Below, piece by piece: positions 1 through 64,000 of a stretch of 64,000 bases of DNA. The stretch is from an uncultured Ignavibacterium sp. (GTDB lineage Bacteria > Bacteroidota > Ignavibacteria > Ch128b). The position numbers and the translations under genes were made by a program. Below the pieces are notes generated by a model. It was not told the origin of the DNA. It worked only from the letters and a program-made list of their open reading frames with translations, and searched no databases. The DNA lies in contig CAYVTW010000001.1 of NCBI GenBank assembly GCA_964454895.1, positions 248,724-312,723 on the forward strand, written 5' to 3'. Position 1 is the first letter of the stretch. Each line of letters starts with the position of its first letter.

Positions 1-1920
1 TTGTTTTTCCTTTCTGCTCGAAATGAAAACAATAAAGGCTGGTTATTTGGTGTGAGACAGCATATGCCCTGGGATTCAGTCTACATTAACCCGGCTAATC
101 CTAATGATATCAGAATTTCAAAATCAGGCGATGATGCGATTGTTCCGATGAATCCTAGTAAAAAATTTAGTGGAACTTTCAAATTAACTATCAAACCGAC
201 ATCAACAATTAAAATTAATTACGATCTTCTCTATTCAAATAACTATATCAAATACTATTCACACGATTTCAAGTACAATCCAGAAGCAGATTATAATTAT
301 TACGAGAAAGGTTTTATCAACTCAATTGATTTTAGACATGCATTGAGTCCGAAAACTTTTTATTCATTTAAAGTAATGTATAACTTCAATGATTATAAAC
401 AATATCTTTATCCATTAGTCGATCAAAATGGTAATGCAGTAGATTACTATCCCGGAAAGGGGACACAAAATTTAAAACCCGATCCACGATATCAACCAAC
501 AGAAAAATTGACACGACCGGTTTCCTATACTTTCTATTTTGGTGGAACGCGTAATGGACATAGTTACGAACGTGCAAGAACTTACGGTGTAAAATTCGAC
601 ATTACAAGTCAAGTTTCGAACGAACATGAGATTAAATTCGGGACAGAATACAAAACACATATTCTTGATTATGAAAGTTTCGTTATAAAAAGAGATACAG
701 TTCGTTACCTTGTGCCAACTATTCCTGATATCACAACTCCTGATCACGATTTGTATACAAAGAAACCTGTTCAGTTTTCAGCATATATTCAGGATAAAAT
801 GGAATATGCCAATTTCATCATGAATATTGGGTTAAGATATGATTATTTTAACTCACGCTCGCAATATTCAACTAATACTCTTTATCCATCTCCAAACGAT
901 CCATCGTTGCCAGTTTATGTTGATAAAAATTCAATTCTTGCAGATGCAACACCTAAACATCAATTAAGTCCAAGATTTGGCGTTTCATTTCCAATAACTG
1001 ATAGAGGAATAATTCACTTTAGCTATGGTCACTTTTTCCAGATGCCCCCTTTTCAATATTTATACACAAATCCAAATTTTAAATCGAGTTATGCAGTAGG
1101 AACACCAATTTTTGGAGATGCTAACCTCAATCCTGAAAAAACAGTGACTTACGAAATAGGCTTGCAACAGCTTCTGCTGGATGATTTGGCACTTACAGTT
1201 ACAGGATATTATAAAGATGTTCGTGATTTACTCGCACTTCAGACTATAAGAGTGAGTAGTGATAGAACTTACTTAAAGTATGTGAATAAGGATTATGGAA
1301 ACATAAAAGGAATAACATTGTCAGTTGTAAAGAGACGAACTCCTGCAAGTCCTCTTGGTGTTACAGTTGATTATACTTTCCAAGTTGCTGAAGGAAACGA
1401 TACAGATCCCGATGCGTTTTTCCTTGATTTATCATCAGGAAGACAAAGTGAAAAAATTCCAGTATTTCTCTCTTGGGACCAGACTCATACTTTGAATACA
1501 ACAGTTACATTCGGTAAAATCAATGATTGGACCGTAACATTTGTTAATAGAATTGGAACAGGTTTGCCCTATACTCCACAAATTACAGGTAAGCAAGTTT
1601 ATGTAAGAACAAATAGCGGAAGAAGACCATCTCAATTTGTTGTTAATCTTTTCGCCGAAAAAGTTTTCAGAATTTTTAACTCTAAGTTGACTGTATTCGC
1701 AAAGATTTACAACTTGTTTGATAATCTTATTGAAAGGCTTGTTTATGATGATACAGGAAGAGCAACTTATACATTACTTCAAACAAGTGGTGCAACAAAA
1801 TCTGCTAAAGAATTATCTGAAAAAATTCCATTAGTAAGACCTCCAGAAGAATATTTCAATCGTCCTCATTATTATCATCCTCCTCGAGAGGTAAGACTTG
1901 GTTTTGAAATTGACTTCTAA
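1..1920 (+). CDS. TonB-dependent receptor, C-terminal barrel part (5'-truncated by window edge)
   Basis: Barrel motifs YIQDKMEY..MNIGLRYDYF, LSPRFGVSFPI, NLNPEKTVTYEIG, NLFD; C-terminal aromatic beta-signal LGFEIDF; colinear with the complete paralog at 35511-38354. Confidence 0.9.
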   Translation: MFFLSARNENNKGWLFGVRQHMPWDSVYINPANPNDIRISKSGDDAIVPMNPSKKFSGTFKLTIKPTSTIKINYDLLYSNNYIKYYSHDFKYNPEADYNYYEKGFINSIDFRHALSPKTFYSFKVMYNFNDYKQYLYPLVDQNGNAVDYYPGKGTQNLKPDPRYQPTEKLTRPVSYTFYFGGTRNGHSYERARTYGVKFDITSQVSNEHEIKFGTEYKTHILDYESFVIKRDTVRYLVPTIPDITTPDHDLYTKKPVQFSAYIQDKMEYANFIMNIGLRYDYFNSRSQYSTNTLYPSPNDPSLPVYVDKNSILADATPKHQLSPRFGVSFPITDRGIIHFSYGHFFQMPPFQYLYTNPNFKSSYAVGTPIFGDANLNPEKTVTYEIGLQQLLLDDLALTVTGYYKDVRDLLALQTIRVSSDRTYLKYVNKDYGNIKGITLSVVKRRTPASPLGVTVDYTFQVAEGNDTDPDAFFLDLSSGRQSEKIPVFLSWDQTHTLNTTVTFGKINDWTVTFVNRIGTGLPYTPQITGKQVYVRTNSGRRPSQFVVNLFAEKVFRIFNSKLTVFAKIYNLFDNLIERLVYDDTGRATYTLLQTSGATKSAKELSEKIPLVRPPEEYFNRPHYYHPPREVRLGFEIDF

Positions 1921-1941
1921 AATTTTGAGGAGTATATAAAT

Positions 1942-4900
1942 ATGAAATTTTTATCATCAATTTTATTTATAATCTTTTTACTTTGTCCAACTTTTCTTAA
2001 TGCTCAACAGAATTCTGCCAAAGAAATTGAACATAAATCCGTTAAAGATCTGATAAACAGTATTTCGATCCAGAATTTAAATTCAAAATCTTACACTTCT
2101 ATCGGTGATTTCCAAAAAGGTGTTGTTAAAAAACTACAAAAGATAAAAGGTCATAAAGATCGTAAGTATTATTTTATGAACGGGAATAAAATCAGCACAA
2201 ATATTTATAATTATGGTGGTATTGCTCCAGGTTATGGACTACTTAGGAATGTGAATAATGTTGTTTGGAGAGGTGTCTCGTATGTTTTTCAATTCTGTCC
2301 ATTTGTTGCTGCTTCTGTTCCAAGTGGATATGATCCAACAAAAAGACTTCACATAGTTTCAGACGGATTATGGGATTATCCAGCATTAAGAGATGTAAGT
2401 CCAACTGGAGATACATTATGGGCCTGGCAACCACTTCCAGGTTATGCTGATCCAAATCAAGAGTTTATAGCATCTAATCCTGCTCCAGATAATGATAATG
2501 ATGGTAAACCAGACTCATGGCCTCGAGAATGGTATAATCCAACACTCGGGAAATATGTATGGCCTGGATATTTAGCACAAGATGCAACGAATGCAGATCT
2601 CGAGGTTTTTTGGGCGATGGACGATCGTGATAATTCTGAATTTCCGTACTGGCCATTCATCAATGATTCAACTCGAAGAGGATTAGGTGTTCAAGTTGAT
2701 GGGAGAGCCTTACAATGGAGTAATGCCCTCGCTGAAAACACAATATTTTTTGTGTATACAATTGCTAATGTTAGTGATAAGAATTTAGACTCAGTTTATT
2801 TCGGAATGTATGGCGATCCGGATCTTGGTGGTGGATTGCCAGCAGATCCGGGTGATGAAGTTCGTGATGATCTTGGATACTTTGTTGCTCCTCACAATTA
2901 CTCGGTACCAGTTTATGCTCGTAGTATGATGTACTTATGGGATAATGATGGAAAAGGGCATTTGGGTTTGCCTGTGGGTTATCTTGGATGTAAATATTTG
3001 GAGTCTCCTTCAAATCCCGGTAACAATTTTGATGACGACGGTGATGGAATGATTGATGAAAGACAGGACGACGGAATTGATAATGACAGAGATTGGAATC
3101 CTCTTGTCGATGATGTTGGCATCGATGGTATTCCAAATACAGGAGATTTCGGTGAAGGTGATGGTTTGCCGACGGCTGGTAAAAGATTACCTGATGGTTC
3201 TCTTGATCCACTTTATCCCGGAGAACCAAATTTTGAGTTAACCGATTTAGATGAATCCGACCAAATTGGTTTAACAAGTTTTAATAGCTGGACATGGGCA
3301 ACCGATAAAGTAGCAAATGATGAATCGATGTGGTATCGTGTTCAAGCAGGTAATTTTAGTGATATTCGTCAACTCGAAGATATTGTTTTCATTTTTGGAA
3401 GTGGCCCTATCACTCTATCTAAAGGTGAAATTAAAAGATTTTCTATGGCACTTTTGTTGGGTGAAAATCTCGATGATTTGTTGACAACTGCTGAAACTGT
3501 TCAAAGAATTTATAATGCAAACTATAGATTTTTTAGACCACCATTGAAACCAAATGTAGTTGCTGTTCCTGGTGATAGAAAAGTTACATTATACTGGGAC
3601 TCTAGAGCCGAAGAAAGTATTGATCCAATTACAGGAAAAGATTTTGAAGGTTATGTTATTTATAGAAGTACTGATCCAACTTTCAATGATATCCAGACAA
3701 TAACAGATGGGAAGGGAGCTAAATTTTTATATGAGCCTCTTAAAGATATACAAGGAAATGAATGTAGATGGGATGTAGACCAAAGACCAGAACCATTTAC
3801 AGACAAAAATGGAAATCTTAAATATGATGTAGGTGAAGAATATGTTGATATTAATGGAAATGGTCAATGGGATCCAATCGCTCCTGACTATTGGAAAGGT
3901 TATCATCCTGTTCCTTATCAAGGAAGGGGCATTCAATATTTCCTTGGAAATAATAGAGGTCTAGTCCATTCATATGTCGATTCTAATAAAGTTATCAATG
4001 GTCAAATTTATTATTACGCTGTAGTTGCTTACGATCATGGTGATTCTTTAGGTATTCCACCAACAGAAACGACAAAGAAAATCACTGTTGATCCAATTAC
4101 AAATCAACTTCAATTTGATGTAAACACTGTAATGGTAATTCCTGGACCAAGAGCAAGTGGATATATTATCACTCCTACAAGCACAAAGAGTTTGGTTAGA
4201 GAAAGTGGTATTGGTAATGGTGATATATCTCTTGAGGTATTAAACGATTTAATTGTTGAACACAATTCTGAATATAGATTATTCTTTAGAGATAGTTTAA
4301 TTAGTGGTAACAGGCGCATTCCGGGAAAAAATTATTCAGTTCTAAAATTGACACCAGTCGTTGATAAAAATATTACTTTCTACGACACCAACTACACAAA
4401 GCTATCTTACCAAAATGTAAGCGATGACAACTATCTCGAAGTAAAGGATGAAAATGGCAGAGTGTATACTATAGGCGTTGATTATGTTATTAATTTTGAA
4501 AGGGGAATAATTCGAAGAACATCTACTAGTTCGATGGCTTTAAATAAGAAATATTCAATCAAATATAGATATTATCCGATCTATCAAAGTCAATTATTAA
4601 ATGGAGAAGATGGTAATCCAACTATTGATGGACTGAAATTAAAGATCGTTGATAATCCAGTCTTAAAAATTGATTCCATAAGAACAGGATGGATTAAAGG
4701 TAAATGCAATTACACCTTCAGGGTCGATCGAGCTACTATCGGAGGCAGAATAATTCCAAACGAAGCTGATTACGAAATACATTTTTCTGATACATTTATC
4801 GATTCTGCAATGATACTTGTTACGGGAAGATTGGTGAAAGTACCAGTAAAATATTCTGTTAAAGATGTGACAACTGGAGTGCCTCAACCAATTTTAACTT

Positions 4901-5481
4901 ATTTAAAAGAAAATGCTTTAACACGAGATACAAACTATACTGCGGGTGAAGAAATTGTTTTCTTTAAACCAGGTTCGACAGGTAGAACAACAGATACAAC
5001 AACTTGGGGAGTGATATTTTTCCAACCTTCTGGCGTTACTCCAATTCCACCTTCTGCTGGTGATGTTTTTTATATTAGAACACTTAGACCATTTAGACCT
5101 GCCGATGTTTTTTATTTCAAAACTGAAGCTTCGAGGTTCGATGCAAATCTGGCAAAATCTAGACTTGATGAAATTATTATAGTTCCAAATCCTTATGTCG
5201 TAGTTAATGATATTGAACCAACGAATAAGTTACCAGGACAAAATCGAGGTGAGAGGAGAATTTACTTTGAAAATCTTCCGCCTGAATGTACTATTAGAAT
5301 TTTTACGCTTGCAGGTGAGCTTGTCCAAACAATTCATCACTTCTCATCATTAGACAACGGAAGGGAATTCTGGAATCTATTAAATCGAGATGGTTTTAGT
5401 GTAGCATATGGAATTTATTTCGCTCATATTGAAGCACCAGGTATTGGTGAGAAACTTCTAAAGTTTGCAATAATAAAGTAA
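1942..5481 (+). CDS. Large secreted protein (1179 aa): signal peptide, DxDxDG Ca-binding-like loops, FN3-like domain, T9SS-CTD/FlgD-Ig-like C-terminus
   Basis: SD GAGGAG; SPI-type signal ending LNA|QQ; PDNDNDGKPD, DDDGDGMIDE, DKNGNLKYD, DINGNGQWD; PPLKPNVVAVPGDRKVTLYWD; terminal VPNPY...IRIFTLAGELV...GIYFAHIE...KFAIIK. Confidence 0.85.
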   Translation: MKFLSSILFIIFLLCPTFLNAQQNSAKEIEHKSVKDLINSISIQNLNSKSYTSIGDFQKGVVKKLQKIKGHKDRKYYFMNGNKISTNIYNYGGIAPGYGLLRNVNNVVWRGVSYVFQFCPFVAASVPSGYDPTKRLHIVSDGLWDYPALRDVSPTGDTLWAWQPLPGYADPNQEFIASNPAPDNDNDGKPDSWPREWYNPTLGKYVWPGYLAQDATNADLEVFWAMDDRDNSEFPYWPFINDSTRRGLGVQVDGRALQWSNALAENTIFFVYTIANVSDKNLDSVYFGMYGDPDLGGGLPADPGDEVRDDLGYFVAPHNYSVPVYARSMMYLWDNDGKGHLGLPVGYLGCKYLESPSNPGNNFDDDGDGMIDERQDDGIDNDRDWNPLVDDVGIDGIPNTGDFGEGDGLPTAGKRLPDGSLDPLYPGEPNFELTDLDESDQIGLTSFNSWTWATDKVANDESMWYRVQAGNFSDIRQLEDIVFIFGSGPITLSKGEIKRFSMALLLGENLDDLLTTAETVQRIYNANYRFFRPPLKPNVVAVPGDRKVTLYWDSRAEESIDPITGKDFEGYVIYRSTDPTFNDIQTITDGKGAKFLYEPLKDIQGNECRWDVDQRPEPFTDKNGNLKYDVGEEYVDINGNGQWDPIAPDYWKGYHPVPYQGRGIQYFLGNNRGLVHSYVDSNKVINGQIYYYAVVAYDHGDSLGIPPTETTKKITVDPITNQLQFDVNTVMVIPGPRASGYIITPTSTKSLVRESGIGNGDISLEVLNDLIVEHNSEYRLFFRDSLISGNRRIPGKNYSVLKLTPVVDKNITFYDTNYTKLSYQNVSDDNYLEVKDENGRVYTIGVDYVINFERGIIRRTSTSSMALNKKYSIKYRYYPIYQSQLLNGEDGNPTIDGLKLKIVDNPVLKIDSIRTGWIKGKCNYTFRVDRATIGGRIIPNEADYEIHFSDTFIDSAMILVTGRLVKVPVKYSVKDVTTGVPQPILTYLKENALTRDTNYTAGEEIVFFKPGSTGRTTDTTTWGVIFFQPSGVTPIPPSAGDVFYIRTLRPFRPADVFYFKTEASRFDANLAKSRLDEIIIVPNPYVVVNDIEPTNKLPGQNRGERRIYFENLPPECTIRIFTLAGELVQTIHHFSSLDNGREFWNLLNRDGFSVAYGIYFAHIEAPGIGEKLLKFAIIK

Positions 5482-5501
5482 ATACTTCAAGGAGTTTTAA
5501 G

Positions 5502-6524
5502 ATGAAGAAATTATTTATCTACTTAGTATTGGTTTTTGTTCTAGTTCTTAGCAATGCATACTCTCAATTTGGAGCGAATTTAACTAAGACAGGTACAACA
5601 GCAGCTCAATTCTTGAAGATTGGAGTTGGCTCGAGAGCTCTGGGAATGGGTGGAGCATTTGTCGCTTCCTCGAATGATGTTTCGGCTATTTATTGGAATC
5701 CAGCAGGAATTGCTCTGATCAATGATAGAGAAGCTGCTTTTAATCATGTCGATTGGTTAATGGATGTGGTTTATGATCATGCTGCTTTCGCAATGAACTT
5801 TGGTGATTTTGGGACTCTCGGTGCTTTTGTTGGTGTTATGTCAATGGGTGAAATGCTTGTGAGAACTGTTGAAAAACCGGAAGGAACGGGTGAATACTTT
5901 GGCGCTGGAGCTATGACAATTGGCTTATCTTATGCTAGAAATCTCACTGAAAATTTTGCAATAGGGTTTAATGCTAAATACTTACGAGAATATATATGGA
6001 ACGAATCTGCACAAGGATTCGCTCTTGATATTGGTACATTTTACCGAATTCAATTCTTGAACGAAACAAGACTTGCTGCGAGCATTTCGAATTTTGGAAC
6101 TAAGATGAAACTCTCGGGAAGAGATCTACTAGTTTTGACTAATACTGGTCCTGGTGGTGCGAATATTATCAATACTGAACATCAAGTAGATGCATTCGAT
6201 TTGCCTTTGATGTTTAGGATTGGTGTCGCTATTGATGCAATTAAATCTGAGCAAATGAGATTAACAATTGAAACTAATGCTATCCATCCTAATGATAATA
6301 CTGAATATGTGAACACTGGATTTGAATACGCTTGGAATGAAAGAATATTTTTGAGAGCAGGTTACAAATCTCTTTTTGAAAGAGATACTGAACAAGGCTT
6401 CACTTGGGGACTTGGTTTGAACTATCGTCTTGTCGATTTAGTTACACTAAAGTTCGATTATGCTTATCAAGATTTCGGAAGATTGAAAAATGTTCATTAT
6501 CTAACCGTTGGTGTAAATTTTTAA
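5502..6524 (+). CDS. PorV/PorQ-family (UPF0164-like) outer-membrane beta-barrel
   Basis: SD AAGGAG; signal peptide; AAQFLKIGVGSRALGMGGAF..YWNPAG signature; C-terminal F (TVGVNF). Confidence 0.85.
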   Translation: MKKLFIYLVLVFVLVLSNAYSQFGANLTKTGTTAAQFLKIGVGSRALGMGGAFVASSNDVSAIYWNPAGIALINDREAAFNHVDWLMDVVYDHAAFAMNFGDFGTLGAFVGVMSMGEMLVRTVEKPEGTGEYFGAGAMTIGLSYARNLTENFAIGFNAKYLREYIWNESAQGFALDIGTFYRIQFLNETRLAASISNFGTKMKLSGRDLLVLTNTGPGGANIINTEHQVDAFDLPLMFRIGVAIDAIKSEQMRLTIETNAIHPNDNTEYVNTGFEYAWNERIFLRAGYKSLFERDTEQGFTWGLGLNYRLVDLVTLKFDYAYQDFGRLKNVHYLTVGVNF

Positions 6525-6691
6525 GAAAATATTCTCACTAAACTAAGTTAGAGGTAAATATAAACTAGTTGAAAGATTTTAATTTCTATTTTGATAAAGA
6601 AGAATGGTAGACGATCATTCGAAATTTTAAATATTGTTTGTTATAAATTTTATTGAAATTTAAATTGCATATCAAAATTTGTTATTTCAAA

Positions 6692-6775
6692 GCCGAAGTG
6701 GCGGAATTGGCAGACGCGCATGATTCAGGGTCATGTGGGAGAAATCCCGTAGGGGTTCGAGTCCCCTCTTCGGCA
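6692..6775 (+). tRNA. tRNA-Leu(CAG)
   Basis: Acceptor GCCGAAG/CTTCGGC; anticodon stem CATGA/TCATG with loop TTCAGGG; long variable arm; T-loop TTCGAGT; CCA not encoded. Confidence 0.95.
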
Positions 6776-6792
6776 CAATTAAATTATCCACC

Positions 6793-7650
6793 ATGATAAA
6801 TCAGTTTGTAGAGAGCTCATATCATTACTGCTTGGATCTAGCAAAAAAACATTACGAAAATTTCCCGGTTGCCTCTCTTTTAATTCCGGCAGAAAAGCGA
6901 AAATTTATTGCAGCAGTTTATGCATTTGCGAGAATAGCCGATGATTTAGCAGACGAGGGAAATTTATCTAAAGAAAAAAGAATTTATCAGTTGATTAAGT
7001 ATAAAGATTATTTTGTAAATAAAATTATTTCTGATGAATATCCTCATCTACTTGCACTTTATGATACTATCCTAAAAAACAATCTCACAGAAAAAAATTT
7101 TACTGATCTAATTGATGCATTTATTCAGGATAATAAAATAAACAAATACAAAACTTTTGAAGAGGTTTTTGACTATTGTTCTAGATCAGCTAATCCAATC
7201 GGTAGAATTTTGCTTGAGATTTTTGATATTAGAGATGATGAAGCTAAACAGCACTCAGATGAGATCTGTACAGCACTTCAACTAACAAATTTCTATCAAG
7301 ATTTAAGTATAGATATTAACAATGATCGTTTCTATATTCCAGCTGATATTCTGTCAAAGTTTGAACTCAATTATGATGAGCTTGTTAAATTCAATACTAC
7401 AAAACAAGTCAATAAAAATTTTCAATGGATGATGAAATATCTACTTGATGTAAATTATAAACTATTTAATGATGGTGAAAAACTTTTGAACTATCTTCAT
7501 GGTTTATTCAAATTTGAGATTAAATTAACTATTAATGGTGGTAGAGAAATACTGAACAAGATAAAAGAGATAAATTATAATCCTTTCTATCATCGTCCGC
7601 TTCTTAAAAAAACTGATTGGGCGAAAATCATACTTAAAAGTTTAATCTAA
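6793..7650 (+). CDS. hpnC: Squalene synthase HpnC
   Basis: HYENFPVAS, YAFARIADDLADE, YCSRSANPIGR, LQLTNFYQD; start moved to ATG 6793 because the ORF-track start at 6733 lies inside tRNA-Leu. Confidence 0.85.
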   Translation: MINQFVESSYHYCLDLAKKHYENFPVASLLIPAEKRKFIAAVYAFARIADDLADEGNLSKEKRIYQLIKYKDYFVNKIISDEYPHLLALYDTILKNNLTEKNFTDLIDAFIQDNKINKYKTFEEVFDYCSRSANPIGRILLEIFDIRDDEAKQHSDEICTALQLTNFYQDLSIDINNDRFYIPADILSKFELNYDELVKFNTTKQVNKNFQWMMKYLLDVNYKLFNDGEKLLNYLHGLFKFEIKLTINGGREILNKIKEINYNPFYHRPLLKKTDWAKIILKSLI

Positions 7651-8492
7651 TGGGCAGATCAATCGAAGAAAATATCACAAGTAGGAGTGGAAGTAGTTTC
7701 TACTACACTTTTCTCTTCCTTCCTAAAAAAAAGAAGAAGGCAATGCACATTGTTTATGCATTTTGTCGAGTAACCGATGACATTGCTGATGCAACAGATG
7801 AAAACGATGAAGAAAAGTTAACCAAACTGGAAGAATGGAAGGAAGAATTGTTCACTGCCATTAAAGCTCGTTCTAAATTTGAAATGTTAAACCATCTTGC
7901 TGAAGTTATTCGTGAATTAAAAATGTCTGTTGATCCTTTTTTTGATTTGATCGAAGGAATGAGAATGGATTTGACAAAAAAAAGATATGCAACCTTTGAA
8001 GAGCTAAAAATTTATTGCTATCGTGTTGCTTCAACTATTGGATTGATGTCTATTGAACTTTTTGGATACAAGAATCCGGCGAGTCGAAATTATGCTTACA
8101 ATCTTGGTATTGCCATGCAATTGACGAACATTCTTAGAGATATTAAAGAAGATTTGAAAAAAGATAGAATTTATATTCCACAGGAAGATTTGGAACGATT
8201 TAATTATTCTGAAGATGAACTTAAACAAGCTATTATGAACGAATCATTTTTTAATTTGATGAAGTTCGAAGTGGAAAGAGCAGAATATTTTTATAATGAA
8301 GCCAATAGATATTTTCAAAAGGATGATCAAAAAGTATTGGCGATGGGTAGGGCAATGCAAGAAATTTATTGTAAGATTTTAAGGAATATTAAAAAGAATA
8401 ACTTTAATGTTTTTACACGCAATAATAATCTCAATAAACTTGAAAGAATGATAGTGACAATTAAAAATTTTGCAAAGTATAATCTATTCTAA
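7650..8492 (+). CDS. hpnD: Presqualene diphosphate synthase HpnD
   Basis: SGSSFYYTF, YAFCRVTDDIAD, YCYRVASTIG, QLTNILRDIKED; TAATG coupling to hpnC. Confidence 0.85.
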   Translation: MGRSIEENITSRSGSSFYYTFLFLPKKKKKAMHIVYAFCRVTDDIADATDENDEEKLTKLEEWKEELFTAIKARSKFEMLNHLAEVIRELKMSVDPFFDLIEGMRMDLTKKRYATFEELKIYCYRVASTIGLMSIELFGYKNPASRNYAYNLGIAMQLTNILRDIKEDLKKDRIYIPQEDLERFNYSEDELKQAIMNESFFNLMKFEVERAEYFYNEANRYFQKDDQKVLAMGRAMQEIYCKILRNIKKNNFNVFTRNNNLNKLERMIVTIKNFAKYNLF

Positions 8493-8493
8493 T

Positions 8494-9795
8494 ATGAAAA
8501 GCGTTATAATCATTGGTGGAGGATTAGCTGGACTTTCCGCAGCAGTTAACTTATCAGAAAAAGGATTTGAGATAACTTTAATTGAAAGTTCTCCTCAATT
8601 AGGAGGTCGTTCTAAATCATTTTTTCTAAATGAGTGGAACTCTTTTTTAGACAATGGGCAACATCTTTTAATCAAAGGGTATGAAAAAACTCTAGAGTTG
8701 ATAAAAAGAGTTGGTGCTGAGAAAAATTTTGAATTTCAAAACGAATTCGCGATAACCTTTCGTGATAGATTCAATAGTGAATGGAAATTCCAGATTTCAA
8801 ATTTTCCAGACACTATCTTAGCCTTTCTCATGTTTCGTAATTTGAGTATTAATGAAAAATTCCAACTGTTAAAATTCTTCATTCAACTGAAACAAATCAA
8901 TCCGAAATATTTTAGTGAAATTGATGCTTTAAGCTTTTTGAGAAAAGTAAAACAAAGTGAAAATCTTATTAACAATTTTTGGAAGCTAATCGTTGAATCA
9001 GCTTTGAACACTCCTTTAGAAAAAGCTTCAACTGAAATATTTCTTTCTGTGTTAATAAAAATGTTCGTCGAAGATAGAACAAATTCTTTTTTTGTAATTC
9101 CAAAGAAATCTCTTCATGAATCTTTGATAAATCCCATCGAAAATTATTTGACTCAAAAAGGTGTAAGGATAATTAGAAATAGAAGTGTCGAAAAAATTAA
9201 TTATCAGAATGATTATGTAATAGATGTAGTTTCAAGGGATCAATCGTTACAAGCTGATTTTTATATTATAGCTGTTCATCCTGCCGTTGTCAATAAACTC
9301 ATAGCTGAGTATAAAATTGATTTATCTTATCAGTCCATAATCAATCTTCACTTAAAAATTTATCCTAAAGAACTTAAAAACAAATTTTTTGCATTATGGA
9401 ACTCAGAAATACATTGGATATTTTTTCACGAAAATTACTTAACAGCAGTAAGAAGCTCTGCAGATCAATTTTCTAAACTTTCTAATGAAGAAATATTTGA
9501 AACATTTGTGAATGAATTGATTGATTTCTTCCCCGAATTAAATGATGATTTGAAAGAACTCCTTTCTCGTGGTAAAGACTATATTGTTATCAGAGAAAAA
9601 AGGGCGACATTCATTTCGGATACTACTTCTACTAAAATCCGTCCTTCCACAATTACAAAATATAAGAATGTGTTTCTTGCTGGAGATTATGTGGATACTG
9701 GCCTTCCATCAACAATTGAGAGTGCAGTTGTAAGTGGTATGTTAGCTGCTGAAAAAGTTTGTGATGCAATATCGAAGAATGAGACTATATCTTAA
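8494..9795 (+). CDS. hpnE: Hydroxysqualene dehydroxylase HpnE (FAD-dependent)
   Basis: GGGLAGLSAA Rossmann motif, LGGR, DNGQH, LAGDYVDTGLPSTIESAVVSG; third gene after hpnCD; ATG at 8494 directly after the hpnD stop. Confidence 0.85.
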   Translation: MKSVIIIGGGLAGLSAAVNLSEKGFEITLIESSPQLGGRSKSFFLNEWNSFLDNGQHLLIKGYEKTLELIKRVGAEKNFEFQNEFAITFRDRFNSEWKFQISNFPDTILAFLMFRNLSINEKFQLLKFFIQLKQINPKYFSEIDALSFLRKVKQSENLINNFWKLIVESALNTPLEKASTEIFLSVLIKMFVEDRTNSFFVIPKKSLHESLINPIENYLTQKGVRIIRNRSVEKINYQNDYVIDVVSRDQSLQADFYIIAVHPAVVNKLIAEYKIDLSYQSIINLHLKIYPKELKNKFFALWNSEIHWIFFHENYLTAVRSSADQFSKLSNEEIFETFVNELIDFFPELNDDLKELLSRGKDYIVIREKRATFISDTTSTKIRPSTITKYKNVFLAGDYVDTGLPSTIESAVVSGMLAAEKVCDAISKNETIS

Positions 9796-9801
9796 TCGGG
9801 A

Positions 9802-10707
9802 TTAAAACGCATACTTACTTTTCATGTAATCATAAACTTTATTACTAATTTTCGAAATAACCTCTTCACCAATTTTTGAGTTAGGCAGATTCTTTGTCAT
9901 CACCACAAGGATGTAGTTAAAATTTTTGAAGAAAAAGATTCCCATATCACATCGAACATCATCTAATTCACCACCTTTACTTGCAAGTGTTAGCTCATCA
10001 TTAATTTGTTCAAGCAATGGAGATAATTTTGGTACACTCAGAATTTTGATCGCTTCATTATTAAGTGAATCAGAAAGAAATTGTTGTGTGAAAATGATCT
10101 CAAGTAATCTCAATTTATCTTCTGGTGTAGAAATATTTTCCCATCCCGATCTACGCGCTTCAAAATCCATCATCTTCCGTTGAAGTTTTGTGTTCTTCAA
10201 TCCAAGTTCTTGTATTGTATTATTTATGTTTTGCATTCCCAGTAAATCTATTAAAATGTTGGTTGCGCTATTATCGCTTTGTTGTATCATCAAGAGTGCG
10301 AGATTATAATAGTTTAAGTATAGATTGCTTTGATCAAAATGTTGTAGTATTCCGCTTCCACCTGTCTTGTAGTTTATTGGAATATTTTGGTAAAGATCCA
10401 ATCTACCTTTTTCATATTCTTTAAGAAGATGAATCAATATTTCGATTTTAATTGCACTTGCTGTTGGAAAGATTTCTTTATCATTGTAGAAAAATTTTTC
10501 ATTCGATTTAAGGTCTAAAAAAGCAATGCCAAGAGGATATTGAAAATCTGCAATTATTGGCTTCAGAACACTGTCCAATTCAGAACTGTATTTACTAACA
10601 TAGGACCTGCTAGGAGGATTGTTTTTGCTACCATATAGGATTGGAGCAAGGAATAGTATAATTAAAGTAATTATCGCTACAACAAAAAATTTATGCTTCA
10701 TCTTCAT
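9802..10707 (-). CDS. Serine hydrolase, class A beta-lactamase/PBP-A-like fold, secreted
   Basis: N-terminal hydrophobic segment; SxxK (SAIK), SDN, KxG (KGG) motifs. Confidence 0.8.
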   Translation of the reverse strand: MKMKHKFFVVAIITLIILFLAPILYGSKNNPPSRSYVSKYSSELDSVLKPIIADFQYPLGIAFLDLKSNEKFFYNDKEIFPTASAIKIEILIHLLKEYEKGRLDLYQNIPINYKTGGSGILQHFDQSNLYLNYYNLALLMIQQSDNSATNILIDLLGMQNINNTIQELGLKNTKLQRKMMDFEARRSGWENISTPEDKLRLLEIIFTQQFLSDSLNNEAIKILSVPKLSPLLEQINDELTLASKGGELDDVRCDMGIFFFKNFNYILVVMTKNLPNSKIGEEVISKISNKVYDYMKSKYAF

Positions 10708-10817
10708 CCCTTCTTACTTAATTGAATTAGATAGAAAGAATATTTAAGTTTGAAATGAAGTAATTCCATAAATAAAATATCAATTTTATAAAACATAAAC
10801 TAAAGAGGGAGGAATTA

Positions 10818-12098
10818 ATGCCCACATTAAAAGAAAAGCTCGCCGAACAAATTCCAGCACTTCGAGACGAGGTTAAAAATCTCGTAAAAGAATTTGGCGA
10901 AAAAGAGGTAGACAAAATTACCGTTGCCCAAATTTTTGGTGGGCTTCGAGGTGTTAAATCACTCGTTTGTGATACTTCGTCTGTTCCGCCAGATAGAGGA
11001 CTTTTAATTCGTGGTATTCCAATAATTGAATTATCGGACAAATTACCGGAAGAGGTTTTTTATCTCTTGCTTACGGGAGAACTGCCAGATGAAGAATCGC
11101 TCACGCTCCTGATGCAAGATTTGAAGAAAAGAAGAAAAGTACCTGATTATGTCTGGAAAGTGTTGAAAGCTATGCCGAAAGACTCTCATCCAATGTGTAT
11201 GTTGAACACTGCCATTTTATCAATGGAAAGAGAGTCAATCTTTAGGAAAATGTACGATAAAGGTGTGAAAAAAGAGGATTACTGGATTTACACACTTGAA
11301 GATGCACTCAATCTCATTGCTCGACTTCCAATTATTGCAGCTGGTATCTATAGAATGAAATACAACAAGGGTCCTAGAATTCCGAGTGATCCGAAATTAG
11401 ATATGGGTGCAGATTTTGCAAAGATGTTAGGTATTAAAGATCCAAATGGTGAGTTTACAAAGTTGATGAGATTGTATCTTGTCCTTCACTGCGATCATGA
11501 AAGTGGAAATGTAAGCGCTGCTACTGTACAAACAGTTGCCTCGGCTTTATCGGACTTATACTATGCAGTTTCTGCTGGATTAAATGGACTCGCAGGACCG
11601 CTCCATGGACTTGCTAACCAAGAATGTTTGAAATTTGTCCTCGATCTAAAGAAACATTTTAAAGGCGTTCCAAATGATGAGCAACTAAGGCAATTCGCGT
11701 GGGATTGGTTAAATAGTGGTAAAGTTATTCCAGGTTATGGTCATGCTGTTTTGAGAATAACTGATCCAAGATTTGATGCATTCTTGAAGTTTGGTCAAAC
11801 TTATTGTGCAAAAGATCAGATCTTCCAAATCGTTGAAAAGATATTCAATGTTGTTCCAAAGGTATTGATGGAACAAGGTAAAGCTAAAGATCCATGGCCG
11901 AATGTTGATGCTGGAAGTGGTGCTTTGTTATGGCATTATGGTATGAAAGAATTTGATTACTATACTGTGTTGTTTGCAGTTTCAAGAACTCTTGGAGTTT
12001 CTGCTCAAACAGTTATCGCAAGAGCAATTGGAATGCCGATCGTTCGACCAAAATCTGTGACTACAAAGTGGATTAAAGAACACGTTTCGAAACAATAG
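10818..12098 (+). CDS. gltA: Citrate synthase, eukaryote-like type
   Basis: SD GGGAGG; GGLRGVKSLV, DHESGNVSA, LAGPLHGLANQE, PGYGHAVLR, PWPNVD. Confidence 0.92.
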   Translation: MPTLKEKLAEQIPALRDEVKNLVKEFGEKEVDKITVAQIFGGLRGVKSLVCDTSSVPPDRGLLIRGIPIIELSDKLPEEVFYLLLTGELPDEESLTLLMQDLKKRRKVPDYVWKVLKAMPKDSHPMCMLNTAILSMERESIFRKMYDKGVKKEDYWIYTLEDALNLIARLPIIAAGIYRMKYNKGPRIPSDPKLDMGADFAKMLGIKDPNGEFTKLMRLYLVLHCDHESGNVSAATVQTVASALSDLYYAVSAGLNGLAGPLHGLANQECLKFVLDLKKHFKGVPNDEQLRQFAWDWLNSGKVIPGYGHAVLRITDPRFDAFLKFGQTYCAKDQIFQIVEKIFNVVPKVLMEQGKAKDPWPNVDAGSGALLWHYGMKEFDYYTVLFAVSRTLGVSAQTVIARAIGMPIVRPKSVTTKWIKEHVSKQ

Positions 12099-12130
12099 TA
12101 ATCTATCTTTCTTTAGTTGTAATTATTTTT

Positions 12131-12156
12131 GCCCCGAAGAAAATTCGGGGCTTTTT
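12131..12156 (+). terminator. Intrinsic terminator after gltA
   Basis: GCCCCGAA-gaaaa-TTCGGGGC followed by TTTTT. Confidence 0.85.
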
Positions 12157-12356
12157 GTTGATTAGTCATTTTCTTTTTACACAATTTTAATCTAACTCAT
12201 TGAATGTATTATAACTTTAATAACAAAAATTTTCCATCAATCTTAACTAATCAGTTATCTAGCGAATATGAAAATCAACTTATTACTCGATTATAGTAAG
12301 ATCTGTCTTATTCAATTACAAAAATTGTATCATAATGATTTTTAAGAGTTTTTAAC

Positions 12357-12381
12357 TTGCACAATCAATTTTTTAACTTTG
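12357..12381 (+). promoter_or_regulatory. Putative housekeeping promoter (TTG...TAnnTTTG) of nusB
   Basis: TTGCA at 12357 and TAACTTTG at 12374-12381, 18 nt before the ATG; matches the Bacteroidetes -7 consensus. Confidence 0.45.
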
Positions 12382-12399
12382 CAACAAAATTGAATTTTT

Positions 12400-12855
12400 A
12401 TGGAAATGATAATTTCTAGAAGAAAACTAAGAGAAAAAGTTCTGCAAATTCTTTATGCTTATGAACTCTCTAATGACTCACTTGATTTAATGTTTGAAGA
12501 TTTGCTTCAGGAAGTTACGGAGGAAGAATCAAGAGAATTTGTTAAATCTCTTACTCTTCTTACAATTAAACATCGTGATGAATATGATGAATTGATAAAA
12601 GAAGTTGTTAAAAACTGGGAGCTTGAACGAATAGCTATAATAGATAGACTCTTAATTCGAATGGCAACTTGCGAAATGCTTCATTTCCCCGAAATCCCAC
12701 CTAAAGTTTCCATCAATGAAGTAATTGAAATCGCTAAGAGATATTCTACCGATCAAAGTGACAAATTTATAAACGGTGTACTTGACGCAATCCTAAAAAA
12801 ATTGAAGAAAGAAAATCGTATTGTGAAAAAAGGTAGAGGATTGATAGAAACATAA
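12400..12855 (+). CDS. nusB: Transcription antitermination factor NusB
   Basis: RRKLREKVLQILYAYE, WELERIAIIDRLLIR, SINEVIEIAKRY, FINGVLD. Confidence 0.95.
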   Translation: MEMIISRRKLREKVLQILYAYELSNDSLDLMFEDLLQEVTEEESREFVKSLTLLTIKHRDEYDELIKEVVKNWELERIAIIDRLLIRMATCEMLHFPEIPPKVSINEVIEIAKRYSTDQSDKFINGVLDAILKKLKKENRIVKKGRGLIET

Positions 12856-12875
12856 AATTAAGCTCAAGGAACTTC

Positions 12876-14114
12876 GTGCAATTTAATTGGAAAAAGTTTT
12901 TAACAGATAAATATAGAAAAGTTTTTTACTGGTCGTTATTCGATTTTGCAAACACTTCATTCTCAATCACAATAGTTACTTTTGTTTTTGCTGTATACTT
13001 TAAAGAGACAGTTGCGAACAATCAACCGATAGGAGATTTCTACTGGAGCCTTGGAACGGGTATTTCGATGATGATCGTTGCATTAATTTCACCTTTTCTT
13101 GGAGCGATTGCAGATCACTCAGCTGGTAAAAAAAGATTTCTTTTATTCTTCACATTGCTTTGTATAATTTCAACCGCTGCACTTTATTTCATCTCAGAAG
13201 GCGATATTATCGAAGCCTTGATCTTATTCATTCTTGCAAATATTGGCTTTGAAGCTGGACTTGTTTTCTACGATGCTTTCTTGCCAGAGATTTCAGATGA
13301 AAAGAATTACGGCAGAACATCGGGATTTGGTTTTGCGATGGGTTATGTTGGTTCGTTTGCTTCTTTAATGATTATATATCCACTTGTTGTAAATGAAATG
13401 GTTCGATTTTCATTTCCTGCCTCAGCAATTTTCTTTTTAATATTTTCTATCCCTTTGTTTTTATTTCTTCCCGATACAAAGAAAATAATTCAAAGAGAAA
13501 AAAGTTATTTCAAAATTGGTCTTGAAAGAATCACATTCACAATCTCCCATCTTAAAAATTATAAGAACTTAGCTTTATTTTTGTTAGCATTTTTCTTCTA
13601 CATAGAAGGTGTTAATACTGCAATTTATTTCTCAGGTATATACGCAAAGTCAACTCTGAAATTTAGTTTCAGTGAATTAACATTATTTTTTATGATTGCT
13701 CAAACGACAGCAGTTTTAGGATCTATAATTTTTGGAGTAATTGCAGACTCAATCGGACAAAAGAAAACAATCTATCTCACTTTATTGATTTGGTTTGTTG
13801 TAATTTTCTCTGCTTCTGTCATTCAATCTAAAATTGGATTCTTTATTATAGGAATTATAGCCGGACTTGGAATGGGCTCAACTCAATCAGTTAGTAGAAG
13901 CTTAATGAGTAAATTAACTCCAGAAGATAAAAAGACAGAATTCTTTGGTTTTTATTCGTTCTTCGGCAAATCATCCGCCATTTTTGGTCCATTAGTTTTT
14001 GGATTTGTTTCTTGGCAAACGGGCAGTCAAAGATTTGCAATCCTCACCACTGGATTATTCTTCACAATTGGAATGATACTTTTGAGTAAAGTAAAAGAGC
14101 AAAGAGCTTCATAG
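12876..14114 (+). CDS. MFS transporter (UMF1/Atg22-like)
   Basis: About 12 hydrophobic helices; WSLFDFANTSF, FYDAFLPEI, SRSLMSKLTP..EFFGFY; GTG start with SD AAGGA. Confidence 0.85.
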   Translation: MQFNWKKFLTDKYRKVFYWSLFDFANTSFSITIVTFVFAVYFKETVANNQPIGDFYWSLGTGISMMIVALISPFLGAIADHSAGKKRFLLFFTLLCIISTAALYFISEGDIIEALILFILANIGFEAGLVFYDAFLPEISDEKNYGRTSGFGFAMGYVGSFASLMIIYPLVVNEMVRFSFPASAIFFLIFSIPLFLFLPDTKKIIQREKSYFKIGLERITFTISHLKNYKNLALFLLAFFFYIEGVNTAIYFSGIYAKSTLKFSFSELTLFFMIAQTTAVLGSIIFGVIADSIGQKKTIYLTLLIWFVVIFSASVIQSKIGFFIIGIIAGLGMGSTQSVSRSLMSKLTPEDKKTEFFGFYSFFGKSSAIFGPLVFGFVSWQTGSQRFAILTTGLFFTIGMILLSKVKEQRAS

Positions 14115-14196
14115 TTTTATCTAACAAGATAATTATCCTTTCACTATTGCTTCAGATTTCTATTTTGAATAATTTGATTTAGAGAGATTAAACAAG

Positions 14197-15480
14197 ATGA
14201 AACTTTTAATACTACATATTTTAATTTTTTCCTTTCTCTCTCAATTAAATTTTGCACAATCAAAGAAAATAATTGTTTTAAAAATTGAAGATGCAATCTC
14301 TCCACCTATTTCTGAATATATTCATGATGGAATAAAATCCGCAGTTGAAAATGATGCTGAGTGTTTGATAATAAAATTGAACACACCAGGGGGGTTACTA
14401 AAATCAACGAGGGTGATCGTATCAGAAATTTTGGAAGCTAAAGTTCCAGTTATAGTTTATGTTTCACCGTCAGGAGCTCAAGCTGCATCCGCTGGAGTAT
14501 TTATAACTCTTTCTGCCCATGTTGCAGCTATGACACCAGGCACAAACATTGGTGCTGCTCATCCTGTATCGCTTGATAGAGCAGATACTGTTATGATTGA
14601 GAAAGCTACCAATGATGCTGCAGCATTTATCAGAACAATTTCGGAAAAAAGAAATCGGAATGTGAAATGGGCAGAGGATGCTGTCAGAAAAAGTTTATCA
14701 ATCACAGAAACTGAAGCACTCAAATTGAATGTAATTGATTTAATAGCTTCTGATTTAAATGACTTAATTAATAAACTCGATTCAATGAAAATAAAAGGAA
14801 ATTTTGGTGAAAAAATACTTTCTACAAAGAATGCAGAGATTGTAGAATTTGAAATGACACTCGGTCAAAAAATCTTACGATTTATTAGTGATCCTAATAT
14901 TGCTTACATTTTGTTGTTGATAGGTTTATACGGTTTATTATTCGAGCTTTATAATCCTGGATCTATTTTTCCCGGAGTTATAGGAGTAATTTCGCTTATT
15001 CTTGCATTTTATGCTCTTCACACCTTGCCCGTGAATTTTGCTGGAATTGCTTTAATTATTGTAGGAATAATTCTCTTAATATTAGAAACGCAAATAATAA
15101 GTCACGGGCTTTTAACAATTGGAGGATTAATATCATTTATTTTGGGTTCACTTATGTTAATAAAAACAGAATCAGCATTAGAAGTTTTCAAAGTTTCTTA
15201 TCAAGTAATAATTATACTCGCTATTCTAACCTTCTTATTTTTTTCTTTTGCGATTGGACTTGGCTTAAAAGCACAAAAGAGAAAAACTAAAACTGGTTTA
15301 GAGGGGATGATTGGTGAGATTGGAGAGTCCATATCGGAGCTAAATCCAGATGGACAAATTCGTGTTCACGGTGAAATATGGAATGCCATTTCTGTGGATA
15401 ACAAAAAAATTGATCCCAATTCGAAAGTAGAAGTAGTTGGCTTTCAAAATCTTAAATTAATCGTAAAAAAACTTGAGTGA
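14197..15480 (+). CDS. nfeD: NfeD family membrane-bound ClpP-class serine protease
   Basis: [20 protein letters not shown]; central TM bundle; C-terminal OB-like [12 protein letters not shown]; followed by a stomatin gene. Confidence 0.9.
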
Positions 15481-15487
15481 GGTTGTT

Positions 15488-16264
15488 ATGTTATCCCCCA
15501 TATTATTTACAATTTTATTCTTTGTGATTTTACTTTTATCCAGTGCGATAAAAGTTCTCAGAGAATATGAAAGAGGAGTAGTGTTTCGACTCGGTCGTTT
15601 GATCGGCGCAAAAGGACCGGGCTTAATCATTTTGATCCCAATCGTTGATCGAATGGTGAGAGTTAGTCTTAGAACAATTGTAATGGATGTACCCCCACAA
15701 GATGTTATAACCAAAGATAATGTCTCTCTTAAAGTAAATGCTGTGGTTTATTTTCGAGTTATTCAGGCTGAGAAAGCAATTGTCGAAGTAGAGGACTATT
15801 TACTCGCAACTTCTCAGCTATCACAAACAACTTTGAGAAGTGTTTTAGGTCAATCTCAACTAGATGAAATATTAGCAGAGCGAGATAAAATTAATAGAGA
15901 GCTACAAAGAATAATTGATCATCAAACAGAACCATGGGGTATTAAAGTATCGAATGTTGAAATTAAACATGTTGATTTACCACTTGAGATGCAGCGAGCG
16001 ATGGCAAAGCAAGCAGAAGCTGAAAGAGAAAGACGAGCTAAAATAATTCATGCTGAGGGTGAGTTTCAAGCAAGTCAGAAATTAAAAGAAGCAGCAATGA
16101 TTATAGAAGATCATCCAGTTGCAGTACAATTAAGATTTTTGCAAACACTAAACGAAGTTGCCAGTGAGAAAAACTCAACAACGATATTTCCAATTCCGAT
16201 TGAACTGATAAAACCTTTCTTAAAAGAAAAAGGAAAAGATAAAAAGAAGAAATCGGAAGATTGA
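15488..16264 (+). CDS. Stomatin-like SPFH (slipin) protein
   Basis: [41 protein letters not shown]; ATG 15488 with SD GAGG preferred over TTG 15473. Confidence 0.9.
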
Positions 16265-16311
16265 GAAAGGCAAAAAATTTTTTTAAGATTGCACAAGTTA
16301 TTTAAGATTTT

Positions 16312-16384
<73 letters not shown>

Positions 16385-16615
16385 CTAATCATTTTAAGTT
16401 CCTTCCACAATACTTTCTACCTTCAGTTTTAATAAAAAATTATCTCCAGGTTGTGTCGTTGAAAAATTTTCTTGTTAACATAATATCCTTATTTAATACT
16501 GATATATTTATGAATAATTGATTATTGTCTTTTAATATTCATAGGTTTCTTTAATAGAAAATATCTTCAATTTTTACGAACTTTGCATCAGTAAATAAAA
16601 AATTAAAGGAAAATT

Positions 16616-17851
16616 ATGGCAATCATCAAACCTTTTAAAGCACTCCGACCTGAAAGAAATGTCGCTCATTTAGTGGCAACTCCTCCATATGATGTTCTCA
16701 GTCGCGAAGAAGCATTTGAGCTTGCTGAAGGTAATCCAATTTCGTTTCTGAGAGTCACGCGCTCAGAAATAGAACTACGACCAGATATTAATCCTTATTC
16801 ACAAGAGGTTTATGAATTAGCTAAAAAGAATCTTGAGAAGATAGTAGAAAAAGCACCATTGCTTCAGGATCATACAGATCGATTTTATTTATATCAATTG
16901 GTAATGGGTGAACAATCTCAAACAGGTATTGCAGCCACTTTTTCGGTTGATGATTATGATAACAATGTTATTCTCAAGCACGAGAAGACACGTAAAGAGA
17001 AAGAAGATGATAGAACTAATCATATATTAACAACATCAGCTCAGACAGGACCGGTTTTTCTAACTTATCGTGATGTAAATAGTATCAATGAATTAGTTGA
17101 AAAAGTAAAAATAGATGTTGCACCAATTTATGATTTCATTGCTAAAGATGGAGTGTTGCATAGAATTTGGATTGTTCCCGAGGAATACAATCAATTGATA
17201 ATTGATGAAATTAAAAAAGTTGATAAAATTTATATTGCCGATGGTCATCATAGAGCAGCAAGTGCTTCAAGAGTTCGTGTGATTAAAAGAGATCAAAATC
17301 CAAATCACAAAGGTGATGAAGAATATAACTTCTTTTTGGCTGTACTCTTCCCAGCGTCACAATTAAAAATTTTACCTTATAATAGAATTATTTATTCTTT
17401 GAATGGGATGGACGAAGCAAAATTTATTGAAAAAATTAAAACTAATTTTTATTTAAGTGAAGTTGATTACTCTTCGCCAAAAGAGAGAAGACAGATTTGT
17501 ATGTATCTAAATAAAAAATGGTACCTTCTAAAACCCAATGAAAATGTTAAAGAAGGTAAAACATACGGAGAAAATTTAGATGTAAGCATTCTTCAAAATT
17601 ATTTACTCAATCCAATTCTAGGAATTGAAGATCCGAGAACAAGCAAGAACATCGATTTTGTGGGTGGAATTCGTGGAACCAAAGAACTTGAAAAATTAGT
17701 CGATTCTGGAACCGCATCAGTTGCATTTTCGATGTATCCAGTAACGATTGATGATTTGATGAAGATTTCAGATGCAGGCGAAATTATGCCGCCAAAATCA
17801 ACTTGGTTTGAACCAAAACTAAGAGATGGTCTCTTAATCCACTTAATCTAA
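16616..17851 (+). CDS. DUF1015 family protein (ParB/Srx-like ADGHHR motif)
   Basis: PPYDV, HEKT, IYIADGHHR, MPPKSTWFEPKLRDGL terminus; directly upstream of serC. Confidence 0.85.
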   Translation: MAIIKPFKALRPERNVAHLVATPPYDVLSREEAFELAEGNPISFLRVTRSEIELRPDINPYSQEVYELAKKNLEKIVEKAPLLQDHTDRFYLYQLVMGEQSQTGIAATFSVDDYDNNVILKHEKTRKEKEDDRTNHILTTSAQTGPVFLTYRDVNSINELVEKVKIDVAPIYDFIAKDGVLHRIWIVPEEYNQLIIDEIKKVDKIYIADGHHRAASASRVRVIKRDQNPNHKGDEEYNFFLAVLFPASQLKILPYNRIIYSLNGMDEAKFIEKIKTNFYLSEVDYSSPKERRQICMYLNKKWYLLKPNENVKEGKTYGENLDVSILQNYLLNPILGIEDPRTSKNIDFVGGIRGTKELEKLVDSGTASVAFSMYPVTIDDLMKISDAGEIMPPKSTWFEPKLRDGLLIHLI

Positions 17852-17870
17852 AAAACTTATAGAGGTTAAA

Positions 17871-18959
17871 ATGATAAACAGAGTATATAACTTTAATCCT
17901 GGTCCTGCAGTTTTACCTGAACCTGTTTTAAAAGAGGTTCAAGAAAATATGATGGCTCTTCCTGGTGTTGGAATGTCGATTCTTGAGATAAGTCATCGCT
18001 CATCAACTTTCGAAAATATTTTAAATGAAACGATTGAAAATCTAAGGAAGCTTGCAAACATTCCATCAAACTACAAAATTTTATTTCTTGGTGGTGGTGC
18101 AAGTCTGCAATTCTCTATGGTTCCATTAAATTTAATGCCTCCTAAAAATAAAGCTGATTATATTGTTACTGGTTCTTGGAGTAAGAAAGCTGTTAAAGAA
18201 GCGAAAAGAGTTGGAACGATAAATATTGCAGCTTCTACTGAAGAAGAAAATTTCAAAAGAATTCCAAAACAAGAAGAGTTAAAATTAGATCCAGACGCTT
18301 CATATGTACACTACACTTCGAACAATACGATTTTTGGAACAGAATGGAGCTACATTCCAGAAGTTGGTGATGTCCCTTTAGTGTGTGATATGAGTTCTGA
18401 TATTTTTGCTTATCCGTTTGATGTTTCTAAGTTCGGTTTGATTTATGCTGGCGCTCAGAAAAACCTCGGCCCTGCAGGTGTGACAATTATTATAATTCGT
18501 GAAGATTTACTCGAAAGATCTCAAGATACATTACATACAATGCTAAATTATAAAATTCATGCTGAGAACAATTCCTTATATAATACACCTCCGGTATTTG
18601 CTATTTATGTTGTTGGACTTGTAGCAAAATGGTTATTAAATCTAGGTGGACTAGAAGCAATCGCTAAGATTAATGATGAGAAAGCAAGATTAATTTACGA
18701 TACAATAGATAATTCAAACGGATTCTATCGTGGGCATGCTGAAAAAGATTCTCGTTCGAAAATGAATATAACCTTCAGATTACCTTCAGAAGAGCTTGAG
18801 AAAAAATTCGTAAAAGAAGCAACAGAACAAGGGCTTGTTGGATTAAAAGGACATCGTTCAGTCGGTGGTTTGAGAGCATCAGTGTATAATGCTTTCCCGA
18901 TTGAAGGTGTAAAAGCTCTTGTTGAATTTATGAAAGATTTCCAGAATAAAAATTCTTAA
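17871..18959 (+). CDS. serC: Phosphoserine aminotransferase
   Basis: NFNPGPAVLP, SHRS, GGGASLQF, DMSS, GAQKN (PLP lysine), NTPP, GHRSVGGLRAS. Confidence 0.96.
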   Translation: MINRVYNFNPGPAVLPEPVLKEVQENMMALPGVGMSILEISHRSSTFENILNETIENLRKLANIPSNYKILFLGGGASLQFSMVPLNLMPPKNKADYIVTGSWSKKAVKEAKRVGTINIAASTEEENFKRIPKQEELKLDPDASYVHYTSNNTIFGTEWSYIPEVGDVPLVCDMSSDIFAYPFDVSKFGLIYAGAQKNLGPAGVTIIIIREDLLERSQDTLHTMLNYKIHAENNSLYNTPPVFAIYVVGLVAKWLLNLGGLEAIAKINDEKARLIYDTIDNSNGFYRGHAEKDSRSKMNITFRLPSEELEKKFVKEATEQGLVGLKGHRSVGGLRASVYNAFPIEGVKALVEFMKDFQNKNS

Positions 18960-18974
18960 AAGACACTGCTTTTT

Positions 18975-19003
18975 ATCCCCCGTTATTTTTATGCGGGGGA
19001 TTA
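18975..19003 (+). terminator. Probable terminator hairpin after serC
   Basis: ATCCCCCG...CGGGGGAT stem, weak U-tract. Confidence 0.6.
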
Positions 19004-19033
19004 TTATCTTTAAATTGAAAGGAGGTGCATGTC

Positions 19034-20101
19034 ATGTTAAAGAATGAAATCCTTAAGCTTCAAAAAGATGTAATCTACCCTTCCATTAGTATTCTGATGC
19101 CTACTTCAAGAGTTACGGTTGAGTCAAATCAGGAAAAAATTTTATTAAAGAATTTAACTAACGAGCTAGAAGAAAAATTGAAATATAAAGTTAATCGAAA
19201 AGAAGCTGAACTTTTATTGAACAAAGTTAGAGAGATAACTAATGAAATTGATTTCTTCAAATTAAGTGAAGGGCTTGGAATTTTTGTTAATGAAAATACC
19301 TCTTTTGTCGTGAAATTTCCATTTAAAGTTCCTGCTATGACAGTTATAGATGATACATTCGAGACAAAATTTTTAATCAATCAATATAATCACTCTTTAG
19401 AATATTATCTTCTGAATCTAAATGAAAAAGAAACTTCCCTTTTTGTGGGATTTAATGAAATTCTTGAAGTTGTTAAGACTAATGATTTTCCATTTGCTAT
19501 TACTGATATTGTCGAAATTAGTTATGAACAAGGTACATGGCATTATGACTCAGCAATGTTAGAAAAAATAAGGCAATTCGTACGAGAAGCCAATAGAAGA
19601 TTTAGAAAAAATGTTGAGTATGAAGTTCCACTTATAATTTCAGGTGTAAATAAGATTTTATCACTATTTGAGGACTTGAGCGATTACAAGTTATTGATTG
19701 GTAAGATTGAAGGAAGTTATACTTCTGCTGATTTACCTAAACTTGGAAAAAAAGCGAGTGTGATTGTAAATAGTTATTTAAATGAACTTAAAGAAAAAGT
19801 TTATCACCAATTCAAAGAAAGTTTTGGTTATAAAAAAGCATCGTTTGGGCTGTTGGATGTTTGGAATTTAGCAAATCAAGGTAGAGTAGAAGTTTTATTA
19901 GTTGAAGAAAATTATCATCAGCCTGCTCGATTTGAAGGGAACCAACCAGTTTTTGTTGAGGAGACGAATGATAAAATGTTAGTTGAAGATATTGTTGATG
20001 AAACCATTGAGCTCGTTTTTAAGCAAAAAGGGAAAGTGTATTTTTATGAAGATGGAAGATTAAGAGAATATCAGAGAATAGGTGCAATATTAAGATATTA
20101 A
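19034..20101 (+). CDS. Bacterial archaeo-eukaryotic release factor-like protein (baeRF3 family)
   Basis: SD GGAGG 8 nt before ATG 19034; PSISILMPT, GLGIFV, YYLLNL; C-terminal eRF1/L7Ae-like LANQGRVEVLLVE...IGAILRY. Confidence 0.7.
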   Translation: MLKNEILKLQKDVIYPSISILMPTSRVTVESNQEKILLKNLTNELEEKLKYKVNRKEAELLLNKVREITNEIDFFKLSEGLGIFVNENTSFVVKFPFKVPAMTVIDDTFETKFLINQYNHSLEYYLLNLNEKETSLFVGFNEILEVVKTNDFPFAITDIVEISYEQGTWHYDSAMLEKIRQFVREANRRFRKNVEYEVPLIISGVNKILSLFEDLSDYKLLIGKIEGSYTSADLPKLGKKASVIVNSYLNELKEKVYHQFKESFGYKKASFGLLDVWNLANQGRVEVLLVEENYHQPARFEGNQPVFVEETNDKMLVEDIVDETIELVFKQKGKVYFYEDGRLREYQRIGAILRY

Positions 20102-20126
20102 ATAAGAAATCGAATTTTTAAAAATA

Positions 20127-20160
20127 AAAAAGGGATAATCGAAATTGATTATCCCTTTTT
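20127..20160. terminator. Bidirectional intrinsic terminator between the baeRF3 gene and tRNA-Cys
   Basis: AAAAAGGGATAATC-gaaatt-GATTATCCCTTTTT. Confidence 0.9.
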
Positions 20161-20167
20161 TGTTTTG

Positions 20168-20240
20168 AGGCGCGGGCCGGATTCGAACCGGCGAATAAAG
20201 GTTTTGCAGACCTCTCCCTTAGCCACTTGGGTACCGCGCC
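20168..20240 (-). tRNA. tRNA-Cys(GCA)
   Basis: Minus strand: acceptor GGCGCGG/CCGCGCC; anticodon loop CTGCAAA; TTCGAAT; discriminator T. Confidence 0.95.
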
Positions 20241-20260
20241 ATTTTTTCAATTTGTCTGAT

Positions 20261-20293
20261 AAAAAAAATCCCGATGTTAATTTCATCGGGATT
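20261..20293 (-). terminator. Terminator-like hairpin between tRNA-Gly(GCC) and tRNA-Cys
   Basis: Minus strand AATCCCGATG-aaattaa-CATCGGGATT then TTTTTT. Confidence 0.75.
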
Positions 20294-20302
20294 CTCTACA
20301 AG

Positions 20303-20375
20303 AGCGGGAAACGGGACTCGAACCCGCGACATTCACCTTGGCAAGGTGACGCTCTACCAACTGAGCTATTCCCGC
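20303..20375 (-). tRNA. tRNA-Gly(GCC)
   Basis: Minus strand: GCGGGAA/TTCCCGC; anticodon stem TCACC/GGTGA with loop TTGCCAA; TTCGAGT. Confidence 0.95.
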
Positions 20376-20416
20376 ATGACAAAATTTTAAGAACGTTTTT
20401 CTTTTCAAATGCAGTG

Positions 20417-20424
20417 CAAATATA
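20417..20424 (-). promoter_or_regulatory. Putative -7 box (TATATTTG) of the tRNA-Gly/Cys promoter
   Basis: Minus-strand TATATTTGC about 40 nt upstream of the mature tRNA 5' end. Confidence 0.45.
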
Positions 20425-20710
20425 ATTTTTATTATTAACTCAATCAAGTTATTCTAATTTTTCATAAAAACAGAGAATATTGACTTGATTAATTCACTAT
20501 ATGATTACATCCTTATTCAGTGGTATTAAGATTTTGAATGTCGAAGATTAATTATTCCCAATAAATCGAACTTGAACAGACAAGTACTTAAATATGGTTG
20601 TGATCGTAACGCTGTATTAATTACTATCTTGTGTGGACTAAGAGAAATTGAAAAATTTTTCTATATCATAGAGCTGTTTATTTAGCTAAATTGAGAAAAA
20701 GAGGTTATAA

Positions 20711-22726
20711 ATGGCGAAAAAAAAGCCAAATCGATTAAGTAAAGAGAAAAGTCTTTATTTGCGACAACACATGTACAATCCAATTGATTGGTTTCCTTGG
20801 TCAGAAGAGGCTTTTGAAATTGCATTGAAAGAAAACAAACCAATTTTTCTTAGCATTGGATATAGCTCATGTCATTGGTGTCATGTAATGGAAAAAGAAA
20901 GTTTTGAAGATCCTGAAATAGCAAAAATTTTAAACGAAAATTTTATTTCTATTAAAGTGGATCGCGAAGAGCATCCTGATGTAGACAATTTTTATATGAC
21001 CTTTGTTCAATCTACAACTGAAAGCGGTGGATGGCCGTTAAGTGTATTTTTATTCCCTGATAAGACACCATTTTTTGGAGGGACTTACTTCCCACCTCAA
21101 CCAAAATTTGGTAAGCCTTCATTCAAGATTGTTTTGCTTTCTATAATCGAAGCTTTTAGATCTAAACGAAATGAATTTGAAAAAATAAAAAATGGTGTTA
21201 AAAAATATCTTGGAATGTCTTTTACAGCTTCAGAATATTCTGAAAGCATAGAATTGGATAAAATTCATGAGGCTTATACAATTATTTCGAATATTTACGA
21301 TTGGGAAAATGGTGGTTGGGGGAAAGAGGCTAAATTCCCAATGTTTCCTTTAATAAATTTTTTGATTGATTATCACCTGGCCTTCAATAATGAAAATGCG
21401 ATCCGAATGGTTGAACACAAGCTCAATAGAATTTTAACAGGTGGAATTTATGATCATATTTCAGGTGGTATGCACAGATACACTGTTGACAATAAATGGA
21501 TCGTTCCACATTTCGAAAAAATGCTCTACGATAATGCTCAATTAATAGAAGTGATTTCAAGATTTTTATTAGTTAAAGACAATGAATTCTTTCAATCAAA
21601 ACTATACGAGACTTTCAATTTTCTGAAATCTGAAATGAAATTTCGTAATGGAGGATATATTACTGCTATTGATGCAGATTCAGAAGGTGAAGAAGGAAAG
21701 TTCTATCTCTGGAATTATTATGAACTTGTTGATAGCGTTGAAGAAATAATTGATAAAGAATTATTCTTCACTTATTTCCAATTTAATTTAATAGATAGCA
21801 ACAAATTAGTTGGAAATATTTCTCTCATGAACATCACTGATCCAAATCAATCTATTTTGTTGAATGAATTGGAGATAACCCGAAATCACTTAAATCAGAT
21901 CCGAAACAGGAGAGTTAAACCAGGTAAAGACAATAAAATATTAACTGATTTGAACTGTAGGTTAGCATCAGCACTGACCCATGCGTTTAGAGCAACAGAG
22001 GATGAAAATTTTTTAAAGGAAGCAGTATCAATTAATGACTTCGTTTTAAAGAATTTAATTCGAGAAGGAAAATTATATCATACCTTCGTTGAAGGTGACG
22101 CTCGTATTTCTGGTTTTGCTGAGGATTATTTTGCTCTTATTGATGCTTGCATTAATTTATATGAAGTAACATTTGAAGAGGAATATCTATTTCTTGCTAA
22201 TGATTTTTTAAAGAAAGCATTAGAATTATTCTATGATCAAGAAAGAAATATCATTTATCAACAAGAATCAAATACAAGTTTACCTTTGAGGACAAGTGAG
22301 ACCAAAGATTATTCAAAACCATCTTCAACTTCACTTGCAATTTCGAATATGGTTAAGTTAAGTAAGATCTTTGAAAACGCTGAACTAAATACAATCGCTG
22401 AAAGGTTAATAAAAAAGAATTTCAATGAGATGGTTCAGTATCCATTTGGAGGGGGAAAATTCTTCGCTGCAACTTTACAATATCTTCTACCATCAAGAGA
22501 ATTGATTTTAGTTGAAGGAGATGATTTTAAAAATCTCAAAGAATTTAAAACCTTTCTTTTCAATCAAATTTATCCCTCACAAATCATTTTATTTAAGAAA
22601 AAGGCCTCAAGATTAAGCGCAGAATATTTGGTTTCTAAAGATAGTATTGAAAATAAACCAACACTTTATATTTGCGAGAACTTTGTTTGTAAAAAACCAA
22701 TTGTTGATATCAAAGAGCTAGGTTAA
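20711..22726 (+). CDS. Thioredoxin-domain protein, YyaL/SPATA20 (DUF255) family
   Basis: [57 protein letters not shown]. Confidence 0.9.
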
Positions 22727-22786
22727 TTTTAATTAATTTTGCCATTCCATTTTTTAATAAATTGGTTAGAAATTAATTGGTTAAAC

Positions 22787-23578
22787 ATGATAAAGATTAT
22801 TGATTTGGATTTTCATTATCCTGAGTCACCACACAAAATTATTTTGAATAACATCAATTTAGAATTCAACAAAAATGAATTCACAGTCATTCTTGGTCCG
22901 AACGGTTCTGGTAAAACTACGCTTATAAAAATTATCGCTCGCTTATTGAAACCTGTCAGAGGTAAACTACTCCTAGAAAATGTAAGTTATGAGCTTATCA
23001 GACAAAAAGATTTTTATCGTCGAGTTAGCTATGTTCCGCAAAAATTTTTCTCAATCTATCCCTACACTGTTTTTGAAATTGTGTTGATGGGAAGGAGTTT
23101 GAATTTTAATTTTTTAGGTTTCGAAAATCAAAATGATATAAATAAAGTAAACGAAATATTGGAACGACTTGAATTAACTCACCTTGCAAAAAAGAGGATA
23201 AACGAGATAAGTGGAGGAGAACTTCAAAAAGTAATCTTAGCGAGATCACTCGTACAGGAGACTGATATTTTACTTCTTGATGAACCTAATACTCATTTAG
23301 ATTTAAAGCATCAAATTCAATTTTTTGAATTACTTAGTTCATTAAAAAATCAAAATAAAACAATTATCGCCGTTTCTCATGATATTAATATTGCATCTTT
23401 TTATGCTGATAGATTAATATTCATTAAAGAAGGTCTTATTCGATACGATGGCGATATCAACTCTGTATTAAAGGAAGAAATTATCGAAGAAATTTTCGAA
23501 ATTGAAAATAAAGTTTTGCTTGATTCAAATGAAAATATCCCACAACTAATCATCAAACCATTAAGGAAGAAAATTTGA
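22787..23578 (+). CDS. ABC transporter ATP-binding subunit (Fe-siderophore/cobalamin type)
   Basis: Walker A GPNGSGKTT, ISGGELQ signature, LLLDEP, SHD; ATG 22787 preferred over TTG 22739. Confidence 0.88.
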   Translation: MIKIIDLDFHYPESPHKIILNNINLEFNKNEFTVILGPNGSGKTTLIKIIARLLKPVRGKLLLENVSYELIRQKDFYRRVSYVPQKFFSIYPYTVFEIVLMGRSLNFNFLGFENQNDINKVNEILERLELTHLAKKRINEISGGELQKVILARSLVQETDILLLDEPNTHLDLKHQIQFFELLSSLKNQNKTIIAVSHDINIASFYADRLIFIKEGLIRYDGDINSVLKEEIIEEIFEIENKVLLDSNENIPQLIIKPLRKKI

Positions 23579-24615
23579 TTAATTCAACTCTACAAAAAAA
23601 AATCTTTCTAATTTTTGTTGGGATCTTTGGTGAAACTTCTTCACTCATCTTTATCTATTTCATTAAATATAGAACTCACAATCTCACTCTTGAGGATGTA
23701 GATATTTTCTTTACTGGTAATCTAATCAACTTAATTATTAGCGGATTAGTGGTTTTATTTTTAATCTTTAATCTTTTTCGAATTCAAAAACTCAAGTTTG
23801 TTGAAATTCAAGTTTATTTAAACTCTCTATTTTTTTCAGTGCTAATGCTTTTGATTCTAGTTATTTTACTTTCTAAGGATTTTTATGTGTTAAGTATGTT
23901 GAAATCGAAAGAATATGAGCTGGAAAAAGTTATTAGTGTTTTACTTTGGATAATCTTTTTTGTAGTTAAATTATTTAGTTTGAATTACCTCGTCCTTAAA
24001 TCTTTTTCAATCAAGAGAGGGCTACTTCCAAAAAATCTAATTTTAATTGCATTTACATTTGTGATAATAATTCTTGTTGCGTTTGTAAAAATCTATACAA
24101 TTTCAAAAACAGGAGACGAGTATCAACTTAAAAAGGGAGAAAGGTTCAATGCATTGGTTGTTCTTGGAGCAGCTGTTTGGAAAGGAAATATACCAAGCCC
24201 TATTTACGAAGGAAGATTGAATAAAACTGCAGAGTTATTAGCTCACGGATATTCAGATAAAATAATTTTAACAGGTAGTAATGCACCTTTTGAATTATCT
24301 GAAGCTCTTGTTGGTAAAATTTATCTTCAAAAAAAAGGGATTGACTCATCGAAAATTGAAACTGAAGAAAAAACTACAAGCACAATTGATCAAATTCATT
24401 TTATTAAGCGTGAATTGATTGAGAAAAGAAACTATAAAAAAATTCTGATTATTAGCGATGCCTTTCATTTACCAAGAGTAATTGAAATTTCTAAGTTTTT
24501 GTCCATTGAAATAAAAGTTGCTCGCTCAAATTTAAAGTTCGAGTTTTTGAATAATTTATGGTATAGAATTCGTGAGTCTGTTTTGCTCTCAGTATTCTGG
24601 CTATTTGCAGTGTGA
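23575..24615 (+). CDS. YdcF/DUF218 family protein with multi-TM N-terminal extension
   Basis: About 5 TM helices, then LVVLGAAV, RLNKTAEL, ILTGS, EEKTTSTIDQ, ISDAFHLPR. Confidence 0.8.
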   Translation: MINSTLQKKIFLIFVGIFGETSSLIFIYFIKYRTHNLTLEDVDIFFTGNLINLIISGLVVLFLIFNLFRIQKLKFVEIQVYLNSLFFSVLMLLILVILLSKDFYVLSMLKSKEYELEKVISVLLWIIFFVVKLFSLNYLVLKSFSIKRGLLPKNLILIAFTFVIIILVAFVKIYTISKTGDEYQLKKGERFNALVVLGAAVWKGNIPSPIYEGRLNKTAELLAHGYSDKIILTGSNAPFELSEALVGKIYLQKKGIDSSKIETEEKTTSTIDQIHFIKRELIEKRNYKKILIISDAFHLPRVIEISKFLSIEIKVARSNLKFEFLNNLWYRIRESVLLSVFWLFAV

Positions 24616-24657
24616 TAAAAAATCCTATCTAAAATTTTTAGAAATTAACGTTAATGA

Positions 24658-26301
<1,644 letters not shown>

Positions 26302-26310
26302 TCTTAAATT

Positions 26311-27825
26311 ATGAGAAAGTTGTTTGTCACTATTTTCTCGATCTTATTTTGTGTTAGCTCATTATCTGCGATTCAAAATCAAACAAATAATTATGATACA
26401 AGACTTCGAAAAGCAATTGACCTTGTTTTCAACTTTAAATTCAAAGAAGCTGAGGAAACTTTACTAGAGCTCTCTGAACAGAATAAGACCGATGCGAGGC
26501 CTTTACTTTATCTCTCAAATATTTATGTATGGAAATTTATTGGTGATAGAGAAAAGAACGATTTCGAGAAATTTGAGAATTACAGTAAACAAACTATCAC
26601 TCGAGCGGAAAATCAACTCAAAAGAAATCCCAATGATTTATGGTCATATTACTCACTATCTAGCGTTTATGGTTACCGTGCGTTGATGTTATTTATGAAT
26701 CGTGATTTCATTGATGGATTATGGGCAGTTAGAAAATCTATTTCTTGGACAAACGACTTAATTGCAGTTAATCCAGAATTCTATGATGGATACCTCTGGC
26801 GTGGTGTTTTTTATTTTTCACTTCACCAAGTCCCATCAGCTTTTCGTGGGCTTCTATCGATAGTTGGATTTAAGGGCGATATAAAACAAGGTCTAAGGGA
26901 TATTCAACTTGTTTCTAGAAAAGGAGACTTAGCAAAGGTTGAAGCGGATTATTTTCTATCACAATTTTATTCATCTTCATTAAATGATAATCAGAGAGCT
27001 TATGAATTATTGAAAGATTTGGCTACAAAGTTTCCCGATAACGAATTATTTGTTTATTCTACAGCTGTTGAATTAATCAAGCTCCACAAAATTGATGATG
27101 CTGAAAAATTACTTTACAGGATTGTAAAAAATAAATCTGTTGAAATTGATGCGATAAGAGAATTGAGCAATTTTTTAATTGGCGATTGTGCATTTTACAA
27201 TAACAATTTTAGTACTGCAATTTCGAATTACGAGTCATTTGTATCTGATTACAATCAAAATCAATATAAACCGACTGCCTACTTTCGAAGTGGAGTAAGT
27301 TCATATTTTCTGAACGATAAACAACAAGCGAAGAACTATTTTGAGAAATCGATTTCACTCGAATCGAGAGTAAGCGAAGATAAATTCCATCAGCGATACG
27401 CGAAGAAGATATTAAGTTCTAACTTCGATGAGAAATTATTGAAATTGTTTTATGGATGGAATTTTTTAAGGGCTGGGAAATTCGAGTCTGCCATTTCAAT
27501 ATTTGACGAAATCTTAAATTCAAACTCAAATAGTGATTTAAAAATAGTTGCCTCTTATTTAAAAGGTTTAAGTTATTTCAAGTTAAATGATTCGACAAAT
27601 GCAAAGAGAGTACTTAGGGAGACATTAAAGTTTAATACCAAAGATGAGATGTGGGCTAAAGCTTTTGCCAACTTGTATTTGGCAAGAATTGAGTTTAATT
27701 CTAAAAATTATCAATCCGCAGAAAATTATATCTCTAGGATTATGGATTTAAGTGATTTTGATTTTGAAAGTTCTGTGAAATCTCAAGCTAAAAATCTTCA
27801 AGAGAGAATAAAATATAATTTCTAG
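26311..27825 (+). CDS. Secreted tetratricopeptide-repeat protein
   Basis: Signal peptide (LSA|IQ); repeated helical TPR-like motifs (AYFRSGVSSY, ASYLKGLSYF, ANLYLARIEF). Confidence 0.75.
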   Translation: MRKLFVTIFSILFCVSSLSAIQNQTNNYDTRLRKAIDLVFNFKFKEAEETLLELSEQNKTDARPLLYLSNIYVWKFIGDREKNDFEKFENYSKQTITRAENQLKRNPNDLWSYYSLSSVYGYRALMLFMNRDFIDGLWAVRKSISWTNDLIAVNPEFYDGYLWRGVFYFSLHQVPSAFRGLLSIVGFKGDIKQGLRDIQLVSRKGDLAKVEADYFLSQFYSSSLNDNQRAYELLKDLATKFPDNELFVYSTAVELIKLHKIDDAEKLLYRIVKNKSVEIDAIRELSNFLIGDCAFYNNNFSTAISNYESFVSDYNQNQYKPTAYFRSGVSSYFLNDKQQAKNYFEKSISLESRVSEDKFHQRYAKKILSSNFDEKLLKLFYGWNFLRAGKFESAISIFDEILNSNSNSDLKIVASYLKGLSYFKLNDSTNAKRVLRETLKFNTKDEMWAKAFANLYLARIEFNSKNYQSAENYISRIMDLSDFDFESSVKSQAKNLQERIKYNF

Positions 27826-27913
27826 GACTAACTAAATTTGTTACGAAATATTTAAAAATGCCTTAAAAATTGCTAAAATTTTAAGCAATAGCTAAATTGC
27901 ACGCATAAATGAG

Positions 27914-28522
27914 ATGAATGTGAATAAGTTTAGGATTTGTGTTTTTGCTTCAGGTCGAGGTTCAAATTTGCAGGCAATAATTGATGCGATTAAAAAAGGT
28001 AAGTTAAATTGTGAGATAGTCTTTGTTCTTAGTAATAATTCGGATTCTGGTGCATTAGAAATTGCGAGACAAAATAACATTCCTGCGTTTCATCTCAGCG
28101 AAAAAAAATTTCATAAGGAAAATTTTGAATTATCTTTGCTCGATTTGTTAGAACAATTTCAACCAGATTTAATTGTGCTTGCTGGTTATATGAAGCTTGT
28201 GCCGGTATCAGTAATTGAAAAATTTAGGAACCGCATTATAAATATCCATCCGGCTTTGCTTCCAAAGTTTGGTGGTAAAGGGATGTATGGTATGAATGTA
28301 CATGAAGCGGTTTTTGCAGCAGGTGAAAAAGTAAGTGGCGTAACTGTTCATCTTGTTAATGAAAAATACGATGAAGGAAAAATTTTATATCAAGAGCAAA
28401 TAGATATAAGTGATTGTAATTCACCAGAAGAAATTTCGAGTAAAGTTTTGAAGCTCGAACATCGCCTGTATCCTGAAGTAATCCAAAACATAATTGAAGG
28501 AAAGATCTCACTGGAACAATAA
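27914..28522 (+). CDS. purN: Phosphoribosylglycinamide formyltransferase
   Basis: FASGRGSNLQA, LAGYM, NIHPALLP, GVTVHLV, EHRLYP. Confidence 0.96.
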   Translation: MNVNKFRICVFASGRGSNLQAIIDAIKKGKLNCEIVFVLSNNSDSGALEIARQNNIPAFHLSEKKFHKENFELSLLDLLEQFQPDLIVLAGYMKLVPVSVIEKFRNRIINIHPALLPKFGGKGMYGMNVHEAVFAAGEKVSGVTVHLVNEKYDEGKILYQEQIDISDCNSPEEISSKVLKLEHRLYPEVIQNIIEGKISLEQ

Positions 28523-30060
28523 TGATAGATTTTTTAGAGATTAAGAGAGCATTAATAAGTGTATATGATAAAACTGACTTAGATGAGCTTGTTGAAGTTC
28601 TAGAAAAATTTAATGTTGAGATTTTTTCGTCAGGTGGAACATATCAATACCTCTATCCTAAATTCAAAAATGTTAAATCGCTGAGTGAAATTACTGGTAT
28701 TACTTCGATTCTGGATGGAAGAGTAAAAACTCTTCATCCACTTGTTCATGCTTCTATTCTTGCCAAAAAAGATTCTCCTCAACATCTTCAAGAATTGAAA
28801 TCTAATAGTATCGAACCAATTGATTTAGTAGTGATTAATTTTTATCCGTTTGAAAAAATATTGACAAAAGAAAAAACTTCTGAAGAAGAGTTAATTGAAA
28901 ATATTGATATAGGTGGACCAACTCTCGTTCGTTCTGCTGCGAAGAATTTCAACTCTGTAGTTGTGGTCTCAGGTGTTAATCAATATAAATCTCTCATCGA
29001 AGAATTGTTGAAAAATTCTGGTAAAGTTTCCTATCAAACTAGACGAGAACTAGCTGCTGAAGCTTTTCAAAGAATTGTTGAATACGACACATCGATAAGC
29101 AATTATTTTAATTTAGATAGAGTAATAAATCTTTCGCTTAAGCTCGAAAGTGAATTGAGATATGGCGAAAATCCTCATCAAAGAGCTGGATTGTATGGCA
29201 ACTTTTCCAAGGTTTTCAAGCATCTTCATGGTAAAGAATTATCTTATAATAACATACTTGACATAGTTTCTGCAACAGAGTTAGTTTTTGAATTCGATAA
29301 AAATGCCTGTGCTATCATTAAACATAACTCACCATGTGGTGTAGCAACTGGAAAAGCTGCTAAAGAAGCATTCGAAAGAGCTTTATCTTGTGACCCAATA
29401 TCTGCGTTTGGTGGAATAGTTGCTTTTAATCAGGAAGTAGACGAAGAAGCCGCAATTAAACTCAATGAAATTTTTCTTGAAGTAATTGTTGCTCCCGAAT
29501 TCGGCGATGATGCGTTGAATATCTTACGAAAGAAAAAAGATAGAAGAATCATCAAGGTTGATAAAAACTTTAAAAAACAGAAAGGTTTTCTCTTTGAGAA
29601 TGAATTAAGGTCTGTGAGTGGCGGAGTGCTAATCCAATCAAAGGATAATTTGATTATTGATAATCACTCTATTGAGTTTGTAACTGAATTAAAACCGAAC
29701 GAAAGTGAATTAGAAGATTTGATTTTTGCTTTCACTGTTTCAAAATATGTTAAATCAAATGCTATAGTTTTTGCTAAAAATGGAATGACACTTGGAATTG
29801 GTGGTGGACAAACTTCAAGAGTCGACTCAGTTAAAATTGCAATCATGAAAGCAAAAGAATTTAATCACGATTTAAATGACTCTATTGTTGCTTCTGATGG
29901 ATTTTTCCCTTTTGTAGATTCTATTAAAATCGCTAGTAGTGTTGGTGCGAAGAATTTCATTCAACCAGGTGGATCAATCCGTGATGCTGAGGTTATTCAA
30001 TTTGCAAATGAAAATAAATTAAAAATGGTATTCACAAAAATTAGACATTTTAAACACTAG
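28522..30060 (+). CDS. purH: Bifunctional AICAR transformylase/IMP cyclohydrolase
   Basis: RALISVYDK, GRVKTLHP, IDIGGP, LRYGENPHQ, KHNSPCG, SNAIV, ASDGFFPF, RHFKH. Confidence 0.97.
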   Translation: MIDFLEIKRALISVYDKTDLDELVEVLEKFNVEIFSSGGTYQYLYPKFKNVKSLSEITGITSILDGRVKTLHPLVHASILAKKDSPQHLQELKSNSIEPIDLVVINFYPFEKILTKEKTSEEELIENIDIGGPTLVRSAAKNFNSVVVVSGVNQYKSLIEELLKNSGKVSYQTRRELAAEAFQRIVEYDTSISNYFNLDRVINLSLKLESELRYGENPHQRAGLYGNFSKVFKHLHGKELSYNNILDIVSATELVFEFDKNACAIIKHNSPCGVATGKAAKEAFERALSCDPISAFGGIVAFNQEVDEEAAIKLNEIFLEVIVAPEFGDDALNILRKKKDRRIIKVDKNFKKQKGFLFENELRSVSGGVLIQSKDNLIIDNHSIEFVTELKPNESELEDLIFAFTVSKYVKSNAIVFAKNGMTLGIGGGQTSRVDSVKIAIMKAKEFNHDLNDSIVASDGFFPFVDSIKIASSVGAKNFIQPGGSIRDAEVIQFANENKLKMVFTKIRHFKH

Positions 30061-30069
30061 GAATTAAAC

Positions 30070-31095
30070 ATGGGATTATTTAATATTTTTTCTGCGGATA
30101 TAGCAATCGATTTAGGAACAGCAAACACCCTGATTTATATAAGAGGAAAGGGAATTGTTCTAAATGAACCTTCGATAGTTGCGTTCGATAAAAATTCAAA
30201 GAGGATTATTGCAGTTGGTAATCAAGCTAAAGAAATTCAAGGGAGAGAACATCGTGATATTAGAGTTAGTAGGCCATTGCGTGATGGAGTAATTGCCGAT
30301 TTTGAAATTGCCGAAGGTATGTTGAGAACTTTTATTAAAATGAGTAAAGGTGGTTTACTTCCAAGTAGACGAATTGTTATAGCTGTTCCAACAGGAATCA
30401 CTGAAGTTGAAAAAAGAGCCGTGCGAGATTCAGCTGAGCATGCTGGTGCAAAAGAAGTTCATCTAATTGCGGAACCAATGGCTGCTGCAATTGGTATCGG
30501 TTGTGATGTAGAGTCTCCTGTTGGGAATATGATTATCGACATTGGAGGTGGAACTACTGAAATAGCTGTAATTGCTCTTTCTGGTATTGTTACAGATGAA
30601 TCAATTCGTATTGCTGGCGATGAAATGAACAATGCAATCCAACAGTTCTTCAAAAAGAATTACAACATTTTAATTGGTGAGCGAACTGCTGAGATGATAA
30701 AGATTCAAGTTGGATCTGCAATGCCACTAAGAGAAGAAATTACAATTCAAGTAAAAGGTCGAGATCTTGTTCAAGGAATTCCAACTTCCGTAGAGGTAAG
30801 TTCTGAAGAAATTCGCGAAGCTTTACGTGAGCCTGTTGATCAGATTATTGAAGCTATTAAAGTGACGCTCGAAAAAACTCCTCCTGAACTTAGTGCCGAT
30901 ATTCTTGATCGTGGAATAATGTTAACTGGTGGTGGTGCTTTACTCAAAGGGCTTGATGAAAGAATTCGCCTTGAAACGAATCTACCAGTTCATGTTGCCG
31001 AAGATCCTCTTACAGCTGTGGTAAGGGGAGTTGGAAATGTGTTAGAAAACTTTGACAAATATGAGAAAGTTCTAATCCGAAGCCGAAGATACTGA
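30070..31095 (+). CDS. mreB: Rod shape-determining protein MreB
   Basis: IAIDLGTANTL, DIGGGTTE, GERTAE, LTGGGALL. Confidence 0.97.
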   Translation: MGLFNIFSADIAIDLGTANTLIYIRGKGIVLNEPSIVAFDKNSKRIIAVGNQAKEIQGREHRDIRVSRPLRDGVIADFEIAEGMLRTFIKMSKGGLLPSRRIVIAVPTGITEVEKRAVRDSAEHAGAKEVHLIAEPMAAAIGIGCDVESPVGNMIIDIGGGTTEIAVIALSGIVTDESIRIAGDEMNNAIQQFFKKNYNILIGERTAEMIKIQVGSAMPLREEITIQVKGRDLVQGIPTSVEVSSEEIREALREPVDQIIEAIKVTLEKTPPELSADILDRGIMLTGGGALLKGLDERIRLETNLPVHVAEDPLTAVVRGVGNVLENFDKYEKVLIRSRRY

Positions 31096-31096
31096 G

Positions 31097-31918
31097 ATGA
31101 TTTATTGGTTAGTTAAATTTATTAATACCTATAGACAATATGTGATATTCACTATACTAATTTTGTTCTCTCTTTTTCTTTTATCTCTCAACGACACCAA
31201 AGAAATTACAACAATAAGGAAGGCATCGTTTTTACTTTACGGTCTCATTGATTACTTAAAAAAACCTTTTGATGATTTTCTTTATTACAAGAGCGAGAAT
31301 GAAGCTCTACGAAAAGAAAATGCGGATTTAACAAGACAATTATTTGAATTAAAAAAATTTGAAACTGAGAGAAGTGAACTCTATGACTTATTAAATTTTA
31401 AGGAAAAAAATTTTGGAGAATTTATTGCTGCGAGAATTATCTTGAAGACCTCAGATGTTATTGGTAACAAAATCATTATCGATAAGGGGAGTAGACAAGG
31501 AGTAAGTTTAAACTCCATTGTAATTAACCCGCATGGTTTGATTGGATATGTATCAGATCTTTCAAAGGAATATTCCGTTGTGCATACAATTCAAAATAAT
31601 AATGTACGAATTAGTGTTGTGAACGAGAGAACAGATGCAATTGGAATCTTAAGTTGGGATGGAGAAAAATTTAAAGTTTATAATGTGAATAAATCGGCCG
31701 ATGTAAAGGAAGGTGATGTTTTTCTGACCTCACAATTTAGTACTCAATTTCCTTCAGGTATTCCTGTTATTAAAGTAACTTATGCATCGAGAGAATCCGA
31801 AACTCTTTTTTATGATATCACTGGTCGATCAATTACGAACTTTGATAAAATTTCGTATTGTATAATCTTAAAATCAGAACATTTCAATAATAAACTGAAT
31901 TTCATCTCTGTTAAATGA
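31097..31918 (+). CDS. mreC: Rod shape-determining protein MreC
   Basis: TM anchor, coiled coil (ENEALRKEN), IIDKGSRQGV, QFPSGIPV; follows mreB. Confidence 0.9.
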   Translation: MIYWLVKFINTYRQYVIFTILILFSLFLLSLNDTKEITTIRKASFLLYGLIDYLKKPFDDFLYYKSENEALRKENADLTRQLFELKKFETERSELYDLLNFKEKNFGEFIAARIILKTSDVIGNKIIIDKGSRQGVSLNSIVINPHGLIGYVSDLSKEYSVVHTIQNNNVRISVVNERTDAIGILSWDGEKFKVYNVNKSADVKEGDVFLTSQFSTQFPSGIPVIKVTYASRESETLFYDITGRSITNFDKISYCIILKSEHFNNKLNFISVK

Positions 31919-32400
31919 TGAACAAATACTACGCGTCCATTTTTTATCTTATAATATTATTGATTTTACAACTAACGCTCGTGGAATTAATCTCCTATAA
32001 AAATTTTAAACCGGATTTGTTACTAATCGGATTAATTTATTTCACACTAAGATTTGGACAAATTCAAGGAATGATTGTTTCATTTTTCTTTGGTTTATCC
32101 CTGGATATCTTGAGTAATGGTGTAATTGGTGCAAATGCTATTTCAAAGGTGATCGCTACATTTATAACTGGTTATTTTTCAGAAACCAACTCAAATAAGT
32201 TCGAATATTCTACATCTTTCTTTTTGATTGTGTTTTTTGTATCGTTAATCGAAAAAATTATTTACATATTTGTCGCCATAAGTCTAGACTTTAAATCGTT
32301 ATTGATAGTAGTGGTTCGTGATGGATTAATCCCAACAATAGTTACACTGGTATTCAGTCTTTTTGTTTTAGTGCTGCCGAAAGAGAGAGAGATTAGATAA
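31915..32400 (+). CDS. mreD: Rod shape-determining protein MreD
   Basis: Hydrophobic; PDLLLI, FFFGLSLD; position between mreC and mrdA. Confidence 0.88.
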   Translation: MMNKYYASIFYLIILLILQLTLVELISYKNFKPDLLLIGLIYFTLRFGQIQGMIVSFFFGLSLDILSNGVIGANAISKVIATFITGYFSETNSNKFEYSTSFFLIVFFVSLIEKIIYIFVAISLDFKSLLIVVVRDGLIPTIVTLVFSLFVLVLPKEREIR

Positions 32401-32420
32401 ATATAAATTATTAAAGAAAA

Positions 32421-34202
32421 ATGAGAGAGCTTTCACCACAAATTAGAACATCGATTATCTCTGTTTTAACGATTGCAATCTTCATCTCACTTGGTTTTAG
32501 ATTGTATCAGATCCAAATCATAGAAACTGAAAGATATCAGAAAACTTCTGAGAAAAATGCAATCAAAGAGAAAATAATCGAACCTTATCGTGGAATTTTC
32601 TATGATCGAAATTGGAAAGTGTTAGTTGATAATGAACCAGGTTTTACACTACGAATTACACCATATTACTTTGATACTTCCTTAATTCCCGTTATCGAAA
32701 CATACTTTAAATTAAAACCGGGTTACATAAAATATCTTTTAAGAGTAAACAAATCTTTCTCTCCTTTTATTCCAATTCGAGTTCAAAGAGGATTAACATT
32801 TGAACAAATCAGTTGGCTAGAAGAAAATAGAGAGTTTCTTCCTGGAGTTGATTACACAATCGATATGCAAAGATCATATCCAGCAGGAATTCGAGGATCA
32901 CATTTGTTTGGCTATTGCAAAGAAATTTCACGAAAAGAACTTGAACAGAAAAAAGAATATTACATAATGGGTGATTTTGTTGGTCATAATGGTCTCGAAA
33001 AATATTATGAAGAATATCTCAGAGGGACTAAGGGAAAACAATTTGTTTATGTCGATGCAAAAGGAAGAGAGGTTGGTCCAGTTAATGAAGGTAAAAATGA
33101 TATAAAACCAATTTCAGGGTATAATGCTCAATTAACAATTGATGGAGAATTACAAAAACTAGCAGAGGAATTATTAGAAGGAAAAAGTGGTGCCATTGTA
33201 GCAATCGATCCAAGCAATGGTGAAATTCTTACTCTTGTAAGTAAACCTGATTTTGATTTGTCACATTTTGCTAGTTTAACTCCTGCTTCAATTTGGCGAG
33301 AATTAAATTCAGATAAACGAGTACCTCTGTTTAATAGAGCAACTATGTCTATTTATCCTCCAGGGTCTTGTTTCAAACCAGTTAATGGTGTTGCTGCACT
33401 GAATGATGGCTTGATAGATGAAAAATATACTTACGGTTGTAGTGGAGGTTTTTCTTTTGGTAATCATTTCTATAAATGTATGGGAACGCATGGTGCCATA
33501 AATGTAGTTCATGCAATTGAAAAATCATGCAATACTTTTTTCTTTAGTTTGATACTAAAAAATGGCTTCGAAAGGTGGACAAAATATGGTAAGATGTTTG
33601 GCTTTGGTCAAAAAACTGGAATCGATATTTATGAGGAAAACTCTGGTATCTTACCTTCTGTAGAGTACTACAATAAAATTTATGGTGTTAATCGATGGAC
33701 AAAAGGTTACATCGTGAGTTTGGGTGTTGGTCAGGGTGAGCTTGGAGTAACTCCACTGCAAATGGCTGTATACACTGCAACGATTGCAAATGGAGGAACA
33801 TTTTATAGACCGCACGCGGTGCGAAAATTATTTAATCCCGACGCTAATCCGAAAGAAATAATAATTCCAATTGAAGGAAGGAAACTTCCCATTAAAGAAG
33901 AGGTGATGGAATTAATTCGAAAAGGGATGTTCCTAGTGGTGAACGGAGCTGGAACAGCAACACATGTTCGAATTCCTGGAATTCATGTAGCTGGTAAAAC
34001 AGGAACCGCACAAAATCCGCATGGAAAAGATCATGCTTGGTTCATCGGTTTTGCGCCTTTTGAAAATCCTAAAATTGCAATTGCAGTAATTGTAGAAAAC
34101 GCTGGATTTGGTGGTGCTATTGCTGCACCAATGGCAAAACAATTAATTGAATTTTATTTAAAGGATCAAGTAAAGAATGAAAAGGTTTTGGCTTCAAACT
34201 AA
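32421..34202 (+). CDS. mrdA: Penicillin-binding protein 2
   Basis: RGIFYDR; SxxK (SCFK), SxN (SCN), KTG motifs. Confidence 0.95.
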
Positions 34203-35442
34203 AGTAAATTCTGAGACGGTTGAAGGAAAGATTTCTGACAAGGTAGATTTTTATCTTTTAACCTCATCATTAATTATTGTATTATTTGGATTATTATCAA
34301 TTTATAGTTCCACGATAAATATTCCCGCACTTCATATTAATTTTTATAAACAACTTACTTTTGCATTCATCGGTATAATAGCAGGTCTAATCATTTTTAG
34401 TCTTCCACTTAAAGTATTCAATCTTGTAGCAACTCCTTTCTATACACTTTCTATCCTCTTATTAATAATCGTGTTGTTTTTCGGCAAAAAAGTATCGGGC
34501 AATCAAGCATGGATCAATATTGGATTTTTCTCCCTACAACCATCAGAAATTTCAAAATTTGCTGTTATACTACTTCTATCTAGCATATATTCGAAAAAAA
34601 ATTTTAATGTAAATAGTGTTAAAGGTTTCAGTATTGTTGCAGGAGTTATCTTAATTCCAACTTTGCTAATTATCTTACAAAAAGATATAGGCACGGCTTT
34701 AGTATTTTTCTCGATTTTAATTTTTGGTCTTTTCTGGAATGGATTATCTGGTTTCTCTGTATTTGTTATTGTTAGTCCAATGATTGTAGCTTTTGCTTCA
34801 ATATTAGGATTTGCTCCTCTCTTAGTATCTTTAGTTTTGGTCATTGCTGCACTATATTATTTCAAAAGAGAATTATTTTTATCTATTGGAATATTGGCAT
34901 TAAATCTTTCTGCAGCTGTGCTTGTTGAACTATCTTTTCATTTTCTCTCACCCCATCAAATAAATAGAATTAAAAATTTTCTCGATCCGAATTTTGATCC
35001 ACTTGGAAGTGGCTACAATGCTTTACAGGCTAAAGTGGCTGTGGGTTCAGGTGGTTTATTTGGTAAAGGATTTCTCTCGGGGAGTCAAACACAATTAAAA
35101 TTCATTCCAGAGCAATGGACTGATTTTATTTTTTGTGTTATTGGTGAAGAGTTTGGTTTTATTGGTTCGATATTCGTTTTGCTGCTTTATTTTATAGTAA
35201 TTACGCGTATGCTCTATATAGCTCGAACAACAGATTCAGTTTTCAGGAGTAGTGTGATGATTATGTCCGTCTCAGTATTACTAACACACATATTTATTAA
35301 TGTTGGAATGACAATAGGTCTTGTCCCTGTAATTGGAATACCTTTACCTTTGATGAGTTATGGAGGTAGTGCCCTTGTAACAAATATGATGATAATAGCG
35401 ACTGCATTAAATTTTTATCGTCATCGTACTTCTTATGCTTGA
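34177..35442 (+). CDS. rodA: SEDS glycosyltransferase RodA
   Basis: [42 protein letters not shown]; follows mrdA; exact start uncertain. Confidence 0.93.
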
Positions 35443-35510
35443 ATTCTTTTAAATGAATTTCATTAATTTTGAAAAAGTCTTAAAACTAAAAACTTCATAG
35501 TGAGGTTGAG

Positions 35511-38354
35511 ATGATCAAAAAATTATTTTTTGCCTTCCTAACATTAGCACAATTAGTTGGATTAATTTATGCAGGCAACACAGGAAAAATTGCCGGAAAG
35601 GTTATTGACAGAGAAACAAGAGAGCCAATCCCATTTGCTAATGTTATTGTAGAAGGAACTCAACTTGGTGCTGCTACTAATCTCAATGGTGAATTTGTTA
35701 TTCTCAATGTTCCACCAGGAGTTTATACAGTAACTGCATCTGTAGTTGGGTATCAAAAAAAATCAATCACTGAGGTTCGAGTTAATGTTGATTTTACAAC
35801 AAGGCTTGAATTTCAACTAACTCAAGGCTCGATTGATTTACCACCCGTTGTTGTACAGGGTGAGAGAAATCCTTTAATAAGACAAGATTTAACTAATCCT
35901 GTTGCATCTATCACAAGCGATAAAATTGATGAGTTGCCAGTGGATCAGATTGCTGATGTGATAAAACTACAAGCTGGTGTTGTTGTTGGTAACGATGGTG
36001 ATATTCATATTCGTGGTGGATATGGAAACGAGATCGCTTATACTCTAAACGGTATAACTTTGAATGATCCATATGGAAATCGAAGATCTGTTGGACTTGC
36101 TACCAATGCTGTTCAAGAAGTTTCGGTTTCAAGTGGAACTTTTAGTGCCGAGTATGGAAATGCTCTATCTGGTGTAGTCAATTATGTTACGAAAGAGGGT
36201 CCTTCAAAATACACAGGTAGTATTAGAGCATATTCTGGTGATTATGTGACTAAACGGAATGATCTTTTCGAAAATATTGATGAAATAAATCCACTTAATA
36301 GGGCAAGAACTGAATTTACTTTTGGTGGTCCTTTACCAGTGCTTTTTAGTAGAAATGTAAATTTCTTTATTTCCTCAGTATATGAAGATTTCAAAGGTTC
36401 ACTGTATGGGAAAAGACTATATAGACCTGCAGATTCATACCTTGAAAGAAATAATTTTAGATCAAGTGATCCTAGAAGTGGAAAATCTACTGATCCATAT
36501 TTCTTCAACCCATATAGCAAAGACTCGACGGGACTTCCCACAGGTGATGGCGCTTGGGTTCCTATGAATTGGTCGAGGAATTTTAATTTCCAAAGTAATT
36601 TTATAATCAAGCCATTACCAACAATTAAATTTAAGTATGAATATGTATTTGAGAAAGGAACATCTCAGGATTTTGATAGATCATATAAATACAATCCCGA
36701 TGGAAGACCAACAAATTATACCAATGGATATATTCATGCATTCGACTGGACCCATACAATTTCTAATAATGTTTTTTACACACTGAAGATGTCTTATTCT
36801 GATAATTATGCCAAATCTTATTTATATGAAAGTCCTTATGATGAACGATACTTACCTTCACTCTATGCAAGATCGATTGGAAACACAACATTTCTCGCAG
36901 GCGGAACTGATAATTCGAGATTTTTCAGAAGGACACAAACTTTAGGTGTTAAAGGAGATCTGGTTGCTCAGTTGTTCGATGTTCATGAGGTAAAAGTTGG
37001 ATTCGAAATCAGAAAACATAGGTTAAATGTAGAAAGTTATACAGTACAGGTCGGATATATAAATGAGCGAGGATTATTTACAACATTAACCCCAGCTATT
37101 TTATTGTATGATTCTGTTCAACTTGTAAGAAGAATACCTACTGATACATCACTCTACACTAGTTATGAAAGATTACCTTTACAAGCGGCAGCTTACATTC
37201 AAGATAAAATAGAATTAGCCGCATCAATGATTTTAAATGTTGGTTTAAGATATGAATTCTTTAATCCAGCTGCTCAATACAACCCATATGTTAGTAAAGA
37301 TTTGAGTGAATTAAAAGCAGGATCTATAACAAAAAGTGCAGCCGACGCAAAACCAAAGCATAGATTAAGTCCGAGAGTAAGTGTTTCTTACCCAATCACC
37401 GATAGAGGAGTGATAAGATTTTCTTATGGACACTTCTACCAAATACCTTCATTAGCGAGTCTTTATCGAAATCCATTCTTTTATGTTGCTAACTTCGGAG
37501 AGAATCCAACTTTTGGTAATCCAAATGTCGAACCTCAACGAAGTGTTCAATATGAGCTTGGTTTACAACAACTTCTCTTGGATGATTTAAAACTTGAAGT
37601 GACAGGATTTTATAAAGATGTAAGCAATTACATTTACACACAACAAATTTATACAAATGAAGGAAGAGCATTTTATCTTCTCACAAATCTTGCTTATTCA
37701 AGTAGTAAAGGAATAACAATTTCTTTATTAAAAAGGAGATCTCCGCAAGATTTCTTCTCTGCTTCACTTGACTATACTTTTTCACTTGCTGAAGGAAATA
37801 GAACATATCCATCAGATGAATTATTCTTTAGTGAAAAAAGTGGAAAGCAGAGTGAGACTTACCTCGTTCCTTTTAGTTTTGATAGAAGTCATGTGATTAA
37901 TGCAACTTTAGCTTTCACTCAACCAAATAATTGGATCGCTTCATTCATTGGTTATTTCCAAACTGGAACTCCTTATACTCCAATTTTCCCGTCTAATATT
38001 GTAGATATTACTTTTGAACAAAACTCTGCAAGACAACCCATTCAATGGAATGTTGATTTTAAATTCGAAAAATTCTTCATGCTTGGCAATTTGAAACTCT
38101 CTCTGTTTGCGCAAATTGAAAATTTATTCGATAATGAAAACGAGTTATATGTCTACGCATCTACTGGTCGAGCTTTAAGTGCAATAGAAGAAAAAGATAT
38201 TAATATTGTTTTCTCTGATATGTTGAGAAGAATTAAAAGAGGTGATGCAGGATTGGTGCCTATGAGTGAAATAGAAAGATATTATTCACTTCGACCAGAG
38301 AGGATCAATCGGCCCCGTGAAATTCGTTTAGGTTTTCAATTAATATTTAACTGA
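35511..38354 (+). CDS. TonB-dependent receptor with CarboxypepD_reg-like N-terminal extension and plug
   Basis: Signal peptide; GKIAGKVID..EPIPFANV; plug HIRGG..NGI..DP..FSAEYGNALSGVVN; barrel; terminal LGFQLIFN. Confidence 0.92.
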   Translation: MIKKLFFAFLTLAQLVGLIYAGNTGKIAGKVIDRETREPIPFANVIVEGTQLGAATNLNGEFVILNVPPGVYTVTASVVGYQKKSITEVRVNVDFTTRLEFQLTQGSIDLPPVVVQGERNPLIRQDLTNPVASITSDKIDELPVDQIADVIKLQAGVVVGNDGDIHIRGGYGNEIAYTLNGITLNDPYGNRRSVGLATNAVQEVSVSSGTFSAEYGNALSGVVNYVTKEGPSKYTGSIRAYSGDYVTKRNDLFENIDEINPLNRARTEFTFGGPLPVLFSRNVNFFISSVYEDFKGSLYGKRLYRPADSYLERNNFRSSDPRSGKSTDPYFFNPYSKDSTGLPTGDGAWVPMNWSRNFNFQSNFIIKPLPTIKFKYEYVFEKGTSQDFDRSYKYNPDGRPTNYTNGYIHAFDWTHTISNNVFYTLKMSYSDNYAKSYLYESPYDERYLPSLYARSIGNTTFLAGGTDNSRFFRRTQTLGVKGDLVAQLFDVHEVKVGFEIRKHRLNVESYTVQVGYINERGLFTTLTPAILLYDSVQLVRRIPTDTSLYTSYERLPLQAAAYIQDKIELAASMILNVGLRYEFFNPAAQYNPYVSKDLSELKAGSITKSAADAKPKHRLSPRVSVSYPITDRGVIRFSYGHFYQIPSLASLYRNPFFYVANFGENPTFGNPNVEPQRSVQYELGLQQLLLDDLKLEVTGFYKDVSNYIYTQQIYTNEGRAFYLLTNLAYSSSKGITISLLKRRSPQDFFSASLDYTFSLAEGNRTYPSDELFFSEKSGKQSETYLVPFSFDRSHVINATLAFTQPNNWIASFIGYFQTGTPYTPIFPSNIVDITFEQNSARQPIQWNVDFKFEKFFMLGNLKLSLFAQIENLFDNENELYVYASTGRALSAIEEKDINIVFSDMLRRIKRGDAGLVPMSEIERYYSLRPERINRPREIRLGFQLIFN

Positions 38355-38374
38355 ACTTCTAAAGGAGAAGAACG

Positions 38375-41300
38375 ATGAGAAAAAGAATAATTCTTCCTTT
38401 TATCCTGATTTTGGCTCTCGCAATAAATCTTGTTGCACAGAATAAAGATCAGTATGGAAATTATATCTTAAAAGAATTGACTGAAAAACAAGCTTTACAA
38501 TTATTTGGTAAACCAGGAGAAAGGCTCGCAAAATCGCTAGGTAATCCTAATCTTATCAAAGAAAGTATAATTCAAGGCAATAAAGTAAAAACAGTTTTAT
38601 TTAATTATGGTTCGATCTGTGCACCAAACTATTTAGGAAACATAGCTGACTTAGTATGGAATGGATTAGGATATGGTTTCGAATTTGGTCCTCTTGCAGC
38701 AGCTGAAGTAGTAAATGGAAGAGGTGATACTTTACGAATTGTTGACGATTCCTTTATCAGAACATTTCAAGGTGACTATGACCCATCAGGAAGGATAAAA
38801 TGGGGATGGCTTCCAAAAGATGGATATGTTGATCCAAATCAAAATGAAATTGCTAGATTAAATGCACCTGATAATAATGGAGATGGAAAACCGGATAGCT
38901 GGCCCGAAAACTGGTATAATCCCGGTGCAGGTAAATATCTCTGGCCAGCATTTTTAGGTGATCAAGCAACTGCTCCTGATGAAGAAGTTTATTTTGTTAT
39001 TGATGATTATACAAATGCTGAATTTCCTTATTATCCTTTTCCAAATGATTCTTCAAAAAGAGGTCTTGGATTAGATATGGAAGTTCGTGTTCTTCAGTTT
39101 AACAACCCATTAGCTGAAGATATTGTATTTTTAGTTTATCAAACAACAAACGCAAGTCCACGAACCTTACCAAGAGTATATTTTGGAATGCACGGCGACC
39201 CACATGTTGGTGGCCCAGCTAATTATAGTGATGATAGAGCTTTCTTTATTCCGCCTGCTGGTCCTTTAGCCGATCCATATCCTCAAAGATCAAGAAGTAT
39301 GGTTTATGCTTGGGATGATGATATGAAAGGTGATGGAGGTAAATGGTGTGGCTACTTTGGTTGGAAATTTCTCGAAAGCCCAAGCCAGCATACAGATGCT
39401 AAAGACAACGATGATGATGGGATTACTGATGAAAGTCCATTTAATGATGCTGGTTTCTATATCGATGGAGTTCAATATCCATTGACATATGGAATTTCAA
39501 ATGTTACAAAGTACAGAGAAATCTATGGCGCACCGAAACCAAGGTGGTCGGGTGATGAAGATGGTGATTGGGATCCCGCTATACATGATATTGGAATTGA
39601 TGGAATTGGTCCAGATTCTCCCAACTATCCTGGACCAGATTATGGCGAAGGTGATGGCAAACCAACTCAAGCTTGGTATTTAGATGTTAATGGCAACGGA
39701 AAATATGATGTAGGTGAACCAATTTCTGAAATCAGACTGCCTGGTTATAAATGGGCAGGTTCGGAACCTCACTTTGGATTAAGAGATATTTCAGAATCTG
39801 ATCAATTAGGATTAACAAGTTTTCATGCTGCGGTTTATACTAATTCACTTCCCAATGTTCCAATGAATGATGAGTTGATGTGGGAATGGTTATCCAGTGA
39901 AACAATTGATCCAAACCAGGAATTACTACAGCAACCTGGTGATAATGTTTTTAACTTTGGGACTGGTCCATTCAAGCTTGAACCTGGTGAAACACAAAGA
40001 TTTTCAATGTGTATCTTGTTTGGAGAGAATTTAAATGATTTGGTATTAAATGCTGAAATATCTACAAGAATCCTTGAAGCAGACTATCGCTTTGCTCAAC
40101 CTCCAGCTAAACCTGTTGTTACTGCTGTCCCTGGTGATGGTCGTGTAACGTTGTTCTGGGATACTAGAGCAGAACAGTCAGTAGATCCACTTACCGGATT
40201 AAAAGATTTTCAAGGGTACAAAATATATAGAAGCCAAGATCCAAAATTTACAGATGTTTTTAAGATAACTGATGGAAACGGAGTTCCATATCTTGGTGTT
40301 CCATTATTCGATCCAAATACCGGCAAATATGCACAGTTTGACTTAATTGACTCTCTAAAAGGATTTCATCCTGTTGAATATATGGGAAGAGGTATTAAAT
40401 ATTGGATTGGCAATAATACAGGTTTAGTTCATGAATATGTTGACTCAACTGTTAAAAATGGTATTACATATTATTATGCTGTAGTATCATACGATGGTGG
40501 ATCACTTGTACCAGGTAGGGAATTACCTCCATCGGAATCACCTATGGTAATAATGCAAGATCCGATCACTGGTGAATTGAAATTTGATGTTAACACCGTA
40601 ATGGTTACGCCAGGGCCAAGAGCAAGAGGAACTCTAACTGATTTAAATAATAATTTAACCATCCAACAACAAAGAGGTATTTCTACGGGTAAAATAGCTG
40701 TTAAAACTTATGACAGCAAAGCAGTTAAAGATGGTAACGAATATCTGGTTGAATTCACATCAACCGATAAATTTAATTTGACAAATTTGACAGGTGTAAC
40801 CGACAAAATTATTTCAAAGGATACGATTTTAGTAAATCTATCGTATCAAAATATTATTCTCAGCAGCGTTGTTGTAAAAGATGAAGCTGGTAATGTAGTT
40901 CCGAATTCTAAATATTTAATTGCACCAACTACTGGGAAAATTAGAGGCATAAATCCCGGAGATCTCGCAGCTGGAACAACTTATTATGTTACATATAAAT
41001 ATTACCCAATCTATCAAAGCAATTATATTAATGGCGAGGATGCAAATCCTACTTTCGATGGAATGAGATTATTTTTATATAATGATACACTTGGTATAGA
41101 TAGAAAGAATTCTGGTTGGGTTTCAGGTAAAAAAACTAATCTGAGAGATACTATAATTTGGGTTCCTCGTACTGTCTCTCCTGCTAATCCACATTTACCA
41201 ACTGACCTTGATTTCAAAATTGAATTTACCAGCATGGATACTCTCACCAATGGAAGATATTCACAACCAGGTGACACTGTACGCAATCAATCAAATCAAT

Positions 41301-41932
41301 TAACTGTTTGTCCATTTAATATCACAATTGCAACTCAAGATTCTATGTTAGGTCGAAAAGCTGACTACTTAATCTTCGAAGGTATTGCTGCAACTCGAGG
41401 TAATGGAAGATGGGATCCAGGTGAAGATATAATATTTTTCCCAAGAGTAAGAGATAGATTAAGAACATCCTATCAGGTTACATTCTCTCTGCCTGCCGGT
41501 ACTTTTGTTCCACCTCAGGGCGATGTTTATTACTTAAGAACTACTAAACCTTTTAAGCCAGGAGATCAATTTTATTTCAAGACGATTGGTGAAAAATTCG
41601 ATAAGCAACTTGCGAAGAGTCAGCTTGAAAATATTTATGTAGTTCCTAATCCTTATGTCGCATTTTCTGATGCAGAACAACCAGCACGCCAACCGAATCG
41701 TAGAGGTGAAAAAGTACTTCAATTTAGAAATCTGCCAAAAGAATGTACAATTAGAATTTACACAATTGCTGGCGAGCTTGTTCAAACACTTCATAAGAAT
41801 GATGATGGAAGTATTCTTAACTGGGATTTATTAAGTTATGAAGGGATGAGAATAGCATATGGTGTTTACATCTATCATGTTGATGCTCCAGGTGTTGGTG
41901 AAAAGATTGGTCGATTTGCAGTAATTAAATAA
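38375..41932 (+). CDS. Large secreted protein (1185 aa), paralog of 1942-5481
   Basis: SD AAGGAG; signal peptide (LVA|QN); PDNNGDGKPDSW, DVNGNGKYD; FN3-like PVVTAVPGDGRVTLFWD; C-terminal VVPNPY..IRIYTIAGELV..GVYIYHV..RFAVIK. Confidence 0.85.
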   Translation: MRKRIILPFILILALAINLVAQNKDQYGNYILKELTEKQALQLFGKPGERLAKSLGNPNLIKESIIQGNKVKTVLFNYGSICAPNYLGNIADLVWNGLGYGFEFGPLAAAEVVNGRGDTLRIVDDSFIRTFQGDYDPSGRIKWGWLPKDGYVDPNQNEIARLNAPDNNGDGKPDSWPENWYNPGAGKYLWPAFLGDQATAPDEEVYFVIDDYTNAEFPYYPFPNDSSKRGLGLDMEVRVLQFNNPLAEDIVFLVYQTTNASPRTLPRVYFGMHGDPHVGGPANYSDDRAFFIPPAGPLADPYPQRSRSMVYAWDDDMKGDGGKWCGYFGWKFLESPSQHTDAKDNDDDGITDESPFNDAGFYIDGVQYPLTYGISNVTKYREIYGAPKPRWSGDEDGDWDPAIHDIGIDGIGPDSPNYPGPDYGEGDGKPTQAWYLDVNGNGKYDVGEPISEIRLPGYKWAGSEPHFGLRDISESDQLGLTSFHAAVYTNSLPNVPMNDELMWEWLSSETIDPNQELLQQPGDNVFNFGTGPFKLEPGETQRFSMCILFGENLNDLVLNAEISTRILEADYRFAQPPAKPVVTAVPGDGRVTLFWDTRAEQSVDPLTGLKDFQGYKIYRSQDPKFTDVFKITDGNGVPYLGVPLFDPNTGKYAQFDLIDSLKGFHPVEYMGRGIKYWIGNNTGLVHEYVDSTVKNGITYYYAVVSYDGGSLVPGRELPPSESPMVIMQDPITGELKFDVNTVMVTPGPRARGTLTDLNNNLTIQQQRGISTGKIAVKTYDSKAVKDGNEYLVEFTSTDKFNLTNLTGVTDKIISKDTILVNLSYQNIILSSVVVKDEAGNVVPNSKYLIAPTTGKIRGINPGDLAAGTTYYVTYKYYPIYQSNYINGEDANPTFDGMRLFLYNDTLGIDRKNSGWVSGKKTNLRDTIIWVPRTVSPANPHLPTDLDFKIEFTSMDTLTNGRYSQPGDTVRNQSNQLTVCPFNITIATQDSMLGRKADYLIFEGIAATRGNGRWDPGEDIIFFPRVRDRLRTSYQVTFSLPAGTFVPPQGDVYYLRTTKPFKPGDQFYFKTIGEKFDKQLAKSQLENIYVVPNPYVAFSDAEQPARQPNRRGEKVLQFRNLPKECTIRIYTIAGELVQTLHKNDDGSILNWDLLSYEGMRIAYGVYIYHVDAPGVGEKIGRFAVIK

Positions 41933-41943
41933 AATTACGGAGA

Positions 41944-42981
41944 ATGAAAATGAGAAAATTAATTTTAATCTCGGCAATTATAGTTGGAATTACTGTGTCC
42001 CTTTCATTTGCTCAACTGGATAGAAGCACATCGAAAGTTGGAACTACCGCTGCAACTTTTTTGAAGATCAATGCTGGAGCTCGTGCAATTGGTATGGCTG
42101 GCGCTTTTGCTGCAATGGAAAATGACATTTATTCAATTTATTACAACCCAGCTGGTATATCTAGAATTAGTGGTACAGGTGCTGCAGCTTTCAATCATGC
42201 AAATTGGTTAGCGGATATGAGTTATGATTTTGCAGCTCTTGCATTGAATTTAGGAGATGTTGGGAGTATTGCTTTAAGTTTAACTTCTTTTCGTGTCCCT
42301 GAGGAAAAAGTTCGAACATTTGATAATCCCGAAGGCGATGGAAGATATTGGGATGCAAGTTCACTTGCTTTGGGTTTATCTTATGCAAGAAATTTAACCG
42401 ATAATTTTTCGATTGGTTTTAATTTCAAATACATTAGAGAGCAGGTTTGGGATATGAACGCTAGCTCAATCTCTCTCGATGCTGGTACAATGTACACAAC
42501 ACCATTCAATGGTTTAAGAATAGGTGCTAGCATTTCTAACTTTGGGACTAAAATGAAGCTTGAGGGAAGAAATACTTATTTTAATATCGATCCAAACAAT
42601 GATCCTAATTCAGGTCCTAATAATATACCTGCCGAACATCGTTTAGCTTATTATGATATTCCACTTTCGTTTAGAGTAGGACTAGCAATGGAAGTGATAA
42701 AATCACAATTATTAACTGTTACAACTTCGGTTGACGCAGTTCATCCTAACGACAACACCGAATATCTGAATCTTGGTCTAGAACTCAATTTCAATAATAA
42801 TTTTTATGCAAGAGGTGGTTATAAATCATTATTCCTAAGAGATAGCGAACAAAGCTTTACTTTTGGTTTTGGTTTGAATTATCCAATTGTAAATGATATC
42901 GGAATCTCGTTGAATTATGGCTTTGCTGATTATGGAAGATTGAAAGCAGTTCAATTTTTAGATGTTATTGTGAAATTTTAA
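41944..42981 (+). CDS. PorV/PorQ-family outer-membrane beta-barrel, paralog of 5502-6524
   Basis: AATFLKINAGARAIGMAGAF..YYNPAG; terminal VIVKF; true start may be ATG 41950 by SD spacing. Confidence 0.85.
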   Translation: MKMRKLILISAIIVGITVSLSFAQLDRSTSKVGTTAATFLKINAGARAIGMAGAFAAMENDIYSIYYNPAGISRISGTGAAAFNHANWLADMSYDFAALALNLGDVGSIALSLTSFRVPEEKVRTFDNPEGDGRYWDASSLALGLSYARNLTDNFSIGFNFKYIREQVWDMNASSISLDAGTMYTTPFNGLRIGASISNFGTKMKLEGRNTYFNIDPNNDPNSGPNNIPAEHRLAYYDIPLSFRVGLAMEVIKSQLLTVTTSVDAVHPNDNTEYLNLGLELNFNNNFYARGGYKSLFLRDSEQSFTFGFGLNYPIVNDIGISLNYGFADYGRLKAVQFLDVIVKF

Positions 42982-42990
42982 TTAACTACT

Positions 42991-43740
42991 ATGGCAGTCA
43001 GATCGAAAAATAGTATTTCCGATTTGACTGCCAATTTAATTTTAAAAATTAACGAAGCACTTCTCAAGAAATTTGGAAAACCACCTAGAAATTTTTCCTC
43101 AGATCCTCTCGATATTTTAGTTGCAACTATTTTATCCCAAAACACAAACGATTTAAATTCACATAAAGCATTTTTAAATCTTAAGAAAGAATTTATTGAT
43201 TACAATCAGCTTCTCTCAATTGATATAAAAAAAATTGAAAAAGTAATTAAAGTAGCTGGACTTGGAAGACAAAAAGCTAAAACAATAAAAAATTTTTTAA
43301 TTAAACTTAAGAAAGAAAAAGATGTTTTGGATCTTGGTTTTCTCAAGAAATTTAGTGTCAAGGAAGCATTAGATTATTTGACAAGTTTTGAAGGGATTGG
43401 AAGTAAAACTGCAGCTTGCGTTTTATTGTTCGGATTGCATAAAAATGTTTGTCCAGTTGATACACATATTCATCGTGTATTGAATAGAGTTGGTCTTGTT
43501 AAAACATCAAATCGCGAAAAGACTTTTCAATTTCTAACAGAGAATTTACCAGACAAGATTGCTCACGAATTTCACACGAATTTGATTAAGCTAGGACGAT
43601 CATTTTGCACTAGTCAGAATCCAAAATGTTTTGACTGCCCATTGAAAAAGTTTTGTAAATATGAAAATAAGAACTTGATTAAAGCATCAGGAAAAAAACT
43701 AGATAAGAAAATAAATTTTATGCTCTTAGATTCAGTTTGA
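42991..43740 (+). CDS. nth: Endonuclease III-family DNA glycosylase
   Basis: ILSQNT, HhH motif EGIGSKTA, PVDTH, [4Fe-4S] loop CTSQNPKCFDCPLKKFC. Confidence 0.88.
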   Translation: MAVRSKNSISDLTANLILKINEALLKKFGKPPRNFSSDPLDILVATILSQNTNDLNSHKAFLNLKKEFIDYNQLLSIDIKKIEKVIKVAGLGRQKAKTIKNFLIKLKKEKDVLDLGFLKKFSVKEALDYLTSFEGIGSKTAACVLLFGLHKNVCPVDTHIHRVLNRVGLVKTSNREKTFQFLTENLPDKIAHEFHTNLIKLGRSFCTSQNPKCFDCPLKKFCKYENKNLIKASGKKLDKKINFMLLDSV

Positions 43741-44099
43741 TTGTTGAAAAGTGTTTTTATCAATTTAGGATTTATCATTTACTTAAGTTAATTAATCAAA
43801 TATTTTCACTTCCACAGAAATCAAAATCCAATACTCAATTTTCAAATCTGATGTAGTAAAACATTTTCAATCTTTAATAATAGAGTGAAATTAATAGAGG
43901 GCTTTAAGAAATTTTTGTTCATAAAATTTGTGAGTAAATTTTTGGAATCAGTATTCAATCCATTAAGATGAATTTTAATACTTAATTAATTTTCATCAGT
44001 TCTTAATCCTTGTGCTGAGGATAGAATTAATAAAATTTATTTAATTGGGTAAATGAGAATTAGAATTGTTGAAGCATATTAAAAAGGTCCTTTAAAATT

Positions 44100-44122
44100 A
44101 AAAACCCCACCGAAGTGGGGTT
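44100..44122 (-). terminator. Intrinsic terminator of the csp gene
   Basis: Minus strand AACCCCAC-TTCG-GTGGGGTT then T-run; C(UUCG)G tetraloop. Confidence 0.85.
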
Positions 44123-44144
44123 CATCAATCATGTTTACTTTCTA

Positions 44145-44357
44145 TTATCTAATAATTTTAACTTCAGCAGCCTGAAGACCTTTTGGTCCTTGCTTTACTG
44201 AAAATTCAACTTTATCGTTTTCTGCAAGTGTTCGGTAACTATTACCAATGATTGATTGATAATGTACGAATACATCCTCACCATTATCTTGTGTGATGAA
44301 TCCGTAACCTTTAGAACTGTTGAACCATTTTACGGTTCCTTTTCTACGCTCTGACAT
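44145..44357 (-). CDS. Cold-shock protein (CspA family)
   Basis: GTVKWFN, KGYGFI (RNP1), VFVH (RNP2); SD GAAGGAG. Confidence 0.97.
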
Positions 44358-44657
44358 ATCAGAAGCTCCTTCAAATAATTTGTTAATGATTTAGTTTTTG
44401 CGACAGGTTTGAAGTTGATGCTTGGAAGCTTACTGAAGGTTCGAAAAAATTTGTTTCTACTACTACAGACTTACAAAACAACTGTCTGCTAATACAATAT
44501 AGATAGATTAATTGTAAAATCATAATCTCATTAAGATTAATTTCTCAATTTTTCTTTGAGTTTCTTCTTAAATTGGAATGAAGTTTTTTTATTTGAATAA
44601 ATCCCTTTCAAAATATACTTTGCAAATAAACAAATAAATAAAGAAAGGAAATACAAA

Positions 44658-45077
44658 ATGGATAAATCAGTAATTGATCAATTAGTCTACCTTGTAGGTG
44701 AAGAGGCTGCAATTAAAGCCGTTTGTAATATCACCGAGAAAGGTCCAATTGATGTTGAGCGTGATGCAAAAAAAATCGAAAGAGCAAGATGGTTTGGCCT
44801 TCTTGAAAATGATTCGCTTACATTAACTGAAATGGGAAAAATATTTGCTGCCAAACTTTTAATAGACATGACAGATACTACTTCTGATGACGATGAAGAA
44901 GAGGAAGAAGATGATGATGAACTTGATGATATCGATGAAGAAGATTTAGACGAAGAAGACGATACAGATTATTTAGATGACGATTGGAGCGATGATGACT
45001 GGGAAGACGAAGATTGGGATGATCAAGAAGATGATGAAGATGATAAACCTAAAAGGGGAAGAAAAGGAAGAAGATAA
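44658..45077 (+). CDS. Hypothetical protein with hyper-acidic tail and basic terminus
   Basis: SD AAGGA; upstream TATACTTTG box; 139-aa ORF followed by a hairpin terminator. Confidence 0.8.
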   Translation: MDKSVIDQLVYLVGEEAAIKAVCNITEKGPIDVERDAKKIERARWFGLLENDSLTLTEMGKIFAAKLLIDMTDTTSDDDEEEEEDDDELDDIDEEDLDEEDDTDYLDDDWSDDDWEDEDWDDQEDDEDDKPKRGRKGRR

Positions 45078-45104
45078 TAGAAATATCGCACTAAATTTTT
45101 AAAT

Positions 45105-45142
45105 AAGCTGAGTTGAAGCTAGATGTTTCATCTCAGCTTTTT
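45105..45142 (+). terminator. Probable terminator after the acidic-protein gene
   Basis: AAGCTGAG-t-TGAA...TTCA-t-CTCAGCTT followed by a T-run. Confidence 0.65.
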
Positions 45143-45497
45143 AATTAAAAATATACTCTCAATTCTTCCACTCGAAAATCTATTATTACTCCGTAACGTT
45201 TATATTTTTTTCTTTTCTAATAATTATTGGGGATTTCAAAAAAAATTAATGCAGGAAGTAGCAACGAGAAAATAAATTAAGAACCTTTAGCATCCGAGAA
45301 ATATTCTGAACTTCAAGTCAAAAATATTTTATATAATTTTTCAAGTGAATTGGATTGACAAAGTGTGTATCGATACTATCCATCTGAAGTTCAAAATAAA
45401 TCATTAAAACAGTTGATTAACGATTTTATGATCATCAAAAAATGTGATTGTTTTATTAAACGATAATTCATTCCTTTGTAAATTCTTAGTGCTTTTT

Positions 45498-45505
45498 TAA
45501 CTTTG
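45498..45505 (+). promoter_or_regulatory. Putative -7 box (TAACTTTG) of asnS
   Basis: Exact TAnnTTTG match 21 nt before the ATG. Confidence 0.4.
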
Positions 45506-45526
45506 TAAAAATTTTTTGAAAAATTT

Positions 45527-46822
45527 ATGAAAAAAATATACATAGAAGAATTAATTAACTATATTGGTCAAGAAATAGAATTATCAGGTTGGGTTACCCA
45601 TAAAAGATCAAGTGGGAAAATAAGATTTATCGTATTGAGAGATGGAACAGGTATTTGTCAGTTAGTATTCGTTAAAAATCAAATACCTGAAGAAACATTT
45701 AACAAATTTGATGAACTCACCCAAGAATCCTCAATTAAAATTTTTGGTTTGGTAAAAAAAGAAGAAAGAGCTCCAGGTGGATTTGAAATAGAGGTTAAGA
45801 ACATTGATATAATACACATAGCTAAAGATTATCCGATCACACCAAAAGAGCATGGAATTGAATTTTTAATGGATCATAGGCATCTGTGGTTAAGATCTAG
45901 TCGACAGCACGCAATTTTAAGAGTAAGACACGAAATTATTAATGCGATTCGAACTTTCTTTAACAATAAAGGATTTATTCTTGTTGATGCACCAATCTTG
46001 ACACCTGCAGCTTGTGAAGGTACAACAACTTTATTTGAGACAGAATATTTTGATCTTGGAAAAGCCTATCTTACTCAGTCAGGTCAATTATATGCTGAAG
46101 CTGCAGCGATGGCTTTTGGCAAAGTTTATACTTTCGGCCCTACTTTTAGGGCAGAAAAATCAAAAACACGAAGACACTTGACCGAATTCTGGATGGTCGA
46201 ACCTGAAGTTGCATTCGCAGATCTGTACGATGATATGGATTTAGCTGAAGAATTTGTAGAATATATTGTGCAAACAGTGATTAAAAACCGAAGAAAAGAA
46301 CTCGAGTATCTCGAGAGGGATATTTCGAAATTAGAAAAAGTCCAAAGACCATTCCCAAGAATTCATTATGAAGAAGCTGTAGAAATTTTACATAAGAATG
46401 GTATCAATTTCGAATGGGGTAATGATTTTGGTGGAACCGATGAAACCGTTATTTCGGATCAATTTGATAAACCAGTTATGATACATCATTATCCTGCACA
46501 AGTTAAAGCATTTTATATGAAACGAGATCCGCAAGATGAAAGATATGCACTTGCAGTCGATATGCTTGCACCAGAAGGTTATGGAGAAATTATTGGTGGA
46601 AGTCAAAGAGAAGATGATTACGAAACTTTACTCAAAAGAATAGAAGAACATAATCTACCTCGAGAAGCCTTCGAATGGTATCTTGATTTAAGAAGATACG
46701 GTTCAGTCCCACATTCTGGTTTTGGTCTCGGAATAGAGAGGACTGTCGCTTGGATATGTGGGCTTGAACATGTCAGAGAAACAATTCCATTCCCAAGAAT
46801 GATTTATAGAAATACACCTTAA
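45527..46822 (+). CDS. asnS: Asparagine--tRNA ligase
   Basis: OB domain [53 protein letters not shown]. Confidence 0.96.
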
Positions 46823-46845
46823 ACTGAGGAGAAAATAATACGGAA

Positions 46846-47361
46846 ATGAGTCTGGAAATAATTACCTTCATAATCCTCGCAATAATCGGTGTTGTCTCAG
46901 CAATAATGTTAATCCTTCAAAAAAATCCTGTCTATTCTGCGTTGTTATTAATATTTCATTTCTTTGCGTTAGCTGGTTTTTATCTTTTATTGAATGCACA
47001 GTTTATCGCTGTACTTCAAATACTTGTTTATGCTGGGGCAATAATGGTTTTATTTGTATTTGTTATAATGTTATTAAACCTTCAGAACGAAGAAGCTCTG
47101 AAAGATCCATTCAACTTGAGAAAAATTATTGCTTCTATTTTGGGATTTGTTTTATTACTTCAGTTTGGAGTTTTCTTCTTTTACAAAGCAAGACACGATT
47201 TAGATCTTAAACCTTCTCCTGATTCAATTGAAGCTGGTTCAATTAAAAGGATTGGAGAGCTTCTTTTTACAACATATTTAATTCCATTTGAAGTAACTTC
47301 ATTTTTACTTTTAATTGGAATCATTGCAGCAATAGTTCTAGCAAAGAGGAAATTCGAATGA
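46846..47361 (+). CDS. nuoJ: NADH-quinone oxidoreductase subunit J
   Basis: [33 protein letters not shown]. Confidence 0.93.
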
Positions 47362-47660
47362 TACCAATAAGTTATTATCTAATCTTAAGTGCAGCTTTCT
47401 TTTCAATTGGGATTGTAGGAGTATTAATTAGACGAAATGCCATTATCATCTTTATGTGTATTGAGTTAATGTTAAATGCTGTTAATCTAACTTTCATTGC
47501 ATTCGCTTCATTCTTTGGCGATAGTAGCGGACAAATTTTTGTTTTCTTTGTGATGGCTGTCGCTGCAGCAGAAGCAGCTGTAGGTCTTGCAATTATCATC
47601 GCTTTGTTCAGAAACAAACTCACAATTAATGTTGATGAAGTAAACATTCTTAAATGGTAA
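47358..47660 (+). CDS. nuoK: NADH-quinone oxidoreductase subunit K
   Basis: [25 protein letters not shown]. Confidence 0.95.
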
Positions 47661-49603
47661 AAGAAATAATGATAACAAATTACATTTACCTCGCCGTAAT
47701 TTTTCCATTTATTGGTTTTATAATTAATGGTCTTTTGGGATATAAAATCAAAAACGAAAAAACGATTGGTTGGATTGGCAGTGGTGTTGTTGGTATTGCT
47801 TTCTTAATTTCTGTACTCTCTTTTTTCGAATTGCTGGGTCTTCCCGCTGAGGAAAGAAAAATTATCGTCCCGCTTGTTAAATGGATTGCTGTTGAAAGAC
47901 TTGATTTATCCTTCAGTTATCTTGTTGATCCTTTATCGCTTGTTATGTCGCTTGTAGTAACTGGTGTAGGATTTTTGATTCATATCTATAGTATTGGTTA
48001 TATGCACGGTGATAAAGGGTTCTGGAGATTTTTTGCATATCTGAATCTTTTCATTTTTATGATGATGAATTTAATTCTAGCTGACAATTTCGTTTTGATG
48101 TTTTTAGGTTGGGAAGGTGTTGGACTATGTTCATACCTTTTAATTGGTTTTTGGTATGATCGAAAATTTGAAAATAGCACTACCGCAGATGCTGCAAAAA
48201 AAGCTTTTATTGTAAACCGAATTGGTGACTTTGGCTTTTTACTTGGAATGTTTTTGATTTATAAGACCTTCGGCAGTTTGAATTTTGATGAAGTCTTTAC
48301 ATTAGCAGTCAAACTCCCAGTTGCAGAAGTTACCATTACACTGATTACGCTTTTTCTCTTCATAGGTGCAACTGGAAAATCTGCACAGATACCGCTTTAT
48401 GTCTGGTTGCCCGATGCGATGGCAGGCCCAACTCCAGTTTCTGCATTAATCCATGCTGCCACTATGGTTACAGCTGGCGTTTATATGGTTTCGAGAGTCT
48501 CAGTTTTGTTTGTACAATCTGAAATTACGATGATGATTGTGGCTGTTGTCGGTGCATTTACTGCAATCTTTGCCGCATCAATGGGCCTTGTTCAAAATGA
48601 TATCAAAAAAGTTTTAGCTTATTCTACAATTAGTCAACTTGGTTATATGTTTCTTGCATCTGGAGTTGGTGCATTTACTGCTGCCATTTTTCATCTTATG
48701 ACTCATGCGTTTTTCAAGGCTTTATTGTTTCTTGGTGCAGGTTCGGTAATACATGCAATGCATGATGAGCAAAACATCAAAAATATGGGTGGATTAAAGT
48801 CCCATCTACCTGTTACATACAAAACATTTTTTGTAGCCTCTTTAGCAATTGCTGGTATTCCACCTCTTTCAGGATTTTTCTCGAAGGACGAAATTTTGTG
48901 GGATACTTTTGCGAGTGGTCATACATTTCTTTATTTAATTGGACTTATTACTGCCTTAATGACCGCATTTTATGTGTTTAGATTATTTAATTTGACTTTT
49001 GAAGGAAAATCAAGATATCCATCTCACATTCATCCACATGAATCTCCAAAAGTAATGACTATTCCATTAATTATTCTTGCTGTGCTCTCTGCTATTGGTG
49101 GTTTTGTTGGAATGCCTGCTGTATTTGTTGGTGAGAATGGTAATTTATTCAAAAATTGGTTACATCCAGTTTATGAACCTGCTGAAAACTTCATGCTTCA
49201 CATTTCACTTCATTCACATGCAACTGAAATTTTATTAATGGTTATCTCTGTCCTCGTCGCTTTGACTGGAATTTTGCTGGCTCGTCATTTTTATTTGCAA
49301 AATATTAGACCAATTGAGTGGTTAATCGATAATTTCAAGAAAATTTATAAACTATTATTCAATAAATATTATGTTGATGAAATTTATGATTTTCTAATTG
49401 TTACACCGATTGTAAAAGTTTCTGAAAAATTTTTGTGGAAGTTTAGTGATAACATTATAATTGATGGTTTTATCAATGGAACAGCTGAATTGATAGATGA
49501 AATTGCCAAGGTAATTCGCCGAATCCAAACTGGAATAGCTCAATTCTATGCACTCATAATGATTTTTGGAATAACTCTAATAATCTTTCTACTATTAATA
49601 TGA
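47654..49603 (+). CDS. nuoL: NADH-quinone oxidoreductase subunit L
   Basis: [54 protein letters not shown]; start could be 47669. Confidence 0.96.
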
Positions 49604-51132
49604 TGCCTATGAAACATTACTTACTTACACTAACAATATTTCTACCTCTACTTGGAGCGATAATCCTCTTATTCATTAAAAATGAAAAAAAGAATCTTCT
49701 TAAATATTTCGCTCTTACTATTTCGATTATAACTTTCCTCTTATCTCTTGGATTGTTTTTTGGATATCGTGATAATCAAGTAGGTTTTCAATTTGTTACT
49801 AAAATTGAATGGATTAAAAGTCTTAATGTCAGTTATCATATTGGGATAGATGGAATTTCTCTTCTACTAATATTATTAACAACATTTTTAACACCTATTA
49901 CAATTCTTTCAGCATGGGAAAGTATAAAACACAAGGTTAAAGAATTTCTCTTTTTCTTTCTCGTTCTTGAAACTGGAATGATAGGTGTATTTGCTTCCTT
50001 AGATTTGTTTTTATTTTACATTTTCTGGGAAGCCATGTTAATTCCAATGTATTTCATTATCGGTGTGTGGGGCGGTGAAAATCGAATTTATGCTGCAATA
50101 AAATTTTTCTTATATACGATGTTTGGAAGTTTGTTGATGCTTGTTGCCATAATTGCTTTAGGCGTTTCTGCGATGGAAAGATTAGGTTATTTCACTACCG
50201 ATTACACGGTATTAAAATCTATTTCACCGACTTTAGTTCATTCGACACAATTGTTAATGTTTCTTGCTTTCGGGTTAAGTTTTGCTATTAAAGTTCCTGT
50301 ATTTCCATTTCATACATGGTTACCTGATGCACATGTTGAAGCACCAACTGCTGGTAGTGTTATACTTGCTGGTGTGTTACTTAAGATGGGAACTTACGGT
50401 TTGTTAAGATTTTGTCTCACACTATTCCCACAAATTTCGATTGAGCTTGCACCTTATTTAAGTATTCTTGGAATTATAGGAATTATTTATGGTGCACTTG
50501 TATCTATGGTTCAACCAGATATGAAAAAATTAATAGCTTATAGTTCGGTTTCACACTTAGGTTTTGTTGTATTAGGAATTTTTGCTTTAACTGTTGAAAG
50601 TAATCAAGGCGCTTTAATTCAGATGATTAATCATGGTTTATCAACTGGTGCACTATTCTTGCTAGTAGGTATGATCTACGATAGAAGACATACAAGATTA
50701 ATTTCAGAATTTGGTGGGATTGCTAAGGTTGTACCTGTTTATTCAACTGTATTGTTAATCGTTTCACTTAGTTCAATTGGATTACCAGGCTTGAATGGTT
50801 TTATTGGTGAATTTTTAATTTTGATTGGAGCCTTTAAATCACCAGTATTGAATAGCTATTGGTATGCTGCATTTGCTGCAACGGGTGTTATCTTTGCTGC
50901 TGTTTATTTGCTCTGGATGTACCAAAGAGTTGTTTTTGGAAAATTAGAAAATCCACACAACAAAGAATTAAAAGATTTGAATAAGAGAGAAATTGGTTTA
51001 CTACTACCAATACTTTTATTTATAGTTTGGATTGGCATCTATCCTTCAACATTCTTGAACAAATCTGAGCTTTCAATTAAAACAATATTGAAAGATGTGA
51101 ACCCGCAAAAAATAGAGCTGATCAAAAGGTGA
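49600..51132 (+). CDS. nuoM: NADH-quinone oxidoreductase subunit M
   Basis: FWEAMLIP, KFFLYT, HTWLPDAHVEAP, LLKMG, NHG, GLPGLNGFIGE. Confidence 0.95.
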   Translation: MMPMKHYLLTLTIFLPLLGAIILLFIKNEKKNLLKYFALTISIITFLLSLGLFFGYRDNQVGFQFVTKIEWIKSLNVSYHIGIDGISLLLILLTTFLTPITILSAWESIKHKVKEFLFFFLVLETGMIGVFASLDLFLFYIFWEAMLIPMYFIIGVWGGENRIYAAIKFFLYTMFGSLLMLVAIIALGVSAMERLGYFTTDYTVLKSISPTLVHSTQLLMFLAFGLSFAIKVPVFPFHTWLPDAHVEAPTAGSVILAGVLLKMGTYGLLRFCLTLFPQISIELAPYLSILGIIGIIYGALVSMVQPDMKKLIAYSSVSHLGFVVLGIFALTVESNQGALIQMINHGLSTGALFLLVGMIYDRRHTRLISEFGGIAKVVPVYSTVLLIVSLSSIGLPGLNGFIGEFLILIGAFKSPVLNSYWYAAFAATGVIFAAVYLLWMYQRVVFGKLENPHNKELKDLNKREIGLLLPILLFIVWIGIYPSTFLNKSELSIKTILKDVNPQKIELIKR

Positions 51133-51141
51133 GGATTATAA

Positions 51142-52581
51142 ATGTATAAAAATTCTGTTGCTATTCTTCTTGTATTATTTTCTTTGAGCTTATTAATTCC
51201 AGAAAATTTATCTGCTATAGATAATCCTGGAACAGGTCATAAAACGGAGGTTTCTCAATCACAAGAACATAATATTTTTGAAAATCCGCCATCACCCTAC
51301 ATGGTGATTCCGTTCATTGTTTTATTACTGATGATTTCCACTGGTCCACTTTTTTACAAACATTTTTGGGAACATAATTACCCAAAAGTTTCAATTACAC
51401 TTGGTTCTGTAACTGTATTGTATTATCTATTTATATTTAACGATCCCATTAGCTTATTACACACACTCGAAGAATATATTTCCTTCATCGCACTTCTTAC
51501 ATCGTTATTTGTTGCATCTGGTGGAATTTTAATTAAAATTGATAGAAAATCGACGCCATTCGCAAATGTTCTTCTTTTACTTTTCGGTGCAGTAATTTCT
51601 AACTTTATTGGAACGACTGGAGCTTCGATGCTTCTTATCAGACCATTCATAAGAATGAATCGAAATCGTATTAAACCTTATCATATTATTTTCTTTATTT
51701 TTATCGTCAGTAATATTGGTGGTGGTTTAACCCCAATAGGAGACCCGCCACTCTTCTTAGGATTTCTTAAAGGAATCGAGTTTTTCTGGGTCATTCAACA
51801 TGTATGGCATATTTGGTTGTTAACTATCGCAATTGTCTTAATGATATTTTTTCTAATTGATTATTCGAACTACAAAAAAGCTAACCCAGATGCGAAAGAG
51901 TACACTGGAAAAATTGAACTTAAGGGGAAAAAGAATTTCATTTATCTATTAGTGATTATAGTATCTGTTTTTATTGATCCAGCAGTGATGAGTTGGGTTC
52001 CTTCATTACATCCTTTGCCATTTGGAATTAGAGAAATAATTATGTTCAGTGTCGCTTTTATTTCTTATAAAAAGGCTGATAAAGAGGCGCTTAAAGGGAA
52101 TGAATTTAATTTTGAACCAATTAAAGAGGTAGCTTTCCTATTTGTTGGAATTTTCGCTACAATGATTCCCGCACTTCAACTTGTTGCATATGAGACACAC
52201 AAATACGGAGAGAAACTAACAGCAGATATCTTCTATTGGGGAACAGGTATTCTGTCATCTGTTCTTGACAATGCCCCAACTTATCTCAATTTTCTGAGTG
52301 CTGCTATGGGCAAGTTCGGTCTAAACATTGAAAATTTTGAGCATGTAAAAATTTTTGAAACACAAGATCCAATCTATTTGATGGCAATTTCTGTTGCTGC
52401 TGTATTTTTTGGCGCTATGACATACATTGGTAATGGGCCAAACTTTATGGTCAAATCAATTTCTGAGAGCTCTGGAATCAAACTGCCGACTTTCTTTGGT
52501 TATGTGGTTAAATATTCTCTCCCAATTTTAATTCCTGTGTTTACACTTGTTTGGTATTTATTCTTCTATGGAAGAGGTTAA
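51142..52581 (+). CDS. Putative ion transporter (sodium:proton antiporter / CitMHS_2-like, IT superfamily)
   Basis: SD GAGGA; signal-like N-terminus then many TMs; NFIGTTGAS, NIGGGLTPIGDPPLFLG, SSVLDNAPTY, GAMTYIGNGPNFMVK. Confidence 0.72.
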   Translation: MYKNSVAILLVLFSLSLLIPENLSAIDNPGTGHKTEVSQSQEHNIFENPPSPYMVIPFIVLLLMISTGPLFYKHFWEHNYPKVSITLGSVTVLYYLFIFNDPISLLHTLEEYISFIALLTSLFVASGGILIKIDRKSTPFANVLLLLFGAVISNFIGTTGASMLLIRPFIRMNRNRIKPYHIIFFIFIVSNIGGGLTPIGDPPLFLGFLKGIEFFWVIQHVWHIWLLTIAIVLMIFFLIDYSNYKKANPDAKEYTGKIELKGKKNFIYLLVIIVSVFIDPAVMSWVPSLHPLPFGIREIIMFSVAFISYKKADKEALKGNEFNFEPIKEVAFLFVGIFATMIPALQLVAYETHKYGEKLTADIFYWGTGILSSVLDNAPTYLNFLSAAMGKFGLNIENFEHVKIFETQDPIYLMAISVAAVFFGAMTYIGNGPNFMVKSISESSGIKLPTFFGYVVKYSLPILIPVFTLVWYLFFYGRG

Positions 52582-52584
52582 TGT

Positions 52585-52947
52585 ATGAAGATCAAAAAAG
52601 CATTAGAACAAAAAAAGAATGGTATTTATTATAATAATAGAATAATTCTTCCATTCAAGTGTGAGTTTTTAAAAATAATTTTTGAAGATACGATTATTAC
52701 AAATTTCTCTCCATCTAATCCAGATGTGGAAATTATTGAACATGAAAATTTCACGGATATCTACTTTAAAAAATGTAAAGACTTACAAACTGAATGCTCA
52801 AAATATGAATCAATTAAATTAGTTGTATGTGAAAAAGATGAAGATATCTTTGATTTTAACAATCATATAAAATTGCTCTTATATCTTGAGAATGAACATA
52901 TAATTAAAATCGAATTACCAAACGAAAATCAAATTATCATAGACTAG
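52585..52947 (+). CDS. Hypothetical soluble protein (120 aa)
   Basis: Fills the gap exactly: 3 nt after the upstream stop and 2 nt before the nuoN ATG; no TM and no recognised motif. Confidence 0.7.
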   Translation: MKIKKALEQKKNGIYYNNRIILPFKCEFLKIIFEDTIITNFSPSNPDVEIIEHENFTDIYFKKCKDLQTECSKYESIKLVVCEKDEDIFDFNNHIKLLLYLENEHIIKIELPNENQIIID

Positions 52948-52949
52948 CT

Positions 52950-54377
52950 ATGGAACTACAAACTTTTTTAAACATTATTCCTTTAATTGTTGTATCATTT
53001 GCAATCCTATTTACAATCATCTTTGAAGCTTTTATTAAAAAGAGTGAAGAGATTATTTATTGGTTTTCAGTTGTAGCAATTGTATTCATCATTATTTACT
53101 CACTATTAGATATTAACAATCAGAGCTATAATTTTTCAAATACCCTACATAGTGGTGGTATTACCAATTTATTTTATTTCATACTTGGTTTGACAGCTTT
53201 ACTTGTAATCATTTCAGCAAAAAACTATTTGGAAAGAGTTAACTATCATCATGGTGAATTTTATATTCTCACACTCAGTTCTCTACTCGGTATGATGCTT
53301 ATGGCTTCATCACGAGATTTGATGCTTACTTTTCTTGCTCTCGAATTAATGTCCTTAAGTTTTTATGTTCTCGCTGGATTTAATCGAAGGGTTTTATTCA
53401 ACAACGAAGCATCACTGAAGTATTTCCTTTTAGGTGCATTTGCTACTGGTTTCCTATTGTATGGGATTGCTTTAATTTATGGTTCGGCTCAAACAACAAA
53501 TCTAGTTTCTATTATAAATGAGTTTAACGAATTACTTTATAAACCGCTTTTTATTCTCGGTATTGTTTTGCTTCTAATTGGATTCTCGTTCAAAGTTGCA
53601 TCAGTTCCATTTCACATGTGGGTACCTGATGTTTACGAAGGTAGTCCTACGGTTGTTAGTGCTCTGATGTCTACAGCTGGTAAAACTGCAGCATTTGCAG
53701 CTATGATTATATCGCTTTATGGTTCAACTTCATCTCAAGTAAACTTTGAAACAATTTCAAATATTATTTCTATACTAGCAATCGCATCGATGATTGTTGG
53801 ATCAGTAACTGCGCTTGCTCAAACTAATTTGAAAAGAATGCTTGCATACTCAAGTATTGCTCATGCTGGATATATGCTGATCGGTTTTGCTGCAGCTAAT
53901 AAGCTTGGGATGGGAGGTGTAATTTTCTACTTAATTGTTTACTCGTTTATGAATGTTGCAGCTTTTCTTTTGGTTTCCATACTCGAGAATGATGCGGAAA
54001 GAAGAGTAACTTTGAATGATTATTCGGGTCTTGCTAATTCACATCCATGGTACGCTGCTATAATGGCTGTTGTAATGTTTGCATTATCAGGATTACCACC
54101 TTTTGGAGGTTTCTTTGGAAAATATTATGTCTTTATATCTGCAGTAAAAGCTGATTTAACTTATCTTGCTGTAATTGGTGTAATTTCAAGTGTAATTTCT
54201 GCATACTTTTATTTAAGAGTGATTGTTTACATGTACTTTAGAAAAGCTGATGAAAAACAAAATCTATATTATTCCCCGGCAGACAATTTTGTCTTAACAG
54301 TTACGATTTTATTTATTATTCAGCTTGGTATTACACCAAATATTATTCTTGATCAAATAACTAAGTTTCTACCATAA
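52950..54377 (+). CDS. nuoN: NADH-quinone oxidoreductase subunit N
   Basis: LELMSL, EASLKYF, FKVASVPFHMWVPDVYEG, KRMLAYSSIAHAGY, GLPPFGGF. Confidence 0.95.
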   Translation: MELQTFLNIIPLIVVSFAILFTIIFEAFIKKSEEIIYWFSVVAIVFIIIYSLLDINNQSYNFSNTLHSGGITNLFYFILGLTALLVIISAKNYLERVNYHHGEFYILTLSSLLGMMLMASSRDLMLTFLALELMSLSFYVLAGFNRRVLFNNEASLKYFLLGAFATGFLLYGIALIYGSAQTTNLVSIINEFNELLYKPLFILGIVLLLIGFSFKVASVPFHMWVPDVYEGSPTVVSALMSTAGKTAAFAAMIISLYGSTSSQVNFETISNIISILAIASMIVGSVTALAQTNLKRMLAYSSIAHAGYMLIGFAAANKLGMGGVIFYLIVYSFMNVAAFLLVSILENDAERRVTLNDYSGLANSHPWYAAIMAVVMFALSGLPPFGGFFGKYYVFISAVKADLTYLAVIGVISSVISAYFYLRVIVYMYFRKADEKQNLYYSPADNFVLTVTILFIIQLGITPNIILDQITKFLP

Positions 54378-55963
54378 TGATTAAAGTTACAACTGCAAGT
54401 GAGATAAGAATACTTGATAAGAAAGCTTCTGATGATTACGGTATCCCTTCGATTATATTAATGGAAAATGCTTCCATTGGAATTGTCGATTTTATTTCAG
54501 AATTATCAAAGGAAAAATCGATAAATAACATTCTTGTTTTTTGTGGTCATGGAAATAATGGGGGTGATGGTTTTGCTGCAGCCCGTCATCTTGTCAATCG
54601 TGGTTTTAATGTATGTGTTGCTTTGGTAGGAAATGTTCAAAAGCTTACAGGTGATGCAAAAACTAATTTTGAAATAATTCAAAAAATATCAGAGACCGAA
54701 GAAAATTTAAAATTGTTTATTAATCCTTCCTCGTTAAACAAACTGAAAAATGTTTTTGATGAACCTTTTGATGTTATTTTGGATGCTCTTCTCGGAACTG
54801 GTTTAAGCTCAGAAATTCGTGAACCATACTTTTCAACTATTCAATGGATAAATAGTTATAAAGCAATTAAAATAGCTATAGATGTCCCAACAGGATTGTC
54901 GAGTGATAGTGGAGAAATTTTAGGAAATGCATTCAAAGCGGATTATACACTTACTATGGGATTACCAAAGGTTGGACTTTTAATTAATGATGGTCCGAGA
55001 GTTTCAGGTAAAATAGAAATTATTGATATTAGTTATCCTCAAGCTCTTAGCAATTCCAATGAGATCAAAAAACATTTGATTGAAGATTATGATATATCAG
55101 AAAGATTACCTCAACGACCCTATGATGCGCATAAGTATTCGGTTGGAAAAATTTTAGCCATTGCTGGTTCTGCAGGTTTAACAGGTGCTGCCAAAATGTC
55201 TTGTGAAGCTGCTCTTAGGGCAGGTTGTGGTGGTGTTTTGCTTTTGACTACAAAGAAACTTCTTAATATTTATGCTAAGAGTCTTAAGGAGGTAATGACT
55301 TTTCAGCTTTCTGAGAATGATGGAAATTATTTCATAGAAAAAGATTTTGAAGAAATTACAAACAAAATCAATTGGTCTGATGTTTTAATGATTGGGCCTG
55401 GATTAGGTCAGAACGATGAGACCGCAAAGTTTTTGGAAAGAATTTTAAAGACTTATCCTGAAAAGAAAAAAGTAATTGATGCGGATGGGCTTAATCTTAT
55501 TTCAAACTATATTCATCAGAAAAAATTATCATTTAAAAATTCAATACTCACTCCTCATCTTGGTGAATTTTCTAGACTTATACAAAAACCAATTGATGAA
55601 ATTAAACAAAAAGTTTTTGAGTTTGGTACTGAATTCGCAAAAAAATTTAATGTTGTATTAGTTTTGAAAGGTGCACCAACAATTGTTTTTTCTCCAAACG
55701 GAGAGTCTTTTATCAACTCAACAGGAAACAGTGGCATGGCGACTGTTGGTATGGGAGATGTTTTAACTGGAATGATTAGTAGTTTCTACGCTCAAGGACT
55801 GTCATCGATAGATGCAGCAATAGTTGGAGTATATTTACATGGATTAGCTGGTGATATCGCAGCGCTAAGAAAGGGAAAATTGAGCTTAATTTCTTCCGAT
55901 GTAATTAAATATATTCCTGATGCAATAAAACTTATTGAAAGTCAAACTTTGGAACTTGAATAA
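54377..55963 (+). CDS. nnr: Bifunctional NAD(P)H-hydrate epimerase/dehydratase (YjeF)
   Basis: LMENA, CGHGNNGGDG, DALLGTG, DVPTG; HKYSVG, IGPGLG, DADGL, TPHLGE, LKG, GMGDVLTG. Confidence 0.93.
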   Translation: MIKVTTASEIRILDKKASDDYGIPSIILMENASIGIVDFISELSKEKSINNILVFCGHGNNGGDGFAAARHLVNRGFNVCVALVGNVQKLTGDAKTNFEIIQKISETEENLKLFINPSSLNKLKNVFDEPFDVILDALLGTGLSSEIREPYFSTIQWINSYKAIKIAIDVPTGLSSDSGEILGNAFKADYTLTMGLPKVGLLINDGPRVSGKIEIIDISYPQALSNSNEIKKHLIEDYDISERLPQRPYDAHKYSVGKILAIAGSAGLTGAAKMSCEAALRAGCGGVLLLTTKKLLNIYAKSLKEVMTFQLSENDGNYFIEKDFEEITNKINWSDVLMIGPGLGQNDETAKFLERILKTYPEKKKVIDADGLNLISNYIHQKKLSFKNSILTPHLGEFSRLIQKPIDEIKQKVFEFGTEFAKKFNVVLVLKGAPTIVFSPNGESFINSTGNSGMATVGMGDVLTGMISSFYAQGLSSIDAAIVGVYLHGLAGDIAALRKGKLSLISSDVIKYIPDAIKLIESQTLELE

Positions 55964-56044
55964 TTATTGCAAGTTATAATTGTTGTAGATTTGATTAAGT
56001 ATTTTTGAAAATTTATTTTTGAACCAAATTAAAAGGAATTAACA

Positions 56045-56701
56045 ATGCCAGTATATAAAACATCAAAAGCAGATTTGAGAAGAAAGTATACTCGTTATGT
56101 AGAAATAAGTCTGATTATTTCACTGGCTTTATTGATCATTGCGTTTAAGTTTTTCCCAAAAATCGAAGCCGGTGAAAAACAATTTCAAGCAGCACAAGAA
56201 CTTGTGAACGTCGAAGATATTGTTAAAACAAAGCAAGAAAATAGACCTCCGCCACCTCCAAAGCCTCCAATTCCAATTGAATCACCTTCAGATAATGTTC
56301 TTGAAGATATTGAGATTGGAAGCACGGAGATTGATCTAACACAGCAGATTGAGGCTCCACCTCCACCAAGAGAGGAAAAGAAAATAGTTGAAGAAGACAT
56401 TCAATATTTCGAAGTAGTTGAAGAAATGCCTGAACCAATTGGTGGAATTGAAGCAATTCAGAAAAAAATAGTATATCCAGAAATTGCTAAAAGAGCTGGT
56501 GTAGAAGGAAAAGTTTATATTTTAGCTTTTGTTGATGAGAATGGTAATGTCACTAAAACTGAAGTATTAAAAGGAATTGGAGCAGGATGTGACGAAGCCG
56601 CTGAAAAAGCTGTCCGTGAGACTAAGTTCAAACCTGGTAAACAAAGAGGAAAACCAGTAAGAGTTAAAGTTGCTGTTCCTATTATTTTCAAATTGAACTA
56701 A
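56045..56701 (+). CDS. tonB: Energy transducer TonB
   Basis: Single TM, proline-rich PPPPPKPPIP, C-domain YPEIAKRAGVEGKV..FKPGKQRGKPVRV. Confidence 0.92.
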   Translation: MPVYKTSKADLRRKYTRYVEISLIISLALLIIAFKFFPKIEAGEKQFQAAQELVNVEDIVKTKQENRPPPPPKPPIPIESPSDNVLEDIEIGSTEIDLTQQIEAPPPPREEKKIVEEDIQYFEVVEEMPEPIGGIEAIQKKIVYPEIAKRAGVEGKVYILAFVDENGNVTKTEVLKGIGAGCDEAAEKAVRETKFKPGKQRGKPVRVKVAVPIIFKLN

Positions 56702-56726
56702 AATAGGTTTTTAAAGAACATTAGTG

Positions 56727-56755
56727 AAAAAGCCTCAGCAAACCTGAGGCTTTTT
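56727..56755. terminator. Bidirectional intrinsic terminator between tonB and the HIT gene
   Basis: AAAAAGCCTCAG-caaac-CTGAGGCTTTTT. Confidence 0.9.
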
Positions 56756-56925
56756 GTTTTTAAATATTCATAAACTTCTAAGGAGTTGCTTCAATATTTA
56801 ACTTGATGAATTTTATTAGTTGATTAAAAAAGATAGGTATGTATGATAAACTATTCATTTAAATCTTTGATCTTGAATAAAAATAATTGTTCGAGAGTCT
56901 TTTTTATCATTTAAGATGCTCTTGA

Positions 56926-57267
56926 TCATCCCGGAGGCCAAGACATTACTCTTCCACCAATTAAATGCAAATGAATATGAAATACGGCCTGACCTGCATC
57001 TTTCCCAGTATTAAAAACAAGGCGGTAACCAGTAAGATTTAATCCAAGCTTCTTCGCATATTCTTTTGCTTGGAAAATTAACTCACCGAGTAAGTTAATA
57101 TCTTCTAATGCAGCATTATCTAACCGATCGATGTGCTTTTTTGGAACGAATAGAATATGAGTTGGTGCAACTGGATTAATATCATTAAATCCAACTATAT
57201 TTTCGTTCTCAAATACTACACTGGAATTGATTTCTTTATTTACGATTTTACAAAAAATGCACTCCAC
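56926..57267 (-). CDS. Histidine triad nucleotide-binding protein (HinT-like)
   Basis: CIFCKI, AGQAVFHIHLH, WPPG; GTG start with SD GAGGAGG. Confidence 0.93.
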   Translation of the reverse strand: MECIFCKIVNKEINSSVVFENENIVGFNDINPVAPTHILFVPKKHIDRLDNAALEDINLLGELIFQAKEYAKKLGLNLTGYRLVFNTGKDAGQAVFHIHLHLIGGRVMSWPPG

Positions 57268-57269
57268 TT

Positions 57270-58625
57270 TTAATCCTCCTTCTCTATACCGTATTTTTTT
57301 ATTTTGTTATAAAGATGGCTTCTTTGAATTCCAATTGCTTCAGCTGTCTTAGAAATATTCCAATTATATTGTTTTAATTTTTTTGTGATGAAAATTTTTT
57401 CCATTTTATCTTTAAAATCTTGAAACGAATCGTTTATGAAATCAATTTCTGATTCAGTTTTGAAGTAGGGGAATAGCTGCTGCCTTACATCTTCCAGGGA
57501 GTAGATACTTTTTGAGTTCATTATAATAATTCTTTCAACAAGATTTCGAAGCTCACGAACATTACCTTTCCACTCAAGATTCTTAAGATATTCAATAGCA
57601 TCTTCACTAAATTTTTTTTCTGGAAATTTATTTTCTTCACAAACTTTTTTAGTGAAGTATTCAATTAAATGGGGAATATCTTCTCTTCGTTCACGAAGTG
57701 GGGGAACATTAATCACAATTACACTTAATCTATGAAACAAATCCTCACGAAATCTTCCTTCTGAAATTTCTTTCATTAAATTTTTATTTGTTGCAGCAAT
57801 GATCCGAACATCGACAGGAATTTTATTTTTACCACCAACTCTTTCAATTGCTCCTTCTTCGATAGATCTTAAAACTTTAGCTTGTGCGCTTAATGACATA
57901 TCACCAATCTCATCTAAAAACAATGTTCCACCATTTGCTTGTTCGAATTTACCAATGCGAAGAGAAGTTGCACCAGTAAACGCGCCTTTCTCGTGACCAA
58001 ATAATTCAGACTCAATCAACTCATTAGGAATTGCAGCACAATTGATCTCTACGAAAGGTTTATCAGCACGATTACTCAATCGATAAATTGCTCTTGCAAC
58101 TAATTCTTTTCCCGTTCCATTTTCACCTGTTATTAGAACTCTCGAATTTGTAGGTGCAACTTTTTTTATCGTCTCTAGAATATTTTTAATCGCTTCACTT
58201 TGTCCAACTATTTCATACTTTCTTTCGACTTTTTCTTTTAGTTGCTTATTCTTTTGGAGTAAATCCGATTGTTGGACGGCGTTTCTTACAGTTATTAGAA
58301 GTTTATCTCGATCAATAGGTTTTTCAATAAAATCATAAGCGCCTTTTTTAGTTGCTTCAACTGCATTTCCTAAACTAGCATGAGCTGAAATCATTATTAC
58401 AGATATAGAATCATTAATCTCTTTAATTTTTGTGATTGCTTCGAGACCATCCATCTCTGGCATTTTTATATCTAGCAAAATTGCATTGTAAGAATTTTGT
58501 TTTATTTTGTTCAGCCCCTCGATTGCATTGTGTGCAATGTCAACCGCATAATTTTCATATTCGAGGATCATCTTGATTGATTCGCAGATATTTTGATCGT
58601 CGTCGATTATGAGTACTCTTTCCAT
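57270..58625 (-). CDS. Sigma54-dependent response regulator (NtrX/AtoC-like)
   Basis: REC (IIDDD, LDIKMP); AAA+ GENGTGKE, GAFTGA, FLDEIGD; Fis-type HTH. Confidence 0.93.
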   Translation of the reverse strand: MERVLIIDDDQNICESIKMILEYENYAVDIAHNAIEGLNKIKQNSYNAILLDIKMPEMDGLEAITKIKEINDSISVIMISAHASLGNAVEATKKGAYDFIEKPIDRDKLLITVRNAVQQSDLLQKNKQLKEKVERKYEIVGQSEAIKNILETIKKVAPTNSRVLITGENGTGKELVARAIYRLSNRADKPFVEINCAAIPNELIESELFGHEKGAFTGATSLRIGKFEQANGGTLFLDEIGDMSLSAQAKVLRSIEEGAIERVGGKNKIPVDVRIIAATNKNLMKEISEGRFREDLFHRLSVIVINVPPLRERREDIPHLIEYFTKKVCEENKFPEKKFSEDAIEYLKNLEWKGNVRELRNLVERIIIMNSKSIYSLEDVRQQLFPYFKTESEIDFINDSFQDFKDKMEKIFITKKLKQYNWNISKTAEAIGIQRSHLYNKIKKYGIEKED

Positions 58626-59114
58626 AAATTCGCTTCTTTACTTCACGAAAATAAGAGATGTTATAGTAATTTTATAATTGGATTTTTAGAATAATTTTGG
58701 ATCAGATTGGCTGATCTTAAAATATTAAGAACTATTATTCCATTTAGACGCAAATTTATGACTTAACTTTTTTTGCGAAATTAAAAAGTAATAAACTAAA
58801 ATTTAATCGACATTTTAAATCAAGTTTGAAGTTGATAGGACAAGTAAAAGTGATATAAAGAATATTTAATTAAGTGAAGATTATTTAGAGTGATTTTTAT
58901 CTTTTTTCATAAAAATTTGCTAGTAAGGAATGGCTTCAAAAGTAAACTTATAAGTGATTTTGTTAGCATCATTAATCATTTATTCTCATTTTTTCTTCAC
59001 TTTAAAAATTTGTCAATTACGATTGTCAGCTATTTATCTATCATTAAAGATTGTGATTAATAATTTAGTCAAAGAGATATCCATATAAATATTCAATTGA
59101 TTACCATTTTGATT

Positions 59115-60764
59115 TTAAGTTTGAATTACACCTGTTATGAATGGCTTTGTGATAGGCGAATGATTAGCCATTGCAATTCCAAGCGAAATTATCTTTCTAA
59201 TATCTCGTGGATCAATGATTTCATCAACCCATATTCTTGCAGCAGCATAAAGTGCTTCGCTTTGCTTCTCATATTTTTCTGAAATTTCCTGTAAAATTTT
59301 CTTCTTTTCTTCTTCAGAAATTTCTTTTCCCTCTTTAGTTAACTGATTAATTTTAATATTCAGAAGAGTATTGCTTGCTTGAGCTCCACCCATTACAGCA
59401 ATTCTTGAATTTGGAAAAGCAAAAATTAATCTTGGGTCATATGCTTTACCGCACATTGCATAATTTCCAGCGCCATAAGAATTACCAACTATGAAAGTAA
59501 ATTTTGGAACAACAGAATTTGCAACAGCATTCACCATTTTTGCTCCATCTTTGATAATTCCTCCATGCTCAGCACGAGAACCAACCATAAATCCTGTTAC
59601 ATCTTGCAAAAAAATCAGAGGAATTTTCTTCTGATTACAGTTCATTATAAATCTTGTTGCTTTATCGGCACTATCCGAATAAATCACTCCACCAATTTGG
59701 ATTTCACCACTTTTAGTTTTAACAAGAGATCTTTGATTAGCTATAATACCAACAGCCCAACCATCAATTCTTGCGTATGCTGTGATTATGGTTTTACCGT
59801 AATTTTTTTTGTACTCATCGAATTCTCCTTCATCTACGATACAACTCAAAATATCATACATATCGTAGGGAGTAATTGTATCTTTAGGTAAAATTCCAAG
59901 AATATCTTCCGGTGAATTCTCAGGTGGTTTTGGTGTTGTTCTATTGAAACCTTCAAATTTTTGTCCTGAAATTTTATCTACAAGACTTCTAATTAGCAGA
60001 ATTGCTTCTTCATCATTCTTTACTTTATAATCTGTAACCCCACTTATTGACGAATGAACTTCAGCACCTCCAAGTGCTTCGTTATCAATGTCTTCACCAA
60101 TTGCGGCTTTCACTAAATGGCTTCCAGCAAGAAAAACACTACCTGTTCCTTCAACTATAATCGCTTCGTCACTCATGATTGGTAGATAAGCACCGCCGGC
60201 CACACAAGGTCCCATAATTGCAGCAATTTGTGGAATTCCCATTGCTGACATAATCGCATTGTTTCTGAATATTCTGCCGAAATGCTCTTTATCGGGAAAG
60301 ATTTCATCCTGCATTGGAAGATAAACACCAGCACTATCAACCAAATAAATAATTGGAATACGATTTTCTATCGCTATTTCTTGTGCTCTCAAATTTTTCT
60401 TGCATGTAATTGGAAACCATGCACCTGCTTTAACTGTTGCATCGTTTGCTACAATTACACAAAGTTTTTTCGAAACATAACCTAAACCAATAATAGTACC
60501 TGATGCAGGGATGTATTCTTCATAAAGTTCATGACCAGCAAAGATGCCGAGTTCAAAAAATTCTGTTCCTGGATCGATCAATAATTTTATTCTATCCCTA
60601 ACAAACATCTTACCTTTTTTCAAATGAGCTGCTAGAGCCGATTTGCCTCCGCCCTCCTTAATTTTATCGGACTTGGCTTTTAATATTCTTAAGAGGTTTT
60701 TGTGAAAATCCATTCTTTCGAAGAAAGCAGTATCTTTTTTTATTACACGATTTAGTTTTGTCAT
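59115..60764 (-). CDS. Acyl-CoA carboxylase carboxyltransferase subunit (methylcrotonyl-CoA carboxylase beta-like)
   Basis: ANDATVKAG, KKNLRAQEIA, LVDSAG, CVAGGAY, DVTGFMVG, GAGNYAMCG. Confidence 0.88.
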   Translation of the reverse strand: MTKLNRVIKKDTAFFERMDFHKNLLRILKAKSDKIKEGGGKSALAAHLKKGKMFVRDRIKLLIDPGTEFFELGIFAGHELYEEYIPASGTIIGLGYVSKKLCVIVANDATVKAGAWFPITCKKNLRAQEIAIENRIPIIYLVDSAGVYLPMQDEIFPDKEHFGRIFRNNAIMSAMGIPQIAAIMGPCVAGGAYLPIMSDEAIIVEGTGSVFLAGSHLVKAAIGEDIDNEALGGAEVHSSISGVTDYKVKNDEEAILLIRSLVDKISGQKFEGFNRTTPKPPENSPEDILGILPKDTITPYDMYDILSCIVDEGEFDEYKKNYGKTIITAYARIDGWAVGIIANQRSLVKTKSGEIQIGGVIYSDSADKATRFIMNCNQKKIPLIFLQDVTGFMVGSRAEHGGIIKDGAKMVNAVANSVVPKFTFIVGNSYGAGNYAMCGKAYDPRLIFAFPNSRIAVMGGAQASNTLLNIKINQLTKEGKEISEEEKKKILQEISEKYEKQSEALYAAARIWVDEIIDPRDIRKIISLGIAMANHSPITKPFITGVIQT

Positions 60765-60771
60765 AACCCAC

Positions 60772-61920
60772 TTAGAATTGGTTTAGGATAGATTTTGCAA
60801 TAATTAATTTTTGAATTTCGGAAGTACCTTCTCCGATGGTTGTGAGTTTTACATCACGATAGAATTTTTCGACTGGAAAGTCTTTAGTAAAACCATAACC
60901 ACCGTGAATTTGAATGGCTTGTTCTGTTATTCTCACTGCCGCTTCGCTTGCATAGTATTTTGCAACTGATGCTTCGTAGGCGACATCTTTACCTTCATCC
61001 TTCAAATAAGCAGCACGATATACAAGTAATCTCGCTGCTTCAATCATCGTTTTCATATCTGCTAATTTGAATTGAATTCCTTGAAACTCAGAAATTGGTC
61101 TACCAAACTGTTCTCTTTCCCTTGAATATTTTAGAGCGGCTTCGAAAGCACCTTCGGCTAGACCTAATGCCATAGCTGCAATTGATATTCTTCCTCCAAT
61201 AAGAATTTTTAACGCATTCATAAAACCTTCGTTTTCGTTGCCTAAAAGATTTTCCTCAGGGACTTCGAGGTTTTCAAAGGAGAGTTGAGCTGTATCGCTT
61301 GCTCTTGTTCCCAATTTATTTTCTTTCTTCAATACAATATAACCAGGTGAGTTTGTCTCAACAATAAAAGCAGAGATACCATATTTGCCTTTATCTGGAT
61401 TTGTTTTTGCAAATACAACAGCAATTTCACCAATAGAACCATGCGTTGCAAAAGTTTTGGAGCCATTGATTATGTATTTACCGTTTTCTTTCTTTGCAAT
61501 TGATTTTAAGGCCCCTGCATCGCTTCCTGACGATGGCTCTGTTAAACACCACGCACCTATCCATTTACCTTGTGCAAGATTGATTAAATATTTTTCTTTT
61601 TGCTCTTTGTTAGCAAAGATGTTTATGTGATTAGTGCACAGTCCATTATGTGCTGCTAGAGAAAGAGCAATTGAAGGATCATAACGAGCAAGTTCTTCCA
61701 CAATTAGAGCATAATGTATATAACCAAGTCCAGCGCCACCATATTCTTCAGGAACCAATATTCCCATAAAACCTTGTTCACCAAGTTTAGAAAAAATATC
61801 TCTTGGGAAGATTTGTTCTTCGTCCCATTTCATAATATTTGGAACAATTTCGCTTTCGGCAAATTCACGAATTGTTGTTTGAATTAATTTTAATTGATCA
61901 TCAAGATTGTAGCCGTACAT
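60772..61920 (-). CDS. Acyl-CoA dehydrogenase
   Basis: LTEPSSGSD, NGSKTF, GGRISIA, REQFGRPI, QIHGGYG, IGEGTSEIQ. Confidence 0.95.
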   Translation of the reverse strand: MYGYNLDDQLKLIQTTIREFAESEIVPNIMKWDEEQIFPRDIFSKLGEQGFMGILVPEEYGGAGLGYIHYALIVEELARYDPSIALSLAAHNGLCTNHINIFANKEQKEKYLINLAQGKWIGAWCLTEPSSGSDAGALKSIAKKENGKYIINGSKTFATHGSIGEIAVVFAKTNPDKGKYGISAFIVETNSPGYIVLKKENKLGTRASDTAQLSFENLEVPEENLLGNENEGFMNALKILIGGRISIAAMALGLAEGAFEAALKYSREREQFGRPISEFQGIQFKLADMKTMIEAARLLVYRAAYLKDEGKDVAYEASVAKYYASEAAVRITEQAIQIHGGYGFTKDFPVEKFYRDVKLTTIGEGTSEIQKLIIAKSILNQF

Positions 61921-62506
61921 TCACCCTCCAAATTTATTTTGGTTTGATATTGTTGTGGATTTAATTCAAAAAACAGTGTTTCATTTTTCGGAGTTCCACT
62001 ATTTAGAAAATCTTCCAATCTAGATAGAAATTTCGTTCGCAAGATATAAAATTGAAAAGATAAATTCTTGAATATGTGTAGCTCATAGCATTGGATTAAA
62101 ATCATGCATTTGACTGATTGTTAAGATGAGGTAAAAAATTATTATGACAATAAAAGTAAGTGATTACACTTAAAATAAAATCAAATTGTAAGGTAAGAAC
62201 GAGAGGTTTATATCTGTAAGTATTACTTATTGATGATAATACTATACTCTGAAAAAGCTCTTAGATGTGTATTAGTTAAATGAGCTATAAGCGAATAAAA
62301 TGGAATTTAATGGAAAACAAGAGTATCTATAATGATTTTAATCTTACTTACAATCACAGCTTTGATTATTTAAGAATGCCAGAAAAAAATATAATTCAAG
62401 CGTGCTTGATGATACTAGGAGAAACTCTTGCGATACAATAAATTTTTGATTTAAGAGAGAAGTTTTGTCTAATTCACAAGGTTATAGAAAAAAAATAAAG
62501 TGTTGT

Positions 62507-62725
62507 ATGGAATTCATAAAAAACTTAATACTAAAATTTTTCAGGTCTAAATATTCAAAACTCGGATTTTACTTTTTGTTAGTAAATCAATTCTTGATAA
62601 TATCAAAAGCAATTTTTGAATTTGAGAAAACTTTGAAATTGAGTGGATTTAATAACTTAATGATAGTAACCAACGCATTGGTTTTAATTATATACTACAT
62701 AACCTATCTTCATCTCAAAAAGTGA
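62507..62725 (+). CDS. Possible small membrane protein (72 aa from ATG 62507)
   Basis: Non-overlapping ORF with two hydrophobic segments, ending 10 nt from the convergent meaB stop; no family recognised. Confidence 0.35.
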   Translation: MEFIKNLILKFFRSKYSKLGFYFLLVNQFLIISKAIFEFEKTLKLSGFNNLMIVTNALVLIIYYITYLHLKK

Positions 62726-62735
62726 GAGCAGATTT

Positions 62736-63686
62736 TTAATTACCGTTCCTAAAGTTTTCAACAAGTTCGTTGACTACATTAGATAACTTTTCCCTTCCAT
62801 CAAAAATCATTTTTATTTTTTCATTGAGTATGATATTTCGCTCTTTAGTCCATAATTCTTTCTTCAACTGGTTAGAAATCAAATCTTTAATTCTATTCTT
62901 AAATCTTATTTCTCTTTTTTTCTGAAGTAAATCATTCTTTGATAAGTATTCCCGATGTTCTAAAATACTCTGATAAAGTTCCTCGATACCTTTGTACTCT
63001 GCAGCTATTGTTTTAATAATTGGAGGGAGCCAAGTATTTTCGTCGTGATCTCTAAATGAGAGTATAAACTGTAAAGAAGCAACTGCTTGATCGGCACCAG
63101 CTCGATCAGCTTTATTCATTACAAAAATATCACCAATTTCCATCAAACCAGCTTTCATCGCTTGAATAGAATCACCAGCTTCGGGAACAAGAACAACGGC
63201 AGTTGTATCAACATTATTTGCAATATCAAGTTCTGATTGACCGACACCAACTGTTTCATAAATAGTGAAATCAAATTGAGCGTAATCGAAAACATCCCCA
63301 GCTTCTGATGCAAACTTGGTAAGTCCGCCAAGACTTCCTCTAGATGCCATACTGCGAATAAAAACTTGTGGATGAGTACCAATTTCGGACATTCGGATTC
63401 TATCACCAAGTAAGGCACCACCAGTGAAAGGAGAAGTTGGATCGACGGCAATAACTCCGACGTAATACTTTTTTTCAACTAAATACCTTACTAAAGCGTT
63501 TGTCAATGTACTTTTTCCAGCACCTGGTGGGCCTGTTATTCCAATTCTATACGATTTGCCAAAGCTTGAAGAGATTTCATCGATAATCTTTTGTGAAAGG
63601 GGAGTGTTGTTTTCAATTTCAGTTAATGCTTTGGCAATGGCTCTTTTTTCTTTTCTAGAAATTCTTTCAAGAAGATCATTAATCAT
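62736..63686 (-). CDS. meaB: Methylmalonyl-CoA mutase-associated GTPase MeaB/ArgK
   Basis: GITGPPGAGKST, AVDPTSPFTGGALLGDRIRM, ETVGVGQSE, NKAD. Confidence 0.93.
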   Translation of the reverse strand: MINDLLERISRKEKRAIAKALTEIENNTPLSQKIIDEISSSFGKSYRIGITGPPGAGKSTLTNALVRYLVEKKYYVGVIAVDPTSPFTGGALLGDRIRMSEIGTHPQVFIRSMASRGSLGGLTKFASEAGDVFDYAQFDFTIYETVGVGQSELDIANNVDTTAVVLVPEAGDSIQAMKAGLMEIGDIFVMNKADRAGADQAVASLQFILSFRDHDENTWLPPIIKTIAAEYKGIEELYQSILEHREYLSKNDLLQKKREIRFKNRIKDLISNQLKKELWTKERNIILNEKIKMIFDGREKLSNVVNELVENFRNGN

Positions 63687-64000
63687 CGATCAATAGTAAT
63701 TGATTTATAATAATCGATTGTTTCTTTTAATCCGTCTTTTAGAAGAGTATCTGGTTTCCAACCAAATTTTTTGAAAAGTTTATTTGATGTGATTACACTT
63801 CGCATCTGTTCTCCTGGTTTTGCAGGTCCGTGAACCTCTCTAATTTGATTGTCAAAATTTTCATTGATCAATTTGAATAGTTCATTGACACTTGTTTCGA
63901 TGCCTGTTCCAACATTATATATTTCAGATTCTTCTTCCTCAAGAGTAAGTAAATTCGCTTTTACAACATCTTTAACATAAACATAATCGCGAGTTTGCTC
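63683..64000 (-). CDS. NAD-dependent epimerase/dehydratase (GalE-like), C-terminal part, truncated by window edge
   Basis: Open frame to position 64000 reading EQTRDYVYVKDVVKAN..IYNVGTG..GWKP..LKDGL. Confidence 0.85.
   Translation of the reverse strand, partial: EQTRDYVYVKDVVKANLLTLEEEESEIYNVGTGIETSVNELFKLINENFDNQIREVHGPAKPGEQMRSVITSNKLFKKFGWKPDTLLKDGLKETIDYYKSITIDR

Follow-up and report, generated by a model that had tools for sequence, protein, structure and literature searches.

Two diverged receptor, giant secreted protein and PorV-like barrel triads in an Ignavibacterium genome: a candidate SusD-free outer-membrane nutrient-capture module of the FCB group

A 64,000-nt stretch of DNA from an uncultured Ignavibacterium sp. 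(hereafter, the window) encodes two copies of a three-gene unit, each made of a TonB-dependent receptor, a giant secreted protein and a PorV/PorQ-family outer-membrane barrel. We put at roughly 45%, slightly short of an even chance, the probability that the triads are operons, each encoding a self-contained, SusD-free outer-membrane module for nutrient capture, ancient in the FCB group, with a dedicated PorV paralog holding the giant. The trio appears to be uncharacterised, as no account of it was found in the literature. The features of the two copies are:

1..1920, + strand: triad 1 TonB-dependent receptor, C-terminal 639 aa only (PF00593 at 3.4e-31)
1942..5481, + strand: triad 1 giant, a secreted protein of 1179 aa; its signal peptide ends in ...LNA/QQ and has no lipobox
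5173..5478, + strand: C-terminal domain of giant 1, residues 1078-1179; divergent T9SS-like beta-sandwich tail
5502..6524, + strand: triad 1 PorV/PorQ-family outer-membrane barrel, 340 aa (NF033709 at 233.9 bits)
35511..38354, + strand: triad 2 TonB-dependent receptor, 947 aa (Pfam and NCBIfam models)
38375..41932, + strand: triad 2 giant secreted protein, 1185 aa (homology to giant 1, AF2 model)
38462..40114, + strand: N-terminal region of giant 2, residues 30-580; predicted beta-supersandwich with DxDxDG-type acidic loops
41633..41929, + strand: C-terminal domain of giant 2, residues 1087-1185; tail class as in giant 1
41944..42981, + strand: triad 2 PorV/PorQ-family barrel, 345 aa (NF033709 at 200.3 bits)

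An earlier sequence-only reading of this DNA had described three close-packed envelope genes on one strand, with Shine-Dalgarno sites, and a diverged second triad at 35511-42981. Both descriptions held. The open reading frames are as it had given them, the intergenic gaps measure 21 and 20 nt in triad 1 and 20 and 11 nt in triad 2, and Shine-Dalgarno sites (GAGGAG, AAGGAG, AAGGAG) lie ahead of the second and third genes. The short gaps together with these sites point to co-transcription of the genes of each triad. At barrel 2 the spacing of the GGAG suits a start at 41950 better than one at 41944, and the former is likely the true start. Receptor 1 is cut by the window edge, with ~285–300 of its N-terminal residues falling upstream; its 639 residues align with residues 285-946 of receptor 2 at 38% identity. 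The giants of the two copies are 41% and the barrels 48% identical. With E-values of 9e-117 to 0, the recurrence of the trio reflects homology and not chance. Each window copy has its own orthologue group, indicating that whole modules were duplicated and stayed together.

In a survey of 83 related loci, the order receptor, giant, barrel was found in all 71 parsable triads, that is, at every locus with enough flank, and the trio was kept in 7/7 distant relatives of the giant family. Triads occur in Ignavibacteria, Rhodothermales, Kryptoniota, Calditrichota, Marinimicrobia and KSB1 (six or more lineages of phylum or class level), and the module is present at more than 568 loci of species-representative genomes. 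The giant family comprises 8519 protein clusters at E<=1e-3, with relatives seen in MAGs of Rhodothermales, Melioribacter and Ignavibacterium. All-against-all clustering across the 83 loci, which missed the gene of an FG-GAP repeat T9SS protein, returned only receptor, giant and barrel as recurring genes; the FG-GAP protein, found via its own tail, is a frequent fourth neighbour of triads. We conclude that the trio is a real, self-contained module, as had been proposed from the window alone.

Distance matrices of the three proteins correlate pairwise (Mantel r 0.94, 0.88 and 0.92; 0/2000 permutations reached the observed values), and the tightest co-divergence is that of receptor with giant (r 0.94). 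The earlier reading had held that incongruent trees with free reshuffling would speak against its proposal; with r of 0.88–0.94, no sign of reshuffling was seen. Co-divergence of the trio is equally expected from simple operon linkage, and a partial Mantel test with shared history removed gave no signal of region-specific co-evolution between tail and barrel (r 0.009). Orthologues from different families are 55–65% identical; this level suggests a single conserved core role more than a diversification towards different glycans, and counts against nutrient capture.

The receptors are matched by Plug, TonB_dep_Rec_b-barrel and CarboxypepD_reg models (Pfam, NCBIfam). In receptor 2 a CarboxypepD_reg N-terminal extension (residues 27-115) is followed by the plug (residues 125-222; PF07715 at 1.7e-11) and then by the barrel (PF00593 at 1.5e-26), the plug and 22-strand barrel expected of a TonB-dependent transporter; the plug region of copy 1 lies outside the window. 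A TonB-box-like PVVVQG can be read at about residues 111-116 of receptor 2, between CarboxypepD_reg and plug. The SusC/RagA model TIGR04056 gave 61.5 bits against a cutoff of 368.25, with the match confined to the N-terminal extension, and there is a partial match to PF25183 OMP_b-brl_4 (62 bits). We conclude that the receptor is a bona fide TonB-dependent transporter and not a member of the SusC/RagA family.

The giant is a Sec-exported, non-lipidated protein of ~130 kDa. A signal peptide is present in both copies, but in neither does a cysteine stand in lipobox context, so an anchor other than a lipid is needed. Pfam and NCBIfam assigned neither giant to a family and gave no SusD match; neither is the SusD/RagB-fold lipoprotein by which a SusD-like partner right after a receptor is recognised. 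Orthologues of giant 1 (58–89% identical) are without exception named ‘hypothetical protein’, as are all members of the giant family that we encountered. When Pfam was run on 22 diverse family members, no enzyme domain was found; the matches were to Reg_prop, in 3 of them, and, weakly, to FlgD_ig and CHU_C. A reading of the giant as a peptidase was rejected, since HEXXH is absent and His, Cys and Ser form no invariant pattern.

The giant is built of an N-terminal beta-supersandwich, Ig/Fn3-like domains, a fast-evolving middle and a conserved C-terminal beta-sandwich. Modelling of the N-terminal region of giant 2 with AF2 from an 89-sequence alignment gave pLDDT 91.0 and pTM 0.90. Foldseek matched this model to N-terminal beta-sandwich domains of GH116, GH94, GH174, PL26 and YidC P1 (E about 1e-4, prob 1.0), at the level of the domain only, with TM about 0.3. 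The fold is confidently predicted to be a carbohydrate-enzyme-type beta-supersandwich, as in the N-domains of glycoside hydrolases. No catalytic or binding site was identified in the domain from the fold match; its acidic loops are of the calcium type (DxDxDG), and Asp, Glu and Trp residues are invariant in the family. The model of the whole giant 2 (18 sequences; pLDDT 60.7, pTM 0.39) has a beta-rich, Ig/Fn3-like C-terminal half, and Foldseek with it returned generic Ig/Fn3 arrays (TM about 0.07), uninformative except for PorZ at rank 3.

Judging from profile comparisons, the tail of the giant is a distinct conserved class, apparently remotely homologous to T9SS type A sorting domains. Its top matches are the C-termini of PorZ (24 bits with giant 2; 20.2 bits, sub-threshold, with giant 1) and PorU (17.9 bits with giant 2). 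PorZ and PorU are T9SS proteins that remain bound to PorQ and PorV, respectively. A profile of the giant family had a single match among PDB sequences, the PorZ tail in 5m11 (E 0.11). Of the two type A models, PF18962 matched neither tail and TIGR04183 (cutoff 23) gave 20.2 bits with giant 2 and 12.9 bits with giant 1; the match to CHU_C (type B) was below threshold as well (E 0.054). The family tail HMM scored 151 bits on the tail of giant 1. Other secreted proteins in the same loci carry canonical type A tails (Por_Secre_tail), and hhalign of the giant tail class with four of these gave 75.8% probability and E 2.3e-5 over 45 columns. Type A tails are marked by PNP, a hydrophobic strand with Gly, G-x-Y and a Lys at the C-terminus. 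Visible in the giant tails are the motifs VVPNPY, IRIYT..GE.V and AYG.Y.YH, a terminal K, and a conserved extra insert of ~15–20 aa (RGER..F.NLP) that canonical tails lack. Mean identity in the giant family is 55% in the tail, the same as in the Fn3-like region, versus 29% in the middle region. The terminal Lys is invariant; among conserved CTD residues, only a Lys close to the C-terminus makes contact with PorV (PMC10994853). The description of the giant as ‘CTD-bearing’ stands in part: the tail appears related to type A, but neither copy reaches the curated cutoff. The sub-threshold tail counts against a role in nutrient capture, as does the TM of about 0.3 for the fold match of the N-domain.

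The third gene encodes a 14-strand FadL/PorV-type barrel of its own PorV/PorQ subfamily, neither PorV nor PorQ. Barrels 1 and 2 scored 233.9 and 200.3 bits with the PorV/PorQ family model NF033709 (cutoff 90) and 47.9 and 39 bits with PF19572 PorV (cutoff 27). Both fell below the models for PorV (NF033710, 92.7 and 79.1 bits versus 250), PorQ (NF033711, 91.6 and 76.4 bits versus 220) and PorV2 (NF052325, 82.9 and 76.0 bits versus 325). The closest solved structure to barrel 1 is F. johnsoniae PorV (6h3i_F, E 1.3e-11), and a homologue search with the barrel returned close orthologues only. As the barrel matches PorV and not PorP/SprF, the triad does not represent a type B CTD with its PorP/SprF partner. 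The giants have their own tail class while their neighbours have canonical type A tails, as a dedicated carrier or anchor predicts. The earlier proposal of a dedicated PorV paralog is thereby upheld in part, the barrel being a distinct subfamily, but tail and barrel share no signal beyond their common history.

The PorV family lies within the FadL superfamily, and the barrels have weak Toluene_X and UPF0164 matches (Pfam), as would suit a channel that passes a hydrophobic or amphipathic product and anchors nothing; the giant would then process the substrate at the surface and the two outer-membrane barrels import different products. FadL homologues are indeed diverse in role, BamG being one example (PMC12578637). 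We nevertheless consider such a channel very improbable: PorV/PorQ is by far the best family match (234 bits) and PorV itself the nearest structure, lipid-metabolism genes do not recur across loci, and a special tail on the adjacent protein is better explained by tail binding. In the nutrient-capture reading that we prefer, the giant would pass the outer membrane by the type IX pathway, and its cognate PorV-like barrel would then hold it at the surface, non-covalently, via the special tail. PorZ-PorQ, PorU-PorV and SprB-SprF are known pairs with anchoring of this kind. The giant would serve as the substrate-binding partner of the adjacent transporter, by analogy with SusD and surface glycan-binding proteins for SusC. 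Its substrates are likely glycans, and in several lineages may be peptidoglycan- or amino-sugar-derived material.

No T9SS core genes were found within the 64-kb window. In a published BLAST survey, the T9SS proteins reported for Ignavibacterium and Melioribacter were limited to SprA, PorV and Plug (PMC11705866), which makes the export route in this lineage uncertain. Melioribacter CAZymes bear Por tails (PMC3534657), and canonical type A tails encoded in the same loci as the triads imply a working T9SS in those organisms. The short list of T9SS proteins, the strict linkage of receptor and giant, a tail class unlike canonical type A, and a CarboxypepD_reg-type, non-SusC receptor with a PF25183 OMP_b-brl_4 match would all be compatible with TonB-powered dedicated secretion, in which the receptor exports the giant and the barrel receives and anchors it by its tail along a minimal T9SS-like path without PorKLMN. 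In Myxococcus the Oar transporter is reportedly required for secretion of PopC, and the receptor described here may be linked to Oar. We find such receptor-driven export improbable. A 130-kDa multidomain protein would need to pass through a plugged 22-strand barrel, the type A tails argue for a working T9SS, catabolic neighbours suit import, and full T9SS gene sets in Rhodothermales, which carry triads, were reportedly described by McBride and Zhu in 2013.

Within the window, we found no CAZyme, regulator, SusD or peptidase gene beside either triad, in agreement with what had been noted of SusD, CAZymes and peptidases from the sequence; the CAZymes and regulator that accompany the transporter in a polysaccharide utilisation locus are thus missing at both. 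Neighbours are hpnC/D/E-like genes, tRNA-Leu, mreB-mreC-PBP2-rodA (directly upstream of triad 2) and an HhH-GPD glycosylase. The mre/PBP2/rodA adjacency was dropped as a functional clue for triad 2, as this neighbourhood is not kept at orthologous loci. No riboswitches were detected upstream of receptors in the window or in five further loci, and a promoter/terminator scan around triad 2 gave sites no commoner than in shuffled sequence. That housekeeping genes surround both window triads, and that CAZymes, regulators and riboswitches are missing from their vicinity, counts against nutrient capture.

Carbohydrate and peptidoglycan utilisation genes accompany several relatives. A T9SS-tailed MurNAc-L-Ala amidase lies beside the triad in 10 Rhodothermales-type loci, and other relatives adjoin GH18/85 with NamZ, a GH3-beta-lactamase-fold fusion with a sugar-kinase-like ATPase and an SSF transporter, or GH94 with a sugar ABC transporter. 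Features of a polysaccharide utilisation locus are partly present in relatives (L085, L086, L035 and the Rhodothermales-type loci). These contexts fit a SusD-like role for the giant. An anchored surface protein made of giant and barrel (S-layer, adhesin or envelope maintenance), with a receptor that is co-transcribed or structural and imports nothing, would suit the envelope and housekeeping surroundings of the window triads and the bamA-skp-lpxD-lpxC-lpxA genes upstream of the triad at locus L001. Regulators and catabolic genes were not found near the window triads or recurring across loci; the giants are rich in Ig/Fn3-like domains and have calcium loops, in which they resemble adhesins and S-layer proteins, the kind that the full-model Foldseek search returns; and the fourth neighbour is often the FG-GAP repeat T9SS protein. 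Such a coat or adhesin seems rather unlikely to us, however. The receptor is kept in every triad across phyla and is the protein that co-diverges tightest with the giant, its plug is intact and a TonB-box-like motif is present, and orthologous loci do not share these envelope-gene surroundings.

A wider reading, possible but doubtful, is that the giant tails define a third T9SS-type sorting class with cognate PorV-like carriers or anchors, building a lipoprotein- and SusD-free TonB-dependent uptake complex throughout the non-Bacteroidia FCB phyla; this complex may originally have taken up peptidoglycan or polymers of amino sugars from dead cells. In a bolder variant, the TonB-dependent receptor itself may export the giant. 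To our knowledge, what is understood of TonB-dependent uptake aided by a surface partner comes almost entirely from Bacteroidia SusCD and proteobacterial receptors, and type B tails are the only ones with known dedicated T9SS carriers. If nutrient capture is the right reading, the module would unite the two, and would explain polymer capture by the abundant environmental Ignavibacteria, Rhodothermales, Marinimicrobia, Calditrichota and Kryptoniota, with a bearing on how necromass and polysaccharides are turned over in the ocean, in sediments and in bioreactors. Should cultured strains of Rhodothermales, Melioribacter or Ignavibacterium carry the triad, the model would be directly testable.

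Among known systems, the triad resembles SusC/SusD of Bacteroidota polysaccharide utilisation loci in having the gene of a CarboxypepD_reg-extended TonB-dependent transporter immediately upstream of that of a surface partner, and some of its relatives likewise adjoin genes for inner-membrane sugar transporters and for secreted enzymes that degrade glycans or peptidoglycan. It differs in that the receptor fails the SusC/RagA model (61.5 versus 368 bits), the partner is non-SusD-like, three times larger and not a lipoprotein, a PorV-family barrel is obligatory, and neither window copy has a CAZyme or regulator gene close by. With PorZ-PorQ and PorU-PorV of Porphyromonas gingivalis, the triad shares the pairing of a surface protein with a PorV/PorQ-family barrel. 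The giant tails match PorZ and PorU C-termini best, PorZ was third in the whole-giant fold search, and Reg_prop beta-propeller repeats, which PorZ carries, occur in some distant members of the giant family. Unlike in these pairs, the barrels fail the PorV and PorQ equivalogs, the triads are found in several copies per genome, each beside a TonB-dependent receptor, and outside the tail no similarity of the giants to PorZ or PorU is detectable.

Type B CTD cargo with cognate PorP/SprF carriers is established, for example SprB-SprF of Flavobacterium johnsoniae, where the PorP/SprF-like barrel is needed for both secretion and surface anchorage of its cargo (PMC12618676, PMC9143113). The triads are like such pairs in having a very large surface protein with a non-standard tail, an adjacent barrel gene of its own and several paralogous pairs per genome; they are unlike them in that the barrel is of the PorV/PorQ (FadL-like) type, the tail is type-A-like and a TonB-dependent receptor belongs to the unit. 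The earlier statement that no characterised system has this layout stands as to the literature, where we found none, but the same layout has been drawn, uninterpreted, for the alginate locus of Rhodothermus marinus. In the alginate and xylan loci of this organism, a TonB-dependent receptor gene is followed by that of a protein with a T9SS sorting domain (PMC9530828 Fig. 2; PMC6987092 Table 1), and in the alginate locus a PorV/PorQ-family protein is next in order, beside lyases (PMC9530828 Fig. 2). These papers call the genes hypothetical and propose no role for them (PMC9530828, PMC6987092). The middle gene encodes 726 aa, and the likeness to the triad is one of layout in the published maps; MAGs of Rhodothermales contain clear members of the giant family.

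ORF mapping of the window recovered the two same-strand trios, in the same order, that the sequence-only reading had described. Each encodes a TonB-dependent receptor, a giant secreted protein and a PorV-like barrel:

1..1920, + strand, triad 1 receptor fragment, N-terminal part cut off by the window start
1942..5481, + strand, triad 1 giant, 1179 aa
5502..6524, + strand, triad 1 barrel, 340 aa, PorV/PorQ family
35511..38354, + strand, triad 2 receptor, 947 aa, CarboxypepD_reg extension, plug and barrel
38375..41932, + strand, triad 2 giant, 1185 aa
41944..42981, + strand, triad 2 barrel, 345 aa, PorV/PorQ family

The tight spacing and Shine-Dalgarno sites claimed in that reading were confirmed, with intergenic gaps of 21, 20, 20 and 11 nt and GAGGAG or AAGGAG sites preceding the second and third genes. 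So was the heavy divergence: the copies are homologous over their full length (receptor 1 being truncated) with identities of 38% (receptor), 41% (giant) and 48% (barrel). The G+C content of the window is ~33%, and the closest relatives of its proteins come from Ignavibacteria MAGs. The triad 2 barrel gene has two in-frame ATGs, at 41944 and 41950; since the spacing of a GGAG 7 nt ahead of 41950 fits the latter, it is the more likely start.

The first genes were identified as TonB-dependent receptors by both Pfam and NCBIfam; in the triad 2 receptor, a PVVVQG motif lies after the N-terminal extension and ahead of the plug. The SusC/RagA model scored 61.5 bits, short of its cutoff of 368, and solved structures gave no match outside the plug. 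Both barrels, at 234 and 200 bits, exceeded the cutoff of 90 for the PorV/PorQ family and fell far below the cutoffs of the PorV, PorQ and PorV2 equivalog models, which points to a separate subfamily within the PorV family, with several copies per genome. That the third gene might have a FadL-like uptake role we consider very improbable; among solved structures, PorV of F. johnsoniae lies closest to the barrel (E 1.3e-11).

Each giant begins with a type I signal peptide (...A/Q) in which no lipobox was found, and neither matches any Pfam family. Residues 30–580 of giant 2 gave a confident predicted fold (pLDDT 91, pTM 0.90, from an 89-sequence alignment). Foldseek matched this region to the N-terminal beta-supersandwich domains of GH116 beta-glucosidase and GH94 phosphorylases, and further to GH174 fucanase, PL26 lyase and the YidC P1 domain (E ~1e-4, probability 1.0); TM was ~0.3, and the match therefore holds at the domain level only. 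Within this region, several DxDxDG-like acidic clusters and many Trp are invariant. Because the region has neither an invariant His/Cys/Ser pattern nor an HEXXH motif, a binding role appears more likely than hydrolysis. Ig/Fn3-like beta domains follow. Mean pairwise identity is 50% in the N-terminal region, 55% in the Fn3-like region, 29% in the middle region (residues 741–1075) and 55% in the tail.

This tail comprises the last ~100 residues and ends in an invariant Lys (consensus VVPNPYV..E..RGER..F.NLP..CTIRIYT..GElV...W.LL...G..iAYGiYiYHv.APG.GE.iGKFAiIK). The C-terminal ends of PorZ and PorU match it best, and the PorZ tail was the sole match of the whole-giant profile among PDB sequences. 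The tails of the two copies score 20.2 and 12.9 bits with TIGR04183, under the curated type A cutoff of 23, and neighbouring secreted proteins in the same loci carry canonical tails (Pfam Por_Secre_tail). A profile of the special tail nonetheless aligned to four of these canonical tails with a probability of 75.8% (E 2.3e-5). Together, these observations indicate that the tail forms a class of its own, with homology to type A. Among the loci sampled, it is confined to members of the giant family whose genes lie between those of the receptor and the PorV-like barrel. In one related locus, L086, another giant-family gene (L086:12956-15427), which encodes a Laminin_G_3 domain, stands after the first giant and before the PorV-like gene; its product too carries the special tail, and a single barrel may there serve two cargo proteins. 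In translocon structures, a near-C-terminal lysine is the sole conserved residue of the C-terminal domain that contacts PorV (PMC10994853); by analogy, the invariant terminal Lys of the giant is compatible with such a contact.

A search of 1.84 billion representatives with the giant profile returned 8519 clusters (50% identity) at E<=1e-3 and 1214 at E<=1e-30; every source that gave a name called the protein ‘hypothetical protein’. Species-representative genomes contain at least 568 loci, 80 of which were kept for analysis, with labels of Ignavibacteria/Melioribacteraceae, Rhodothermales, Kryptoniota, Neomarinimicrobiota, Calditrichota and KSB1. Four loci (L010, L055, L082 and L083) combine Ignavibacteria-like triads (<=55% identity) with MAG labels of Paceibacterota, Victivallales, Acidobacteriota and Caldisericaceae; these contigs are probably mis-binned rather than true occurrences. 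Searching all loci with the three proteins of the window and parsing ORFs yielded 71 triads, and the order receptor, giant, barrel was present in every locus with enough flank, one of which has a ~3.7 kb insertion ahead of the barrel. Four loci have two tandem triads. Seven of seven far more distant giant relatives (927–1585 aa, some with Reg_prop propeller repeats) also have a receptor of the CarboxypepD_reg type on one side and a PorV-family gene on the other. When flanking ORFs were clustered all-against-all, general recurrence was limited to the three triad genes.

Pairwise distance matrices of 58 complete triads gave Mantel r values of 0.94 (receptor–giant), 0.88 (giant–barrel) and 0.92 (receptor–barrel), none of which was reached in 2000 permutations; operon linkage alone yields the same correlations, and co-divergence is therefore no proof of contact. 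Clusterings of the three proteins were largely concordant (adjusted Rand index <=0.91, varying with the tree cut), and most disagreements look like differing cut levels. With no clear case of partner swapping among the 58 triads, the proposal of a three-part outer-membrane complex withstood this comparison. In a partial Mantel test, the tail showed no specific co-evolution with the barrel (r 0.009). The two window copies fall into separate orthologue groups, of which that of copy 1 extends to Kryptoniota and one Calditrichae MAG at ~50–59% identity. Taken with the co-divergence, this means that whole modules were duplicated long ago and have stayed unshuffled since.

Both window copies stand among housekeeping genes. 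Downstream of triad 1 lie a tRNA-Leu and hpnC/D/E-like genes (6733-9795, +). These genes encode two SQS_PSY proteins plus one of the flavin amine-oxidase type and make up the three-step squalene pathway of bacteria, here in a genome of Ignavibacteria type. The tRNA-Leu(CAG) (6692-6776, +) overlaps the HpnC-like squalene synthase ORF (6733-7650), whose Pfam match begins only at residue 38, implying that the real start codon must lie farther downstream. A class A beta-lactamase-family gene follows ~3 kb downstream of the triad (9802-10707, –; Beta-lactamase2, 1.6e-51), and a baeRF_family3 protein (bacterial archaeo-eukaryotic release factor family 3; 19025-20101, +; 2e-22) is adjoined by tRNA-Cys and tRNA-Gly. 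Ahead of triad 2, mreB, mreC, (mreD), PBP2 and rodA (30070-35442, +) end 68 nt before the receptor on the same strand, an adjacency absent from orthologous loci. Directly after triad 2 stands an HhH-GPD/endonuclease III-like glycosylase gene (42991-43740, +), which also follows copy-2-type triads in 10 other loci, a conserved synteny with no obvious functional link. The next ~900 nt (43741-44657) contain no ORF of >=80 aa and gave nothing in an Rfam search; terminator-like hairpins on both strands lie at 44102-44123, 44162-44177 and 44322-44338. No riboswitches were found upstream of the receptors.

In ~33 of 92 loci the triad is adjoined by an FG-GAP repeat protein of ~610–690 aa with a canonical type A tail, usually encoded immediately upstream of the receptor (e.g. 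L009:1003-2934 and L026:1012-2967); the gene is not in the window, and any triad 1 copy would lie beyond the window start. In 10 Rhodothermales-type loci (L026:10195-11898, L049:10472-12106 and 8 others), the gene directly 3′ of the barrel gene codes for a T9SS-tailed N-acetylmuramoyl-L-alanine amidase (Amidase_2). Two Kryptoniota loci combine a BadF/BadG-type ATPase with a GH3/beta-lactamase-fold fusion and an SSF transporter; GH18/GH85 and NamZ, the latter an exo-beta-N-acetylmuramidase (PMC8054146), occur in L085 and L050, with an additional S66 LD-carboxypeptidase in L085; and in L086 the neighbours are a sugar ABC transporter and GH94. The amidase, NamZ, GH18/85, GH3 and S66 neighbours hint at peptidoglycan or amino-sugar scavenging, a theme recurring in three independent lineages. 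Together with Rhodothermus marinus locus maps, such catabolic neighbours point to import of polymer-derived sugars.

The most economical model, to which as a whole we assign a probability of about 0.45, has four steps. The signal peptides show that Sec takes all three proteins across the inner membrane; the receptor and PorV-like barrel then insert into the outer membrane, as is known for their families. The type IX route would export the giant, whose special tail may stay bound to its cognate barrel, by analogy with PorZ–PorQ and PorU–PorV, and with type B tails and their cognate PorP/SprF barrels (PMC12618676, PMC9143113). A TonB-powered, Oar-like export of the giant through the receptor is quite unlikely; in its favour, SprA, PorV and Plug were the only T9SS proteins that one BLAST survey recovered from Ignavibacterium and Melioribacter (PMC11705866). 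Following type IX export, the N-terminal supersandwich and variable middle region would capture substrate for the neighbouring TonB-dependent transporter, as strict linkage and catabolic contexts suggest. Somewhat less improbable than TonB-powered export, and still unlikely, is that the giant forms an anchored coat or adhesin to which the receptor is a bystander.

The module favoured here as a substrate-capture system occurs widely, lacks annotation and can be tested in cultured organisms. The sequence-only reading knew of no characterised system with this layout, and our literature search likewise found no characterisation of the trio, the giant family or the tail class; the layout itself had already been drawn. 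The R. marinus alginate locus map has the same arrangement of TonB receptor, T9SS-tailed protein and PorV/PorQ-family protein (PMC9530828), and in the xylan locus a receptor precedes a Por-tailed hypothetical protein (PMC6987092), both uninterpreted. Each part of the module belongs to a known kind, either the TonB-dependent transporter that has a surface partner or the T9SS cargo that has a cognate carrier barrel.
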